Positions 1 to 52,631 of a stretch of DNA of 52,631 nt are shown piece after piece (the first letter of the stretch is position 1; the number at the start of each line of letters is the position of its first letter). The position numbers and the translations under genes are program-made. Below the pieces are notes generated by a model. The model had not been told where the DNA came from. It saw only the letters and a list, made by a program, of their open reading frames with translations, and made no database searches. The stretch lies in the NCBI RefSeq assembly GCF_000372725.1, contig NW_005201392.1, positions 987,620-1,040,250 on the forward strand. The letters run 5' to 3'. The DNA is from Emiliania huxleyi CCMP1516 (Eukaryota).

Positions 1-381
1 CCGTTCTGTCTAAGCCCAGGGTTCAGCTTTCCAGTTGATCCTTATCGGACTGGTGAGTTCTTTCTCGCTGCCAGTGTGACGCCCCGGCAACATTGGCAGC
101 GGTGCTACACACACTACGCCATCTTTCGTTTGAGTTTTAGGAGTGTTTTTTGTTAACAATTTTTACGGGCTAGCGATTTCGCAGTACATGCGCACTAGTG
201 TGGCAGCGATAACGTCCCCGTGGCATGCTAAGGGGGCGCATGCGCACACCAGCCCCACGCGTCTGCCTCGCAACATCAGGGAGAGGACTCTTCCCAGCAT
301 CTCTTTGCGCTGTTCTCCCGTGACTCGCGCTGTCCCGTGGTGAATACGGAGGGGGGGGGTGTAGTCTCTCGCCACCTCCAG

Positions 382-877
382 GAGTGTGCCCGGGGAGGCG
401 CGGCTGCGGGGTGGATTGAGAAGTCTCAGAATGCAGAGAAACTGCAGGCGTGGGCAGAGGCGCGCGCTGCAAGAAATTTTCGCCATCGTGTTTTTCTTTT
501 TCTTCGTCGATATCCCATACTTCGACTCACATCATGAACACATCTTCATTGCTGCGGTGTGAGTGTGCCCGGGGAGGCGCGGCTGCGGGGTGGATTGAGA
601 AGGTCTCAGAATGCAGAGAAACTGCAGGCGTGGGCAGAGGCGCGCGCTGCAAGAAATTTTCGCCATCGTGTTTTTCTTTTTATGCTTATGGCAGTAAAAA
701 GAAACGGAACTGCGTGCGGCAGGCGCGGGCTCGGTCGATATCCCATACTTCGACTCCCATCTTCATTGCTGCGGTGCGAGTGTGCCCGGGGAGGCGCGGC
801 TGCGGGGTGGATTGAGAAGGTCTCAGAATGCAGAGAAACTGCAGGCGTGGGCAGAGGCGCGCGCTGCAGTTTCTCTG
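382..877. repeat. Tandem repeat, about 2.5 copies of a 180-220 bp unit
   Basis: GAGTGTGCCCGGGGAGGCGCGGCTGCGGGGTGGATTGAGAAG...CAGAATGCAGAGAAACTGCAGGCGTGGGCAGAGGCGCGCGCTGCA starts at 382, 561 and 778; copy 2 carries an extra internal segment. Confidence 0.9.
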
Positions 878-1810
878 ATCGGGCTGCTGGCGGTGTGAGC
901 GCGGGACGGCGTGGTGAGGCGAGAGGCAGGCTATTGTTGTGGGGTGCGGGCTGCGTCGTGAGGCGTATGCGTGCCCATGGTGCTGTGTGTGCAAGCAGGC
1001 TGGCGGTCTGTGCAGCAGAGAGCGGTTGAGCGCGCGCGCGCGCTCGTGCGGGCGTGCGTGCGCGCAGCGTGCCACGCGCGCGCCTCGTGCAGTGCAGACA
1101 GGCGCGAGGCGGCAGGGGCGCATTGTGGAGCACGCGGGCTGATGGTGCTGTATGCTGTGTGTGCAGGCAGGCTGACAGGCTGTGCATAAGACTGAGCGGA
1201 TGAGCGCGCGTGCGGGTGCGTGCGTGCGTGCGCGCCTTGCGTGGTGCCGAATCTGCGTCGTACTCGCGGCGCGTCCCGGTACAGCCGCTTGTGAGATGCC
1301 TGAAGCAGGGTGCAGAGCCTGCACAGGGCGCAAAAAGGCGAGGTAGTGCTGGTGAGGTGTGCTGCGGCGCGCGCGTCGCGGCGTGAGTGGATATGCGGCT
1401 TGCTCTGGTGGTGCGAGGGGCGCGTGGCTGGTGCGGGCGGCGCGGGACGGCCATGGGGCGCCAGCACAGGGCAGACGCACATGAGACACAGGCTTCTGGG
1501 CGCTACGCGTGTTTGCGTGCGCGCGGGGACGTACGCGCAGTTTTCACGCGGTGTGCGTGGAGAAGGGCATGAGGGGCGCCGGCCGCGCGTGTATTGGCGT
1601 GTGAGAGTGCGTGGTGCCCGAAGGCGACGGGGCCCGAAGGCAGGGAGGAGTCTTCCGAGCCTCGCAACAACGAGACTTCAAAGAAACCTGTCCCTCGGTT
1701 ACAAACTCACCGAGGCTGGGCGAGTGGGACCTGGCTCCTGCGTCCTGGGACACCCTCGCCAGCGAGACACATAACCGATAACGGTACAGCAAGTGCGGTA
1801 CAGCAAGTGC

Positions 1811-3083
1811 TCAGGCCTTTTCTTGCGGTGGACGCTCCGCTGCCGCCAGGATCCACTCGGCCACAGCCGCCGCCACCTCCTCGAAGCCTGGCTCTGTCGT
1901 CAGCGCGTGCCACATACCGAGAGACGTGAGGCGCTTCAGTGCACTGTGTGCCAGAGGCGCGCCTTTCATCTGGACCTCGCCCTCCGCGCTGCCGCCAATC
2001 AACACCAGTGCGCTGGAGCCGGCGCACGCACACCGCTCGTACACGGCCAGCGAGCCGAGTGGCTCTGTGAAGGTGTCGGCCTTGGAGTGGATGGCGAGGA
2101 GGTTGCCTATTAGAGCGACAGGAGCCCAGTGTGTGGAAGGGGAGGCTCGTATGGAGAGCGCGCGGGCGAGGAGCGGTCTTGCCGCAGCGCAGCTTCTCGA
2201 GCGAAGCGGGTCCGCCGCGCGCCATCATTGATTCGGTCACTTTGACAAACTCACAGCTCACGCGCACACGGAATGATCGCGTCCAGTTCAGCGGGTCAGC
2301 CTGCAGCTCCGCCTCCATGTGAGGGTGCACCGCGCTCTTTGCACGAGCCACGATGGGCAGCCTCGGCACCAGGCGCGAGAGCGAGTGCATCAGCGGCACG
2401 AGGTGGCCGTTGCGGAGGCCGAGCCACCGGCAGAAGTACTCATCGCGGATGGCGGTGAGGGATATCATTGGGGCGAGGAGCACCAGCCCCCGCGGGGGCC
2501 GTGACGTGGCGAGCATCTGCGCAGCTCGCACCGCGACGCCGCCGCCCATGGAGATGCCGACCCAAAAGACGGGGGTTCCCGCGGGGAGAGAGGCGCAAAA
2601 GGTCTCGTGCACGAGGAGCAGATCGCGGCACAGGTCGTCGAACTGGTCAATGTAGCAGCGAACGCCGGGCTCGAGGCTCTCACTAGAGCCGTGAGACTGG
2701 TGGTCGTACCCCAGGATGCTGATGCCCGCCCTACGCATGATGTCAAGCGCAGAGTCCTCGTATCGGTCCCGCAGTCCGCCGTCGCACGTCGTGCGCAGAA
2801 ACTCAAAGCGGCAGGATACGCCAACGCCATGCACCAGAATCGCGGCCGCTTTCGGGTGCTGCGCGTCAAATCGGAAAGTCGCCAGGCGCACACCCTGCTC
2901 GGTGAGCACGGAGCCGCGCTCCATGCCCGGGACCTTTGGCCACAGTTTGTCAGGGTCCACGGAGGCAGCTTTTTTTGTTCGCCGTTTAAGGCGCTGCTTG
3001 TGCGCCACCGCATAGGCCACGAGCAGCACAGTCAGGCCGACGGTGAGCTTGCTCATCTCGGCCGCCCAGCCGGGGTCGGTCAT
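1811..3083 (-). CDS. Alpha/beta-hydrolase, monoacylglycerol lipase/lysophospholipase family; 2 exons
   Basis: N-terminal hydrophobic anchor, LVHG oxyanion motif, YDHQSHGSS and nucleophile elbow GISMGG. Removing a GC-AG intron at 2107-2182 joins LLAIHSKADTF (catalytic Asp) and MWHALTTE (catalytic His). Start Met at 3083 is inferred. Confidence 0.85.
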
Positions 3084-3705
3084 CGAGCCCCAGCGACCAA
3101 GCCGAAGGGAGGATGCGTTAAACATATGGCTTTCGGAAAGTGAGGCTCTGGGTGCTCGTTGGCCAGCCAAGCGGACAGTGTCGGGCTTGGAGCTTCGCTG
3201 CAAACAAAAGAACTCTCTCTCGCAGTACACAGGCTCGAAAAGAACACGCAAAACAAGTTCCACGACCATGTCATTTTGGTAATTTAAAACGAAAATCAAA
3301 TCTTGGTGGTTTGACGATGTGCACGTTTGGCTTTGTGCATTGTGGGGGGGAGCAGCTAAGTCAGCTCACGGCTACGGTGATCGAGACAGGAAATGTTGCT
3401 AGAAACCTAGAGACTTCAACACACCTCTAACTCTGGCCACTCTGCGGTCTCACTCCGGAGCCCAGCCTGCGCGTCTCTCCTCCCCAGCTCCTCCTCAGAG
3501 CTCCTCTCGCTCTCCTGACGCGGAAGTTGAAAGCTCGGCCATCTGCGGGGAGGGCGACGCGGCTGAGCGAGAGAGGAGTAGCTGCTGCGGTAAGGCTGGC
3601 GGGGATTCGATGGAGGCAAGGGAGTGCCAGACAGTGGAAGTGAGGCCGGCAGGGAGGTGAAGCGCATGTGAAAGCGCATCTCTGGCGACGGGGGTGGCGC
3701 GCACC

Positions 3706-4142
3706 TTACTTCGCAACCTTGTTGATGAGCTGGAGCAGAGTCGACCCAAAGATCACAAACATGAAGAAGCCGAGCAGGAGCTTGGACACTGGGAGCTTGT
3801 CCTTGCGTCGCTGCAGGGCGCAGAGCGCGCGATCAGAGCGCAGGACGGCCGGGTCACGCGCGAGGGTCGCCGCGAGGGCAGGTCGCAAAGGCAGCGGCGC
3901 GGGAGCGACGGGGACTGCAGTGTGTCCACACACACGTGCGTGTGCGCAGAGGCAGACGCCAGCGCTCGCCTCCTCTGACGGATTTGAGATCTGGCCGCGC
4001 TTGGTGACATTGCCGGCAACCTTCTTGTCGCCACTGACGCGGCGGCGCTGGGCGGTGGCGGCGGAGACCTACAGGTGTCCATTGCGCGGCGTGGACGGAG
4101 CGCGCGCGCGCCACGCCGTGGGCCAGCGTGTTTGGTTGCCAT
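3706..4142 (-). CDS. SERP1: Stress-associated ER protein SERP1/RAMP4 (68 aa, 3 exons)
   Basis: Exons 4140-4142, 3970-4068 and 3706-3810 with GC-AG introns give MVSAATAQRRRVSGDKKVAGNVTKRGQISNPSEERRKDKLPVSKLLLGFFMFVIFGSTLLQLINKVAK. This fits the family pattern N(I/V)TxRG...PV...LL.FF.FV..GS...Q. Confidence 0.85.
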
Positions 4143-4699
4143 CGCAAAAAAGAAATGGAAGGTGCTCTACAGCCAAACCGCCGAGAAGGCAGTGACTCAA
4201 AGAGGTCGAGTCGCACTAATGGGGTGTCTCCTAGCTTACTAGAGCTCTGGTGGACGGCCCTGACTATCCCTGACACACAGGGAGTCACTCTGATGGCACA
4301 CAACACCCTATAACTGCGTCATGACCAGCCTGCCATGCGTCGCCGATGCCGCATTCATCGCTGTGCTTGTTTAGCACGCGGTGGACTGTCGGCTGCGAGG
4401 ACGGTCGCATTTGCGCGAGGCGAGGCGAGCATTCAGACGCGTTGTCTGCGCCATGACTCGCGCCAGCGCTTGCGGGAGCTCCTGGCTGAGCGTTGAGTCC
4501 AAGCGAGTTGCGCTGGCCACGATCGCTGCGCCAAGCCGAGCTGACGCGCCGAGGCGCCGGCCAGTCGCAGCCGTGAGGCATGCCACAGCAGCAGAGGCAC
4601 CTGCCACCCCCATTGGGCGGGCAGACAGAAGGCCAGGGCAGCACTGGCAAGTGCAACGCGCCTCATGTCGGAGAGCGACCGTGCCTCGTTCGCGGCTTA

Positions 4700-4873
4700 T
4701 GATGTAGAGTTTGTTGTAGAGATTTCACGTTGTGGAGCGCCTCTACATCGCTCTACAACGGAGGCACATCGTCACGCGGCGGATGTAGAGCTCTACAGCT
4801 CTACAGCGCTCTCCAGCACTCTACATCTCTATCTACAGCTCGCTGCGCTCTCACTCTACACCCTCCCTCATCA
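4700..4873. repeat. Degenerate CTCTACA/TGTAGAG short-repeat tract, possibly a small element relic
   Basis: Several CTCTAC(A) units on + and TGTAGAG units in the opposite orientation, bounded by TGATG...CATCA. Confidence 0.4.
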
Positions 4874-5505
4874 GACAGTCTTGTCCACGACATTGGAGCC
4901 AGGTGTGGGACGTGCGTGTGTGAAGTGCTTGCTGGCAGCTGTGTGTGTGTGGGGTGGATGGACGCGAGAAAGAATAGCTGCGTCCGCGGTCCGCCGGCCG
5001 CTTTCATGGAGGCAACACCGATGCGAGTCGACTGGTGTGAGTGTGAATCAGTGTGTCGTCGTGATGTCGTATTCAAGAGCACCCACTCGCTCACCCCACA
5101 CAGGTACAGGTACAGGTGCAGGTTTCCACCGCAACTTCCTTCCGGTTCGACTTCGAGCCGATTTGGGGAAAGGATAGGAAAGGGGATGTCCCTCCCATAC
5201 CATCAATCCAAACTTCAAACATACAATTTGTGCGAAGTGATGCTGTCGATGCGTACGCTGACGACGACGTGGGGCCGTGGGACCCGCAACTGCAGCAACG
5301 CATCAAGGATGCACTGGCGCCCCCCTGAGATTGATTGAGATGCAGATGAGCTCGCCAAGCTCGCGCACATGTGTTTCGTCGGTCGGCCGTCCTCTTCACA
5401 CATCTCATTGAGATTGTTATCCAAATTCCATGTTCACAGCAATTGTCTCCCCCTTTTTTTCACCACCTGAGATCCCGAATCTCAGCCCTGCAATTATGAC
5501 CCCAA

Positions 5506-5637
5506 CTGCCCCTGCCCTGCCCTGCCCTGCCCTGCCGCACTGCCCTGCCCGCACTGCCGCACAACTGCCCTGCCCGATCCCCTACCTGCCCCGGGTGTGA
5601 AACCCACACTGCCCTGCCCAGCCCAAACCACACTGCC
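5506..5637. repeat. (CTGCC)n imperfect microsatellite
   Basis: Repeated CCTGC/CTGCC units read directly from the sequence. Confidence 0.8.
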
Positions 5638-5678
5638 GGGGTGTTAATACCTGCCCGCTCGCGAGGTCTCGGAGAAAC

Positions 5679-6758
5679 TTGTCGCCCCTCTATGGCCGCC
5701 GCGTTCGCAAGACCCGCGAGACGTCCACACAGGGGTCCGGCCAGGGGCTGCTGCTGCACCCGCACCGTCGATCGATGGACCGCGCGGCCGACGGCTGGCG
5801 CGTCGTCCACGCCGGCCGCCTTCGCACGCCGCCTCCGCTGCCCGAGACGCTGAAAGCCGATTGGGAGGCCGTCTTCTCGATGGGCTGCTCCGAGCGCCAT
5901 CGCGTGCTGCGGCCGCTCGTCACCGGCTGCGGCCGCTCGGGCACGCACGCAGCGACGGCGATGCTCGCTCGCGCGGGACTCAACGCCGTGCACGAGAACG
6001 GCCACTTGGGCGACAATACGGTCTTCGTCTCGTGGCCCGCCGCAGCATATGAGCGCTCGGCAACGTATTGGCGCGGCTGGCAGTGTTTCGCTCCGATCGT
6101 CAAGGTGCATCGGGAGCCGCTAAACGCAATCTCATCCATCGCCAGCGGCTTCAATGCCCACGGCGTCTGTGGCAGCGGCAAGCGGAGCGCGACGAGCAGC
6201 ACCACTGTCAACGGCAGCAAGGTGCCCGACGTCAGCACAGCGAATGCGCGGCCGATGGACGAAGCCGGCTGGGATGCGGTGAGCTTTCAGCTCGCCAACC
6301 AGGTGATCTCGCTGCCGCTCGTCAACGAGACGAACAACTTTGCGCAATGCTGCCGTCTGAGTCGCCACGAGCGAATCTTGCTCGCGCTCAACTATTGGGT
6401 CGGCTGGAATGAGCTTGCAGACAGCGTGGCGACGCACTCCGTACCCATCGAGAGCCTGGCAGCCGACTCGTTCCAGTCGATTTGGTGCGCCTACTGCGGC
6501 GCCAGCGGAAATCGCTGCGCGTGCGATGCCCGCTCGCTGTCGACCAACGCCACCAACGTGGCCGAGTCGCGCCCAGACCACAACTTGAGCTCGACGGAGG
6601 TGCGCGGCGTGCCTCTGACGTGGCAGGAGCTCTATGCGATCGATGCGACCGCAGCGAAGCAGGCCGCAGCGCTGGCGCGCGCCTACGGCTACCCCGGGCC
6701 GTGGATTGCTGCCGCTGATAAGCGTGTGGACGGGACGAACGGAGGAGAAGTTAGTTAG
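5679..6758 (+). CDS. Sulfotransferase-like protein (P-loop fold); 5' end uncertain, first ATG at 5775
   Basis: LVTGCGRSGTHA resembles the 5'-phosphosulfate-binding loop and KVHREPLNAISS resembles the 3'-phosphate-binding R.P....S motif; C-terminal ARAYGY. Confidence 0.6.
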   Translation: MSPLYGRRVRKTRETSTQGSGQGLLLHPHRRSMDRAADGWRVVHAGRLRTPPPLPETLKADWEAVFSMGCSERHRVLRPLVTGCGRSGTHAATAMLARAGLNAVHENGHLGDNTVFVSWPAAAYERSATYWRGWQCFAPIVKVHREPLNAISSIASGFNAHGVCGSGKRSATSSTTVNGSKVPDVSTANARPMDEAGWDAVSFQLANQVISLPLVNETNNFAQCCRLSRHERILLALNYWVGWNELADSVATHSVPIESLAADSFQSIWCAYCGASGNRCACDARSLSTNATNVAESRPDHNLSSTEVRGVPLTWQELYAIDATAAKQAAALARAYGYPGPWIAAADKRVDGTNGGEVS

Positions 6759-7221
6759 TAAGGAGGCGAAAGCCGCCCGGTCCATGCTCACATGGCTAGC
6801 CCTGTGGACGCCGGCACGGTATTGATGCACGACGGGCGATGACGGTCACAGAGACTGAGCGTCTCTGAGTGCACGCACACGCACACACACACACACACAC
6901 ACATGCATGTGCATGTGTATGCATGAGTATGTGCTGAAGGTGAAGAGAGAGCGCCGGGGGCTCCGGACTGGACACCAGCGCGGTAATGCGTATGGGTGGA
7001 CGCTAGCGACAGGAGCTGACGGCACATGCTTGGAGCGCAGACACACAGCCCGCGAGCGATGGCCGATGCGTCTACCCAACTGCCTTCGACCGCAGGGGCC
7101 AGGGCGGGCGGTGGCAGCGGAGCGGCGGCGGAGGTGGAGGAGGAGGCGGAGGAGGAGGCAGAGAAGGCAAGGAGGCGGAGAGCCAGCATAACAAAAAGAA
7201 ACTCTCCTCCGGCCCGCAAAA

Positions 7222-9595
7222 ATGGCCGGCTCGGCCAGCCCACCGGTGCGAGACGTACGAGACGAGGACTGGGTCACGCTCGGGGGGGACGAGCTCGCGG
7301 ACGTGTACGCCCTCCCCGCCGAGGACTACGCTGGCGGCGAGCGCGAGCAGCTCTCCTCGGCGCTCGGCCGGCTCCTCGGCCTGCTGCAGGCCGAGGATGA
7401 GCCCTCGCAATCGTACACGCCTTTTGAGGAGGAGGCCGACGCTGCCGATGCGGTCGCGGCGGAGGCGGCCGCGGTCGCCGCGGCCGCCGCGGCCATGGCG
7501 GCGCGGGCCCAGCGCGCGCTGGCCGCCTCGCAGGCGCGCGTGCGCCAGCTGTGCGCCTGCTGTGACGAAGCCGCCGCGGAGGCAGAGGCGCAGCGTGAGC
7601 GCGCGCGGCGGGTCCGCGCGCGCGCCTCCGCCCTCGAGGCGCAGCTGAGGGACATGCGAGCCGGCGCCGCGTCGCTTGTCGCGGAGGAGGCCGAGGCCGA
7701 AGCGGCCGTCGGCGCGCGGCGCGCGGCGCTGGCGGCCGAGGCGGGGGCGCTGCGCGCCCACGAGGAGGCGGCCGCCTCCGGCCGCGCGGAGGCGCGGAGC
7801 GCGCTCTCCGCGGCGATGGAGCGTGCCTCGGAGGCGGCCGCCCGCGCGGCCGCGGTGAGGGACGGCCCGATGCTCTCCGAGGCGGGATGGGAGGCGCGCC
7901 TTGCGGAGGTCGAGGCGGCGGCGGCCGAGGCGACGGCGGAGCTGGCAGCGGTGCAAGCGGCGGAGGCGGCTCGCGAGGCCGCGCGGGCCGCCTCGCTGCG
8001 GGAGGTGGTGGAGGCGGCGGAGCGGAACAGCGCGCTCGGCGCGATCGAGCTCGACGCGGCCGCCGCGCGCCTCGAGGCACTTGCGTACCGGAGGAGCGGT
8101 CTGGAAGCGCAGGCGCGGAGAGGCGGGAGAGGGGGGAGAGGCGGGAGAGGCGGGAGAGGCGGCGGCGGGGGGGGGGGGGGGGGGGCCTCCCCAGGGAGGG
8201 GCAATTTCTGGAAAAAGTGCCGGGAGGGAGGGAGGGAGGGATGGGGGAGGGGGAGGGGGGGGGGGGGTCGGGAGTGTCGGGTCTCACCGGGGTCCCCGAG
8301 CCCCGTCCCCAGGTGCATGAAGTCGAGGGGCAGCTCCACGCCGCCGAGACCGAGCTCGCCGCTGCGCGTGCCGGCTGCCGTCGAGGGCTGGAGCAAGACG
8401 ACGGCGCTCACCGGGAAGCCGTTCGCCCGTAGGCACGCCCCGCCGCCGTCGAGAGTGCCACGCATGCAGATCGGCTGCGCTCCGCGGTTGTCGACGCGCG
8501 CGCAGCGCTCAGCGAGGAGCGGCGCGACACGCGCCGGCTGGTGGAGCAGGCGAGCGCTGCGGCGAGCGCCTCACTACGCCTTGCCGGGTCCGGGGCCGAC
8601 GACGGCGACGCTCGCAGCGAGGACGACGCGCCGCCGTCGCCGTCGCCGTCGCCGTCGCCAGGGTCGCTCGAGGAGCAGTTGGCGGCGGCCACTGCAGGCA
8701 CATCTCCCCACATCTCCCCATATCTCCCCATATCTCGCTGCAGGCACATTTCCCCACATCTCCCCACATCTCTCCCCATCTCCCCACATCTCCTTCAATC
8801 TCCCCATATCTCGCCGCAGACGTGGAGCGCTGGCGGACGCGCACCGAGGAGCTCGAGCTGCTTCGCGATGTGGTTGTCATCCACACCTCGCCCGACGGCA
8901 GCCGCGGCGCGCTCTGCGAGTACCAAAACGGCGGCCGGCGTGCCGGGCTCGAGTCGTTGCGCCGCGCCCTGGTCGGCGGCCGCTCGCGCCGGCTGACCTC
9001 GCCCATCGCGCGCACTGGGCCTCTCGCTGCGCTGCTGCGGCCGCTGCTGCGCACTTCCGGCTCCGCAAGCGGCGTGGCGCACGGCTCGCGCCCCCTCACC
9101 GCCGGCGCCGCTCTGCTGGGCGGCGGCTTTGGACTTGCCACTCTTGGCCCAGTCGGAGGGACGGCGCTCGCTGGTGCCGGAGCCGCCGCAGCGTACGTCG
9201 CGTCGAGCCGATCCCGCGAGTCGGGCGTGTTTGGTGGCAGCGCCACGGCCGACGACGTCGCCGTGCGTGCGCTTGCCCAAGCGGCCGCGGCAGCCGGCGG
9301 CGGCGATGACGAACACGCCAACGCGGCGGCCGCGGCCACCGGACAGGCCGAGGAGGTGGCGGCGGCGTCACTTCCGGCGGCGGGCGACGACGGCGACCAG
9401 TGCGGAAGCGACGACGGCGACGCCGCCGCCGTGGTCGCTGGCTCGGCGCCCGCCCTACAGCCACCAGGCGTCGCTGCTTTGGCAGCGGCGCATCCCCCCC
9501 CGGAGGTGGACAGGCTCGGGCTTCAGATCCGCATCGTCAGCGCCGACTCTGTCGAGGCGACTCTGCACTTCGCGCCGGCGGTCACTGCCAGCTGA
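7222..9595 (+). CDS. Coiled-coil protein of unknown function with a Gly/Ala hydrophobic segment; about 4 exons
   Basis: Ala/Glu/Arg heptad-rich frame at 7222-8112. Inferred introns ~8113-8312, ~8365-8432 and ~8698-8819 (CCCCACATCT repeats) link it to the 8822-9595 ORF. Confidence 0.6.
8700..8811. repeat. Intronic 10-bp tandem repeat (CCCCACATCT/CCCCATATCT)n
   Basis: Directly visible; the same family occurs in reverse orientation at 16768-16815 and 38566-38605, in introns of minus-strand genes. Confidence 0.9.
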
Positions 9596-10086
9596 TCGCG
9601 GCGATTGGCTCCGCAGTCGAGCATGCGTTGGGGCTGGCCTGCGGTGGCGTGGCCGTGCCTCGTGTGAGCTCCGCACAGCGTGTGGCAGCATTTGCGATTT
9701 GGGTGTGGTTGTGGGGAGGGGGGGGCGGGGGGGGTGAAATCGGCACAAAGCCGGAACCGCCACTCCATGTCCAGTCGTGAGTTGGGTTTGTGAACGCGAA
9801 CGGTAGAGTTCAATCGCGATCCGCTGTCCGCCTGAGTGTGTAGACTCATAAAGAGAAAGGTGTGGTCACTCTTGGGTAGTGGTCTTGGTACTTGGAGCGC
9901 GCACTCGCTTTTCTGAGTTTCTTGTTTGTTGTTTCAAAAAAATAAAGCCGAAAGCCGTAGAATCGTTCCGGCTTCCGCGAGCGCTGCGCCGTGCGCGTAG
10001 AGCGTGTGAAGGCCTCGAGATATCTTATTTGTAATAACGTAACTCTCTCGCACAATCCTCAGTCCTAGTCCCAGCATCTAGGATCC

Positions 10087-13000
10087 CTACACAGACTTGC
10101 GCGGCTGGGGCGAGGGCGAACCCGGCAATAGGTACCCGTCGAAATCCAGAGCGGCGTACGCCTTGCGCTCGCCGCGACGACCTCTCCTCGGGCTCCTGTC
10201 GCGGCTCGAAATGCTGCTGCCGCCGCCGCCGCCGCCGCCACCCGCCCACGGCCTTCGGCCGGATGCGACCCCACTGCCCGCGGGCGAGGAGAAAACGGCC
10301 TGCAAACGCTCAATCACCGAGACGAGGCCGGCATCGCTCAGGCCCCCGGCAGCATCGCTCAGCCGCGCAGTCGCCTGAGCAATCTCTGCCAGCGCGGCCT
10401 CCACAGGCCAGACGCGCAGCCCACCGGCAAGTAGCCCACTGCCCTCGCTTGCGCGACCCTCCGGTGGCAGCCGCCGGCGCGACCCGCCCGTCTGCCGCGG
10501 TGACGCAAGCGACGAGCTCAGCGGCGCGAGGTCAGGCGCCGCGGGCGAATCCGCCTTGACGAGTCGCGCCTGCTGGCTCGGCTTGAGCGATCGCAACTCT
10601 GCGAGCAGCGCCCCGACGGTGGTGTCGCGCAGGCGGCACGCCGCCCACTGAATGTTTGTGGGCACGCCTCCGAGCCGAGCAATGAGCTCGTGCCGCCGCA
10701 GCGCCGTGAGCACGTCGGCGGGCGCGGACGAGCCAGCCGCGCGTTCCGCGGCCTCGTCAAGCAGCTCCGCCGCGTCGAGCTCGCGCTCTGTCAGCTCGAT
10801 CAGCAAGAGCGCCGCGTCCCGCTCGCTCATCGGCGCGAGGGTGATGGAGTAGATCGAGACGGGCGTCGTCATCCGCGCGTCGTCGTCCGCGTCGTGAGCA
10901 GCGGCGAAGTCATCGGCCGCGAGCAGCGAGGACGAGTTGGAGCAGAGGAGCAGACGCACGCCCGCAGAGAGGAGCGAGTGGAGGAAGAAGACGAACTGTG
11001 GCCGCGAAGCGTTGATGGCCGCCTCGCACCGGTCGAGGATAAGGAGGCAACAATTGTACTGGGCGAGGTGCGTCGAGAGCTCATCGTTCGACCGCGCCGG
11101 GAAATGCAGAGTCGCGCCGAGCCGGGCGCGCACGCGGTCCGTCCTTCGCAGCCCCTCGAGCGAGCAGCAAAAGATGCCGTGCGGGAACGCGCCGCGCTGG
11201 CGCAAGTAGGCCGCCGCCTCGAGGATAAGGGCAGACTTCCCGTACCCTTTGGCCCCGTAGACGCAGGTGATCTGGTTGGTGAGGCACGAGTGGAGCAGCT
11301 CGTGCAGCTCGAGGTGCCGACCCACAAACGCTGCCCCGTGTGCCAGTTGCTCGCTGGCCGCGGCCTCAGCCTCCTCGGCCCCTCCGACGGCCACACGGCC
11401 TCCCGCAGCACCACGACCGCCGCGCAACTCACGCCGAGAGGAGGATGCGGCGAGGCCGAACTCTGCGGCGGCGGCCGCCGGTGGGGGCAGCGACGGACTG
11501 CCCCCGTCGTCGGTGACGTAGGGCAGGTTCCAAGGGCAGAGCTTCGGGCTCACGTCGATCAGCTCCCCCGGAGGAGGGAGCGGGCCCAGCGACGCGGCAG
11601 CGCCAATGAGGACAAAACCACCCGCCACCGGGGCGTGGAGGGACGCGCTTGCAGCCTCGAAGGCCTCGCGCGGCGCCGCGCCGCGCAGCAGCGCCGTGTA
11701 GAAGGCGGCAGAAAAGGCGGTGACGTCCGCCTCGGGGAGGAAGCCGCGCAAGGCCACCACCGTCTCGCAGCCCGCCTCGAGAAACGCGCGGCCGGCGGGC
11801 TCAGACCCGCGCGCGGTGAGAAAGACGAGAGAAGGGGTGCTGGGTGCGGCGGCGAGCATCGCACGCAGCTCCTCCAGAGGCAACGGCGACAGCTCGCCCG
11901 CGTCCGCCTCGAGCGCTAGGCCCCCAGCATAGTCGGGCGCGGGCAGCAAGTGGAGCATCGGCCGATCCTGCTGGTCGAGCGCCGCGGCGAGCGTGCGCCG
12001 GGTCAAAATCTCTAGCTGCACCTGCAGCGAGACGCCGAGCGGCGAGAGGGCCTCGAGGAGCGCACGCCAGCAGCGAACCCCCGCCCTCTTCGGGAAAGCG
12101 ACCGGCCCCCAACTACCGTCGCCGCCCGTTGGTGATGCCCGGGTCGCGTCGCCGTCGCTGGGCCTGTCGCCGGCAAGGCTGTGGCCAGCCGGCGCCCATG
12201 CGACGAGCGGCGCGGCGTCGAGCACCAACAGCCGGCCAGCGCCGCGGCCCTGCGCACGCGCGCGTTGGAGCAGCGCGCGCCGGACCGCCTCGCCGGCGGC
12301 CCGCGACTCCTGCGCGCGTAGGCCGTCGCCGCGCTGCTGCCACAGCCCCGCGGCGAGCTGTAGCTGCTCGCGCGCGCCATCAAGGTCGCCGAGCGCCGCG
12401 CGCGCCTTGCCGCGTAGCTCAATGACCGCGGGGTCGGTGGTGCCGCACTCCCCCAACATGTCGACGGCGCGGCGTGGCTCGCCGCGAATCAGAGCGAGCT
12501 TGGCCAGCCCGACGGTCGCCGCCCTCCAATGCTCATGGTCCTCATCGCCACCCTCGTCGGCGCCGTCACCACCGCGGTCTCCGCTGTGCTCTTCCGTGCC
12601 TCCTGCCCGCCCGTTGCCCCCGTCTCCGCCCACATTGGGGAAGCAAGCTAGAGGAGAGCGCAGCCGACGAAGCACCTAAGAGTGGAGGTCGGCGTTGGGG
12701 CGCGAGGGTGTGTGCGGGGAGAGCGCGCAGCGGGGGAAGTGCAGAGGCACCTCGCGGTAGAGGTTGTCTGCACGCGCCAGATCCGCGGCGTGCGCCTCCC
12801 GCGAGCGCGGCGACATCTGGCCGCGCGCCAGGGAGAGCGCAAAGGGTGCGGCGAGCTGCGGGCTGCTGAGGAGCCCTGCGCTCGCGCGCCGCCAAAGGCT
12901 GTCGCTGGCCCCTGCAGCGGCTGAGTCGGCAAGCCCACCGTGAGGTCGCTGAGACAGCCTCTCGGCCACAGTGAGGTCGTTGAGGCCAGCGACGATGGCG

Positions 13001-16000
13001 TCGTCCATTTGGTTGAGCTTGTCCTTGATGTAGCTGTCGCCCAGCATGAGCAGCGCACGCACGAGCCCAGAGACCCACCGGCGGCCCCGCTCCGACCCCG
13101 AGGCCATGAGCGCAACCTGCCGCCAGAGCCCCGCTGGCCCTTCGACCGCCGCACCTGGCGTGAAAGTGGTGGCGAGCAGTGGCGACTCAGCCGGCTGCGC
13201 ATCGCTCGCCACGCCGCCCGAGAGGCTGCCTGTGGCTGGCGGCGGCGAGCCCGTGCAGCAAGACGAGTCATGCCGCCCGAGAGGGAGCGCTGGCCAAGTC
13301 TGCGAGAGGAACGAGCCCGCACTAGCGCCGCCGCCGGTGGCGCTGGCGGCGCTGGCGGCGGGGCTGTCGTCGCCGCAGCCGGGTGGATGCAAGCCGGACG
13401 GGGCAAAGCCCGACGACTGGCGAGAGAGACTGGGGAAGAGCGTCGCGTCAAGGAGGAGGGGATCGCCACCTCCAACCGCCGCTCCAACCGCCACCTCCTC
13501 GGCGGCGTCAGCGTCGCGTTCTCCGCCGCCCTCGGAGCGGTGCGCGGCGTCGTCGTCGTTTCCGCCGCTGCCGTAGCCGGAGTCGGAGGCGTTCGACCCT
13601 TTGCCGCCCTCGGGCTCGGCCTCGGAGTAAGCGAGCACCGCGGCGGACAGCACCTCCTGCACCGCCGACATGTCCTCTCCGAGCTGCAGCATCTGATCGC
13701 CAAGGAGGAGCCGAAGCTCGCCCAGCCGCGCGGGCGGCACCTCGAGCACCTGCAGCGCGTCGAGTGTGCGGCGCGCGGCCGATGCCGACTCCTCCCTCCG
13801 GCCGAGCAACGCGAGGATGCGAGCGAGGGCCTCGCCCACGCGTGCAGTGTGCCGCACTAAGGAGCTCGCCCCACCGCCGCCACTGCCGATGTCGCCGATG
13901 ACGCTGCCACCACCGCCGACGCTGTCGGAGAGCGACGACGTGATACTGAGCGCCTCGGAGCAATCGCCGGGCGCCGCGCCGCTGGCGCGAATCAGCTGCA
14001 GCCGCTCGTCGGTGAGGCATGCCCACAGGTTTGGCGCGAGCACCTCGGTGAAAAACTTGCGCCAGCGCGCCAAATCCTCGCCGCCCTCGACGCCCTCGCT
14101 CACCCCGTCGGCAATCTCGCCGCCCTGTGTGGTGGAGCTCCTCCGACCGGAGGGACTACCCGATGTCGCGGGCAGCGCAAACGAGGTGTGCCCCGGTGCT
14201 GCCATGGCCTCGCTACGGGCGTTGGCCTCGAGCAACGCGACAAAGCGTTCGCCGAGAGTGGCGAGCCGGCGCGCGCAGCGGCCCGCGAGCAAGCGCATCG
14301 GCGGCGTCGGCAGGAGCGGATCGAGCACCCCGTGGTCGAGCTCCGAGATGTAAGAGGTCAGGAGCTCGGACATGCCCGCCTCGTGGCGCGGGCTATCGCC
14401 GCCGCGCGGCGACATCGCTGGCCGTCGCTCGGGCGGTGAGGCTGCCGCACCGAGTTGGAGGGTGCGGCGGCGGACGAGCCAGCGAGCGTCGGCGGGCGGG
14501 CCAATCGGCGCCGCCTCTGGCGGCTGATCGGGCCGCTGCACCAAATGCTGCATGAGCGGCCCCCACGGCGGCGGCGGTGGCAGCTCAGCCTCGGCGGAGG
14601 GAGAGCCGCCGCCCTGCACCGCCTCGGCGATCACCTGCGCGACACCTTCATCCGCGCTACTACTCCATAGGGCGTCGAGGTCGGCGGGCGTGGCGCCGCC
14701 AGGAAGGAGAGAGAGGAGCGCAAGGAGCGAGTACGCAGCGGCGTTGTGCTGGCGGAGCAGACCGAGCAGCACCTGCACCGACCGGCGCTGCGATTCGTGC
14801 AGCGCCTCGGAGGGCGTGCCGGCGCCGCCTGCTCCGGCGATGGCGCTGCTGCTCTCGCCGTCCCCGCCGTCTCCGTCGTCGCGGTCTCCACCCGAGCAGT
14901 GCGTGCTGGCGTATACCGCGCTGGGCTCGGCCACTGGTGGCGTCGCCGTGCTGTCGCCCACCCGTTGCTCGCCCGACTCCTCCAGCGGTATTGTCAGGAA
15001 CACGCGTGGGGTTTCCTCCGGCCCCTCCGGTGGGGTGGTGTCGGCCCCGCCTGCCGCACTGCTGCGATCGCCTCCACCGGCACCGCCGGCACCACGGCGC
15101 TCCTCGCGAGCGGGTCCGGAGGAGGGCGTCGCTGTGACTCCATCTGGAGGACGCGGCACACCCTCCGAGTCGGCAGAGCTGCGGCCAGACCCCAGCGCAG
15201 AACCAGGCGCGCTCCGGCGACGCGGCTGCGAGGAAACGCCAGCGCCTCCGCGAGGCTCGTCAGCGTGCCACGCCCCGCGCGCAAAGACCGGGTCCGAGGC
15301 TGAGGCGACTTGCACAGCCACAGAGGCGAGGGCTGACACCACGGGTGGAGGCGGCGGCGAGGCACTCGCGGCACCGCCGGCTGACGCGAGGGTGGTCTGC
15401 GTGTCCTTCGACACGGCTCTCGCCGCCATGGGCTGCCCGCCGTGATCAGCTGCTTGGTCCATGTCGGCAGGCGCTAGCGGCGCCGCCAGCGCTAGCGGCG
15501 CCTGCGCCCTCGCCGGCGCCCTGAGCAGCTCCCGCTCAAGCTCCGCCAGCGAGACGCCCGAGCGCAGCAGCGGCGCGTTCTGGCATATGGCGCCCGGCAG
15601 CCCGGCGAGCGCTCGGAGCACCGGGTGGCCGATGAGCGCGCCGGGCGGTCGCAGATCCGGCGGGAGCACCTCGAGGGCGAGCTCGCGGAAGAGTCGTGCC
15701 GCGTCGTACTCGGAGAGCGGAGACACGTCGATCAGCCGCTCGCCCTGCGATCCGTTGAAGACGCCACTTCGTTGCCGCGCGGTGCACAGCACGCGCAGCT
15801 CCTTTGTGGCGAGCAGCTTTGCGACGAGCGCCTGGACGCCCTTGCAGTCACAGCCGTCGTCGACGTTGTCGAGGATCAGCAAGCCGCGCCACAGCTTGAG
15901 CCCCCGCGAGACGTCGGGCAGCGACCGGAGCTCCATATCGAGCGCCTCGGTGAGCGCCGCGAGCGCCTCCGACTGGGAGCGCCGCCCTGCAAGCTCGACG

Positions 16001-18034
16001 CAGACGCACCCGTCGGGGAACCAGCGCCGCTCGTAGAGGTGACCCGCGGCGGCGATCGCAAGGCTCGTCTTGCCTACGGAAGTGTCTCGGAAGTGTCTCG
16101 GAAGTGCCTTGGAAGTGTCTCGGCAATGTCTCCGAGGCTCGTCTTGCCTACCCCTGGCGCGCCGGTCAGCGTGAGCAGCCGGACCTCCTTATTCCGCTTG
16201 CGGCCGAGGGTGAGCACGAGCTCGCGCAGCTCTACTGCGCGGCCTGTTCACAGCTCGAGGTGTGAAGAGACGCTATTCACAGCTAGAGGGCGCAGCTCTA
16301 CGGCGCGGCCGAGGAAGGGCTTCGGCAGGTAGGGCGGCTCGAGGCCCGGCAGCGGGTTCCGCTCGAGGGGCTCGCCCGGCCACAGCGAGCCGGGCGGGAA
16401 GAGGACCGCCTCGTGCGGGTCCCTGGGAGGGGGAGGCGGCATCGAGAGCCGGCCGCCGGCCGACGCGCGCGCGGGTGGCGGCGCCGGCAGCAGGATGAAC
16501 TTTGCCGCCTCGGCCGCCGGGTGGAGCATCCTCGCCGAAGGGGCAGTGCCGGCGAGCGCGGCGGTGCCCATCTCGAAGGCGGCGCGGACGGAGTTGCCCT
16601 GCACCAGCGCAAGGTAGAGGTGGCGCGCAAAGAGCGCCTACGCCGTGCAAGACAGCCGGGGCCGTGAGCACGGCATCGCGCCGTAGACTCCTAGCACCGC
16701 GTGAATACACGAGTGCAGTGAGCACCGCTCAATGCAGCTGGATACGGCTGAGTGCGGGAGTCCTTAAGATGGGGAGATGTGGGGAGATGTGGGGAGATGT
16801 GGGGAGATGTGGGGATCCGTGCTCCGCATCTAGTGGCGAGCGCCGCAGCGTCGTCGAGCACCTTTGCATCCGCGCGCACACCGACGACATGGGGGACGCC
16901 GCACGCGGCGAAGACCTCCGCGGCCGGCTGCGAGTGGCACGCCGACACGAAGACGAGCCGCGTGCCTCGCACCAGGTTGGCTGGCGCGAGCAGCGCGTGC
17001 AGCCGGTCGAGCGAGAGCTGGTCGAGCGAGCCCTCGTCGTCCTCGAAGCCGAGGAAGAAGGCGCCGGTCTCCTCGTCGATGTCGCCGTGGCAGACGAGGT
17101 GGAGCATGAGCGGCTGCAGCGCGAGCATCTCGCCGAGCGCGGCGCTGCTCGCGACGCCGGAGGACAGCGTGAGGTGCTTGCGCGCGCGCCGCAGCACGTC
17201 CAGCAGCGCCTTGACCTCGCCCTTAAAGTCCAGGGTGAGTGCCTGGTGGTCGAGGGGCAGGATGCGCCGGTTCTTCCTCCAGACCAGCGGCGCCGCGTGA
17301 AGCAGCGCGAGCTCGAGCCGCCCGCCACCCGTGTACAGCGCGCTGCCGCCAAAGCCGTAGAGCGCGCCCGCCGCGTAGCCTCCGGGCGCGGGCGACTGCT
17401 GATCCGGCACCGAGTGCGCCCCCCCGGAGGGCTGGGAGCGGAATCGCGCGACCTGCGGCTCGGGCGCCGCCGACGTCGAGGCCAGCGAGTGCTCGCGGCG
17501 CAGGATGCCACTCGGCAAGCGCTGGCACTGATCGAGGGGCGAGGATGCCTCTGCGCCCGGCCCGGCTGCCAAGGCGGGAGATTCGCGGCACGACAGCTGG
17601 CGGTGCGATGCCGCCTCGCCAGAGGTTATGGAGTCAGAATGACAGCCAAGCAGCATGTCCGAGGCGCGGCGAGGCGGCCGAGGCGTCGTCATCGACGAGG
17701 AGCGCTCCGAGCACGGCGGCGGGGTCGGCTCGCGGACGAGGGCGCTAGGCGTCAGCGGGAGCAGAGGAGCCATCTCAGCCCGCAGCTCGAGAAGCCGCGC
17801 CGACCCGACCTGCGAGCATCCCTCCAGCGGAAGTACCGCGCCGATGAGGGACCATGCCTCAAAGACGCTGTCGAATGCTCGCACAGCCTTGAGCCTCGTC
17901 GTGTCGACGCCGTCCGCCTGCAGCAGGGCGATCACCTGCTCCGCGGAGATGACGTCCTCAGCCCAGTTGACGCGCAGCAGCAACCGGGTCGGGTCGGCTC
18001 CGAGAGTGTAGCGGAGAGCAAGCTCGGCCACCAT
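10087..18034 (-). CDS. NLR-like tandem CHAT-STAND protein (CHAT, NB-ARC-like NTPase, TPR, degenerate CHAT, second NTPase); ~2508 aa, 5 exons
   Basis: Exons 16844-18034, 16310-16637, 16148-16243, 12751-16073 and 10087-12675 join in frame. CHAT dyad LHLVCHG / LVFVSACHS. NTPase 1: FLGRAVEL, GAPGVGKT, FPDG, LLILDNVD. NTPase 2: FVGRHLEL, GAKGYGKS, FPHG, LLILDRCE. TPR-like helices lie between the two modules. Confidence 0.85.
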
Positions 18035-18348
18035 GTGCACCGATTTTTTTCATCAAACGCCACCGTTAGGACCGTCCTCTCGTTTCTTTCTCTCTTTACA
18101 TCGGCTGGCTAACGGCAATAACACAGGCACTGGAAAGTTTACGCTTCCTCCAGCAGGCCTCCGGCACATCGATATGCAGTTCGGGCTCGAGTGAGGGCCG
18201 CGGTTGCGCGGGGCCGGGCTACGGGGGGCCTTGCTCGGGCTGCCGAGAGTGATAAAAAAAATCCATTGCCGTTGCGGACAAAGAGCCCGCTCGACGCCAC
18301 GATAGCCAACGCGCGCGGACAAGAACCCGCTCGTTCTCGCGCTGGCGC

Positions 18349-20331
18349 ATGCAGGCGCCCGCGCGGATCCGAGGCGCGGACTTTGCGCAGCCCTGGCATG
18401 CTGACGCTGCCGAGCGTCAGGTGCTCGAGGCTGAGCGGCGGCACTCCACGCTCATGATGACAGCCGCTGCGGACGGGGCCTGGCGCGCCGTGAGCCACCG
18501 CACGCAACGCGCAGACGACATCCTTGCCATCCAGGATCGCAACCGGATCTTGCAGGTAGAGCTCAATCGCCTGCGTGAGGAGAAGGCCACGGTCGAGGCG
18601 GAGGCGCAAGCCTTCAAGCAGAGGATGGAGTCGGCCGTGAGCAGCTTCGAGGTCATCATCGAGCAGGCGGTCCAGGAGAAGGCCAACACCTTCCAGCAGC
18701 TGGTGGAAACGAGGCAGCGGCTCAAGCAATCCCAGCGGCAGCAGCGCACCGCTGCCGCCAAGGCGGGCCCGAAGCAGCTCACGAGGGTGTTCAGGATCTG
18801 CGAGAGCCGGGACACAGCGGTCGCCCTCGCTCGCTGGCGTGGCTTTGCCGGCGAGCTACGCCACGAACGCGCTGCGGAGAAAATCGCGAGCTTCGAGGCG
18901 GCAGCCCGGGAGCCGGTACGTGAGAGGGAGGAGGAGGAGCTGCTGCGGTCGCAGCTGCAGTGCGCCGTGCAGCGGCTGGCAGCGGCAGACGGGGCGCGCG
19001 AGGAGGAGCAGCGCAAGGCCGAGGAGGCTCGGTCGGCACGGGCGGAGGCGGAGGAGCGCTTGGCGGGCGCGCGGGTTGATTTGGCCGAGTCCAAAGAGTC
19101 GTTGCGCTCCCTGCGCGCGGCCTTCAGCGCCGAGTCCGTGGCTCTCAGCGGCGAATCTACGGCGCTTGCGCGGCGGGCGTCCGAGCTGCAGGGCCAGCTT
19201 GCGGACGCGGAGCACCGCGCCGCACAAGCCAACGAGCGTGCTTGCGAGCTGCAGGCCGAATTAGAGAGGCGCGCTGAGACGTGGTCGCTGGCGGCGCCGG
19301 GCAAGGTCGACCTGATGCGACAGATGCTGCACGAGCAGCAGGAGGAGCTGGCCGAGGCGCGCCGCTTCTCGGCGGCCTGCAAGCTCGTCACAGCCGTCGG
19401 GCGGCGCGACACCCTCTCGCTGTCGACGGCGCTCGGCGCCTGGCGCCGCGCGTGCTCAGAGATGGGCCGCGCTGAGCTGCGCGAACAGCTTGCGGCGACG
19501 GCCGCGCGGGAGCAGCAACGCACAGCGGAGCTGCACGCGCAGCTGTCTGCGTCTGAGGGGCGCGTCGGCGCTGAGACGTGGTCGCTAGCGGCGCCGGGCA
19601 AGGTCGGCCTGATGCGACAGATGCTGCACGAGCAGCAGGAGGAGCTGGCCGAGGCGCGCCGCTTCTCGGCGGCCTGCAAGCTCGTCACAGCCGTCGGGCG
19701 GCGCGACACCCTCTCGCTGTCGACAGCGCTCGGCGCCTGGCGCCGCGCGTGCTCAGAGATGGGCCGCGCTGAGCTGCGCGAACAGCTTGCGGCGACGGCC
19801 GCGCGGGAGCAGCAACGCACAGCGGAGCTGCACGCGCAGCTGTCTGCGTCTGAGGGGCGCGTCGGCGCTGAGACGTGGTCGCTGGCGGCGCCGGGCAAGG
19901 TCGGCCTGATGCGACAGATGCTGCACGAGCAGCAGGAGGAGCTGGCCGAGGCGCGCCGCTTCTCGGCGGCCTGCAAGCTCGTCACAGCCGTCGGGCGGCG
20001 CGACACCCTCTCGCTGTCGACGGCGCTCGGCGCCTGGCGCCGCGCGTGTTTGCTGGCTCGTGAGGCGGATCTGAGGCATACTCCCCGTCTCGCGAAACCA
20101 GCAGCTGAAGGGCTGCCGTTCATCCCGCTCGCGTCGTTGGGCGAGGCTGCTGCCGGCATCAGCCGCGATTCCCCGGGGCGCAGCTCGCCTCCGTCGCAGC
20201 CGCCCTCGGGTTCTCTCGCATCTCCACCCTCGCGGCTGCCGCCCTCGCAGCTTCGCCCGCGTCAAGTCTCTCCAACCGCCGGCGACACGCCGAGCACGCT
20301 TCCCACAATGCATTCGCTCGAAACCCTGTGA
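18349..20331 (+). CDS. Coiled-coil protein with 99-aa internal repeats and L-x-x-W-R motifs (Sfi1/POC5-like)
   Basis: 660-aa open frame with E/Q/R/A heptads; divergent from the NLR-like gene. Confidence 0.7.
   Translation: MQAPARIRGADFAQPWHADAAERQVLEAERRHSTLMMTAAADGAWRAVSHRTQRADDILAIQDRNRILQVELNRLREEKATVEAEAQAFKQRMESAVSSFEVIIEQAVQEKANTFQQLVETRQRLKQSQRQQRTAAAKAGPKQLTRVFRICESRDTAVALARWRGFAGELRHERAAEKIASFEAAAREPVREREEEELLRSQLQCAVQRLAAADGAREEEQRKAEEARSARAEAEERLAGARVDLAESKESLRSLRAAFSAESVALSGESTALARRASELQGQLADAEHRAAQANERACELQAELERRAETWSLAAPGKVDLMRQMLHEQQEELAEARRFSAACKLVTAVGRRDTLSLSTALGAWRRACSEMGRAELREQLAATAAREQQRTAELHAQLSASEGRVGAETWSLAAPGKVGLMRQMLHEQQEELAEARRFSAACKLVTAVGRRDTLSLSTALGAWRRACSEMGRAELREQLAATAAREQQRTAELHAQLSASEGRVGAETWSLAAPGKVGLMRQMLHEQQEELAEARRFSAACKLVTAVGRRDTLSLSTALGAWRRACLLAREADLRHTPRLAKPAAEGLPFIPLASLGEAAAGISRDSPGRSSPPSQPPSGSLASPPSRLPPSQLRPRQVSPTAGDTPSTLPTMHSLETL
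19271..20047 (+). repeat. In-frame 297-bp tandem repeat, about 2.6 copies
   Basis: GCTGAGACGTGGTCGCT.GCGGCGCCGGGCAAGG at 19273, 19570 and 19867; only a few substitutions between copies. Confidence 0.95.
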
Positions 20332-20632
20332 GTGAAGGCAGGGTGGGATGGTTCGGAGTGCCAGTTGGCGGGGGTTGCTCACGACGTGCAGGCGCATGTC
20401 ACCGCGCACGCCGCCGCCGCCGCCCGCGCGCCAGAGAGCCCATTTTAGTAGTTCACCAGCGCGCATGAACCAGGCTGCGGGGGGCGGGACGCGCGAGACA
20501 CGCGCATGCGGGTGGGGGGAGTCCAACGACACGAGAGACGCACACGTCATGGGCCATGTGTAAAAATCCATGGGACTAGTGCGCGCAATCGTCCGGAAGT
20601 ATGGAGTATGCGATTGCTCAACCTCTCAAGAC

Positions 20633-21664
20633 TCAACCCTTGTGAATCACAAATGTATGCACGCGGGGCAGCCTCGCCCGCAGTGATGCTGGCTGTGGGC
20701 AACCCATGCCAATGCAGCCGCGCACATCTAGGGCGACTAGCGAGGCTGCTCGGTGAGCAACGAGGGCATCGAGTGCGGCGGCGGTGAGCCCTCGGATGCC
20801 GTGGAGCGACAACACCTCGAGCGGGCAGCCGGCAGCAATGGCCGCGACGCCCACGTCTGTTACGCCAAGGCACCACGAGATCGATAGGGAGTGCAGCGCG
20901 GACGCGACCGCGCCGAGGGCGAGCAGGGGCGCGTCTGCCAGGTCGTTGAGGCCGGTGAAATCGAGCTGTGTGAGGCTGGCGCGAGCCGCGCGCGCCAAGC
21001 TCAGAATGGGCGCCTCGGAGAGCTGTCCATTGGCATAGAGCGTGACCGACACCAGCCTGGGGTTGCCCTGCATGATCGCAGCGGCAGCGATGTCGTCGAG
21101 GAGCGGCATGCGTGTCAGATCGAGCTCTGTGAGGCGTCGCAGCCGCGATGCGACCGACAGCATGCCCTCCGAGCCTATGCCGGTGCACCCCGACAGAGAG
21201 AGGCTCTGCAGCCGGCCACAGCGTGCGAGGTGTCGCGCCGAAGAGTCGGTCAGCCTCACTGCGGCGTAAAGTCGCAGCGATACGAGCGAAGCGCCGCAGG
21301 CACGAACGAGCGCCTCGACGCCGCCGTCGCCGAGGCTGCGGCAAGCATCAAGCGCAAGCGCAGTCAGCCCCGTCGGCAACAGGGCAAGGTGCGCATCGGT
21401 GAGCCTGTCGCAGAATGCTACCTCCAGGCGCCTGAGCTGCGCGTACCGACCACCCGCCTCCCCAAGGGCGTCTTCAAAAAATGCTTTGGGCTCCCGGTTG
21501 CCCGCGAGGTACAGGGCCGCGAGCGATGACCGCCGCGTGGCGGAGCTCAGCACAGCGGAGCAGGAAGCGAGCCGACCAAGGGTCTGCGCGGCGCAGCGAG
21601 CGTGCAACGCAACGAGCTCGAGGGCGCCGTCTCGCCGGCGAGCGTCCTCCTCAGGCGCTGGCAT
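20633..21664 (-). CDS. Leucine-rich repeat protein, cysteine-containing (FBXL/AMN1-like) subtype
   Basis: Repeated LxxLxLxxCxxLTDxxL motifs (LRRLEVAFCDRLTD, LQSLSLSGCTGI, LHSLSISWCLGVTD); no clear F-box seen. Confidence 0.85.
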   Translation of the reverse strand: MPAPEEDARRRDGALELVALHARCAAQTLGRLASCSAVLSSATRRSSLAALYLAGNREPKAFFEDALGEAGGRYAQLRRLEVAFCDRLTDAHLALLPTGLTALALDACRSLGDGGVEALVRACGASLVSLRLYAAVRLTDSSARHLARCGRLQSLSLSGCTGIGSEGMLSVASRLRRLTELDLTRMPLLDDIAAAAIMQGNPRLVSVTLYANGQLSEAPILSLARAARASLTQLDFTGLNDLADAPLLALGAVASALHSLSISWCLGVTDVGVAAIAAGCPLEVLSLHGIRGLTAAALDALVAHRAASLVALDVRGCIGMGCPQPASLRARLPRVHTFVIHKG

Positions 21665-21716
21665 GTCAATACATTTTGCAAGGCGCGGGCTCCGGGCGAG
21701 GTACTCCCACCCACCC

Positions 21717-22550
21717 GGTGAACCTTCTTTTCTACCAGGCTAGGATTGAGAGCAGCCTCGCTCTCAATCCTAGAAGTCGAAGGATTGTGAGCAGCACTCC
21801 TCGCAATCGTAGCATCTCTGTGCGATTGTGAGCGCCTACGCTCGCAATCCTACATCTTCTAGGACTAAGAGCAGCTCCGCTCCCAAGCAAGATGACTGGT
21901 GACGCCTACGACTACTACCAGCGCGCTCGCAATCCGAGCAAAGTCTAGGATTGCGAGCAGCACTGCTCACAATCCTAGCAACATGCCTCCGATTGCGAGC
22001 AGAAGCGCTCGCAATCCTAGAACTTTCGCCGATTGCGAGCGACACCGCCCACAGTCCTACGACTTCTAGGATTGCGAGCGGGTCCCCTCGCAATCGGTGC
22101 GACACTGTTGGATTGTGAGGAGACCCCCCCGGCGCGCTCACTCACAAGCGCTCGCGGCTGGAGCGATTGGGAGCGCCCCCTGTGCGACTGCTAGCAATCC
22201 TTGGATCTTTGGTCTGATTGTGAGCACCGCCGCTCATAGTCCTACAAGATGTAGGATTGCGAGCGCTACTGCTCGCAATCGGAGCCATGTTGCTAGAATT
22301 GTGAGCAGTGCTGCTCGCAAGCCTAGACTTTGCTCGGATTGCGAGCGCGCTGGTAGTAGTCGTAGGCGTCACCAGTCACCTTGGGAGCGGAGCTGCTCTT
22401 AGTCCTAGAAGATGTAGGATTGCGAGCGTAGGCGCTCACAATCGCACAGAGATGCTACGATTGCGAGGAGTGCTGCTCACAATCCTTCGACTTCTAGGAT
22501 TGAGAGCGAGGCTGCTCTCAATCCTAGCCTAGTACAAAAGAAGGTTCACC
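21717..22550. mobile_element. Foldback-type non-autonomous element with ~300-bp inverted arms made of palindromic ~40-bp units
   Basis: 21717-22019 is the near-perfect reverse complement of 22252-22550 (GGTGAACCTTCTTTT...AAAAGAAGGTTCACC). Internal unit is GATTGNGAGC-N5-7-GCTCNCAATC. The target-site duplication is ambiguous (CCC, or CCCACCC/CCCACAC). Confidence 0.85.
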
Positions 22551-23251
22551 CCCACACGCCTCTCGGTTTTAGTCCCCGAATATGACCCGAGTTGCACGAG
22601 GCCGAGCCCTGCGCAATGCGTTCCCCCCGGTCTTGATAAGGTTCCCCATGCCAGTTTCGGGGCGTAAACCCTGCCCGGCCCCTAGAGCGCCCCAGGTAAG
22701 GCCCAGGTGTGGCCTAGGCCCTAGGGCATCAGAAGGGACCAAGAGGAGTCCAGTCTGAGCCATACAGCCCATGCATGTCTTTGCCCCCGAAGGTCGCGTT
22801 CAAAATGCCCGGAACGGACGTTACAGTGGTGTCCGGCCGGCGCGATCACGGACGGAGCTGTGACGCTCAGGGAAGCCTGATGAGGTACTGGTTTCTTTGC
22901 CCAGGGCTGTCCTTCCCCCCAGGCTGGATCAGCTGAGCAAGAGGTTTGGGGCGGGGAGAATCCGCCCCGGTCAGATCTTCAGATATTTGGATGACCGAAA
23001 TCACCCCGTTTTTGCCCATTTTCGGTCATCCGTCAAAATATCTGAAGATCCCAATATAGGATGGCACAAAGTTACTCTTACTTGACGCCTCTGAAGGGGA
23101 TGGCTCACTCTCACATGCAGGCGTACACGCCATACACACACATCAACTCTCACGAACGTTACTGTACAGCATGAATGAGTGTCATCACGTAACATGCACA
23201 TGCACGACACAAGATTGACGTAAATGCCAAGTAGACACACCAGCTGGCCCA

Positions 23252-26200
23252 TCACACCTTTTCCGAACCCTCCCCTTCTGTGGAAGTGGAAGGCGATCCC
23301 GCGGCGCCATCTATCGCCCGGCACAACGGACATGCATTGGAGCTCGTGCTCGATCGCGCCTGCGTGATCATGCAGCGGGCATGGAAACGGTGACCGCAAG
23401 ATAAGGTGTAGCACGCCAGGTTGCCCGTCGCTGTCGCGACTAGCGGGTCAAGGCAAATGGCACAAGCTTCAGCCGCGTCTGATGGCGAGCTGAGGGCCCT
23501 GACGATCAATATGTCGGGGCGTCCCTGCGCCTGCACTGCAGCTGCTTCCGGGGCAATAGGGACGGCCGATACAGCCTGCACGATCGCACTCTGCAAGTGT
23601 TGCGTCCCGGCCGGCGTGGCCGCGTCGATGCACAGCCTGGGTTTGCGTTCCAGCAAGCCGCGTCGACTGACGGCCGTGCCAGCAGCAACTGCGGAGGAGA
23701 TCGTCGTGACAGCAGGTGGGGGCTGCTCGAGCAACGGTGGGGTAGGCCAAACGCGAAGCGCTCGGTCGCCGCCACCCGTTGCAACGTGGTCTCCATTGGG
23801 CGAATATGCAACCGCGCGAAGGACTCCACTGTGTGCGTCTGTCCTCTCGAGGACGGGCGACGACAAGTCGGAGGCGGCGTCCCACACGCGGAGCGCCCCG
23901 TCGCCGCCGACCGTAGCGAGGCGGCTCCCGTCGGGCGAGTAGGCGACCGAGTAGATGCCGCTGGTGGTGGCTCTCTCCATGAGGGGCGACGACAAGTCAG
24001 AGGCGGCGTCCCACACGCGCAGCGCCCTGTCGGTGCCGCCCGTGGCGATGCGGGTGCCGTCGGGCGAGAAGGCGACTGCGCGGACTCGGGCGCCGTGCGC
24101 ATCCGCTCTCTCCATGAGGGGCGACGCCAGGTCTAAGGAGGCGGCGTCCCACACGCGCAGCGCCCTGTCGTCGCCGACTGTGGCGAGGCGACAACCGTCG
24201 ACGGAGAAGGAAACTGAGTAGATGGCGCTCGTGTGCGCGTCCACTCCTACCACGAGGGGCGATGCCAGGTCCGAGGCGTCCCACACGCGCAGCGCCCCGT
24301 CGTCGCCGACCGTGGCGATGCGGCTGCCGTCGGGCGAGTATGCGACCGAGTAGATGGCGCTGCTGTGTGCGTTCGGCTTCTCCAGAGGCGGCGAGGACAG
24401 GTCCGAGGCGTCCCACACGCGCAGCGCCCCGTCGCTGCCGCCGGTGGCAATGCGGGTGCCGTCGGGCAAGAACACGACGGAGAAGATGTCGCCCCTGTGA
24501 GCCGTGGCTTGTTGAATGCTAGGCGACGACAGGTCTGAGGAGGCGTCCCATACACGCAAAGCGCTGTCGCTGCCGACTGTTGCGACGCGGCTGCCGTCGG
24601 GCGAGTACGCGACCGAGAAGACGCTGCCCTGCCGCCTTCTTGCAGCAGCAAGGACCAGGGAGCAGCAGCAGAGGCAGGTCGACATACAGATGCCAAGTAT
24701 TAGAGGCAGCCGCAAGTTGTCACTGCCAGTGTCGACGAGAGGGAGCGCACTTCGCTCCAACGGGAGGTACGGGGGTGGGATCAGCGGCGGAGGCGCCGGC
24801 GCCGGTATGATGCCCTGGCAGAAGAGCAGCCCGTCCGGAGCAGTCAACGGAATGAGCTGCCCCGACTCGTCGGGCCTCTGGCAGTAGTCGTGCTCGTAGA
24901 AGATGTCGGTGATGAAGCCCCGGTCCGCGCAGAACTTGACGTGCATGAAGTCGCGGTTCTGCTCCTCTCTCGACAGCCCCAGGCACGCTCTCTCGTACAC
25001 CGCCTGCGCCCCCGGATCGGGCGGCAGGAGCAGCGCCTGCACCTCGGGCGGCTGACGGGCGTAGTAGTCGCACATGTCGATCGGCGCCAGCCACACCGGC
25101 CGGAAGTCGGGGTCTTCGCAGCCGCACTCGCCGTCTCGCGTCGCCGGCCGCCGCACTGGCCACGAGCTGTTTGGCTGGCTTATGGCGGCGTAGAAGGTGT
25201 TGACGGTGTCGAGCGCAGTGGAGGAGGAGTTGGCCAGCGCGTCGTAGTCGAAGAAGATGTTGCAGGGGCAGTCCACCTCCTCGTTGCTCTGCGTGGGCCC
25301 AACAGGCCCGATGTCGGTGCCGCACATCATGGCGCCGTCGCGGGCAAGGCGTGGGTAGAGCGTGAAGTTGTTCGCCGCCTCGGGCACGCAGTACTCCTTG
25401 CTGAGGTAGTAGTTGTAGCGCACAAAGGCGGGCGTCGCGCACAGCCGGACGTGATGGTAGTACTCATTGACCTGCTCGCCCGGCGCAAAGGCGGAGCAGG
25501 TGCGATTATACGACTCCTGCAGCTGCCCCGACGTGAAGAGCACGTCTCGCTGCGTCGCGTTGAGGGTGTCGAACCAGAAGCACAGGTCGAGGGCGGCCAG
25601 CCAGACGGGGCGGTCCTCGGCGCTCTCGCACGCGCAGCCCCACTTCGGGTCGTACACGGGGAGGCTGAGCGGCCAGGCGTCGTTGGTCTGGAGGACGAAG
25701 AAGAGCGCGTTGGTGTCGTTGAGGAAGGAGGGGGAGTTCGCTGTGCCGCCATCCAGGTCGTAGTAGGGCGAGCATGAGCAGGGCGGCGAGGGCGAAGGAG
25801 GCGAGGACGGTGGAGGCGAGGGCGGCGGCGGCGAGGGTGGAGGCGGCGAGGGCGGAGGAGGCGAGGGCGGCGGCGGCGAGGGCGGAGGCGGCGAGGGCGG
25901 CGGAGGCGAGGGCGGTCGATGCGAGGGCGGAGGAGGCGAGGGCGGTGGAGGCGAGGGCGGTGGAGGCGAGGGCGGAGGCGGCGAGGGCGGAGGAAGCGAG
26001 GGCGGAGGCGGCGAGGGCGGAGGCGGCGAGGGCGGAGGTGGAGAGGACGGAGGTGGACTTGGTGGCGGCGCTGAAGGAGGCGGCGGCGATGGAGGCGGCG
26101 GGCTCGGCGGGGGCCTTGGCGGCACCGGGCTGGAAGGTGGCGGCGAGGGAGGCGGCGGCGAGGGTGGGGAAGGCGAGGGCGGCGGCGACCCTGGTGGTGG

Positions 26201-29200
26201 TGGCAAAGGCGGAGGCGGTGAGGGCGGAGGCGGGCTTAGTGGCGGCGATGAAGGAGGCGGTGGCGATGGAGACGGCGGGCTGGGTGGGAGACGAGGCGGC
26301 GACGGGTTGGGCGGTGGTGGCGAGGGTGGCGGTGGCGAGGGCGGTGGCACTGGAGGCGGTGGTGAGGGCGGTGGCAATGGGGGTGGTGGGGAAAGGAGTG
26401 GGGGCGACGGCAAAGGTGGCTCTGTAGAGGGAAGCGGCAGAGATGGCGGCGGTGGAAAGGGCGGAGGCGGCGAGGGCGGCAGCAACGTCGACAGTGGGGT
26501 CAGCGGTGATAGTGACGGTTGAGGTGGTGGATGGGACGGAGGGGGTAGGCAGCCCCTCACAAAGGTTCCAGAGCAGCTAGCTTCCCCTGGTGCCAGACCC
26601 CAGCAAAGCTTGAACTTCCCAGCTTTAGACGTCGTCTTGAAGTACGATGAGCAGGAGGAAGGGTCTGCGGAGCCACAGCCGCCGCTTGAGAGCTCAACGC
26701 GCCCGTTCACGTCGCCGCAGTCGAGCGGAGGAGGCGACGGCAGCGGTGGCGAGGGCGGAGGCGGCGAGGGTTGCGGAGCCGCAGGCGGCGGCGGCGGTTG
26801 CTGCGGCGAGGTCATCGGCGCATTTGGCGGGAAGGAGGGCGGAGGTGGCGACGGCGGAGGTGGCTTGGGCGTCGGTGGCAAAGGCGGAGGAGACGATGGA
26901 GGGGGCGGGCTTGGTGGCGGAGGAGTGGGGGGCGGCGAAGATGGCGGTGGCTGCCATGGTGGAGGAGGGGAGTGAGGTGGAGACGAGGGTGGCGAGGGCG
27001 GCGGCGGAGATGGCGGCGGCGGCATCGGCGGCGGTGACGAGGGTGGTGGCGGTGATGGCGGCGGAGGGGACGGCGGGGGCTGGGTAGGCGGCGGCGACAA
27101 AGGCGGGGGCGACGGTGGAGGGGGCGAGGGTGGCGGCGGTGACGGTGGCGGTGGCGAGGGTGGGGGCGGCGACGGCTGAGGTGGCGACGGCGGTGGCTGG
27201 GTGGGAGGCGGTGAAAAGGGCGGCAGCGGACTCGACGGTGCTGGAGAGGGAGGCGGCGGCGATGGAGGCGGCGGCGACGGCGGCGGCGACGCTGGCGGAG
27301 GCGACGGCGGCGGGGGCGACGGCGGCGGTGGCGACGGCGGAGGCGACGGCGGCGGGGGCGACGGCGGAGGCGGCGACGGCGGCGGTGGCAGAGGCGGCGG
27401 CGACGACGGTGGCGGTGGCAGCGGTGGCAGAGGCGTGGGCGAAGGCGGCGCGGGTGGCGGCGACGGTGGCGGAGGGGGCACTTTGGGATCGAACTCTGGT
27501 ATGAACGGAGGAGCACTGGGCGGCGGGGGACTGGGTGGCGGTGGCGCGGAAGGCGGCGGCGGCGATGGCGGCGGCGGCGATGGCTGTGGCGGCGATGTCG
27601 GGGGAGGAAAAGGTGGCAATGACGGTGGCGGCGATGGCGGAGGTGGCGAGGGCGGCGACGACGGCGGCGGCGACGGTAGCGGCGGTGTTGGGGGCGGTGG
27701 CGACAGTGGCAGCGCTGGTGGCGGCAACGAGGGCGGTGGCGGCGAGGACGGTGGCGGCGACGGCGGCGGTGGCGAGGGGACAGGCGGCGACGGCAGCGGT
27801 GGCGAGGGCGGAGGCGGCGAGGGTTGCGGAGCCGCAGGCGGCGGCGGCGGTTGCTGCGGCGAGGTCATCGGCGCATTTGGCGGGAAGGAGGGCGGAGGTG
27901 GCGACGGCGGAGGTGGCTTGGGCGTCGGTGGCAAAGGCGGAGGAGACGATGGAGGGGGCGGGCTTGGTGGCGGAGGAGTGGGGGGCGGCGAAGATGGCGG
28001 TGGCTGCCATGGTGGAGGAGGGGAGTGAGGTGGAGACGAGGGTGGCGAGGGCGGCGGCGGAGATGGCGGCGGCGGCATCGGCGGCGACGAGGGAGGAGGC
28101 GGTGAGGGCGGCGGGGGCGACGGAGGAGGCGGCGAAGGAGGGGGCGGAGAGGGCGGCGGCGGAGAGGGCGGCGGCGGAGACGGAGGAGGCGGCGAGAAGG
28201 GAGGCGATGGAGGTAGTGGAGGTGACGACGGGGGCGGCGGCGGCGGCGGCATCGGCTGGCCCGTCGCGCAGTAGTTCTGATAGGTTGTGCCGGTCTTGGT
28301 CAGCTGGTACATGTAGGTCATCGTCGCTCCCTGGTCGTACGAGCACGTGCAGGTGGGCACGTCCTCGGGCGATAAGCTGACGCTGTTGTAGCAATTGGCG
28401 ACGCCGTTCTTGATACAGGAAGCGCCGCAGTTCCGGTAGAAGCCGCAGAGCTGGGCGGTGGACGGCGCCTCCCCCATGACCGGCATCGGCGAGCTGTTCC
28501 ACGTCCGCCAAGTGGCGCCGCAGTTGTAGGAGCTGGTTTCGAGGCCGTCGGAGGTCGCCATCATGCGACTCGGGTTGCCGCTGGAGTCCTCGAACCTGTA
28601 CCACGTCGGGGTGCTGGAGACGTAGTAGTCCTGGGCAGACAAAGAGGTATAGGTGTGGAGACGGCGCGTGTCCTCGAGCACCGTCGAGTCGCTAAGCGAC
28701 TGCGGGCAGTCCGCGTGGCAGTAGCCGTTGGGGGCGACCGGCGGCGGGGAGGGCGGCGGTGGCGACGGCGGCGGCGGCGACGGCGGCGGCGGAGACGGCG
28801 GCGGCGAGGGCGGAGGCGACGGTGGAGGCGGCGAGGGAGGGATGGAGGGCGGAAAGGGCGGCGGCGGCGGCGGCATCGGCTGGCCCGTCGCGCAGTAGTT
28901 CTGATAGGTTGTGCCGGTCTTGGTCAGCTGGTACATGTAGGTCATCGTCGCTCCCTGGTCGTACGAGCACGTGCAGGTGGGCACGTCCTCGGGCGATAAG
29001 CTGACGCTGTTGTAGCAATTGGCGACGCCGTTCTTGATACAGGAAGCGCCGCAGTTCCGGTAGAAGCCGCAGAGCTGGGCGGTGGACGGCGCCTCCCCCA
29101 TGACCGGCATCGGCGAGCTGTTCCACGTCCGCCAAGTGGCGCCGCAGTTGTAGGAGCTGGTTTCGAGGCCGTCGGAGGTCGCCATCATGCGACTCGGGTT

Positions 29201-31301
29201 GCCGCTGGAGTCCTCGAACCTGTACCACGTCGGGGTGCTGGAGACGTAGTAGTCCTGGGCAGACAAAGAGGTATAGGTGTGGAGACGGCGCGTGTCCTCG
29301 AGCACCGTCGAGTCGCTCAGCGACTGCGGGCAGTCCGCGTGGCAGTACTGACTTGGCATGTAAGGCGGCGGGGAGGGTGGCGGCGGGGAGGGCGGCGGCG
29401 GGGAGGGCGGCGGCGGAGACGGCGGCGGCGAAGGCGGCGGCGAGGACGGCGGGGGCGATGGTGGAGGCGGTGACGGCGGCGGTGGAGACGGCGGTGGTGG
29501 CGACGGCGGAGGAGGCGATGGCGGTGGTGGCGACGGCGGTGGCGGCGACGGCGGCGGTGGTGATGGCGGGGGCTCTGGCGGCGGTGGCGACGGCGGAGGG
29601 GGCGAGGGTGGTGGAGGTGAGGGCGGCGGCGGCGATGGTGGCGGTGGCGCTGGCGGCGGTGAGGGCGGAGGCGGTGAGGGCGGAGGAGGGCTGGGGGGCG
29701 GAGGAGAGGGCGGTGGTGGCGAGGGCGGCGGCGGTGAGGGCGGCGGCGGCGAGGGCGGCGGTGGCGAGGGCGGCGGTGACGGTGGCGGGGGTAAGGGAGG
29801 AGGTGGCGTGGGTGGAGGTGGCGAGGGCGGCGGCGGTGACGGGGGTGGCGATGGCGGCGACTTGCACGGTATTTCAATGGCCGAGGCAGCGTCCAACTGA
29901 GGCAGCAAAGGGAGGAGACGGGTGAGACACAGGGAGTTGCGGGAGATTGGTCGAAATTATCACGGGCCTGCGTCCAGTGAGACCCTTGATCAAGCGAGAC
30001 CTGCACCTGCACCTGCGCCGAATTGTCCTCTCCCGACCGGTCGGACGCCGCGCTCGACGAGCTGCATCGCACGACGGAGGTTGAGATCTGCTCTGCAGTC
30101 ATCGAGCTCTGGCTGCCACCGTCGGTGAGGCGGCAGGCCAGATTGCCTACATGCGCACATGGCGGAGCGGTGAGCAGCACACCACACTGCAGATCGCGTC
30201 GTCTTGGCGCCTGTGCCTGTGTCCGCAAAGCCCGTCCCCACCGCCTCGACCGACACGACCTCGTGGCAAAACGAGTTGTGCAGGCAGAGGTAATGGACCT
30301 GGTGCATGCAGGCGGGCGATTTTGCAGTGAGAGGCGCGGGGCGCACAGGGGGCGCTCGAGCTTGCTCGCCTCGATGCAAGCCTCGTCGACGATGCTCGGA
30401 ATGACCGCTTGCGCAGCGGCGACGTCAGCGAGCCCCACCCAGGCGTAGCTGCTGCTCGGCGTGGACGCCCACGCCGTCATCAGCGCCACGTCTGCGTCGC
30501 CAAAGCCGATTGTAACCAAGGTGATGCCCTGCGACTTGATGCTGTTAGCCTCGTCGGTGACGGTCGCGTCGGTGCCGCCCACCGTCTGCCTCCCGTCGGT
30601 GAGCAGAACGAGCACTGGGGGGGCGGTGGCAGCGCCCCGCGGAGCCGCTGTCGCGAGGTCCTTGGCAGCCGAGAGGCCGCAAGATATGCAGGTCGTGCCG
30701 TACGAGCCATCCCGCGCATTGATCGCAGCAACGACGCTCGACGCGTCGTCGCTAATCGGGCTGACAACCTTTGCAGCGTTATCGATGTCGCACGCGGGTG
30801 TGGACGCGTTCACGCCGTTGCAGTAGAAGCCTGCAGAGGGTGGCAGAGGGTGGGCCCGTGAGCAGTGGGCGGAGTGGGCGAGCCGGTTCAGGGCATGAAG
30901 CTGTGTGTGGAGGCGGAGACGTGTGCCGCACTCGAAGGCCCGTTGAAGGTCACGATGCCGACGCGAGCCCCCTGTGCGGACAGCGAGAGCTCCCCCACAA
31001 AGTCGAGCATCAGCTGCGTCAGATCGCCGTGGATGTCATTGACGCTCGCCGAGTTGTCCACCACGAGCACAAAGTCTTGCGCTGACTCGCAGGCGGTGGG
31101 TGCCGGCACGGCAGTGCACCCGACCGCTCGAGGCTCCACTGGCGGGAGCGGCAGCGACGGCGGTGGCGGGGAGGAAGGCGGCGAGGGCGGCTGAAAGGGA
31201 GGCGGCGGCGAAGGCGGCGGCGGCGAGGGCGGAGGCGGCCAGGGAGCCGCCACCGCTGCTGAAATTGACAGGAGGAGGAGCAAGCCTGTCGCCGGTAGCA
31301 T
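23252..31301 (-). CDS. Large single-pass membrane protein: signal peptide, VWA, Ser-Pro(n) stalk with Cys-rich modules, TM, 7 WD40 repeats, RING-H2
   Basis: MLPATGLLLLLSISAAVAA signal peptide; VWA MIDAS motifs DFVLVVDNSAS and VLLTDG in 5' exons (joins inferred). The 2218-codon terminal frame contains TM LPLILGICMSTCLCCCSLVLAAARRR, seven xSPDG..(I/L)AT.G.D.ALRVW repeats, and CAIC...CGHRFHARC...CPLC. Confidence 0.8.
26734..28086 (-). repeat. ~300-bp direct duplication within the Pro-rich stalk, offset 1053 bp
   Basis: Peptide SPPHSPPPPWQPPP...SFPPNAPMTSPQQ occurs twice; TTGCGGAGCC at 26771 and 27824. Confidence 0.9.
28240..29347 (-). repeat. Near-identical duplication of a ~160-aa Cys-rich extracellular domain, offset 624 bp
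   Basis: YCHADCPQSL...WYRF...CGATWRTW...NYCATG is encoded twice (~28251-28723 and ~28875-29347); one synonymous difference seen (28694 vs 29318). Confidence 0.95.
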
Positions 31302-32059
31302 GCCGGACGACGGCCGCCCGGCGCGCGGCGGACGCCGCGTGCGAGCGGAGGCGGCCAAGATGGCAGATACTCGCGCGGCGGTCGACAAAAGGCGGCGCCC
31401 GCAACAGTTGGACTAACGGACGCGCGCACGTCTTGAGCACTTGAGCACTGCTGGATAGGGTCGGTTCCGCATGGTACGGGACCCCTCGATCGTCTCGCCC
31501 ACCCTCACTGGTATGTTCATTGGGGGGGGTCATAACGCACGTCTTGCGACGTACAAGTCCGCATGATTTTCGACCGACCGCAGCGAAACGCAGGGGCGGC
31601 TCCCCCCCGACCGAGCTGCGAAGAAACAACGGCGTCCACACCGGCCAGAAGCCCCCAAATTTTCTTCGGCGCTGCGCGCCGTTGCAGTCGAGTGTAGGTG
31701 CATGCACATGTGTACATGTGCATGTGTGTTGCAGCCCAGATAGCTATCGTGCCGCGGAATAGGTCCATCCATGTCCATGTGGTTAGAAAAAATGCTCGCC
31801 CGAAAGCGCCCGCCGGTGTGTGTGAGATACAGCGCTACAAGTTTGGACGCATCCGACACACGGGCAGGGTTTCGCGCTTAGCAGCTGGCCAACGGTGATG
31901 TGCACGCCGTCGCGTCGCCGACGGCTCGTGCTGCTGCGTATGATAGCAATCCAATTTTAGGGCATCTACAAGCCCGGGATGCGGATGGACATACCATCGC
32001 TGAATATATCAATATATTGAGCCCCCCTTAGCCAATCCAGGCCCTGGTCCCTCTAACTA

Positions 32060-32497
32060 GGCCGAGCGTTTTTGATCTCTGGGTGAGTGGGCGCCCGCCC
32101 GCCGCCTCTGAGGGGGTCGGGCCCCCTAGACTGAAAACAAAAACAAGCTCGAAAACAGCCAAAATCAGCCTGCGAGAGTCTGCCCGAGAGAGAGAGGCAC
32201 TGCGCGCCGCTGACCTCATGTGGGGATGTGTGCCGACACCATATACTGATCTAAAACCTGGAAACCCTTGTTCAAAGAAGACCCTAAGCGCCATCCTTCC
32301 TGCTCTCACCTGATCGCTGATGCTGCTTCCCCGCGCCGCCTCCTTGGCCCCCTTGGGCGTATTTTCTACTCCCAGTGGGGGGACCGGGCCCCGGGCCCCC
32401 TCTTGTTTTCTGTTTTCTGTTTTTCAAAACGCCCGCCCGCCCGCCACCCCGAGGCGGCTCGGCCCCCCACTCACCCAGAGATCAAAAACGCTCGGCC
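32060..32497. mobile_element. MITE, PIF/Harbinger (Tourist)-like
   Basis: 32-bp perfect terminal inverted repeats GGCCGAGCGTTTTTGATCTCTGGGTGAGTGGG; 3-bp target-site duplication CTA (32057-32059 and 32498-32500); no transposase ORF. Confidence 0.85.
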
Positions 32498-32947
32498 CTA
32501 TTGACATATATATTGATATTGATCGCACCTCTAACTATTGGAGAGCAATATATATGTTCAATATTTCCCGTGGTCCTTTTTATCTCATCCATAGCCGTTT
32601 AGTTTTAAGTTTAGTTTTTCCACTATTGCGCTTTCGTTCATCCCAAACGACGAGAAAACGTGCAACGATCTCTTCGAGCGAGTTCTACAGGAGACACTCA
32701 CCCCGGATGGGCCGCCACATACACGACATGCAAACGACGCAACATGCACAGGCCATGCAGCGTGTGTCCTCGGTCCAAGCACCAAGGGGTGTCGCTCCCG
32801 GCCTCTTGGTGTGCTTGCCGAGGCGCCCACCACACTGCCACCACGAAGCTCAGAGAGAGGCGCGCCGCCCGCTCCACGCTGGGTGTCGCCTCTCCCGCTG
32901 AGTCGTCGCGACCTAGGTCGCCACTAGTGAACCGAACTGTCCCCCCA

Positions 32948-35900
32948 CTACTCTTTGACCACGCGCGGCGACGACACCGACCTCACCATGCGATGGAAGA
33001 AGCCCGCCTTCTTCATCTTCTCCGACGCGTCGTCCTGCCGCGCCTTCTCCTGCCGCAGCTTCTCCTCGATCTGAGACGTCACGTCCGGCGTTGCCGTGCG
33101 CGGCTCCTGCCCAATCACCCGCGGCGGCTCCTCCACATCGAGCGCGTCTCGCGCGGTGCCGCCGGGTGGCACGTGGAGGCGCAGCTGCTTGGGATTGGCC
33201 AGCCGGCGGCGGCCGGCGGCGGCCGCGTGCGGATCTGCGGCGGCCTCCGCCTTGCCCGCCGGGGCAACGGGGGGGGCTCCGCCGCCCCCTGCCGCCGCCG
33301 CCGCCTCCACCTCCAGCGTGCCGACGTCGGCGACGTCGGGCGCCGCCTCGCCCTCAATCGACGTCTTGCCGCTGCCGCGGCGCCGCGACTCCGACTGGTT
33401 TGCGTCGACGGGAGCGAGGGGCTCCGCCTTCGAAACGGCAACTTCCACGGCGGTCTCGGCGAGCCTGCGCCGCAAGCCGTTGATGCCATCGCGCAATTCG
33501 TCGTTTGTCTGCGTGACGTCGAGCGCCTTCAGCGCGCCCTCCATCTTCAGACCGCGGTCGGGCGTCGCCACCTCAAGCAAGCGCGATGCCGCCTCGCCCG
33601 CGCCCGCGAGCGTCGCGTCCGGCATCGGCGCCGGCAGCAGGACCGCGGCCGACGCCTTGGGCCCCTCGGGCGCCTTGGGCCCCTCCGGCGCGCGCCTCCC
33701 CTTCCGGGAGAGCCGGTCGATGAGAGGCTCCTTGTTTCGCTCCTTGAGCGCATCCGACTCAGGCGTCAAGCCCGCGGCGGGCTCGAGCGCGGCCGCCGAG
33801 CGGCAGATGGCGCTCGGGCTCGGACGGCGCGCGACCGAGGAGCGGCGCGAACGGCGCGTGGCCATCCCTGGCTCCATTTCCACCGCGTCAAACATGCCCG
33901 ACGTGGCCGCTGCCGCCGTGGAGACGCGTGACGGCCGGCGCAGCGGTCGCGCCTCGTCCGTCTCCATCCAGTCTTCGTCGGACGTCTCCCCCACAGCATC
34001 CGACTCGGACTCCGACTCGTCCGACTCGTCCGACTCGGACTCGGGCATCTCGCGGGTCCGCCTCCGAGCCTGGTGCGCGCGCTCGAGGATTCGCATCTGC
34101 ATCTTCTCCTCCTCCTCCTCTGAGCCGCGACGTGCCGGCGCCGGCGCCGGCGGCGCGCGTGCAGCGGTCGCCACCTGCGCCTGGAGCGCAGCGTTGGCCT
34201 CCTGCAGCGCCTTGATCTCTGCTGCGTCGCGCGCGGCCTGTCGCCTGCCCTCTGAACGCTCCCGCATCAGCTGCAGCCTCACGGTGTTGGTGGTGTCGCG
34301 CGCCGCCTGAGTGGGCCGGGGCGGGAGACGTCACAGTGCGTCCGCGGAGACGTGTGCTCTACGAGCCGGAGATGTGTTGGTGGAGCCGCGCGCAGCTACA
34401 GCTACAGGGGAGAGGCCACGGGCATGGGCACAGGTTCGTGCCTGGAGGCCCTCCTCCTTGTGCGCGAGCTGCGCCTTGCCGGCGTGCAGCGCCGTGAAAG
34501 CCTACACGCTGATTACGCCAACCTCAAGGCGGGAGTACGGTATTGTGCAGTGTACTCAGAGCACCGCGTGAATACACACGGGCTACGAATACAATGGATA
34601 CAGCGGAGTACGGTAGAATGCAGTTGACTTCGTGTCCTCTCGTTGGAAAACAAGGATACGCATTCCGCTTCTGGGGGTGAGGGCCTGGACACTCTGGTCG
34701 AACGCGCAGTGCAGCAGCGACCTCGCGAGCTGCAGCTGCGAGATCGTCTCGATCTTGACGTGCGCGAGGTCTGTGGGAGGGGTGCCGGATGAGGTCAATG
34801 AACGACGCTACCACTGCGGAGTTGGCGACTCCCGTCGGTCGTGTCGGCGTGCGTGAGGGCGGCACTGTGAGGGCGGCACTGGAGGCGGCGCCCGAGGTCT
34901 CATGGGTCTAGCAAACCATAAACCAAAGCGGCGGAGGGGAGAGGTGCAGTGGATGGACATATGTCGAGTGTGTCGAGAGGCAGGTGGGCGCATCGCCCGC
35001 ACTCACCGTCCTTTGCCGAGAGCTTCTGGTTGTGCTCGCAGATCTCGCGGTTGAGCGCCTGTTTGCAGGCGCAACATGGCGGCCACAGTCGTGGGTGCGC
35101 TGTGCCGAACACACCCAGTGGCAGCGGAGCGGAGCGCACCTCGCGGCGAGCCTTGAGCTCCTCGAGCTCACGCGGCGTGTTTTCCGACGCTGCGCCCTCC
35201 TTGAGCTGGCTCTCCTGCAGTTGCCACGGGCAATCGAGTGAGTGCGGGTGAGGAGAGGAAGGGGGCTGTGCGCGCGCGCTGTGTACGCCTCGCCATCACC
35301 TCTCAGTCGCCTCCCGCCCACCACACAGGCGACTTATGTTTTGATGTTGGATTCCACCCGAGAGGATGCTCCGGGTGCGTCTTGCGGTTCTCTCCCTGTC
35401 CCTCTGCCTGTCATGTGCATGTCTGCTGCTGCCTGTCGTGTGTGATGTCGGTCGTCTGGGGGGTGGGGTGGGGTGGGGTGGGGTGCTCCTTGGCGACAAT
35501 GTCAAGGTTGCACCGGCGGCGCTCCTCGACGAGCACCTCTTTGGAGTCGCGCAGCTTTTGGTGGTCCACCGCGACGCTCACTTGCTCCGTGAACCACTCC
35601 TTGGCCTACAACATGTGTAGGAAGTGTCTAGGAAGTATCTAGGGAGGACTTGCTCCGTGAACCACTCCTTGGCCTACGCGCTGAGTGCACCAGCCTCGGG
35701 GCGGGAAGCACGGTCTCGTGCAGAGTCTTCCAGAGTACCGTGTGAATACGAGCGACACGAGTACAGCCGAATACGGTCGAGTACAGCGGAATACGTGTCC
35801 TCTCGAGCGCTGGTTGGAGTACAAGGATGCGTCCTTCCGCTTCTAGGCCGCTTTGCCGGCCGTCCGTTGACCGACTTCGTGTCGCCGTGCCCGCGCCGCT

Positions 35901-36047
35901 CAAACGAGGGCGCCTGCCGCGCCTGGAGGATGAGACGTGCGACATGAGCGTGCTTGGCCACCAGGGGCGCTCTCGCAGCGTGGCATGCACCGTGGACACG
36001 GTGTGGGCGTGTGGACTGCCGTGGCTTCCAATGTGGGGACATGGGTG

Positions 36048-36092
<45 letters not shown>

Positions 36093-39000
36093 ACCACCTG
36101 CGCGGCCATCGTCGTCTTGCGGGCCACATTGGGCAGGTTCTGGTCGATAGCCGTCACCTGCAACAGGGAGCCGGAGGAGCCGGGCTCAGGAGCCCCTCCA
36201 ACCCCTCGCGGATAGCCTGGCCGTGATCTTTGACGGACCTTGCCCGGTGCTCCCCACGCGGGGCGGCTGACTAGCGGCGCTCCGCCGCCCCGAGGAGCCT
36301 CGGGTGCGGCGCCCAGCCGGCCGTGCTGCCCGCGCTTGTGCAGCGCAATGACCTCCTCGTTCTTGCGCTTGAGCACGGCGCCCTGCCTTGCGTGGTCCTG
36401 CTGCAGCCGGTCCAGCTGCGCCGCCGTCCTCTCCCCCTTGCGGCGCAGATTGGCCAGCTCGCGCTCGCGCGCCTGGCAGCAGTGGCGGCAACGGCGGTGG
36501 TCAACGGCGCCGGCTCGGAGCGGCAAGTGGCGACGGCGGCGGCGGGTGAAGGAAGAAGGTGGCGGCATGGGCCCGGGGCTCCCCCCCCCCGCGGCCCAGA
36601 CCCCAACTTCGCGTTGCCGCTAGGGCTGCCATGAGTTCGCTAGGGTTGTATGTGCGCTGGCAACAGCGGAGCTCGCTGGGCGCTCGCAAGTTAGATCGGG
36701 GCGCCTGGTGCTGCGCGCGGTGCGAGTCCGCCTCGTCGCGCATTCGGCGCGTGAGCGCCACCTTTTGCGCCTTGATCGTGCTGATCTCCTGTCCGAGCTC
36801 CTGCAGACAAGAGGGGCCGCCGAAGAGTTTGTTGGAAGGGGAAGGGGGAAAGGGGAAAGGGGAAGGGGGGAGAAAGGTANNNNNNNNNNNNNNNNNNNNN
36901 NNNNNNNNNNNNNNNNNNNNNNNNNNNNNNNNNNNNNNNNNNNNNNNNNNNNNNNNNNNNNNNNNNNNNNNNNNNNNNNGGGAGGGGGGGGGGGGGGGGA
37001 GGGGCCAAAGCAGGGAGGCCGAAGGAGAGCCTGGCGCCTGGACGCGGCGCTCTGCATGCACGCGCGCGTTGAGAAGCGCCCGCTGCTGCGACTGCTGGTT
37101 GCGCAGCGACTTGAGCTGGGCCTCCGCCGCCTGCGGGGGCGACGAGACGGGAGTGGGTGTGTCGCAGGAGTGGTGGACGTGCCTCGTGGTGTGAGGCGGG
37201 GTGAGCCTAGGGGTGAGCCTAGGGTAGCGATCTCCCTGCCTGCGTACGAGCTCGTTGCTAGAGCTCGCACTAGAGGCCGTCATCGCATTCGCCTTCCTGG
37301 GACCCAGTGCTGACTTCTGACTGTCGTTGCTGTCTCTTCCTTCTCGACTGTCTGTGCTTGTGCGTCTTGGGGCCCGGGGTTGTGTTTTGCGTGAGGCGGT
37401 TGTGTCGCGGCGTGTCTGTTTTGGGGGAGGCCACACGTGGTCTCAGGGCGCGCCTCGAGCTTGCGCGCAAACTGCTCCCGCAGCGCACTGGTCTTGGCAT
37501 CGCTCCTCTCCTGCAGCTCCGACATCTTTTTCGCCAGCTCGTCGCGCTCGCGCCTTTAAGTAATGGCCATTCATGGTCATGGATGATCATGAATATTTAA
37601 TTCAATTAGGCACTCGTCGCGCTCGCGCCCCGTCTCGCGCACCGACGTCTCGAGGGCTGCGAGGGCGCGCTGCAGCTCCTCGAGCTCTTCGGCTGTCGCA
37701 GGTCCCGACTGCTGCGACTCGGCGAGCAGCTCTTGCTTCAGCGCCAACGTCTCGGTGAGGCCCGCGAGAGCCTGGTTGCGCAACCAGTCCGGCGGTCACG
37801 GGATCCCGAGGCTCCGCTTCGCCGCGCGGATCACAGCGGCATCTCGGTGCATCGGGCATCTCGGGGCATCTCGCCGCCGGGGGGAGGAGGCTGGGTGAGA
37901 GCAGCGGTCGAGAGCAGTGGCAGTGGGGCGGGTGTGCTGGGGGGGGGGGGGGGGGTAGTGTGCAGAGACGTAGACGGAGCACAGAGGCAGAGGGCGGCCG
38001 CGCGCCGTTCACATCGATCTCGGGTAATCTCGGGTAATCTCGGGTAATCTCGGGCGGGTTAATCTCGGGCGGCCGCGCGCCTCCGACATCGACTCCTGCT
38101 TTTGCAGGAACTCGAGCTCCTCCTCGAGCTGCTCCGCCTACCACCAGCCAGCTGACGTTGCCGTGCCGCCGCCGCGATGTAAGGCGCGGCGCGGCGCCAC
38201 GCAGCGCTCACGCCTTGTACTCCAGGTCCTCCGCGCTCGCTTCCTCCTCCGTCGACCCGTCCGACTCCCGCCCACCAGAGGGCGAGTCCGCGCCGGCGGC
38301 GGCGGCCTCGCCCGCGGCGGCGCAGTCGTCTCCGGTGGCCGATGCTCTGATGCTAGCCCGCATCGCGTTGAGCTTTTGCTGCAGCGCGTGGCAACGGTGG
38401 AGCGCGAGGTCGGAGGGCGTAGCGATGGCCGCCCCGGTCGCCGCGAAGCACGGCGCGAGCGCAGACTGCCCAGAGATGGAGAAGGTCGCTAGCGGAGGCA
38501 ACGGTCCGCCGCCCGACTCGTAGTGCTGCAGCCGCGCGGTGAGGGTCGCTACCTGCTCGAGCAGCGAGATATGGGGAGATATGGGGAGATATGGGGAGAT
38601 ATGGGTCGCCACCTGCTCGAGCAGATCCGCACTCATTAAATAGTATGCTAATTAACATTCAATGAGGGTCTCCACCTGCTCGAGCAGATCCGCGATGCGG
38701 GCCTGCACCGGGTCCTGCGCGATCAGCAGCTTGTTCTGGATCTGCCGCGCCCGGTTGGCGTACTTGAGCGTGTTGAGCGTCTCCTCCATGTCGGCGTCGC
38801 TCGGCGAGACGCACGCGATCATCAGCGTGTGCGCGTTGCCCCCGAGCGAGTCCTGCAGCAGCCGCGTCAGCTTCGAGTCGCGGTAGGGCACGTGGGCGTG
38901 CTTCTCGCACAGCGCGGAGATGACGTTGCCGAGGGCGAGCAGCCCCTGCAGAGCAGTGTGACGACCATAAGAGCCGTTGTTCTTGGCCAGCCGGTGATTC

Positions 39001-40047
39001 TCGCCTCCCCCGTGGTGGTGTGTGCCCAGCCCGTGTCCCGACCCGGGACACAAACCCTGTGAGGACTGAGCATATGGTACGAGGGACCCAGAGCATATGG
39101 TGGCCGCACCTTGTTGATCTGGACGCCCTCGGCGAAGCGGTCGCCCGACGCGCCCGTCCGCTTGGCGCGCTCGGAGCCGGCGAGGTCCACAAAGTTGAAG
39201 CGCGGCGTCAGCACCTTGCCGCCCCGGAGGCGGAGCTCGATGCTGACGGTGAAGATTGCGTGCGAACGGGACGACGTCGCGTTCATCGCGGTCGCCCCCG
39301 TCGCGCGGTTGCTCGAGCCGTCAGACAGCACGGCCATCGCCTCCTCCGGCGATCCAACCGGCCGCATCGCCAGCCCCGGCAAGGCAATCGCGCCCTCCTT
39401 CTCGCGCACCTCCAGCGTCGCCAGCTTGGGTGCGCCGTCGGCCGCCGCCGCCTCGATCGGCGGCTGCAGCAGGTCGTGGATGTCCTCCTTGTACACCTCG
39501 ATAAACGAGGCGCTGGCCGCGAGCGCCGCGCCCTCGAGCTCGCCGTCGCCGCCCGCCACCCGTGCAAAGATCTCGGCGACGGTGCGCGGGATGATCCCAA
39601 GCGCCGCCTCGGGCACGGCGCTCGAAGGCGTTCCGATGCTTCCCATTGTGTGCGTCTTGCCCGAGCCGGTCTGTCCGTACGCGAGCACGGTCGAGTTGTA
39701 GCCCTTGAGCACGCGCTCTACGAGCGCCTGGGCGCAGCCCTCGTAGACCTCGTGCTGTGCCGCGGCCGTATCGAAGACGTGGTCGAAGGTGAAGGCGCGG
39801 TCGGCGCCCAGCACGACCTGCGGCTCGCCGGCGACCTTGCGCAGGATCTCCTGCGCGCCGTCCGCCTGGTCACTCTCCCGCAGCGGCCGAATGCGGACCG
39901 CGACGCGCACCGCCGTGGCCTCGCCGCCGTCGGCAGCCTCCTGACGCGTCGCCTACAGTGCAGCAGGTTCGTACGTACGTGGAGCGCGTTGGCTGCCTGG
40001 TCCGAACTGCCTTCGCGTACGTCAGTGGACAACAGCCGCGAGGACAT
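32948..40047 (-). CDS. Kinesin-4-like motor protein (KIF4/KIF21/KIF27 type), multi-exon
   Basis: [38 protein letters not shown] and [20 protein letters not shown]...[13 protein letters not shown], followed by many coiled-coil exons. The 32948-34307 ORF is interpreted as the last exon; internal junctions are only partly resolved. Confidence 0.85.
36880..36979. other. Assembly gap (100 N) in a kinesin intron
   Basis: Run of N flanked by G-rich tracts. Confidence 0.99.
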
Positions 40048-40198
40048 TGTGCCTGCGGCGGCGACGGACGTGGTGTCGGGGGGCGGGGTTGCGGGGAGGG
40101 GGCGGGCCGCGGGCCGGGCAGACCCCAAGCCCCAGGCGAGCAGGGCGGAGCGGAGCAAGTCAAACAGAGAGCGGAAAAGTATTATCGAGCGAGGTTGG

Positions 40199-40928
40199 CC
40201 ACCCCTTGTTTGGTGTGCGCTTGCCCCGCGGGCAGCTTCTCGGCCGAGGTCGGCAGCGCCGCCTGCGAGCTCTGCCCACCTGGAGGATTTTGTGAGGAGG
40301 CGGGCGCCGCCACAAGCATGGTCTGGCAGGCTTGTCCCGCGGGGACCTACAATGCCCACTACGGCGGTCTGCGCCCACTTGTACGAAAAGAAGTCGCAGC
40401 CCGCCGTCGCTCTGCAGTGCGCCCGACACCCCGCACTGTTGTCCAACATCGCGTCGATCAGCACAACACCCGCGTACCAGCTATCACAGGTGCTACCTGA
40501 AAGAGGGCTACACGGAGGAGCGCTGCACCTCGCCGAATGGCTGGATCGGCGGGGAGAACACGCCATATGTGTCGTGGGGTCCCACCTACGTCTATGCCGC
40601 TTCGGCCGATCTCTGCAAGCTTTGCCCGGCAAACGCCGACTGCAGCGCCTTCAACACCACCCTCGAGTCCCTCGGCGTGCCACGCGGCTATTGGCGCGCT
40701 TCAAGCCTCACCACGGAGCTTCACGAGTGTGTCGCCTCAAATCACTGCAGCCGCTCGGGCAAAGGCGAGCACTCCAGCCGCAGACTCAATGCGTCGGCAT
40801 CCAGCGGCGGAGCGCACGGCGAGGGCTGTGACGCGGGCCACACGGGCCCGCTTTGCGAATGGTGCACGAGCGAGACAGAGTACTTTAGCCGAGCAAAATA
40901 CGGGTGGTGTCATAATGACCACTTTTGA
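40199..40928 (+). pseudogene. Fragment of a Cys-rich surface-protein gene (GCC2/GCC3 or ephrin-receptor-like repeats, PAN-like module) with an internal inversion
   Basis: CPAGSFS...CELCPPGGFC...CPAGTYN, then after a frame break CYLK...GYWR...C.AGHTGPLCEWC; no start codon, signal peptide or TM region. Confidence 0.6.
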
Positions 40929-41922
40929 TGTTTTTTTGCCGTGTTGCTCCCAGCGCCCTCGCCCGCGCTCCCTGAGGCCATGGCTGGTGCTACTAGTATG
41001 GGGGGCTACCTGGCTACCGCGAGAGCGACCCAACTCGTCGACATCGTCCGATGATGGTGCCTCAAAGTCAGCCTCCGGAGGCTATCGTCGCGTCGAGCCG
41101 GCGGTGGCCGTGCGTGACATGTGGTTCCACCACCCCTCGTAGGCTTTGCCTCTGACCGCCACCGTTCCCAGGCTATCTGATGGGATGGAAAGGAAGGCTG
41201 GGCGAGCGTATAGAGAAGCGTGTGCGTGCGGTCGACCTCGTCGTGGCAACCTGCCACGGCACCGCTGGCAGGCGCGATGAGCGTCGTGCCACCTGACCCG
41301 AGACGGGTCGCAGGCGTCGTACCGAGCGCGTCGAGACCGTGTCCTGATGCGCTCTGCACGGGCGAGTCACGTCGGCGTCAAAAAGGAGCGACGTGTGACC
41401 TGTCAGAGCTTGATCTCCGATCTCAGCGACGTCGAATCGCAACTCTAACACTCACACGTCATTTGGGGCCTGGAGCCCTGTTCACGCGCAAATCTCCTCT
41501 CGAATCGCCTTCGGTGGCGACAGCTAGGATGCATCTCCTCGGTCGTTTTTCGCGCGATGGCCCTGAGAAGCTGGCGCCGCACGCAGGCGGACCTTGTGTG
41601 TGCGCGGGGAACGCTTTAAATTAAAAAGTGAGAGCTCTCTACGTCACTTTTTTTGAGTAGATAGTGCCGAGCTGGCCGTGACAGCGATTTTGGTAGTTTT
41701 TGGCGGGTTTTGCACCACAGACTTTTTGCACCTAGTCGGGAGATCAAAAACGCTCGGGCCTCTCGGCCCTGCGCGTCGCCAAAATAAATAAATAGAGGGG
41801 CATCTCCAGGTCTCCAGGAGCTGCTCCAGGAGAGATGCAGATGGGCGACGCACGGACACAGAGGGACAGCGCGCACCCCGCCCCGCTCGCAGGGCGTGCA
41901 TCAGAGCAATCGCATGCGCACG

Positions 41923-42052
41923 CGAGGGTGGGGGTGAGGGTGGGGGCGAGGGTGGGGGTGAGGGTGGGGGTGAGGGAGGGGGTGAGGGAGGGGGTGAGGG
42001 TGGGGGTGAGGGTGGGGGCGAGGGTGGGGGCGAGGGCGGTGGCGAGGGCGGG
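41923..42052. repeat. 12-bp tandem repeat (GAGGGTGGGGGT-like), which reads PSPP on the minus strand
   Basis: About 10 copies directly visible; not part of a credible gene. Confidence 0.85.
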
Positions 42053-42086
42053 GGGGTGCCTGTTGCGGAACACCGTGTTGGCGGGG

Positions 42087-42457
42087 TAGAGCTGTCAAAC
42101 GTTAAGAGCTGAACAGTGTTGCTAGTGTTAACAGTAACAACAGAACAACAGTGGGGCTCCCCAACAACAGTAGCTAACGTTAGGCCAGCTGAACAGCAAT
42201 AAGGAAGGCCTGGCAGTGACCCACGACGATCTCCAGCGTCCAGTGCGGGTAATACCCGAAAATACCTGGAAAAACCCAGGTATTTTCGGGTTTTACCCGG
42301 GTTTTTTGGCATTTTCTGCTTGCTGATCACTGAACAACAGTAACAACAGTAACAAACAGTAACAGCTTGGGCTGGGGAGAACACTTGAACAACGTTGAGG
42401 ATTTTCAGCCAACAATAGTGCAACTGTTAGGCCCAAAGTTAACGTTTGACAGCTCTA
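42087..42457. mobile_element. MITE, hAT-like
   Basis: 19-bp perfect terminal inverted repeats TAGAGCTGTCAAACGTTAA; exact 8-bp target-site duplication TGGCGGGG (42079-42086 and 42458-42465); subterminal AACAG repeats; AT-rich interior. Confidence 0.92.
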
Positions 42458-42813
42458 TGGCGGGGGGGCGACTCGTCTCGGTGTTCTCAGTTCTGTGAGT
42501 TCTCGACTCGGACTGTCTGTGCTTGTGCGTCTTGGGTCCGGACCGGAGGTCCGGGGCGATTGAAAAAGAGAAAAAGCTCTGGGTCAAAGAGAGTAACGCC
42601 GACCGGGGGCCTGCCGGTCGGAATTGTGCTGCCCCCCCCCCCCCCCCCCCCGCCTTCTCGAGTCCCTGTCCGCGTGTGAGGGTCTGAGGGTGCCCCAGCA
42701 GCACCGCCAGCCACGCCCTCGCCCGATCAACACAGCCGCCGCCGGGCTGCACTCCTGAACGGGCGCCAGGGAGCTCGTCGCGCCCCCAGCCCCGCAGCGC
42801 TCGGGCCAAGTCG

Positions 42814-43508
42814 CTACGTCACCGCAATCTGCCAGCGACCCTTCCTCCTCCGCCGGCTGAGCGTGTTGCGCCCCGCTCGGGTGCTCATCCGACTGTGGCG
42901 GGCGGGGCGGGAAGAGGGGGTGCGTCAGAGCCCATCGGCGAATCCGGCGCGCGCTCCCACCCTGGGCTGGCGGCGGCAGCGGCAGCATATACACATGTGT
43001 GGCGGCAGCAGTTGCGCCCAGCATGGGGCGCGTGCGCGCGGCGCACTGTAGGAAGCCGTGCGTCCGCTTGCGCTTGAGCACGTTCGGCTGGTACGTCCGC
43101 CATCCCTTTTTCCCCTTGGCGGCGAGCGGCTCGAGCGAAGACAGTGGGGGCAGCTCCAGGTAGGGCATCTCGCAGGGCGCAGGAGCGTCCACGCCTGCAG
43201 CGTGGGCCGCGGTCAGGGCTGCGGGCTTCGTGCATTGGCCGGCTGAGTGCATCGGCCGAGGCGCCACCGAGGCTGATGCTTCCAAAGCACAGGAGCGGCG
43301 TGAGCGGCTCTGCGGCCTCCGGCGTCGCGGCGCACCGGAGCGGCGGCGGCGGGGCCAATGGGCGAGCGTCGCCAGCGCCGGGAGTGCGGCAAAAATCGAG
43401 CTCGGCGCACAGGGGAGCCAGCCGCGCCGGCTCTGCGCGGAAGAGGGAAACTGTGCGCACGGCCGCGCCGAGCGCTCGCCGCGATCGGAGCAAGCTGCGG
43501 CCAAGCAT
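42814..43508 (-). CDS. MRPL34: Mitochondrial ribosomal protein L34 (bL34m) precursor
   Basis: RTYQPNVLKRKRTHGFLH joined across intron 42893-43046 to RMSTRAGRNTLSRRRRKGRWQIAVT*. Arg-rich presequence from ATG 43508; the first intron boundaries are uncertain. Confidence 0.88.
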
Positions 43509-44085
43509 GACGCGAACGTTTTCTTCTTTACCGGATTCTTTACCACGGAGTCCGCGCCCTTTTGTCGTGCTTTCTTAGGTATATTGTTGGCAAATCAAGA
43601 CACAGATTGTATTTTAAGAGAGAATTCTTGTGTAGAAAGTTTCTTTCTTTATTTACATGTATTACGGAGGCCGAGGCACCGCGCGCACCTGCCGGCGTAG
43701 CTCCGTGGGTGGGACTCCGCCTCGGCCTCGAGATGATGGCGCCATGGCGGCAATGATGGGATGTCCACAGGGCTGGAGGACGACTCGCCGCTTTCCTCCC
43801 ACTGACTGTGAATCTCACACCCTCACTCTCTGATTTTGTCTCCCATGTGAGCTCTGTGTCCTGACTTGCACCAACCAATATACCTACAACAGGGAGCTCG
43901 GTGGGTGAGCTACGACGCGGGCGGTTTCGTCCGTGGCGGCAAGATCGATCGGCAGTGGAGACGACTGTGCGGGATGTTCGAAAAAGAAAATATCTCAAGA
44001 AGCCCAAAACACGCGCGTGGCATATTGCAATAGGAGGAGAGCTCGATCCCAAGGACGCACGAGTTACTCGGTCATTCGCTGCACG

Positions 44086-45014
44086 ATGCTCCTCGCAGTG
44101 CGCGCCTCGAAGCTCCCCCAGCGCGTGGGCATTGCTCGCGCAGTTCGCGTGCTCTCAACCAGCGCGCGCCCTGTTCCCGGTGTTGTTGGAGTAACCCCAA
44201 GCGGCGACATCACCTCGGAGGACGTCGTTGCGGCGCAGGCGGCGTGGTCCAACGCCATCACCGGCATCACCAAGGTGTACCAGGAGGGAGGCGACTTCGT
44301 CGCGGCCGCTGGGTACTGCGCGGGCGAGCTGTACGGCTATGGCCACTCCAACGTGCTCTTCAAGCCAACCAGGGCGACGAACAACCCGTTTCGCCCGACG
44401 GGCGAGGACGCGATGGCCTACTTTGTGGGCGCAGAGGCGATGAAGAACGACAAGTTCAAGGTGCGCGCCTCCCTCGCGTCGCTCCTGCGCCCTTCCCCTC
44501 TCTCTCACGCGCGCACCCCCCCCCCCCCCCCTTTTGCCACACAGGGCGAGGACGGTGGCTTCGCCATCAACGGCGGACAGGGCTGGTCCGAGGTGGTGTT
44601 CCGCAACCACCAGATCGATTGCAACGGCAACACGGCTATCGCTATGGGCGACTACCTGTTCACGAACGCGACCACTGGCGACAAGGGACGCGTCGAGTAC
44701 ACCTTCGGCTACAAGAAGAACGATGACGGCAAGATGCGGATTTTCCTGTGCGCGCCGCCCCTGCCCCAGCTTCTCGGCTGATCTCGGCTCCCGCCCCTGC
44801 TCCCGGCTTGTATCTGGACTGATCTCGGCTTATCTCAGCCTGCGGCGCTCCATGCAGGCACCACTCGTCTATGCCGTACGAGCCCACCGCGGCGGCATCC
44901 GCGACCGCGGAGCCAGTTGAGGAGGCTCTGTCGATGTGGGCCGAGTCGATCGCCAAGCAAGATGCTCTCCTTCGCGACGCACGCGTCCGCGTCAGCGGGA
45001 TGAGCAAGCCCTAG
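44086..45014 (+). CDS. Iota-class carbonic anhydrase (COG4337/LCIP63-like, NTF2-like fold); 3 exons
   Basis: Exons 44086-44460, 44545-44747 and 44858-45014 give VLFKPT, YFVG, EDGGFAI, AMGDYLF, VEYTFGY and RIFL-HHSSMPY. The diagnostic HHSS motif appears only after splicing. Confidence 0.85.
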
Positions 45015-45294
45015 ATAGGATATGCCTATGAGAGGCGCTAAGTAGTTAGTTGGTGGGCGCACATGCCCAGTCCAGCGGTGGAGTGGGGCGCTGTGACAAC
45101 ACCCCCAAGCGCACTGGGCCTCGCACTATTGTATTTTTCGTACAATTTAGATTTGAGAGGCACGAGGGTCGTGTCTCTCCAGATAGCGCAAGCGGGCGCG
45201 CGTACAAAAACAGTAACGGAGGGTCAAAAAGTCATAGCAGGTTTGCAGCCGCGCGCATATTTCTTCTCCGGGAGTACGGAGATCCCCGCTGCAA

Positions 45295-47003
45295 CTAGCC
45301 GCACGACTTGCCGAAGCGTCTCTCGCTCTCGACCTGCGCGTCCCAGGCCTCCTGCGTCAGCCCCCTCGGCCGCCGCGCCGGCCGCGCCCTGCCCCGGTCA
45401 GGCCGCCACACCCCTTCGGCCCAGCAGCGCTGCAGCTTTCTCCGATTGCAGTGCCGGTGTGCAGGGAGGGGCGGGAAGTTGGCGTGGGGCGAAAAGACCG
45501 TCTCGAGGACATCCTGTGCGTGCGCGCGCGCGCCGTCACAGCGTCAGCGCGCCCCATTCGCGTGGAGCAGAGAGCACCCGGGGCTTACGTTGCCTGCTCC
45601 CCCATCGTGTAGGGCATATAGTCGCCGTTGCGAGCCATGTCGGCCAGCGTGCGGAAGAGCAGGCGGTTCGGCTGCAGGTAGATCAAGTGCGAGTTGATCC
45701 CCAGCCGGTCGCGTTCTGCCACCTGCGCTCCTGGGCTCGGGGATTGTGCCGTGGCGCGGCCAGAGGGGGCGGTGGTGGGACGGCGGGGTGAGCCTCGTGC
45801 GAGGCGATGAAGTACTGGTTCGCCTTGTACTGTGCCTCCATCCATGGTCCGGGATCGGAAAACATGCAGACGTCCGAGTCGCTCACCTGGAGACGAGGGA
45901 AAGCGAAGTCCGCGCCCGCCCCAAAAGGCTCTCTCTGTGCGTCTTGGGCGCACCATGACCGCATCGAACTGCGTGAAGTTGAAGGCCAGTAGCTTCATGC
46001 TCGTGCACCTGCCGTCCAGCGGGGTGCATGTACACGCGGCGCCGCGTGCGCCGTGCCGGCGACGCGTGAGGCGTCTGCGCAGGGCGCCGCGCACGTGTGA
46101 TCCTGCCGCCATGTCTGCACGCGCCCGTTTCGCGGCCACAGGTGCGAGTCCGACGGCGCCTGCGAGCGACGCGAGCTTCCACGGGTGCGCCTCCGGGCCA
46201 GCGGCGGACACCGTGCCCGTGTGTGCGGGGCCGGGCGCGAGGTTGCAAACAAACGCGCCAGGATCGGCTTCATCGCAAACTCGGAAAAGTTGAGGTGCGA
46301 GGCGTCAAAGTGCTCAAACCCACCCTCGGCTGCCATGCGCGCCGCCATACGTGTCGGGTAGCCGTACGTGACCAGGATGCGCGGTACGGTGGAGCCAAAG
46401 TTCTCGAGCGAGTGGCCGACCTGCGGCCGGCGGTGCGGTGCGGTGGAGTGGTGGGGGCTTGGCGGGGAGGCGCGACGAGGGCGGGAGAGGAGGGTCGGGG
46501 AGCGAGTCCTCGGATGCCGCAACAATCACGTCGTGGGGTTCGATGCCAAAGATGGGTCGGACGCGCCCTCCCCCGTTACAGGCAAAGACGATGAAGGCCA
46601 GCCGCGGCGGCCGCGACGCCTCGCCGAGCGCGCTGCGGTTTGGCGGCGGCACCGGCGGCACCGGGGGTGTGGGCACAGGCAGCAGACTCGCCGCGGCGAC
46701 GCCTCGGCCGCGAACCTGCCTCGTGTAGTAGAGGGCGCCGGCGTGCGAGGTGTAAAGCGTCGAGGTGCGGCACTGGTGGAACCACTTGCACACGCCCTGG
46801 CTTGCATTGTGCCGGCCGGGCCGGTACGAGATGTAACCGCAGCGGGTGCAGGCCCTGCAGCTCTCCACGCACCCCGCGATGGACGCGGAGGCGGAGGGGT
46901 CGGTCCAGGTCCCTCGAAAATCGAGCTCGCAGTTTCCCGCCGAGGCCTCTGAGTACTCGCAGACGCCGCGCCGCACCGCCGCATGGCCGGCCTCGCGGGG
47001 CAT
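45295..47003 (-). CDS. GT8-like glycosyltransferase with an N-terminal Cys-rich (PAN-like) module; multi-exon, 5' end uncertain
   Basis: KLLAFNFTQFDAVM, VSDSD (DxD), INSHLIYLQPN and GEQ-DVLE in successive exons; upstream CVESCRACTRCGYISY...CKWFHQC. Confidence 0.6.
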
Positions 47004-47990
47004 TGTCCAAACTAAGTTGGGGATGCGTCCCCCAAACTCCGAATTCGGCCGCCGAAAGGTGTGCCGTGAAATTTCTATTCACATCTGAGAATGGCGTCGC
47101 TAGCTGGAACGGGCTCGGTCGGGGAGCGGACGCTCTTTCTCGGCGGCGGCCGCAGCCATTGCCGCAGCCGTGAATCATCGAACGTTGCTGCAAGGCGAAC
47201 GACAATTCTTATACTCTAGGTAGGTACCGGTAGGTAGTAAGGTGAAGAACAGCCAGGCTCGGACTGGACACCAACGCGGTATGGGTGGACGCTAGACAGA
47301 TGATGACGACACGCACGAGCGACACACAGACACAAACAAGCTCACAAGACACACAGCCAGCGGGCTGCCACACACCCTGAGTCGGCGTACACATAACTCA
47401 GGGCCACATCCTCCCTGTCGCCCCCCCAGCACTCCACGGTGCCAAGGGAACACACAAGGGCACAACAAACAACAGACGAAAGGAAGTAACGTGCTAGGCT
47501 AGAGCAGACCGCTCCGCCTCTAGCAATCTCGCCGGCCGGCGAGGCACGGACGAGACCGTGTGTGGGGTCTAAGTGAGGTGTCTATGGACGCTCTCCTCAC
47601 AGGCTAGCTGCCTGCGGCTAGCCCTATCTCGCTATCACAGGCGATGACAACCCAATGTATGAGTGTATGCAAGCTGAGGCGCGTGTGCTAAATCTAGGCC
47701 GCACGTCGTGGCATTCTCTCTTCTCGAAGAGATTCTCCTGAAAAAGAAACTCAATCTGCGAGCTGCAGCTGCCTGTGGTCCCAAAAGGCCAGATATCGCA
47801 TCGGTGTTCCTCACCGACACGCGCCTCTCGCCGCGCATTGCCCTGCACCCGAGCCCCCTCCCCACGACTCCCCTCCCCACAACTCCCTCCACGCGGCGCG
47901 CGCCCCACGGTGCACCCCTCGCCCCGCTCTGACGGGCTCCGCGCGCTGACGCGCCTAGCGCTGCGCGCAGAACACAAAGAGACGTAAGCC

Positions 47991-49505
47991 ATGCCCAACC
48001 TCCGCTGCGAGCGCTTCGGCCCCTTCGACGTTGAGGAGCTCAAGGAGGAGCTCGAGAACCTCGAGTTCGAGTACATGATGGACCTGGCGCCGTCGCGGCC
48101 GCCGACTGTCGTTCGGCTGTGCGAGTGCAAGGACGAGGACTATGAGGGCTACCACGTGCGCGTGTTCGTGGGCGACTACGAGTACTGCGTGGAGGAGGGC
48201 AACGAGGCCGAGGAGGTCAAGGCGATGCTCGAGACCATGTCGTACGAGACGTACGCCGAGCAGGACCTGGACGGCGTGCCGCGCTTCCACAACTGGTACA
48301 TGGCGCTGCCGGGCAAGTCCCCGTACGACAAGACGTACATCGAGGAGTGCAAGAAGCGCGCCGACGCCTTCTTCAAGGAGAAGGAGGAGCGCAAGAAGAA
48401 GGAGGACGAGGAGGCCGCCGCGCGCGCGGCCGAGGCGGCGTCGGCCGCAAAGCCATGGACCGACACGCCTGAGGCGGAGCGCAACGTCGCCATCCTCTTC
48501 CCGGGCCAGGGCACGCAGAAGGTGGGCATGGCGGCGAAGCTGCTGGAGAACAAGACCGCGGCCGCCATGTTCGAGATGGCCTCAAAGGTTCTCGGCTACG
48601 ACCTGGTCGGGCTCTGCGCGCAGGGGCCGCAGGAGAAGCTCGACAGCACGCTCTACTCGCAGCCCGCCATCTTTGTCTGCTCGCTGGCGGCGATGGAGAA
48701 GGCGAAGAAGGAGGCGCCAGAGATGCTCAAGAAGGTCAAGGTGGCCGCGGGCTTCTCGCTCGGCGAGTACTCCGCCCTCGTCTTCGCCGGCGCGCTCACC
48801 TTCGAGCAGGGGCTGAAGCTCGTCAAGGCGCGCGCAGAGGCGATGGACGCGGCTGCCAACGACCCGAAGAACAAGGGCGCGATGGCGTCCGTCTCGGGCG
48901 CGTCGGACGCGGTGCTGCAGGACGCGCTCGACAAGGCCGCCGCCGCGGTCGGCGGCGGCAAGAAGGCGTACATTGCCAACTACATGTTCCCGGAGGGGGG
49001 AACCTGTTTTGGGGACCCAAAGGTTCCTTCCCCCCCCCCCTTTTTCCCCCCTGGTTGGGCCGCGCCCTCGGCGGGCCCCGCGCGCGCCGCGGGCGCTTGA
49101 CCCCCCCCCCCCCCCCCCCAGGTCCTCGAGAAGCTTTGCGAGATCGTCGTCCCGATGGGCGCCAAGAATGCAAAGATGCTTGCCGTCTCTGGCGCCTTCC
49201 ACACGCCCTACATGCAGCCCGCCGCCGATGCGCTGGGCAAGGCGCTCGACGAGGCGCCGATCCAGATGCCGTCCATCAAGGTTTACTCCAACGTGACTGG
49301 CAAGCCCTACGCCTCGGTCGACGAGATCCGCGGCCTGCTCAAGCGGCAGCTCTGCGAGCCAGTCAAGTGGGAGCAGGGCACAAAGGACCTCGTCACGCTC
49401 GGCTGCACCTCGTACGTTGAGCCGGGCCCGGGCAAGCAGCTCAAGGCCATGATGCGCCGCATCGACAACGACGCCTGGAGCAAGACCACCACGCTCGAGG
49501 CGTGA
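47991..49505 (+). CDS. fabD: Malonyl-CoA:ACP transacylase (FabD/MCAT) with an extra acidic N-terminal domain; 2 exons
   Basis: LFPGQGTQ, SQPAIF, AGFSLGEYSAL, AVSGAFHT, V.W and EPGPGKQL; intron 49023-49121. Confidence 0.9.
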
Positions 49506-52278
49506 GAGAGGTCGCTTGTGCACGCACACCCTCCTCGGCGGCGATCTGTGCATCTGCACTTTTGCTTCAGAGGCCTTTTGCTTCTGGCGGGGCGCGGTAT
49601 CACACGTGTTAGTTTACAGTTATGTGCAGTCTGAAACTGCAAACTCGAAACGCGAGCGAAACCAACGGAAAGCACAAAGCAGCTCGCGCGGGGGCGCACG
49701 CTGCCGACCGGCCACCGCGCACCGCGCGCGCTGGGACCTGTGGAGTTATAGCCCGGTCGAACACTGCCCAAACAAATAAATTCCCCCTTTGAGCTGAGAG
49801 GTTTTGGGATTTCGCTCCGAGCGACGGTCCAACGAGAATCGTCAAAATCAGGCAACAAGAGACCGAGGCCACTTCTTCAGGCTGGGAACCGAGGGGTGGC
49901 CACCCTCCTCGTCGAGGTGTGCGCCAAACCACTTCGGCGGCGCGCGCTCCCCTGTGCGTCTGTGTCACCCTCCAGGCCCTCACGCCCCCCCGGCATGTCC
50001 ACCGGCAAGGAGGCTTCCGTGCCGAGTGACGCGGCGGCCACGGACAGACTCAACGGCAGCGTCGGCGCCGCTGCCAAGCGGCCGCGCGACAGCGAGGGTA
50101 GTCACCACTTGAGGTGGGACGGTCGAGGCACACGACGGAGCCATCGCGAGCGGCCTTCTACACCGCCCGCCGCCGGCGCAGGCGCGGAGCGCTACGGCGG
50201 ACCTGCTTCAAACCCCAAGGCGGAGGCGCTGAGCGAGAATCTGGGCTGCGCGCACGCGCATGGCTGCTGCGAGAGCTCGGAGGCGGAGCTTGCTCGAGAG
50301 CTGCTCGAGCTCATCACTGCGCCCGACGCTGACGTTGGTGGCGCGATCAAGCTCTTATTTTCTCAGCCTCGCACCTCTTCTTCCCGTCGCACGCGGGCTG
50401 TCGCATGGCACTTGGAATATGACTCGGGCGAGGATGCGTCAGCACGAGTACTATTTCATCGTGCAGCGCAGGCTGGCTCGCCACTACTGTTGGCTGGAGC
50501 TCCTCTCCCGCCCGACGTCGGTGATGGCGCATGACACGCGATCACTGTACGCATCGGCTTCCTGTGTGTGTCTCCCCCCTCCCCGCCGCAGAGCCGCTGC
50601 TGGGTGTCGGCCGCGCATCTCCTCACGTCCCGCGCCTGTCCTTTACGGCATTTGTGTGGCCCGTTTTCTGTGCATCGTTAGAAGCTGCGCAGGCCTCCCG
50701 TTACAATCGCCGCGCGCACACGACACGCGACAGCCGACACCTCGACAGGAGAGAGTTTGACGTTCTTCTCGTGAGACTTGACTTCAGACGATATGCGAGA
50801 CAGATATATCTCAGAGTGAGAGGACAGCCTGAGCCTCGGAGGAGAGACGCAGCTCGCAGGTACAGGCGTGACAGACAGTACACTCTCACACACGAGACAC
50901 ACTGATGGAAAGGGCGGAGCGGCGGCGGCGACGGCGGCAGCGGTGCGCGGGCGGAGCAGCGACTGCCCGGGCGGTCGCTGCTCCGTCGGTCCGTGCCGGA
51001 GCGCGCCATCTGCGCAGGGTCGCGCGTCAGGCCAGGGGGCAAGGCGCAAGCGTCCCCCTGGTGGCGGCGCAGGGAAACGCGGAGACGCGAGCGTTTCGCA
51101 CGCCGCGAAGCGGACGGTGACGGCGCGGTGGGTGACGGGGCTAGAGAGCAGCCAACACCCGACGCTCGCAAACGACGTCGGTGCTGGACGCCTGCGTAGG
51201 GGCCGCGGCAAGGCGGAGCTGGCTGAGGCACCAAGCGCCGGCGGGGAGCTCCCGGACTCATGTGTGCGAGCGCATGCCCTCCCACCTAATCACCGCTGCA
51301 TAGTATGGCTTCCGAGGCTGAACCGCTCCGCAACGGTTGGTAGCTCGACCTGCACATTGACAAAGTGCGTTTACCTGTCACTCGTCGACGTCGCGTGCGA
51401 GATCCAATATCGCCGATCGATAGCAATCTGAGAGGATAGGGATCCGTGTCAGCATGCCGTAGCCGAGGAGTGCCGCGCTTGGGGGTTGGGGCGCGCGCGC
51501 ATTGGCTTCACATTCGGTCTCAGCGCTCGGGCCGGCGCCGGGGGTCATGGGGCGACACTCGGTCACGCTCCGGCGCTTCGGGGGGGCTACAGCGGGCAGT
51601 GCGCGAAACCACTTCGCATGGCCACCCGCGACCCCACTTTGGACCGGCGAGCGCACTTGCTCGGTTCCCAGCCTGAAAATGTCACCTCAGACCGGTAGCG
51701 CCAGCATGTCGGTGCGTCTTTCTCATGCTCGCGCGCCCGCCGCGCCCGAACTATGCACGGGCCCGGCTCGCCCGCTTGGGGATCCACCCGGCACATCCCC
51801 GCCCCCCACCTGCCGGCTTTGCCTGCCGTCAGTTCACGCGGGATCGCCCTCAACTGTCAGCAACACAAATCCACCAGCCTGCCTTCAGCCTCGCCTCACA
51901 GCCGACCTTCTGGTCGTACGCGGGTTCTTAAGGGTCGTACATGCCGGCCATGACGTCTGCCAACCGGCCGTTCGCAGGCGGTAGCTTCGCACGCCCCCGA
52001 CAGCTCCGAGAATGACCCGCGCGAGAAGTGCGCGTCGGCGGCGCACTTTTCCTCCCAGGCTGTGACTGCTGCCCTGGCCACCCTGGCCTCCCTCGAGGGG
52101 TCGCCAGGACCCGCCGCGGCCCTGGCGCGGCCCACGGGCGGCTTGATGCTCATCGACGCCTTCACCCTCGTCGGCCTGGCCGGAAAATACGCCAGCCGCT
52201 CGGGTGCCGCCCGCCTCCTAGAGGCCGAACCACCAGTGCTGTGAGTATTGACGCCCTCCCTGCACCTCAGGCGCGTCC

Positions 52279-52375
52279 CTCGCCCTCGCCGCCGCCGCCG
52301 CCGAGCCCGCCGCCGCCCTCGCCGCCGCCGCCCTCGCCGCCGCCACCGTCGCCGCCACCGCCGAGCCCGCGCCGC
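52279..52375 (+). repeat. Ser-Pro4-coding (TCGCCGCCGCCGCCC-like) repeat tract, probably a gene relic
   Basis: Repeats are visible, but the frame breaks just downstream and the window ends. Confidence 0.6.
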
Positions 52376-52631
52376 CGTCGCCCCCTCTGCCGGCGCCTTC
52401 TCCGCCCTCGCCACCCCCACTGTCGCCTTGCCCCCACCAAGCCAACCACCGCCGTCGCCGCCGCCGCCCAGTCCGCCTCCGCGTCACCGCTGCCTCCCTC
52501 GCCGCCGCCCCCAATCCCGCACACGGCCGCTGCCGCCGAGCCCGCCGCCGCCATCACAACCGCCTCCGAGACCCGCCGCCACCAAGCGCCCTGACCCCTA
52601 AGTTACGTCGATGACTCCTCCCGCGCAACCC

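What the first reader, a model, noticed from the sequence alone, without database searches (positions are those of the whole stretch)
10087..18034. Tandem CHAT-protease/STAND-NTPase NLR-like protein: candidate algal immune or cell-death switch
Seen: three long ORFs plus small exons splice in frame into one ~2508-aa protein. It carries a CHAT (caspase-like, clan CD) domain with an intact His/Cys dyad (HLVCHG, VSACHS), an NB-ARC-like NTPase (GAPGVGKT, LLILDN), TPR-like helices, and then a second CHAT+NTPase module. Known: effector-STAND-repeat architecture defines NLRs and prokaryotic Avs antiviral proteins, and CHAT proteases act in gasdermin activation and CRISPR-associated proteolysis. Inference: a ligand-triggered, oligomerising protease receptor, possibly antiviral or involved in programmed cell death. 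The doubled module is unusual, and the Walker A motif is split by an intron so ORF-level annotation would miss it.
Basis: partly seen in the sequence, partly recalled or inferred. Interest (0 to 1): 0.85.

Follow-up and report, generated by a model that had tools for sequence, protein, structure and literature searches.

The report
Protist switch pairing live, dead proteases
One large gene, kept across distantly related single-celled eukaryotes, carries a caspase-like protease domain with its cutting residues intact and a second copy that has lost them, each beside a nucleotide-binding switch domain, and it likely works as a self-regulating protease switch; a role in immunity is untested.

Summary
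The gene is real. Five exons on the minus strand give 2508 aa without a stop. All four introns are skipped in contigs from 4 of 4 runs laid, and a relative encodes the whole architecture in one intronless ORF. (1) The second CHAT domain has lost both catalytic residues in 31 of 31 double-module proteins examined; the first keeps both in 23 of 31. (2) The first 90 residues are modelled as a beta-grasp domain closest to polymerising DIX/PB1 domains. (3) The doubled architecture is not a local oddity: it occurs in Prymnesium, a foraminiferan and many unnamed eukaryote-type proteins, and its four domains share one tree among seven close orthologues. Module 1 is a complete effector-STAND-TPR unit; module 2 is a pseudo-protease plus a shortened STAND. 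Best reading: an ancient protist STAND-controlled protease switch with a built-in pseudo-protease partner (0.5). An antiviral or cell-death role is possible but unsupported: no expansion, no effector neighbour and no induction were found. I found no description of the family in five open-literature searches. New variant of a known kind; interest 0.72.

The parts
10087..18034 (-). Whole gene: five exons, 2508 aa
   Evidence: intronless 3015-aa orthologue L001:9071-18118
17765..18034 (-). N-terminal beta-grasp domain (aa 1-90), fold closest to DIX and PB1 polymerising domains
   Evidence: model pLDDT 89.8; Ccd1-DIX Z 8.8, Dvl2-DIX 8.6, NBR1-PB1 8.5, SOSEKI 8.3; alignable in 31 of 31 double-module proteins, one only in part
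16482..17320 (-). CHAT1 (aa 239-449, spans intron 1) with His316 (17089-17087) and Cys366 (16939-16937)
   Evidence: Pfam above cut-off; both columns align with the His and Cys of SAVED-CHAT; coordinates
15508..16325 (-). STAND NTPase 1 plus helical domain (aa 502-727, spans introns 2 and 3): Walker A, Walker B, T-A-R sensor 1, G-L-P
14434..14811 (-). Predicted winged-helix domain of module 1, set off by about 230 aa of low-complexity sequence
   Evidence: its profile hits just behind the NTPase in single CHAT-STAND-TPR proteins; family profile covers Roq1 181-501 and Apaf-1 111-422; no hit in 16 more distant proteins
12244..14316 (-). Helical domain and about five TPR-like hairpins, broken by low-complexity inserts (spans intron 4)
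   Evidence: orthologue alignment; Pfam TPR_2 above cut-off in P0003; atlas hits 0.90-0.93 to TPR clusters
11575..12240 (-). CHAT2 (aa 1792-2013), pseudo-protease: no catalytic His, Arg in place of Cys
10579..11337 (-). STAND NTPase 2 plus helical domain (aa 2093-2345): Walker A, Walker B and G-x-P kept; no winged helix or repeats detected behind it
16638..16843 (-). Intron 1, 206 nt, GC-AG, holds a 10-nt tandem repeat
16244..16309 (-). Intron 2, 66 nt, GC-AG
16074..16147 (-). Intron 3, 74 nt, GC-AG, splits Walker A 1; a 17-nt direct repeat at its ends
12676..12750 (-). Intron 4, 75 nt, GT-AG; joins the two long ORFs; if retained it ends in a stop

Best explanation
This is one conserved protist gene whose protein joins a predicted ubiquitin-like (DIX/PB1-type) domain, a caspase-like CHAT domain with intact catalytic residues, a STAND NTPase with TPRs, a second CHAT domain without catalytic residues and a second, shortened STAND NTPase; it likely acts as a nucleotide-gated protease switch with its own built-in regulatory partner. 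SHOWN: the gene structure, the domain order, the live/dead pattern of residues, both P-loops kept, and the wide conservation. INFERRED, in order: (1) at rest, module 1 is closed and ADP-bound as in Apaf-1 or plant NLRs; (2) a ligand at the TPRs allows nucleotide exchange; (3) chains assemble through the two NTPase domains and through head-to-tail contacts of the beta-grasp domain; (4) assembly orders the CHAT1 active site, as filament formation does for SAVED-CHAT; (5) CHAT2 and NTPase 2 serve as a non-catalytic partner that restrains or props up module 1, like cFLIP for caspase-8 (recalled) or the pseudo-protease half of Csx29; (6) CHAT1 cuts one or a few specific substrates. The biological input is more likely a conserved internal cue than a fast-changing viral protein, because the gene is inherited as a stable unit.
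For: Splicing and single ORF. CHAT1 fold and dyad; SAVED-CHAT dyad and filament activation: 10.1101/2023.06.23.546230, passages. CHAT2 lacks the aligned His and Cys in 31 of 31 yet stays conserved: mean identity 0.47 against 0.19-0.20 for the linkers among 7 orthologues, with 41 invariant columns in 8 sequences. Walker A lysine in 23 of 24 (NTPase 1) and 22 of 24 (NTPase 2); G-x-P proline in 22 and 21 of 24. The family profile matches AfsR, PH0952, Roq1, Apaf-1 and TPR proteins. The N-terminal model matches DIX/PB1 best; DIX domains polymerise head to tail, also in SAR protists (PMC7042713, passages). Same topology for all four domains in 7 orthologues.
Against: 8 of 31 double-module proteins have also lost His or Cys in CHAT1, so proteolysis is not needed in every member. 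No activity, ligand or substrate is known. DIX/PB1 likeness rests on one predicted model at Z 8.3-8.8, close to the background best of 7-8, and has no sequence support. The sensor-1 Arg is not conserved across the wider family in either NTPase. The helical part of the module-1 model is poor (pLDDT under 50 from residue 400), and the NTPase fold ties between NB-ARC and Cdc6/ORC. The module-1 model is of an orthologue (P0006), not of the window's own protein.
Confidence: 0.5

Rival explanations
1. It is a true innate-immune or cell-death receptor: the TPRs would sense a conserved viral or parasite product and CHAT1 would cut a death effector, with module 2 as a fused helper or decoy.
For: Module 1 has the effector-STAND-repeat order of NLRs. 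Fungal NLRs with a CHAT domain control gasdermins (PMC12881547, passages). The closest solved CHAT folds are from prokaryotic defence systems. A conserved target would not demand fast evolution.
Against: No second long contig at 80% identity among the pieces listed (table cut). One Prymnesium hit in each of three searches. Congruent domain trees. No gasdermin or other effector hit among 23 window ORFs. No Avs profile hit. In a published virus time course of Gephyrocapsa huxleyi the only CHAT-annotated gene among 2174 changed genes fell (log2 -1.83, padj 0.049, one time point) and was flat in recovered cells (PMC12489294 supplement); that it is this gene is not shown.
Confidence: 0.25
2. It is mainly a nucleotide-regulated polymerising scaffold, for example in cell polarity, the cytoskeleton or cell division, in which proteolysis would be secondary or dispensable.
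For: Both P-loops and the beta-grasp domain persist in members with two dead CHAT domains. DIX proteins of SAR protists localise near the flagellar base and are proposed to act in polarity (PMC12077222, first third of the text).
Against: CHAT1 is the slowest-evolving domain among the 7 close orthologues (tree length 1.83 against 2.74-3.92), and keeps both residues in 7 of 7 of them and 23 of 31 overall. The doubly dead proteins may be paralogues beside a live copy; six of the eight form one clade.
Confidence: 0.2
3. Two separate genes, or a chance fusion or annotation artefact.
For: Intron 4 ends in an in-frame stop, so retention would give a module-1-only protein. No long reads were available.
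Against: The joint is spliced in 4 of 4 runs. An orthologue has one intronless ORF. 31 proteins hold both modules in one chain.
Confidence: 0.02

Closest known systems
Fungal NLRs with an N-terminal CHAT protease that control gasdermins (PMC12881547, passages)
   Same: CHAT effector in front of a STAND NTPase and repeats
   Different: Here a beta-grasp domain precedes CHAT and a dead CHAT plus a second NTPase follow the TPRs; no gasdermin neighbour found; conserved rather than part of variable gene clusters
SAVED-CHAT of type III-B CRISPR (PDB 8TL0; 10.1101/2023.06.23.546230, passages)
   Same: Best sequence and fold match of CHAT1; His and Cys align; a small N-terminal domain precedes the protease
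   Different: SAVED binds cA3 and has no STAND or TPR; here polymerisation is only predicted
Csx29 (TPR-CHAT) and separase (10.1101/2022.08.17.504292, passages)
   Same: TPRs, a pseudo-protease part and an active protease part in one chain
   Different: There the pseudo part directly precedes the active part in one sheet; here the dead copy is a whole second CHAT domain about 1300 residues downstream with its own NTPase
Apaf-1/caspase-9 apoptosome, and caspase-8 with cFLIP (cFLIP recalled; only seen in a search listing)
   Same: STAND platform driving a clan CD protease; a catalytically dead homologue as regulator
   Different: Those are separate proteins linked by death-fold domains; here all parts are in one chain and a beta-grasp domain stands where a CARD would
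Prokaryotic STAND-TPR regulators AfsR and PH0952; Avs proteins (Avs features recalled)
   Same: NTPase, winged helix and TPR sensor
   Different: Eukaryotic, spliced, doubled; no Avs profile hit
DIX-domain proteins Dishevelled, Axin, SOSEKI and the SAR 'Musketeer' proteins (PMC7042713 passages; PMC12077222 first third)
   Same: N-terminal beta-grasp fold followed by a disordered linker
   Different: The SAR proteins described carry kinase, ELMO, DnaJ or no further domain; that paper's text has 0 occurrences of CHAT, caspase or haptophyte; DIX and PB1 tie in the fold search
Single-module CHAT-STAND proteins of stramenopiles and other unnamed sources
   Same: Same CHAT-NTPase unit (28-37% identity); named examples Mucochytrium quahogii and Skeletonema marinoi
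   Different: One module only, either C-terminal behind SPRY/ARM/LRR or N-terminal before TPRs or a kinase; S/T-G-H before the catalytic site, against C-H in most of the doubled family

Membership tests
CHAT (PF12770) protease, first copy | Profile score above the curated cut-off | tested here: met
   31.2 bits against 24
CHAT (PF12770) protease, first copy | Caspase-hemoglobinase fold | tested here: met
   Model of orthologue P0006: SAVED-CHAT Z 21.5, rmsd 2.7, 195 aligned; Csx29 Z 13.8
CHAT (PF12770) protease, first copy | His-Cys dyad at the aligned positions | tested here: met
   His316 and Cys366 sit in the columns of the SAVED-CHAT His and Cys, 47 residues apart there as in the paper; 23 of 31 family members keep both
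CHAT (PF12770) protease, first copy | Proteolytic activity | not testable with these tools
   Needs an assay
CHAT (PF12770) protease, second copy | His-Cys dyad | tested here: not met
   Absent in 31 of 31; the domain still passes the Pfam cut-off, 25.4 bits
STAND NTPase / NLR (features from PMC2323615, passages) | Walker A with G-K-S/T | tested here: met
   Both modules; Lys in 23 and 22 of 24
STAND NTPase / NLR (features from PMC2323615, passages) | Walker B aspartate | tested here: met
   LLILDN and LLILDR in the window; second acidic residue variable
STAND NTPase / NLR (features from PMC2323615, passages) | Sensor-1 arginine | tested here: inconclusive
   NTPase 1: 6 of 7 close orthologues; NTPase 2: 0 of 8; not conserved in either across 24 wider members
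STAND NTPase / NLR (features from PMC2323615, passages) | G-x-P helical domain | tested here: met
   Proline in 22 and 21 of 24
STAND NTPase / NLR (features from PMC2323615, passages) | Winged-helix domain after module 1 | tested here: met
   Profile covers Roq1 181-501 (E 4e-6) and Apaf-1 111-422 (E 0.008). The conserved WH histidine was not found
STAND NTPase / NLR (features from PMC2323615, passages) | Winged helix and repeat sensor after module 2 | tested here: not met
   Only 69-417 residues follow G-x-P in 24 members; no WHD or TPR profile hit there
STAND NTPase / NLR (features from PMC2323615, passages) | Effector - NTPase - repeat order | tested here: met
   Module 1 only; the TPRs are internal
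STAND NTPase / NLR (features from PMC2323615, passages) | Ligand-induced oligomerisation and a role in immunity | not testable with these tools
   Indirect signs (expansion, effector neighbour, induction) were not found
NB-ARC (PF00931) in the strict sense | Profile score above the curated cut-off | tested here: inconclusive
   No hit on the window pieces, where Walker A is split; close orthologues reach 10.9-22.9 bits against 23.5, while NACHT, AAA_16 and nSTAND1 score higher; the foraminiferan member passes with 40.1
Avs/AVAST antiviral STAND | Match to PADLOC Avs profiles | tested here: not met
   0 Avs hits at E<=0.01 for 6 sequences; only weak mad8 and TRIP13
DIX / PB1 polymerising domains | Beta-grasp fold closest to DIX/PB1 | tested here: met
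   Top 5 of 48,161 chains are DIX or PB1, Z 8.3-8.8, rmsd 2.2-2.8; DIX and PB1 tie
DIX / PB1 polymerising domains | Sequence profile match | tested here: inconclusive
   No Pfam hit at E<=10 for 2 sequences; none in PDB sequences (best 60 of 233 rows)
DIX / PB1 polymerising domains | Head-to-tail polymerisation | not testable with these tools
   Needs SEC-MALS or a complex prediction, which was not available
Fungal-type CHAT-NLR/gasdermin cluster | Adjacent gasdermin or other death effector gene | tested here: inconclusive
   No such Pfam hit among 23 of the window's 165 long frames; divergent gasdermins could be missed

The most novel reading that the evidence does not exclude
An ancient, undescribed protist 'apoptosome in one chain': a DIX-like domain builds a filament, a live and a dead caspase-like domain pair as caspase-8 and cFLIP do, and two STAND domains act as a fused sensor-helper pair. 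It would be the regulated clan CD protease behind cell death in bloom-forming algae and other protists, and would extend DIX-type signalosomes to haptophytes and to proteolysis.
Probability: 0.2. Interest if true: 0.9.

Novelty: new variant of a known kind. Interest (0 to 1): 0.72.

Why it matters
All parts are known, but the combination appears undescribed and old: it is shared by a haptophyte, a foraminiferan and many unnamed eukaryote-type proteins. A fixed live/dead protease pair with two switch domains in one chain gives a simple system for asking how STAND proteins and pseudo-proteases control caspase-like enzymes outside animals, plants and fungi. Caspase-like activity during the death of bloom algae has long lacked a clear enzyme (recalled). 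This gene offers a concrete candidate with testable residues (His316, Cys366, two P-loop lysines). The GC-AG introns, one inside Walker A, explain why gene callers would fragment it.

Tried and rejected
No whole genome is held, so copy number could not be counted. No listed run is on record as RNA; RNA origin is inferred from the spliced joints. An upstream GT donor for intron 1 also keeps the frame (2502 aa) but is rejected: the contigs skip 206 nt, not 224. Viral contigs gave no relative (one pattern). The metagenome scan with P0006 alone gave none. No prokaryote genome relative was found for the single-module protein P0107 (close relatives only). NCBIfam gave nothing useful. A single-sequence PDB search was blank. 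The atlas was blank for the N-terminal domain. The two-sequence N-terminal profile hit only a designed Kelch repeat by summed weak repeats, rejected as chance. The winged-helix profile found nothing in 16 distant proteins before it worked on closer ones. The origin of module 2 is unresolved: the CHAT tree joins modules 1 and 2 at 92/91, the quick NTPase tree does not, and the concatenated tree separates them while the AU test does not reject one clade (p 0.064). In the 89-row FastTree, row P0174_1 was paired with the wrong NTPase and long branches meet, so it is only a rough guide. P0008 was left out of all trees. No shared neighbours between the window and L001. Earlier scan findings by sequence: none; by words: none.
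Full report
1. Observation. The minus-strand frames 16691-18049, 12676-16188 and 10087-12675 are present. Splicing exons 18034-16844, 16637-16310, 16243-16148, 16073-12751 and 12675-10087 gives 2508 aa with only the final stop. Three introns are GC-AG (206, 66, 74 nt) and one is GT-AG (75 nt). Contigs from 4 of 4 runs laid (4 studies; labelled 'RNA?') skip each of the four. One 7393-nt contig covers 10254-18026 with all four removed. A metagenome locus from another organism, L001, encodes the same domain series in one intronless 3015-aa ORF. A metagenome contig of nearly the same sequence as the window (L003) differs at 9 coding positions, 6 synonymous and 3 not, all three outside the CHAT and NTPase domains. 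The two-gene reading is refuted. The organism is inferred to be a haptophyte: the nearest named orthologue is Prymnesium parvum AB1Y20_004261 (45% identity over 78% of exon 5), and GC-AG introns are typical of coccolithophores (recalled).

2. CHAT1. Pfam CHAT passes the cut-off. A model of the orthologous module (P0006, 7-row alignment, pLDDT 71) matches SAVED-CHAT best: Foldseek E 2.4e-8; Z 21.5, rmsd 2.7 A over 195 residues. In the profile alignment the columns of His316 and Cys366 meet a His and a Cys 47 residues apart in that chain, the spacing of the published dyad H375/C422 (10.1101/2023.06.23.546230, passages).

3. CHAT2 is dead but kept. Modules 1 and 2 are homologous (27.5% identity, E 6e-24). 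CHAT2 has no residue equivalent to the catalytic His, and Arg replaces Cys in the window and in 6 of 8 close orthologues. It is still conserved: mean identity among 7 orthologues is 0.64 for CHAT1, 0.47 for CHAT2, 0.64 and 0.54 for the NTPases, and 0.19-0.20 for the linkers. Tree lengths are 1.83, 3.92, 2.74 and 3.53 for CHAT1, CHAT2, NTPase 1 and NTPase 2, and all four give the same topology. The larger mixture-model trees agree only in part.

4. STAND parts. Against the features listed in PMC2323615 (passages), both NTPases keep Walker A, the Walker B aspartate and G-x-P. NTPase 1 has the sensor-1 Arg in 6 of 7 close orthologues and NTPase 2 in 0 of 8, but neither keeps it across 24 wider members. 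A 24-sequence family profile matches SAVED-CHAT (4e-15), AfsR (3e-8), a plant NLR (At5g04720, 3e-7), PH0952 (4e-6), Roq1 over residues 181-501 (4e-6), Apaf-1 over 111-422 (0.008) and several TPR proteins. Module 1 is therefore NTPase, helical domain, winged helix and TPRs. Module 2 ends 69-417 residues after G-x-P. By fold alone the NTPase ties between NB-ARC and Cdc6/ORC, and strict NB-ARC membership is not established.

5. A missed domain. Residues 1-90 are conserved (0.29) and have no Pfam or atlas hit. The window's own sequence folds at pLDDT 89.8 into a beta-grasp. Foldseek gave nothing below E 0.001. Among 48,161 chains the top five are Ccd1-DIX (Z 8.8), Dvl2-DIX (8.6), NBR1-PB1 (8.5), Axin-DIX (8.4; title 'ubiquitin fold protein', name recalled and seen for 1wsp) and SOSEKI (8.3). 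DIX domains polymerise head to tail and occur in SAR protists (PMC7042713, passages). PMC12077222 (first third read) reports Z above 8.5 among DIX domains and below 5.5 for a ubiquitin-fold control, and does not mention CHAT, caspase or haptophytes. The scores here are borderline and DIX cannot be told from PB1.

6. The family. A profile search of 1.84 billion representatives gave 544 hits at E<=1e-30, of which the best 150 were seen. Of the 146 new ones, 24 hold two modules. With the window's protein and six close orthologues that makes 31. All 31 align an N-terminal domain (one only in part), all 31 lack the aligned His and Cys in CHAT2, and 23 keep both in CHAT1; 8 have lost one or both there too. 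Named members are P. parvum and the foraminiferan Nonionella stella. Most others are unnamed, with a composition typical of AT-rich genomes. First modules of 30 of the 31 group with four short single-module proteins at 99 local support in a rough FastTree. Most share C-H at the catalytic site, where other single-module relatives have S/T-G-H. Single-module relatives include SPRY/ARM/LRR-CHAT-STAND proteins of Mucochytrium and Skeletonema and CHAT-STAND-TPR or kinase forms. Whether module 2 arose by internal duplication or by fusion is open.

7. Mechanism. Shown: structure of the gene, order of domains, residue pattern, conservation. Inferred: a closed, ADP-bound resting state; a ligand at the TPRs; assembly through two NTPases and the beta-grasp domain; ordering of the CHAT1 site on assembly, by analogy with SAVED-CHAT filaments; and CHAT2 with NTPase 2 as a built-in non-catalytic partner, by analogy with the pseudo-protease part of Csx29 (10.1101/2022.08.17.504292, passages) and with cFLIP (recalled). 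I give this 0.5. No contact between these parts was tested.

8. Immunity. For: NLR order in module 1, fungal CHAT-NLRs upstream of gasdermins (PMC12881547, passages), and defence proteins as the nearest CHAT folds. Against: no second long contig at 80% identity in the pieces listed (table cut), congruent domain trees, no effector hit among 23 window ORFs, no Avs hit, and members with two dead CHATs. In PMC12489294 (passages; supplement file 1 head and searches) one of 2174 changed genes is annotated CHAT; it fell at one infection time point and was unchanged in recovered cells. It is not shown to be this gene. I give the immune reading 0.25 and a non-proteolytic scaffold 0.2.

9. Novelty. Five searches of the open library (listings only, apart from the papers named above) showed no paper on this architecture. 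with 10.1101/2024.05.08.593092 (passages) only identified 8TL0; some searches served comparisons. Subscription journals and preprint supplements are not covered. Earlier AI notes of this scan describe other CHAT-STAND proteins of protists and fungi, one with dead paralogues beside a live copy (unchecked, not used as support). Verdict: observation confirmed; interpretation partly supported; new variant of a known kind; interest 0.72.

Noticed in passing
window 12676-12750, 16074-16147, 16244-16309, 16638-16843: Each intron's first letters are repeated at the start of the next exon (4, 13, 7 and 6 nt; chance 1.4%, 0 of 10551, 0.09% and 0.2% in a local null), and orthologue L001 has no intron. 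This fits recent intron gain by tandem duplication across an AG|GC site; loss in L001 is not excluded. Two introns of a neighbouring transcript (3543-3704, 3811-3969) share only 2 letters.
   Followed up: partly
window 23252-31035 (-): A 2234-aa frame with long Gly-rich repeats and WD40 repeats, preceded by a frame with a VWA domain; probably one giant spliced gene.
   Followed up: no
L001:7330-8922 (-): Divergent neighbour of the orthologue, 530 aa, no Pfam hit; its motifs look like a HET/TIR-like domain (recalled, untested). No such neighbour was found in the window.
   Followed up: no
P0112, P0119, P0121, P0138, P0189, P0223 (one clade), P0188, P0232: Family members in which CHAT1 has also lost His or Cys while the family-wide P-loop lysines are nearly invariant; possible dead paralogues.
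   Followed up: partly
P0007, P0016-P0018, P0020-P0025, P0027 (diatom-type proteins): ARM/LRR-CHAT-STAND proteins with the module at the C-terminus and Arg for Lys in Walker A.
   Followed up: no
P0139, P0140, P0190, P0194: Shorter proteins with one CHAT and one NTPase that nest among first modules of the doubled family; three of the four hit the N-terminal profile. They may have lost module 2.
   Followed up: no
P0096 (Nonionella stella) and P0152: Extra domains in relatives: an RRM between CHAT1 and NTPase 1 in P0096; SAM and KH in the single-module P0152. Possible RNA sensing.
   Followed up: no
window 8692-8812 and 16770-16815: The same 10-nt tandem repeat occurs in intron 1 and in a neighbouring gene region, and draws very many contigs; probably a common intronic repeat.
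   Followed up: no
window 18256-20331 (+) and 20633-21739 (-): Divergent upstream neighbour with a 297-nt exact tandem repeat, and an LRR frame beyond it.
   Followed up: no

What the first reader, a model, noticed from the sequence alone, without database searches (positions are those of the whole stretch)
16061..16151. Intron in Walker A formed from a 17-bp exon duplication around an 11-bp microsatellite
Seen: on the coding strand GTAG|GCAAGACGAGCCT occurs twice (16135-16151 and 16061-16077), separated by (GAGACACTTCC)n. The first copy supplies the GC donor and the second supplies the AG acceptor, so splicing restores GAPGVGKT exactly. Inference: intron gain by target-site duplication or staggered-break repair with repeat filler, made easy by tolerance of GC donors. 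This is a candidate intron-generating mechanism, and it recurs in this window.
Basis: partly seen in the sequence, partly recalled or inferred. Interest (0 to 1): 0.7.

Follow-up and report, generated by a model that had tools for sequence, protein, structure and literature searches.

The report
Duplication-flanked inserts that become introns
This 74-base intron, spliced out in RNA and absent from the same gene in related organisms, is one of well over a hundred short filler inserts we found flanked by 11-40-base copies of the target DNA, likely left by repair of staggered DNA breaks, which would make it an example of an ongoing way of creating new introns.

Summary
The 17-bp repeat is exact, the 74-nt GC-AG intron is skipped in RNA contigs of two runs (one study), and splicing restores GAPGVGKT. 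Genomic orthologues at about 55% identity, and the gene's own second module, run unbroken through this site, so the intron is a gain. It is not a one-off. In metagenome contigs, 89 of 125 arrays of this 11-bp repeat are flanked by a target duplication (null 8 of 300; 11-36 bp after cleaning). About 100 more duplications flank other fillers (AT-rich, simple repeats, other 10-mers). Of 37 inserts inside coding sequence, 29 excise exactly as GY-AG on the coding strand (about 26% expected). One locus has an empty allele with a single target copy. So the repeat is only one filler; the constant is a long duplication plus 25-60 nt of filler, about 70 nt in all. Best reading: staggered-break repair with microhomology-primed filler, kept where GC-tolerant splicing removes it. 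The enzyme is unknown, and a reverse-transcriptase route is not excluded. Closest known: Daphnia break-repair introns (4-12 bp repeats) and introners. I found no report of this in the likely host, a coccolithophore (host inferred).

The parts
16135..16151 (-). Target copy 1 (17 bp): 4 nt exonic, then the GC donor and 13 nt intronic
16078..16134 (-). 57-nt filler, degenerate (GAGACACTTCC)x5, member of a high-copy family
   Evidence: (depth about 1e4 in this bin)
16061..16077 (-). Target copy 2 (17 bp): 4 nt intronic ending in the AG acceptor, 13 nt exonic
16074..16147 (-). 74-nt phase-1 GC-AG intron inside Walker A (GAPGV|GKT)
   Evidence: RNA joint 16060>16135 in X11 and X12; translation
16244..16309 (-). 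66-nt GC-AG intron; 21-bp duplication with 1 mismatch (16290-16310 / 16224-16244); the 45-nt filler of another multi-copy family supplies the acceptor
   Evidence: RNA joint 16236>16303 in X11 and X12, loose ends with many flanks
16638..16843 (-). 206-nt GC-AG intron with a (CACATCTCCC) array; only 7 nt match across its junctions; absent in orthologues
   Evidence: RNA joint 16631>16838
12676..12750 (-). 75-nt GT-AG intron between the two modules; 6-7 nt junction match
   Evidence: RNA joint 12671>12747
10087..18049 (-). Host gene: two tandem CHAT + STAND-type NTPase modules (exons about 18049-16844, 16637-16310, 16243-16148, 16073-12751, 12675-10087; 5' start not fixed)
35606..35673 (-). Predicted 68-nt GC-AG intron: 30-bp exact duplication (35580-35609 / 35648-35677) around the same 11-bp family; no RNA test
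37554..37628 (-). Predicted 75-nt GC-AG intron: 17-bp duplication around an AT-rich filler; excision gives an open coiled-coil-like frame; no RNA test
38553..38675 (-). Predicted compound GT-AG intron (123 nt, or 60 + 63 nt): three target copies and two different fillers; excision gives an open frame after a kinesin-like motor (kinesin label recalled from the sequence); no RNA test

Best explanation
This is a spliced intron, missing from orthologues, that was likely created when repair of a staggered DNA break duplicated 17 bp of exon and left 57 nt of filler between the copies, and it is one case of a likely genome-wide, still-active process. Steps: (1) two nicks about 15-36 nt apart on opposite strands (inferred); (2) fill-in copies the target (duplication shown, chemistry inferred); (3) 25-60 nt of filler are made in the gap, primed by short microhomology on an abundant 10-11-bp repeat or by slippage (filler and microhomology shown, template inferred); (4) in an exon the insert survives if the spliceosome finds G|GY in the first copy or the filler and AG in the second copy or the filler, so exactly one period is removed and the protein is unchanged (splicing shown at two duplication-flanked sites here, enrichment shown across loci, selection inferred). 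Tolerance of GC donors in a GC-rich genome makes step 4 easy (21 of 29 use GC).
For: Splicing. Gain: orthologues P0005 (51-kb contig) and P0003 and the internal second module lack it. Prevalence: 70 of 125 arrays have an exact flank repeat of 12 bp or more against 11 of 1500 mismatched pairs; 89 of 125 against 8 of 300 allowing mismatches; 124 pairs at period 46-130 in 165 kb against 1, 0, 1 in shuffles. Splice neutrality: 29 of 37 on the coding strand against 15 of 37 antisense (Fisher p=0.002) and about 26% null; 95 of 124 on either strand against a null mean of 56, maximum 71. In 9 of 29 the duplication spans the exon-exon junction by 6 nt or more on each side, so its template was intron-free. 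Empty allele: L003 has one copy of a 31-bp target where L085 (542 of 548 identical) has two copies and 39 nt of filler. Copies differ at only 69 of 2025 positions. Microhomology of 2 nt or more: left 27 of 78, right 20 of 78, null 7%. Locally templated extra bases in 6 of 18 long right junctions. Variable end registers, no shared element body, many filler types.
Against: No enzyme or break was observed. RNA support comes from assembled contigs of one study. 8 of 37 coding inserts have no exact GY-AG excision (2 fit GA-AG), and antisense compatibility is also above null (15 of 37, p=0.04). 16 of 53 confidently coding loci are coding on one side only, consistent with hits at old junctions (L003 is a clear case). 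The tight total length (96 of 160 pairs at 60-79 nt, 4 at 30-49) and the cap near 36-42 bp are more regular than ordinary repair scars. Microhomology of 4 nt or more is one-sided (8 of 78 left, 1 of 78 right), which fits priming on an RNA. Only 1 of 4 same-locus pairs showed an empty site, and precise loss between the repeats would look the same. Most loci come from one or two assemblies and were picked by the repeat; coding strand was called by a self-trained codon model on the excised sequence.
Confidence: 0.6

Rival explanations
1. Same outcome by target-primed reverse transcription: a LINE-like or other reverse transcriptase nicks the target and copies short RNAs (repeat transcripts, excised introns, or a heavily truncated element tail), giving variable long duplications.
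For: Variable 11-36 bp duplications with a sharp upper limit; one-sided longer microhomology, 8 of 78 against 1 of 78, with extra bases commoner at the other end, 33 against 23 of 78; fillers form families with depth about 1e4 and many flanks; inserts occur in both orientations (28 and 9 of 37).
Against: No shared body beside any of 125 arrays; no poly(A) seen; many fillers are unique-looking AT-rich or simple sequence; microhomology is also raised at the other end (20 of 78).
Confidence: 0.22
2. The duplications are secondary: they arise at or are favoured near existing splice junctions, overwriting or extending old introns, or are kept because junction-like copies help splicing.
For: 16 of 53 confidently coding loci are coding on one side only; L003's array sits at the donor of a longer intron; repeated hits at one target (window 38543-38693, and L014, L051, L056, L066, L069, L076). 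At the finding itself only 4 nt of the repeat lie upstream of the junction, mostly acceptor consensus.
Against: Orthologues and the second module lack all three module-1 introns; junction-spanning duplications need an intron-free template (9 of 29); empty allele; the intronic copy appears to drift (P0010 reads GKTSF in the first copy and GKTSL in the second).
Confidence: 0.1
3. Classical introner: a non-autonomous DNA transposon with fixed ends and a short fixed target-site duplication.
For: Multi-copy filler families with different flanks; splice sites recruited from the duplication or from the element, as in introners (PMC9860276 passages).
Against: Duplications are 11-36 bp and variable against 3-9 bp; both ends fall in any register of the unit; filler length varies from 23 to 159 nt; unrelated fillers share the same architecture.
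Confidence: 0.05
4. Assembly artefact or chance repeat.
For: Short-period arrays trouble assemblers; L025 has a chimeric-looking end; 1 of the 7 window pairs is unspliced.
Against: RNA skips exactly one period; an independent DNA run enters the intron; an independent assembly encodes a 72-nt allele of the same intron (P0010); shuffles give 0-1 pairs.
Confidence: 0.03

Closest known systems
Intron gain during staggered double-strand-break repair in Daphnia pulex (PMC4202315, passages; reviewed in PMC3443670, passages)
   Same: New intron = insert flanked by a direct repeat of adjacent exon; polymorphic; repeated hits at one site.
   Different: There 33 exon-intron repeats of 4-12 bp among 90 new introns; here 11-36 bp (median 24-27), over 100 cases in 165 kb, recurrent filler families, GC donors, total length near 70 nt.
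Tandem genomic duplication of a proto-splice site (PMC3443670, passages)
   Same: A duplicated AG|GY gives donor and acceptor with no change of protein, exactly as at 16074-16147 (AG|GC).
   Different: The duplicate alone is too short for an intron; foreign filler makes up the length, and in 12 of 29 cases supplies part or all of a splice site.
Introners (PMC9860276 passages; PMC12130899 passages; bioRxiv 10.1101/2020.10.14.339549 abstract)
   Same: Many related introns; splice sites taken from the duplication, the element or both; a Chrysochromulina family with 4-bp duplications is described.
   Different: No fixed ends, no shared body, long variable duplications, and unrelated fillers with the same architecture. 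'huxleyi' does not occur in the main text of the two papers searched; their supplements were not seen.
Interstitial telomeric repeats inserted at breaks (PMC2246262, passages)
   Same: Short tandem arrays added at break sites with 1-8 nt microhomology, sometimes with target duplication; one TTAGGG filler also occurs here (L090).
   Different: Duplication in only 6 of 130 rodent and 4 of 25 primate loci; telomere unit only; not an intron source. Here duplication is the rule and most units are not telomeric.
Small tandem duplications from fill-in of complementary 3' overhangs (PMC8355091, abstract)
   Same: Offers a chemistry for turning a staggered break into a duplication.
   Different: Mammalian cells; the abstract does not describe a 25-60 nt filler; not tested in this organism.

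Membership tests
Spliceosomal GC-AG intron | Removed from RNA at GC..AG, restoring the frame | tested here: met
   74-nt skip in X11 and X12; only the GC-AG register within the repeat restores the frame
Gained (not ancestral) intron | Absent from genomic orthologues and paralogues | tested here: met
   P0005 (51-kb contig), P0003 and the second module are contiguous; the nearest sister genera were not available
Break-repair intron (Daphnia type) | Direct repeat of adjacent exon at the other end of the intron, above background | tested here: met
Break-repair intron (Daphnia type) | Empty allele with one target copy | tested here: inconclusive
   Met at L003/L085 (1 of 4 same-locus pairs); not seen at the finding, where X8 and P0010 carry the intron
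Break-repair intron (Daphnia type) | Dependence on end-joining repair | not testable with these tools
   Needs induced breaks or mutation-accumulation lines
Tandem genomic duplication intron | Both splice sites from a duplicated AG|GY | tested here: met
   The finding; 17 of 29 coding cases
Tandem genomic duplication intron | Intron body is the duplicated exon itself | tested here: not met
   57 of 74 nt are filler
Introner (DNA transposon type) | Multi-copy family at unrelated sites | tested here: met
Introner (DNA transposon type) | Short fixed-length duplication (3-9 bp) or none | tested here: not met
   11-36 bp, variable
Introner (DNA transposon type) | Fixed element ends and end-to-end similarity | tested here: not met
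   All 11 registers occur at both ends; filler 23-159 nt
Introner (DNA transposon type) | Terminal inverted repeats | not tested
   No dedicated search; none evident in the printed fillers
Non-LTR retroposon insertion | Variable-length target duplication with microhomology at one end | tested here: inconclusive
   Variable length met; 4 nt or more in 8 of 78 left against 1 of 78 right, but 2 nt or more raised at both ends
Non-LTR retroposon insertion | Shared 5'-truncated body or autonomous partner | tested here: inconclusive
   None beside 125 arrays; no whole genome to search

The most novel reading that the evidence does not exclude
This alga has a dedicated, still-running intron-making process: an unknown nuclease-polymerase or reverse-transcriptase machine that cuts with 15-36-nt staggers, writes about 70 nt of duplication plus filler, re-uses existing introns as templates, and has produced tens of thousands of its introns without any transposon of fixed sequence.
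Probability: 0.25. Interest if true: 0.92.

Novelty: new variant of a known kind. Interest (0 to 1): 0.78.

Why it matters
Where new introns come from is a long-standing question. Recent surveys credit transposons (PMC12130899 abstract passage), and break-repair gain rests on few unambiguous cases (5 in the table of PMC3443670). Here each young intron keeps a long, datable duplication, empty alleles exist, and the class is dense: about 5 intron-forming cases in 43 kb of this window and over 100 pairs in 165 kb of repeat-selected contigs. It would make gain rate, selection for splice neutrality and the role of GC donors measurable in one species. It would also explain the 10-11-bp repeats known from Emiliania introns (recalled), and it warns that junctions with 17-30 nt of ambiguity will mislead aligners and gene models.

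Tried and rejected
No whole genome is held, so the genome-wide test rests on 126 metagenome loci from one capped scan. Viral-contig scans gave 1, 0 and 0 loci. A GT donor 4 nt upstream was rejected (frameshift). A first codon model called only 18 of 78 loci (14 compatible on the coding strand, 6 antisense) and was replaced by a self-trained one. 11 of 89 duplications were dropped as nested or array-like; 10 of 127 loci were dropped as redundant, viral or long-array; about 10 of the 109 'other filler' rows look like array or protein-repeat artefacts. A shared retroelement body was sought and not found. The 13213/13272 repeat is not an intron. The candidates at 35.6-38.7 kb have no RNA test. The joined-form count across runs was not given. 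The Emiliania genome paper was not held; PMC13508280 and PMC2784329 passages say nothing on this. Literature searches and earlier-finding look-ups returned no description of it; subscription papers and supplements were not seen. A possible 10-bp periodicity in duplication length was not clear in the wider set and is not claimed.

Full report
Observation. On the minus strand the 17-mer GTAGGCAAGACGAGCCT stands at 16135-16151 and again at 16061-16077. Between the copies lie 57 nt of a degenerate 11-bp array (5.1 copies, 86% matches). Cutting 16074-16147, which begins GC and ends AG, restores GAPGVGKTSLAIAAAG in an open frame; the nearby GT donor frameshifts. The window is about 60-75% GC and eukaryotic. 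I take it for Emiliania (Gephyrocapsa) huxleyi or a close relative from composition, GC donors and marine occurrence; no call named it. In E. huxleyi 56-65% of donors are GC (PMC4028052, passages).

Splicing. Contigs of four of the 20 listed runs were laid on 8300-19200. RNA runs X11 and X12, from one study, skip 74 nt at 16060>16135 with 17 letters fitting either side. They also skip 66 nt (16236>16303), 206 nt (16631>16838) and 75 nt (12671>12747) in this gene, and 69 and 122 nt in the neighbour; the junction overlaps are 8, 7, 6, 2 and 4 letters. 28 further joint rows were not shown. X13 shows no joint here in the listed rows. DNA run X8 enters the intron without differences. The 66-nt intron has a 21-bp duplication with one mismatch; its filler is another multi-copy family with many different flanks.

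Gain, not inheritance. The gene holds two CHAT + STAND-type NTPase modules. A search of longer proteins gave 6 hits, four of them at 55-57% identity. P0005 is one ORF on a 51,042-bp contig, so genomic. P0003 carries a 41-residue insertion just upstream of the Walker A that looks like a read-through intron of its own, so it too is likely genomic. Both are contiguous at all three module-1 intron sites, as are P0002 and P0004 (which may be transcripts) and the window's own second module. P0010, a close allele, carries the Walker A intron at 72 nt, in frame, and its first copy reads GKTSF against GKTSL in the second. So the intron is shared among close strains, varies in length and post-dates the split from those relatives.

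Genome-wide. No genome is held, so I scanned metagenome contigs for the repeat (capped, loci L002-L127, mostly from one or two assemblies). Of 159 arrays, 125 had distinct flanks of 80 nt or more. 70 of 125 have an exact repeat of 12 bp or more across the array, against 11 of 1500 mismatched pairs. With mismatches allowed it is 89 of 125 against 8 of 300. After dropping 11 nested or array-like rows, 78 remain: duplications 11-36 bp, 69 mismatches in 2025 bp, filler 23-159 nt, total mostly 61-74 nt, duplication and filler length inversely related (rho -0.54, n=69). A scan blind to filler type found 160 pairs in 117 loci (165 kb): 96 at period 60-79, only 4 at 30-49, and 124 at 46-130 against 1, 0 and 1 in shuffles. 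Other fillers include AT-rich sequence, TAA-, CTA- and TTAGGG-type runs, several 10-mers and unique sequence (109 rows, about 10 doubtful). In the window, 7 pairs were found against 0-1 in 10 shuffles; one is unspliced and one lies within an intron end. One search adds two more candidates, and three sites at 35.6-38.7 kb excise as GY-AG with open frames but have no RNA test.

Splice neutrality. With a self-trained codon model, 37 of 78 inserts have coding signal on both sides, 16 on one side, and 25 are uncalled. Of the 37, 29 excise exactly as GY-AG on the coding strand and 15 on the antisense strand; the null with random targets is about 26%. Of the 29, 17 take both sites from the duplication, 11 take the acceptor partly or wholly from the filler and 1 takes the donor from it; 21 use GC; in 9 the duplication spans the junction by 6 nt or more on each side, which needs an intron-free template. 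Across all fillers 95 of 124 are compatible on either strand against a null mean of 56. Against this, 8 of 37 have no exact excision, the antisense count is itself above null, and the one-sided class suggests that some inserts merely extend old introns.

Empty site. Of four same-locus pairs, one differs this way. L003 and L085, from different assemblies and 542 of 548 identical, encode a WD40 protein. L085 has a 31-bp target twice around 39 nt of TAT-rich filler, with AAG|GT in the target; L003 has the target once, in an open frame. L003 keeps two other duplication-flanked inserts, which argues against assembly collapse or a transcript. Precise loss between the repeats cannot be excluded, but the duplication still had to arise by insertion.

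Mechanism. Shown: long variable duplications, varied fillers, microhomology at both junctions (2 nt or more in 27 and 20 of 78, null 7%), locally copied extra bases in 6 of 18 long junctions, and any register at either end. No shared element body was found. Inferred: a staggered break, fill-in, filler synthesis primed on abundant repeats or by slippage, then survival of the splice-neutral inserts. I give this 0.60. Reverse transcription of short RNAs at a nick gets 0.22, on the one-sided longer microhomology (8 against 1 of 78) and the sharp length cap. Secondary duplication at old junctions gets 0.10 as the main story, though it clearly explains some loci. A fixed-end introner gets 0.05 and artefact 0.03.

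Known systems. It works like the Daphnia break-repair introns (repeats 4-12 bp; PMC4202315, passages) and like tandem duplication of a proto-splice site (PMC3443670, passages). It fails the fixed-end and short-duplication tests for DNA-transposon introners (PMC9860276, passages). Direct repeats near intron borders are reported broadly, mean 11.4 bp in 213 introns (PMC11782384, abstract). Telomeric inserts at breaks (PMC2246262, passages) and 3'-overhang fill-in (PMC8355091, abstract) are chemical analogues. Searches found no description for this organism. The genome paper was not held; I recall that it notes 10-11-bp repeats in introns. The species tables in the introner supplements were not seen and could list this organism.

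Verdict. Real, spliced, gained, and representative of a dense class with an unusually long and legible footprint. New variant of a known kind; interest 0.78.

Noticed in passing
window 38543-38693; L014 1614-1770, L051 2126-2350, L056 430-620, L069 3144-3310, L076 978-1170: Repeated insertion at one target: three copies of the target with two different fillers. In the window this gives two back-to-back GT-AG units (60 and 63 nt) with no exon between them, a candidate for recursive splicing.
   Followed up: partly
window 16074-16147, allele P0010: A 72-nt, in-frame, stop-free allele of the Walker A intron; retention would leave the P-loop intact and add 24 residues.
   Followed up: partly
window 16245-16289; L030, L049, L056, L074, L076, L080, L086, L108: A 45-nt multi-copy filler family with internal repeats, ending in an acceptor; the most introner-like of the fillers.
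   Followed up: partly
window 10087-18049 (-): Gene with two tandem CHAT + STAND-type NTPase modules, conserved at 55-57% in four other organisms; an immune-receptor-like architecture (likeness recalled).
   Followed up: partly
window 16680-16770, 34537-34660, 35731-35850: A longer dispersed repeat family inside introns, also seen in L030, L048, L082 and L091.
   Followed up: no
L041 1489-3200: A 1.7-kb array of the same 11-bp unit; a possible template reservoir for fillers.
   Followed up: no
window 19271-20048: 297-bp tandem repeat, 2.6 copies, 98% identical, in frame within a coiled-coil-like ORF.
   Followed up: no
window 25782-29859: About 4 kb of glycine/glutamate-coding GGC-rich repeats with strong GC skew.
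   Followed up: no
window 32092-32500 and 41730-41770: Inverted and dispersed copies of a short element end, possibly a transposon terminus.
   Followed up: no
window 44085-44900 (+) and 47990-49506 (+): ORFs resembling an iota-type carbonic anhydrase and an acyl-carrier-protein malonyltransferase (labels recalled, not tested); their introns lack long duplications.
   Followed up: no
L001 237-253: One viral-collection contig holds the 11-bp repeat; probably host DNA.
   Followed up: no

What the first reader, a model, noticed from the sequence alone, without database searches (positions are those of the whole stretch)
23252..31301. Receptor-like E3 ligase: VWA and extensin-like ectodomain joined to cytosolic WD40 and RING-H2
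Seen: within one open frame, a very long Ser-Pro(n) stalk with three kinds of Cys-rich module precedes a Cys-rich TM helix with an RRR stop-transfer, seven WD40 repeats and a C3H2C3 RING. Upstream exons add a signal peptide and a MIDAS-containing VWA domain. Known: VWA domains mediate metal-dependent adhesion, SPn repeats are hydroxyproline-glycosylated rods in plants and green algae, and RING-H2 domains recruit E2 enzymes. Inference: a surface sensor projecting beyond the cell covering and coupled directly to ubiquitination. I do not recognise this domain combination.
Basis: partly seen in the sequence, partly recalled or inferred. Interest (0 to 1): 0.75.

Follow-up and report, generated by a model that had tools for sequence, protein, structure and literature searches.

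The report
Giant algal surface receptor-like ubiquitin ligase
This spliced and transcribed algal gene encodes a 2,578-residue protein with a long proline-rich arm carrying adhesion-type domains, one membrane-spanning stretch, a WD40 propeller and a RING finger, and it likely works as a cell-surface ubiquitin ligase with its own built-in substrate adaptor.

Summary
RNA-derived contigs show four introns (one GT-AG, three GC-AG) that join signal peptide and VWA exons in frame to the 6.6-kb exon, giving 2,578 aa without a stop. Single contigs in three runs cross the TM-WD40 junction. The order is: signal peptide, MIDAS VWA, a probable Ig-like domain, about 1,020 residues of Ser-Pro stalk carrying two uromodulin/GP2-type D10C domains (identified here), modules B and C1-C2 (no known family), TM, seven WD40 repeats, RING-H2. 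Paralogs share module C but end differently: TM-RING without WD40, TM-WD40 without RING, TM with another tail, or no TM. The WD40 propeller is therefore a cassette gained or lost between homologous TM and RING parts, and it is under purifying selection (dN/dS 0.31). The host is probably Emiliania/Gephyrocapsa huxleyi or close kin (inferred). Best reading: a receptor-like E3 ligase that works like RNF43/ZNRF3 but is not a PA-TM-RING or ATL member. Ligase activity, ligand, location and a single transcript across the stalk are untested, and the RING lacks the usual Trp. Verdict: new variant of a known kind.

The parts
30932..31301 (-). Exon 1: ATG at 31301 (inferred start), predicted signal peptide aa 1-19, short Ser-Pro segment, start of VWA with the DxSxS motif
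   Evidence: an RNA contig covers 30931-31134 but not the ATG
30831..30931 (-). Intron 1, GT-AG, 101 nt
   Evidence: joint in one contig of run X3, 24 letters on the short side
30370..30830 (-). Exon 2: most of the VWA domain (MIDAS Thr and Asp)
   Evidence: PF00092 E 2e-13; PDB 4cn8 E 2e-7
30299..30369 (-). Intron 2, GC-AG, 71 nt
   Evidence: joint in X3 and X13
30217..30298 (-). Exon 3: start of probable Ig-like segment
   Evidence: the Ig label is by eye and recalled, with no Pfam hit
30147..30216 (-). Intron 3, GC-AG, 70 nt
   Evidence: joint in X3 and X13
29968..30146 (-). Exon 4: rest of probable Ig-like segment (whole segment aa 274-375)
   Evidence: no Pfam or PDB hit for the exon alone
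29897..29967 (-). Intron 4, GC-AG, 71 nt
   Evidence: joint in X3 and X13
23252..29896 (-). Exon 5 (6,645 nt): stalk, modules A-C, TM, WD40, RING, stop
25783..29863 (-). Ser-Pro(3-4) stalk, interrupted by modules A1, A2 and B. The five Pro-rich segments of the protein total 1,024 aa, are 67-77% Pro and hold 90 SPPPP. Contains exact duplications of 462 nt (offset 624) and 301 nt (offset 1053)
28892..29347 (-). Module A1: D8C/D10C (uromodulin/GP2-type) domain, aa 548-699, 10 Cys
28268..28723 (-). Module A2: identical copy of A1, aa 756-907
26549..26719 (-). Module B: 6-Cys module of about 57 aa, no known family; a homolog lies in paralog locus L006 (44%, E 2e-13)
25322..25780 (-). Module C1: Cys-rich unit of about 150 aa, shared by the paralog family, no known family
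24818..25270 (-). Module C2: second unit, next to the membrane
24641..24709 (-). Predicted single TM helix aa 2094-2116 with a Cys cluster, followed by RRR
   Evidence: KD 2.41; homologous TM in P0126 (59%) and L005 (53%)
23744..24631 (-). Seven WD40 repeats aa 2120-2415, starting directly after the RRR
   Evidence: dN/dS 0.31 against L005
23318..23464 (-). RING-H2 (C3H2C3) aa 2509-2557; Gln at the usual Trp position

Best explanation
The gene encodes a spliced, transcribed 2,578-aa protein ordered VWA, Ser-Pro stalk with two D10C domains, novel Cys modules, TM, seven WD40 repeats and RING-H2, and it likely acts as a single-pass, receptor-like E3 ubiquitin ligase. Shown: gene model, domains, transcription of both ends, purifying selection, and a paralog family with swapped modules. 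Inferred steps: (1) the signal peptide and RRR-flanked helix set an N-out, C-in topology; (2) the Ser-Pro stalk, probably glycosylated and up to about 0.3 micrometre long if fully polyproline II, holds the metal-dependent VWA, the Ig-like segment and the D10C domains away from the membrane, where they bind matrix, scales, other cells or microbes; (3) the WD40 propeller just under the membrane binds a cytosolic tail or adaptor and serves as a substrate receptor in the same chain; (4) the RING recruits an E2 and ubiquitinates that partner or the protein itself, leading to endocytosis or turnover, with ectodomain binding changing the rate. The WD40 cassette was gained by, or lost from, a module C-TM-RING gene during shuffling of a modular surface-protein family.
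For: Four introns give a 7,737-nt frame with no internal stop. The TM-WD40 junction is crossed by single contigs in X1, X2 and X3; the last WD40 repeat, RING and 3' flank are on one contig in X1, X3, X15 and X2. X3 also carries the spliced VWA joints. Two independent metagenome gene calls, P0137 and P0122, hold C-TM-WD40-RING at 94-100% identity in C, TM and RING. All eight zinc ligands are present, plus Leu after ligand 2, Phe before ligand 5 and Pro after ligand 7 (features listed in PMC3161093 passages); PDB matches are mostly annotated RING E3 ligases. The RING is kept at 58% identity in TM-RING paralogs, one of them a transcriptome-derived protein (P0141). All 9 N-glycosylation sequons lie N-terminal to the TM and none in the 460-aa tail. 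dN/dS is 0.31 for WD40 and 0.15-0.30 for module C. D10C identity.
Against: No activity, ligand, substrate or location was measured. The RING has Gln where most RING-H2 domains have the E2-contacting Trp (EL5 alignment), and so do its paralogs; RNF4, named an E3 in the PDB, has Ser there, so this weakens the claim without excluding it. Paralog L005 has TM-WD40 but no RING (remnant not above chance, 65 of 300 shuffles), and others lack both WD40 and RING, so ubiquitination is dispensable in the family. Continuity across the 4.1-kb stalk is not shown by RNA, and its two 100%-identical duplications could be assembly expansions. The splice evidence comes from one study. The GP2/UMOD high-mannose decoy sites are not conserved.
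Confidence: 0.5

Rival explanations
1. It is mainly a structural or adhesive surface glycoprotein (a mucin- or extensin-like tether for scales, coccoliths or glycocalyx). The WD40 anchors it to the cortex, and the RING is weak, vestigial or serves only its own turnover.
For: About 1,020 of 2,578 residues are Pro-rich stalk. Module C also occurs in paralogs with no TM or no RING. The RING lacks the Trp. D10C relatives are mostly Pro-rich proteins, none with a RING motif among 28. A proline-rich protein is among abundant coccolith proteins (PMC10290126 passages).
Against: All eight ligands are kept in both RING-bearing paralog types at 58% identity. The one allelic change listed inside the RING is synonymous. 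VWA domains were reported absent from coccolith-matrix proteins (PMC11685980 passages).
Confidence: 0.25
2. It is a sorting or quality-control receptor of the secretory pathway (Golgi, scale or coccolith vesicle, vacuole) like plant RMR proteins: the ectodomain is lumenal and binds cargo, and WD40 and RING direct trafficking.
For: The topology is the same, and a plant PA-TM-RING member is RMR (PMC10686798 passages; the sorting role of RMR is recalled). WD40 propellers are common in coat and adaptor proteins (recalled).
Against: A stalk of up to about 0.3 micrometre with a distal VWA suits a surface better than a vesicle lumen (inference). There is no PA domain.
Confidence: 0.1
3. The 5' part (VWA, D10C) and the 3' part (C-TM-WD40-RING) belong to different paralogous genes joined by the assembler within Ser-Pro repeats, or the stalk is wrongly expanded.
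Against: One frame stays open through the stalk with modules A, B and C in frame, while the other frames there hold 13 and 5 stops; the spliced exon 4 enters that same frame. Even if this rival were true, the C-TM-WD40-RING half stands on independent contigs.
Confidence: 0.09
4. It is a young by-product of module shuffling with no selected function.
For: WD40-bearing forms were found only in near-identical alleles and one paralog. That paralog lacks the RING and lies beside a copia-type RT fragment. 10 of 19 allelic changes examined are non-synonymous.
Against: dN/dS of 0.31 over 298 WD40 codons at dS 0.41, an intact 7.7-kb frame, accurate splicing and cover in RNA runs.
Confidence: 0.06

Closest known systems
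PA-TM-RING E3 ligases (RNF43, ZNRF3, RNF128/GRAIL, RNF167, plant RMR)
   Same: Ectodomain, one TM helix, cytosolic RING-H2 (definition in passages of PMC9578707 and PMC10686798); the likely working logic of membrane-tethered ubiquitination and turnover.
   Different: No PA domain. The ectodomain is about 2,090 aa of VWA, Ig-like, Ser-Pro stalk, D10C and novel modules. A WD40 propeller lies between TM and RING in the same chain, whereas RNF43/ZNRF3 use Dishevelled as a separate adaptor.
Plant ATL RING-H2 ligases, including rare members with GUB_WAK_bind or WAK_assoc domains
   Same: TM helix N-terminal to a RING-H2; EL5 (an ATL) is a PDB match, E 3e-5; some grapevine ATLs carry wall-binding domains (PMC5133618 passages).
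   Different: No Trp after ligand 6, no GLD motif seen by eye, a WD40 insert, and 2,578 aa against 124-993 aa for ATLs (PMC3161093 passages).
MEGF8-MGRN1 receptor-like ligase complex (recalled; two look-ups were not held)
   Same: A very large multi-domain ectodomain coupled to a RING E3 under the membrane.
   Different: Two polypeptides and different domains; here one chain with an internal WD40. No homology was tested.
Uromodulin and GP2 D10C (D8C, PF23283) decoy module
   Same: Module A is homologous: a profile of it and 9 relatives hits GP2 7p6r (E 1.8e-9) and UMOD 6tqk (E 7e-7).
   Different: No ZP module was detected. [quoted passage not shown] The Cys set differs.
ANTXR1/ANTXR2-type VWA plus Ig ectodomain (recalled)
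   Same: A MIDAS VWA directly followed by a roughly 100-aa segment that looks beta-rich, in a single-pass protein.
   Different: The Ig assignment was not confirmed by any search; the VWA's only PDB match was a mussel thread protein; stalk and tail are unrelated.
Fungal HNWD NLRs (HET-E/HET-D) with highly conserved WD40 repeats
   Same: WD40 repeats with raised internal similarity; the best long-protein matches include HET-E-like and bacterial STAND or kinase WD40 proteins.
   Different: No NACHT domain. Internal identity peaks at 72 of 100 aa, below the 85% criterion. Repeats match L005 mostly position by position, which argues against concerted evolution.
Extensin and other Ser-Pro(n) hydroxyproline-rich glycoprotein domains, as in extensin-like receptor kinases (recalled)
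   Same: 90 SPPPP and 31 SPPP motifs.
   Different: No kinase domain; proline hydroxylation and glycosylation are untested in this host.

Membership tests
RING-H2 domain | Eight ligands C3H2C3 with canonical spacing | tested here: met
   (zf-RING_2 35.2 bits, cut-off 27.3)
RING-H2 E3 ligase | E2-binding surface: Leu after ligand 2, Phe before ligand 5, Pro after ligand 7, Trp four after ligand 6 | tested here: inconclusive
   Three of four are present; Trp is Gln. RNF4 also lacks it.
RING-H2 E3 ligase | E2-dependent ubiquitin transfer | not testable with these tools
   needs an in vitro assay
PA-TM-RING | Protease-associated (PA) ectodomain | tested here: not met
   No PA family among the Pfam hits of the non-WD40 modules and exons scanned separately; the ectodomain is accounted for by other modules
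PA-TM-RING | Single TM with cytosolic RING-H2 | tested here: met
   hydropathy and flanking charge only; no dedicated TM predictor was available
ATL | Invariant Trp after ligand 6 | tested here: not met
ATL | GLD motif between TM and RING | tested here: inconclusive
   none seen by eye in the translation; no profile of the motif was run
D8C/D10C domain (PF23283) | Sequence homology to the UMOD/GP2 domain | tested here: met
   Transitive: 11 of 28 phmmer hits match PF23283 at E<=1e-3, 7 above cut-off, and all 5 best hits match; profile A3 hits GP2 and UMOD. The direct Pfam scan found no match.
D8C/D10C domain (PF23283) | D10C fold and disulfide pattern | tested here: inconclusive
   single-sequence model unusable, pLDDT 32
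UMOD/GP2 FimH decoy module | High-mannose glycan site at N275 (UMOD) or N65 (GP2) | tested here: not met
   no sequon at either equivalent place, by Cys-anchored counting
VWA with MIDAS | DxSxS...T...D | tested here: met
ANTXR-like VWA-Ig | Ig/IPT-type domain after the VWA | tested here: inconclusive
   the segment is split over three exons; single exons gave no hit; the whole segment was not searched
HNWD-type hypervariable WD40 (HiC) | At least 85% internal identity over 100 aa and concerted evolution | tested here: not met
   72 of 100; positional orthology with L005; criterion from PMC4986451 passages
Extensin-like HRGP | Contiguous Ser-Pro3-5 repeats | tested here: met
Extensin-like HRGP | Hydroxyproline O-glycosylation | not testable with these tools
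   needs glycoproteomics

The most novel reading that the evidence does not exclude
This alga keeps a diversified repertoire of surface receptors built by shuffling a shared toolkit (VWA, D10C, modules B and C and others on Ser-Pro rods) onto interchangeable outputs (RING, WD40, WD40-RING, other tails, or secreted forms). This gene is a one-chain receptor, adaptor and ligase that turns contact with bacteria, viruses or other cells directly into ubiquitination, a non-self-recognition system with no kinase step.
Probability: 0.15. Interest if true: 0.85.

Novelty: new variant of a known kind. Interest (0 to 1): 0.56.

Why it matters
Membrane-tethered RING ligases are studied mainly in animals and plants, and most are orphans. 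A single chain that joins a very long adhesive ectodomain, a substrate-binding propeller and a RING would be a compact model of surface contact coupled to ubiquitin, in what is probably a globally abundant bloom-forming alga whose surface recognition of bacteria, viruses and its own scales is poorly understood. The natural series of paralogs (RING only, WD40 only, both, neither) makes the role of each part testable. The gene also defines an undescribed roughly 150-aa Cys-rich module and places uromodulin-type D10C domains in an algal surface protein.

Tried and rejected
No whole genome was held, so copy number in one genome was not counted. Summed contig depth in DNA run X2 is 15,000-38,000 over most of module C against 411-537 over unique parts, but the tool states that this is no copy number. 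A homolog search with C-TM-WD40-RING was swamped by generic WD40 proteins; none of the 120 listed, out of 7,220, has a RING motif or three SPPP motifs. Module C plus TM found nothing among 4,924 candidates of 1,228-3,910 aa; proteins longer than 3,910 aa were not searched. Module C gave no Pfam hit, no usable ESM Atlas hit and nothing in viral contigs. Its model (pLDDT 63, pTM 0.44, 12 sequences) gave no Foldseek match at E<=0.001 and a best VIA Z of 3.2, which shows neither a known nor a new fold. Folding module A alone failed. A RING remnant in L005 was rejected. The direction of WD40 gain or loss is unresolved: 5 of 11 inner branches are open in the C2 tree. The six-repeat form P0122 lacks 138 nt at a place where two repeats share 33 exact bases, so it may be an assembly collapse. 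The 131-nt skip in X15 has no splice-type ends and lies near a 37-nt exact repeat, so it was not read as splicing. X1 and X15 do not cover the 5' exons, and X3 has a hole at about 23990-24185; neither counts as evidence. The 3' end of the transcript could not be placed, because RNA and DNA contigs all stop at the same repeat near 23030-23060. Paper searches: 0 papers; 0 papers with transmembrane, RING-H2, WD40, Emiliania huxleyi and receptor; 5 listed, none describing this architecture by title or abstract start; 1 paper, passages read. Two papers on MEGF8-MGRN1 were not held. Five look-ups of earlier scan findings were empty. No complex prediction was run. No supplementary files were read; the proteome tables of PMC10290126 might list this protein.


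Full report
OBSERVATION. The minus-strand frame 23252-29956 is open for 2,234 residues. Within exon 5 the other two minus frames hold 24 and 12 stops, and 500 base shuffles give at least 15, so the openness is not a composition effect. Pfam finds seven WD40 repeats (E 4e-58) and a RING above cut-off (zf-RING_2, E 1.5e-8). The RING has the C3H2C3 pattern. The strongest hydrophobic 19-mer of the protein (KD 2.41) lies just before RRR and the first WD40 repeat; the second strongest is the N-terminus.

GENE MODEL. Contigs from two RNA-type runs of one study (X3, X13; 2 of 4 runs laid) skip four stretches. Placed on the minus strand these are introns 30831-30931 (GT-AG), 30299-30369, 30147-30216 and 29897-29967 (all GC-AG). 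Three joints appear in both runs; the GT-AG joint appears in one contig with 24 letters on its short side. The five exons give 7,737 nt and 2,578 aa with no internal stop. The ATG and signal peptide are inferred, since no unique contig covers them. Three GC donors out of four and the high GC content fit Emiliania (Gephyrocapsa) huxleyi, where GC donors are 56-61% (PMC4028052, passages). The host name is an inference; no named hit gave it.

IS THE JOIN REAL? On 22800-25750, single contigs cross the TM-WD40 junction in X1 (24404-24812), X2 (24405-24830) and X3 (24400-24916). The last WD40 repeat, RING and 3' flank lie on one contig in all four runs, including the polyA metatranscriptome X15. No credible intron appears there. 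Two metagenome gene calls, P0137 (seven repeats) and P0122 (six), carry C-TM-WD40-RING independently. The single frame through the stalk, entered in phase by exon 4, argues for one gene.

ECTODOMAIN. The VWA has a full MIDAS. A segment of about 100 aa follows that looks Ig- or IPT-like by eye, as in ANTXR proteins (recalled); single exons gave no hit, so this is a lead. Five Pro-rich segments total 1,024 aa with 90 SPPPP motifs, about 0.3 micrometre if wholly polyproline II (rise per residue recalled).

Module A is a D8C/D10C domain. The ESM Atlas pointed to it (0.89, a lead only). Of 28 phmmer hits, 11 match PF23283 and 7 pass its cut-off. A profile of module A with 9 of those 28 hits, chosen as short ones, finds GP2 (E 1.8e-9) and uromodulin (E 7e-7) in the PDB. 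The direct Pfam scan missed it and its fold prediction failed. The glycan sites that make UMOD and GP2 decoys for FimH (PMC8930769, passages) have no equivalent sequon here, so a decoy role is not supported. Modules B and C have no known family.

THE FAMILY. Module C plus TM found 15 relatives among 7,994 short candidates and none among 4,924 long ones. With cluster members, 61 proteins were mapped. Two have C-TM-WD40-RING (alleles of this gene). Eight have C-TM-RING with no WD40 (P0126, P0127, P0141-P0146; P0141 is transcriptome-derived). Five have C, a TM-like helix and another tail. Four with both C units have no TM. Distant relatives (41-48% in C2) fall in clusters whose long members carry a GDSL lipase. 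The rest are fragments. Six metagenome loci add L005, with C-TM and seven WD40 repeats but no RING, lying upstream of a copia-type RT fragment, and L006, where C is followed by B-type modules and a domain also found in P0127. In X3 a 1,017-nt contig matches only the end of C2 and then differs, so a paralog with another tail is transcribed in the same run. TM (59%) and RING (58%) are homologous between this gene and P0126, and the propeller sits exactly after the shared AAARRRQ motif. It is a cassette, but the tree does not say whether it was gained or lost. Caveats: most of these proteins are automatic calls on metagenome contigs, so N-termini are cut, tails may read into introns, and their presence in one genome is not proven.

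SELECTION. dN/dS against paralogs is 0.31 for WD40 (298 codons, dS 0.41) and 0.15-0.30 for module C (four loci); it is about 0.7 for the short TM and linker alignments. Of 19 allelic changes examined (taken from the 40 rows shown; 70 more were not shown), 9 are synonymous and none makes a stop. The WD40 repeats reach 72% internal identity, below the 85% criterion for hypervariable fungal NLR repeats (PMC4986451, passages), and they match L005 mostly position by position. An HET-E-like diversifying propeller is therefore not supported.

MECHANISM. Shown: gene model, domain order, transcription of both ends, constraint, and module shuffling. Inferred: type I topology (all 9 sequons lie before the TM); ligand binding by VWA and D10C at the end of a glycosylated rod; substrate capture by the juxtamembrane propeller; E2 recruitment by the RING; and turnover of a partner or of itself. 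The RING keeps all ligands and three of four conserved E2-facing residues but has Gln for Trp. RNF4 has Ser there, so activity stays open. I give this reading 0.5, a structural tether with a weak RING 0.25, an intracellular sorting receptor 0.10, a mis-joined stalk 0.09 and an unselected by-product 0.06.

COMPARISON AND NOVELTY. It likely works like PA-TM-RING ligases (PMC10686798 and PMC9578707, passages), but it lacks the PA domain and is not a member. It also fails the ATL Trp test (PMC3161093, passages). Wall-binding domains on TM-RING-H2 proteins are known in plants (PMC5133618, passages), so ectodomain-TM-RING is a known kind. I found no other protein with WD40 between TM and RING in these searches and no paper describing it in searches, but no architecture database was available. 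VWA domains were reported absent from coccolith-matrix proteins (PMC11685980, passages), and a proline-rich protein is among abundant coccolith proteins (PMC10290126, passages); neither paper's passages concern this gene.

VERDICT. The feature is real and transcribed, and the architecture is unusual. It is a new variant of the membrane-tethered RING ligase kind inside a shuffled family of algal surface proteins. Interest 0.56.

Noticed in passing
window 10090-18049 (-): A large multi-exon gene with two CHAT (caspase-like) domains (E 1e-5 and 3e-7); the second is followed by a STAND-like ATPase match (below cut-off), and a P-loop-like start is seen by eye in the 12679-16188 frame. It may be an NLR-like or caspase-coupled protein 5 kb downstream of the finding.
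   Followed up: partly
window 20636-21739 (-): Leucine-rich-repeat protein (LRR_6, E 4e-8) between the finding and the CHAT gene.
   Followed up: no
window 31432-31536: An element of about 100 nt, 130-235 nt upstream of the ATG, with very high summed contig depth and many loose ends in three RNA-type runs. It has one copy in the window and no Rfam match; probably a dispersed repeat.
   Followed up: partly
window 21949-22525 and 22800-23050: A satellite of about 40-nt period and a high-depth repeat at which all contigs of the 3' flank stop.
   Followed up: no
L005 2291-2887: Copia-type reverse transcriptase fragment (RVT_2, E 8e-32) about 560 nt after the stop of the RING-less paralog; an insertion may have removed the RING.
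   Followed up: partly
P0132, P0135 and their clusters (relatives of window 24818-25780): Module C fused to a GDSL lipase at 41-48% identity, in clusters of 16 and 28 members; the organism is unknown.
   Followed up: no
P0183-P0210 (relatives of window 28892-29347): Many Pro-rich proteins with tandem D10C domains, some with a C-type lectin or beta-helix domain; this looks like a large uncharacterised D10C family.
   Followed up: partly
window 23277-23281: An in-frame 21-nt insertion in the C-terminal tail is seen in all four runs laid and in P0122 and P0137 relative to the window.
   Followed up: partly
window 1710-3365 (-), 36504-39952 (-), 42587-43594 (-), 47988-49097 (+): Ordinary neighbours: alpha/beta hydrolase, kinesin, a ribosomal L34-like match and an acyl transferase domain.
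   Followed up: no
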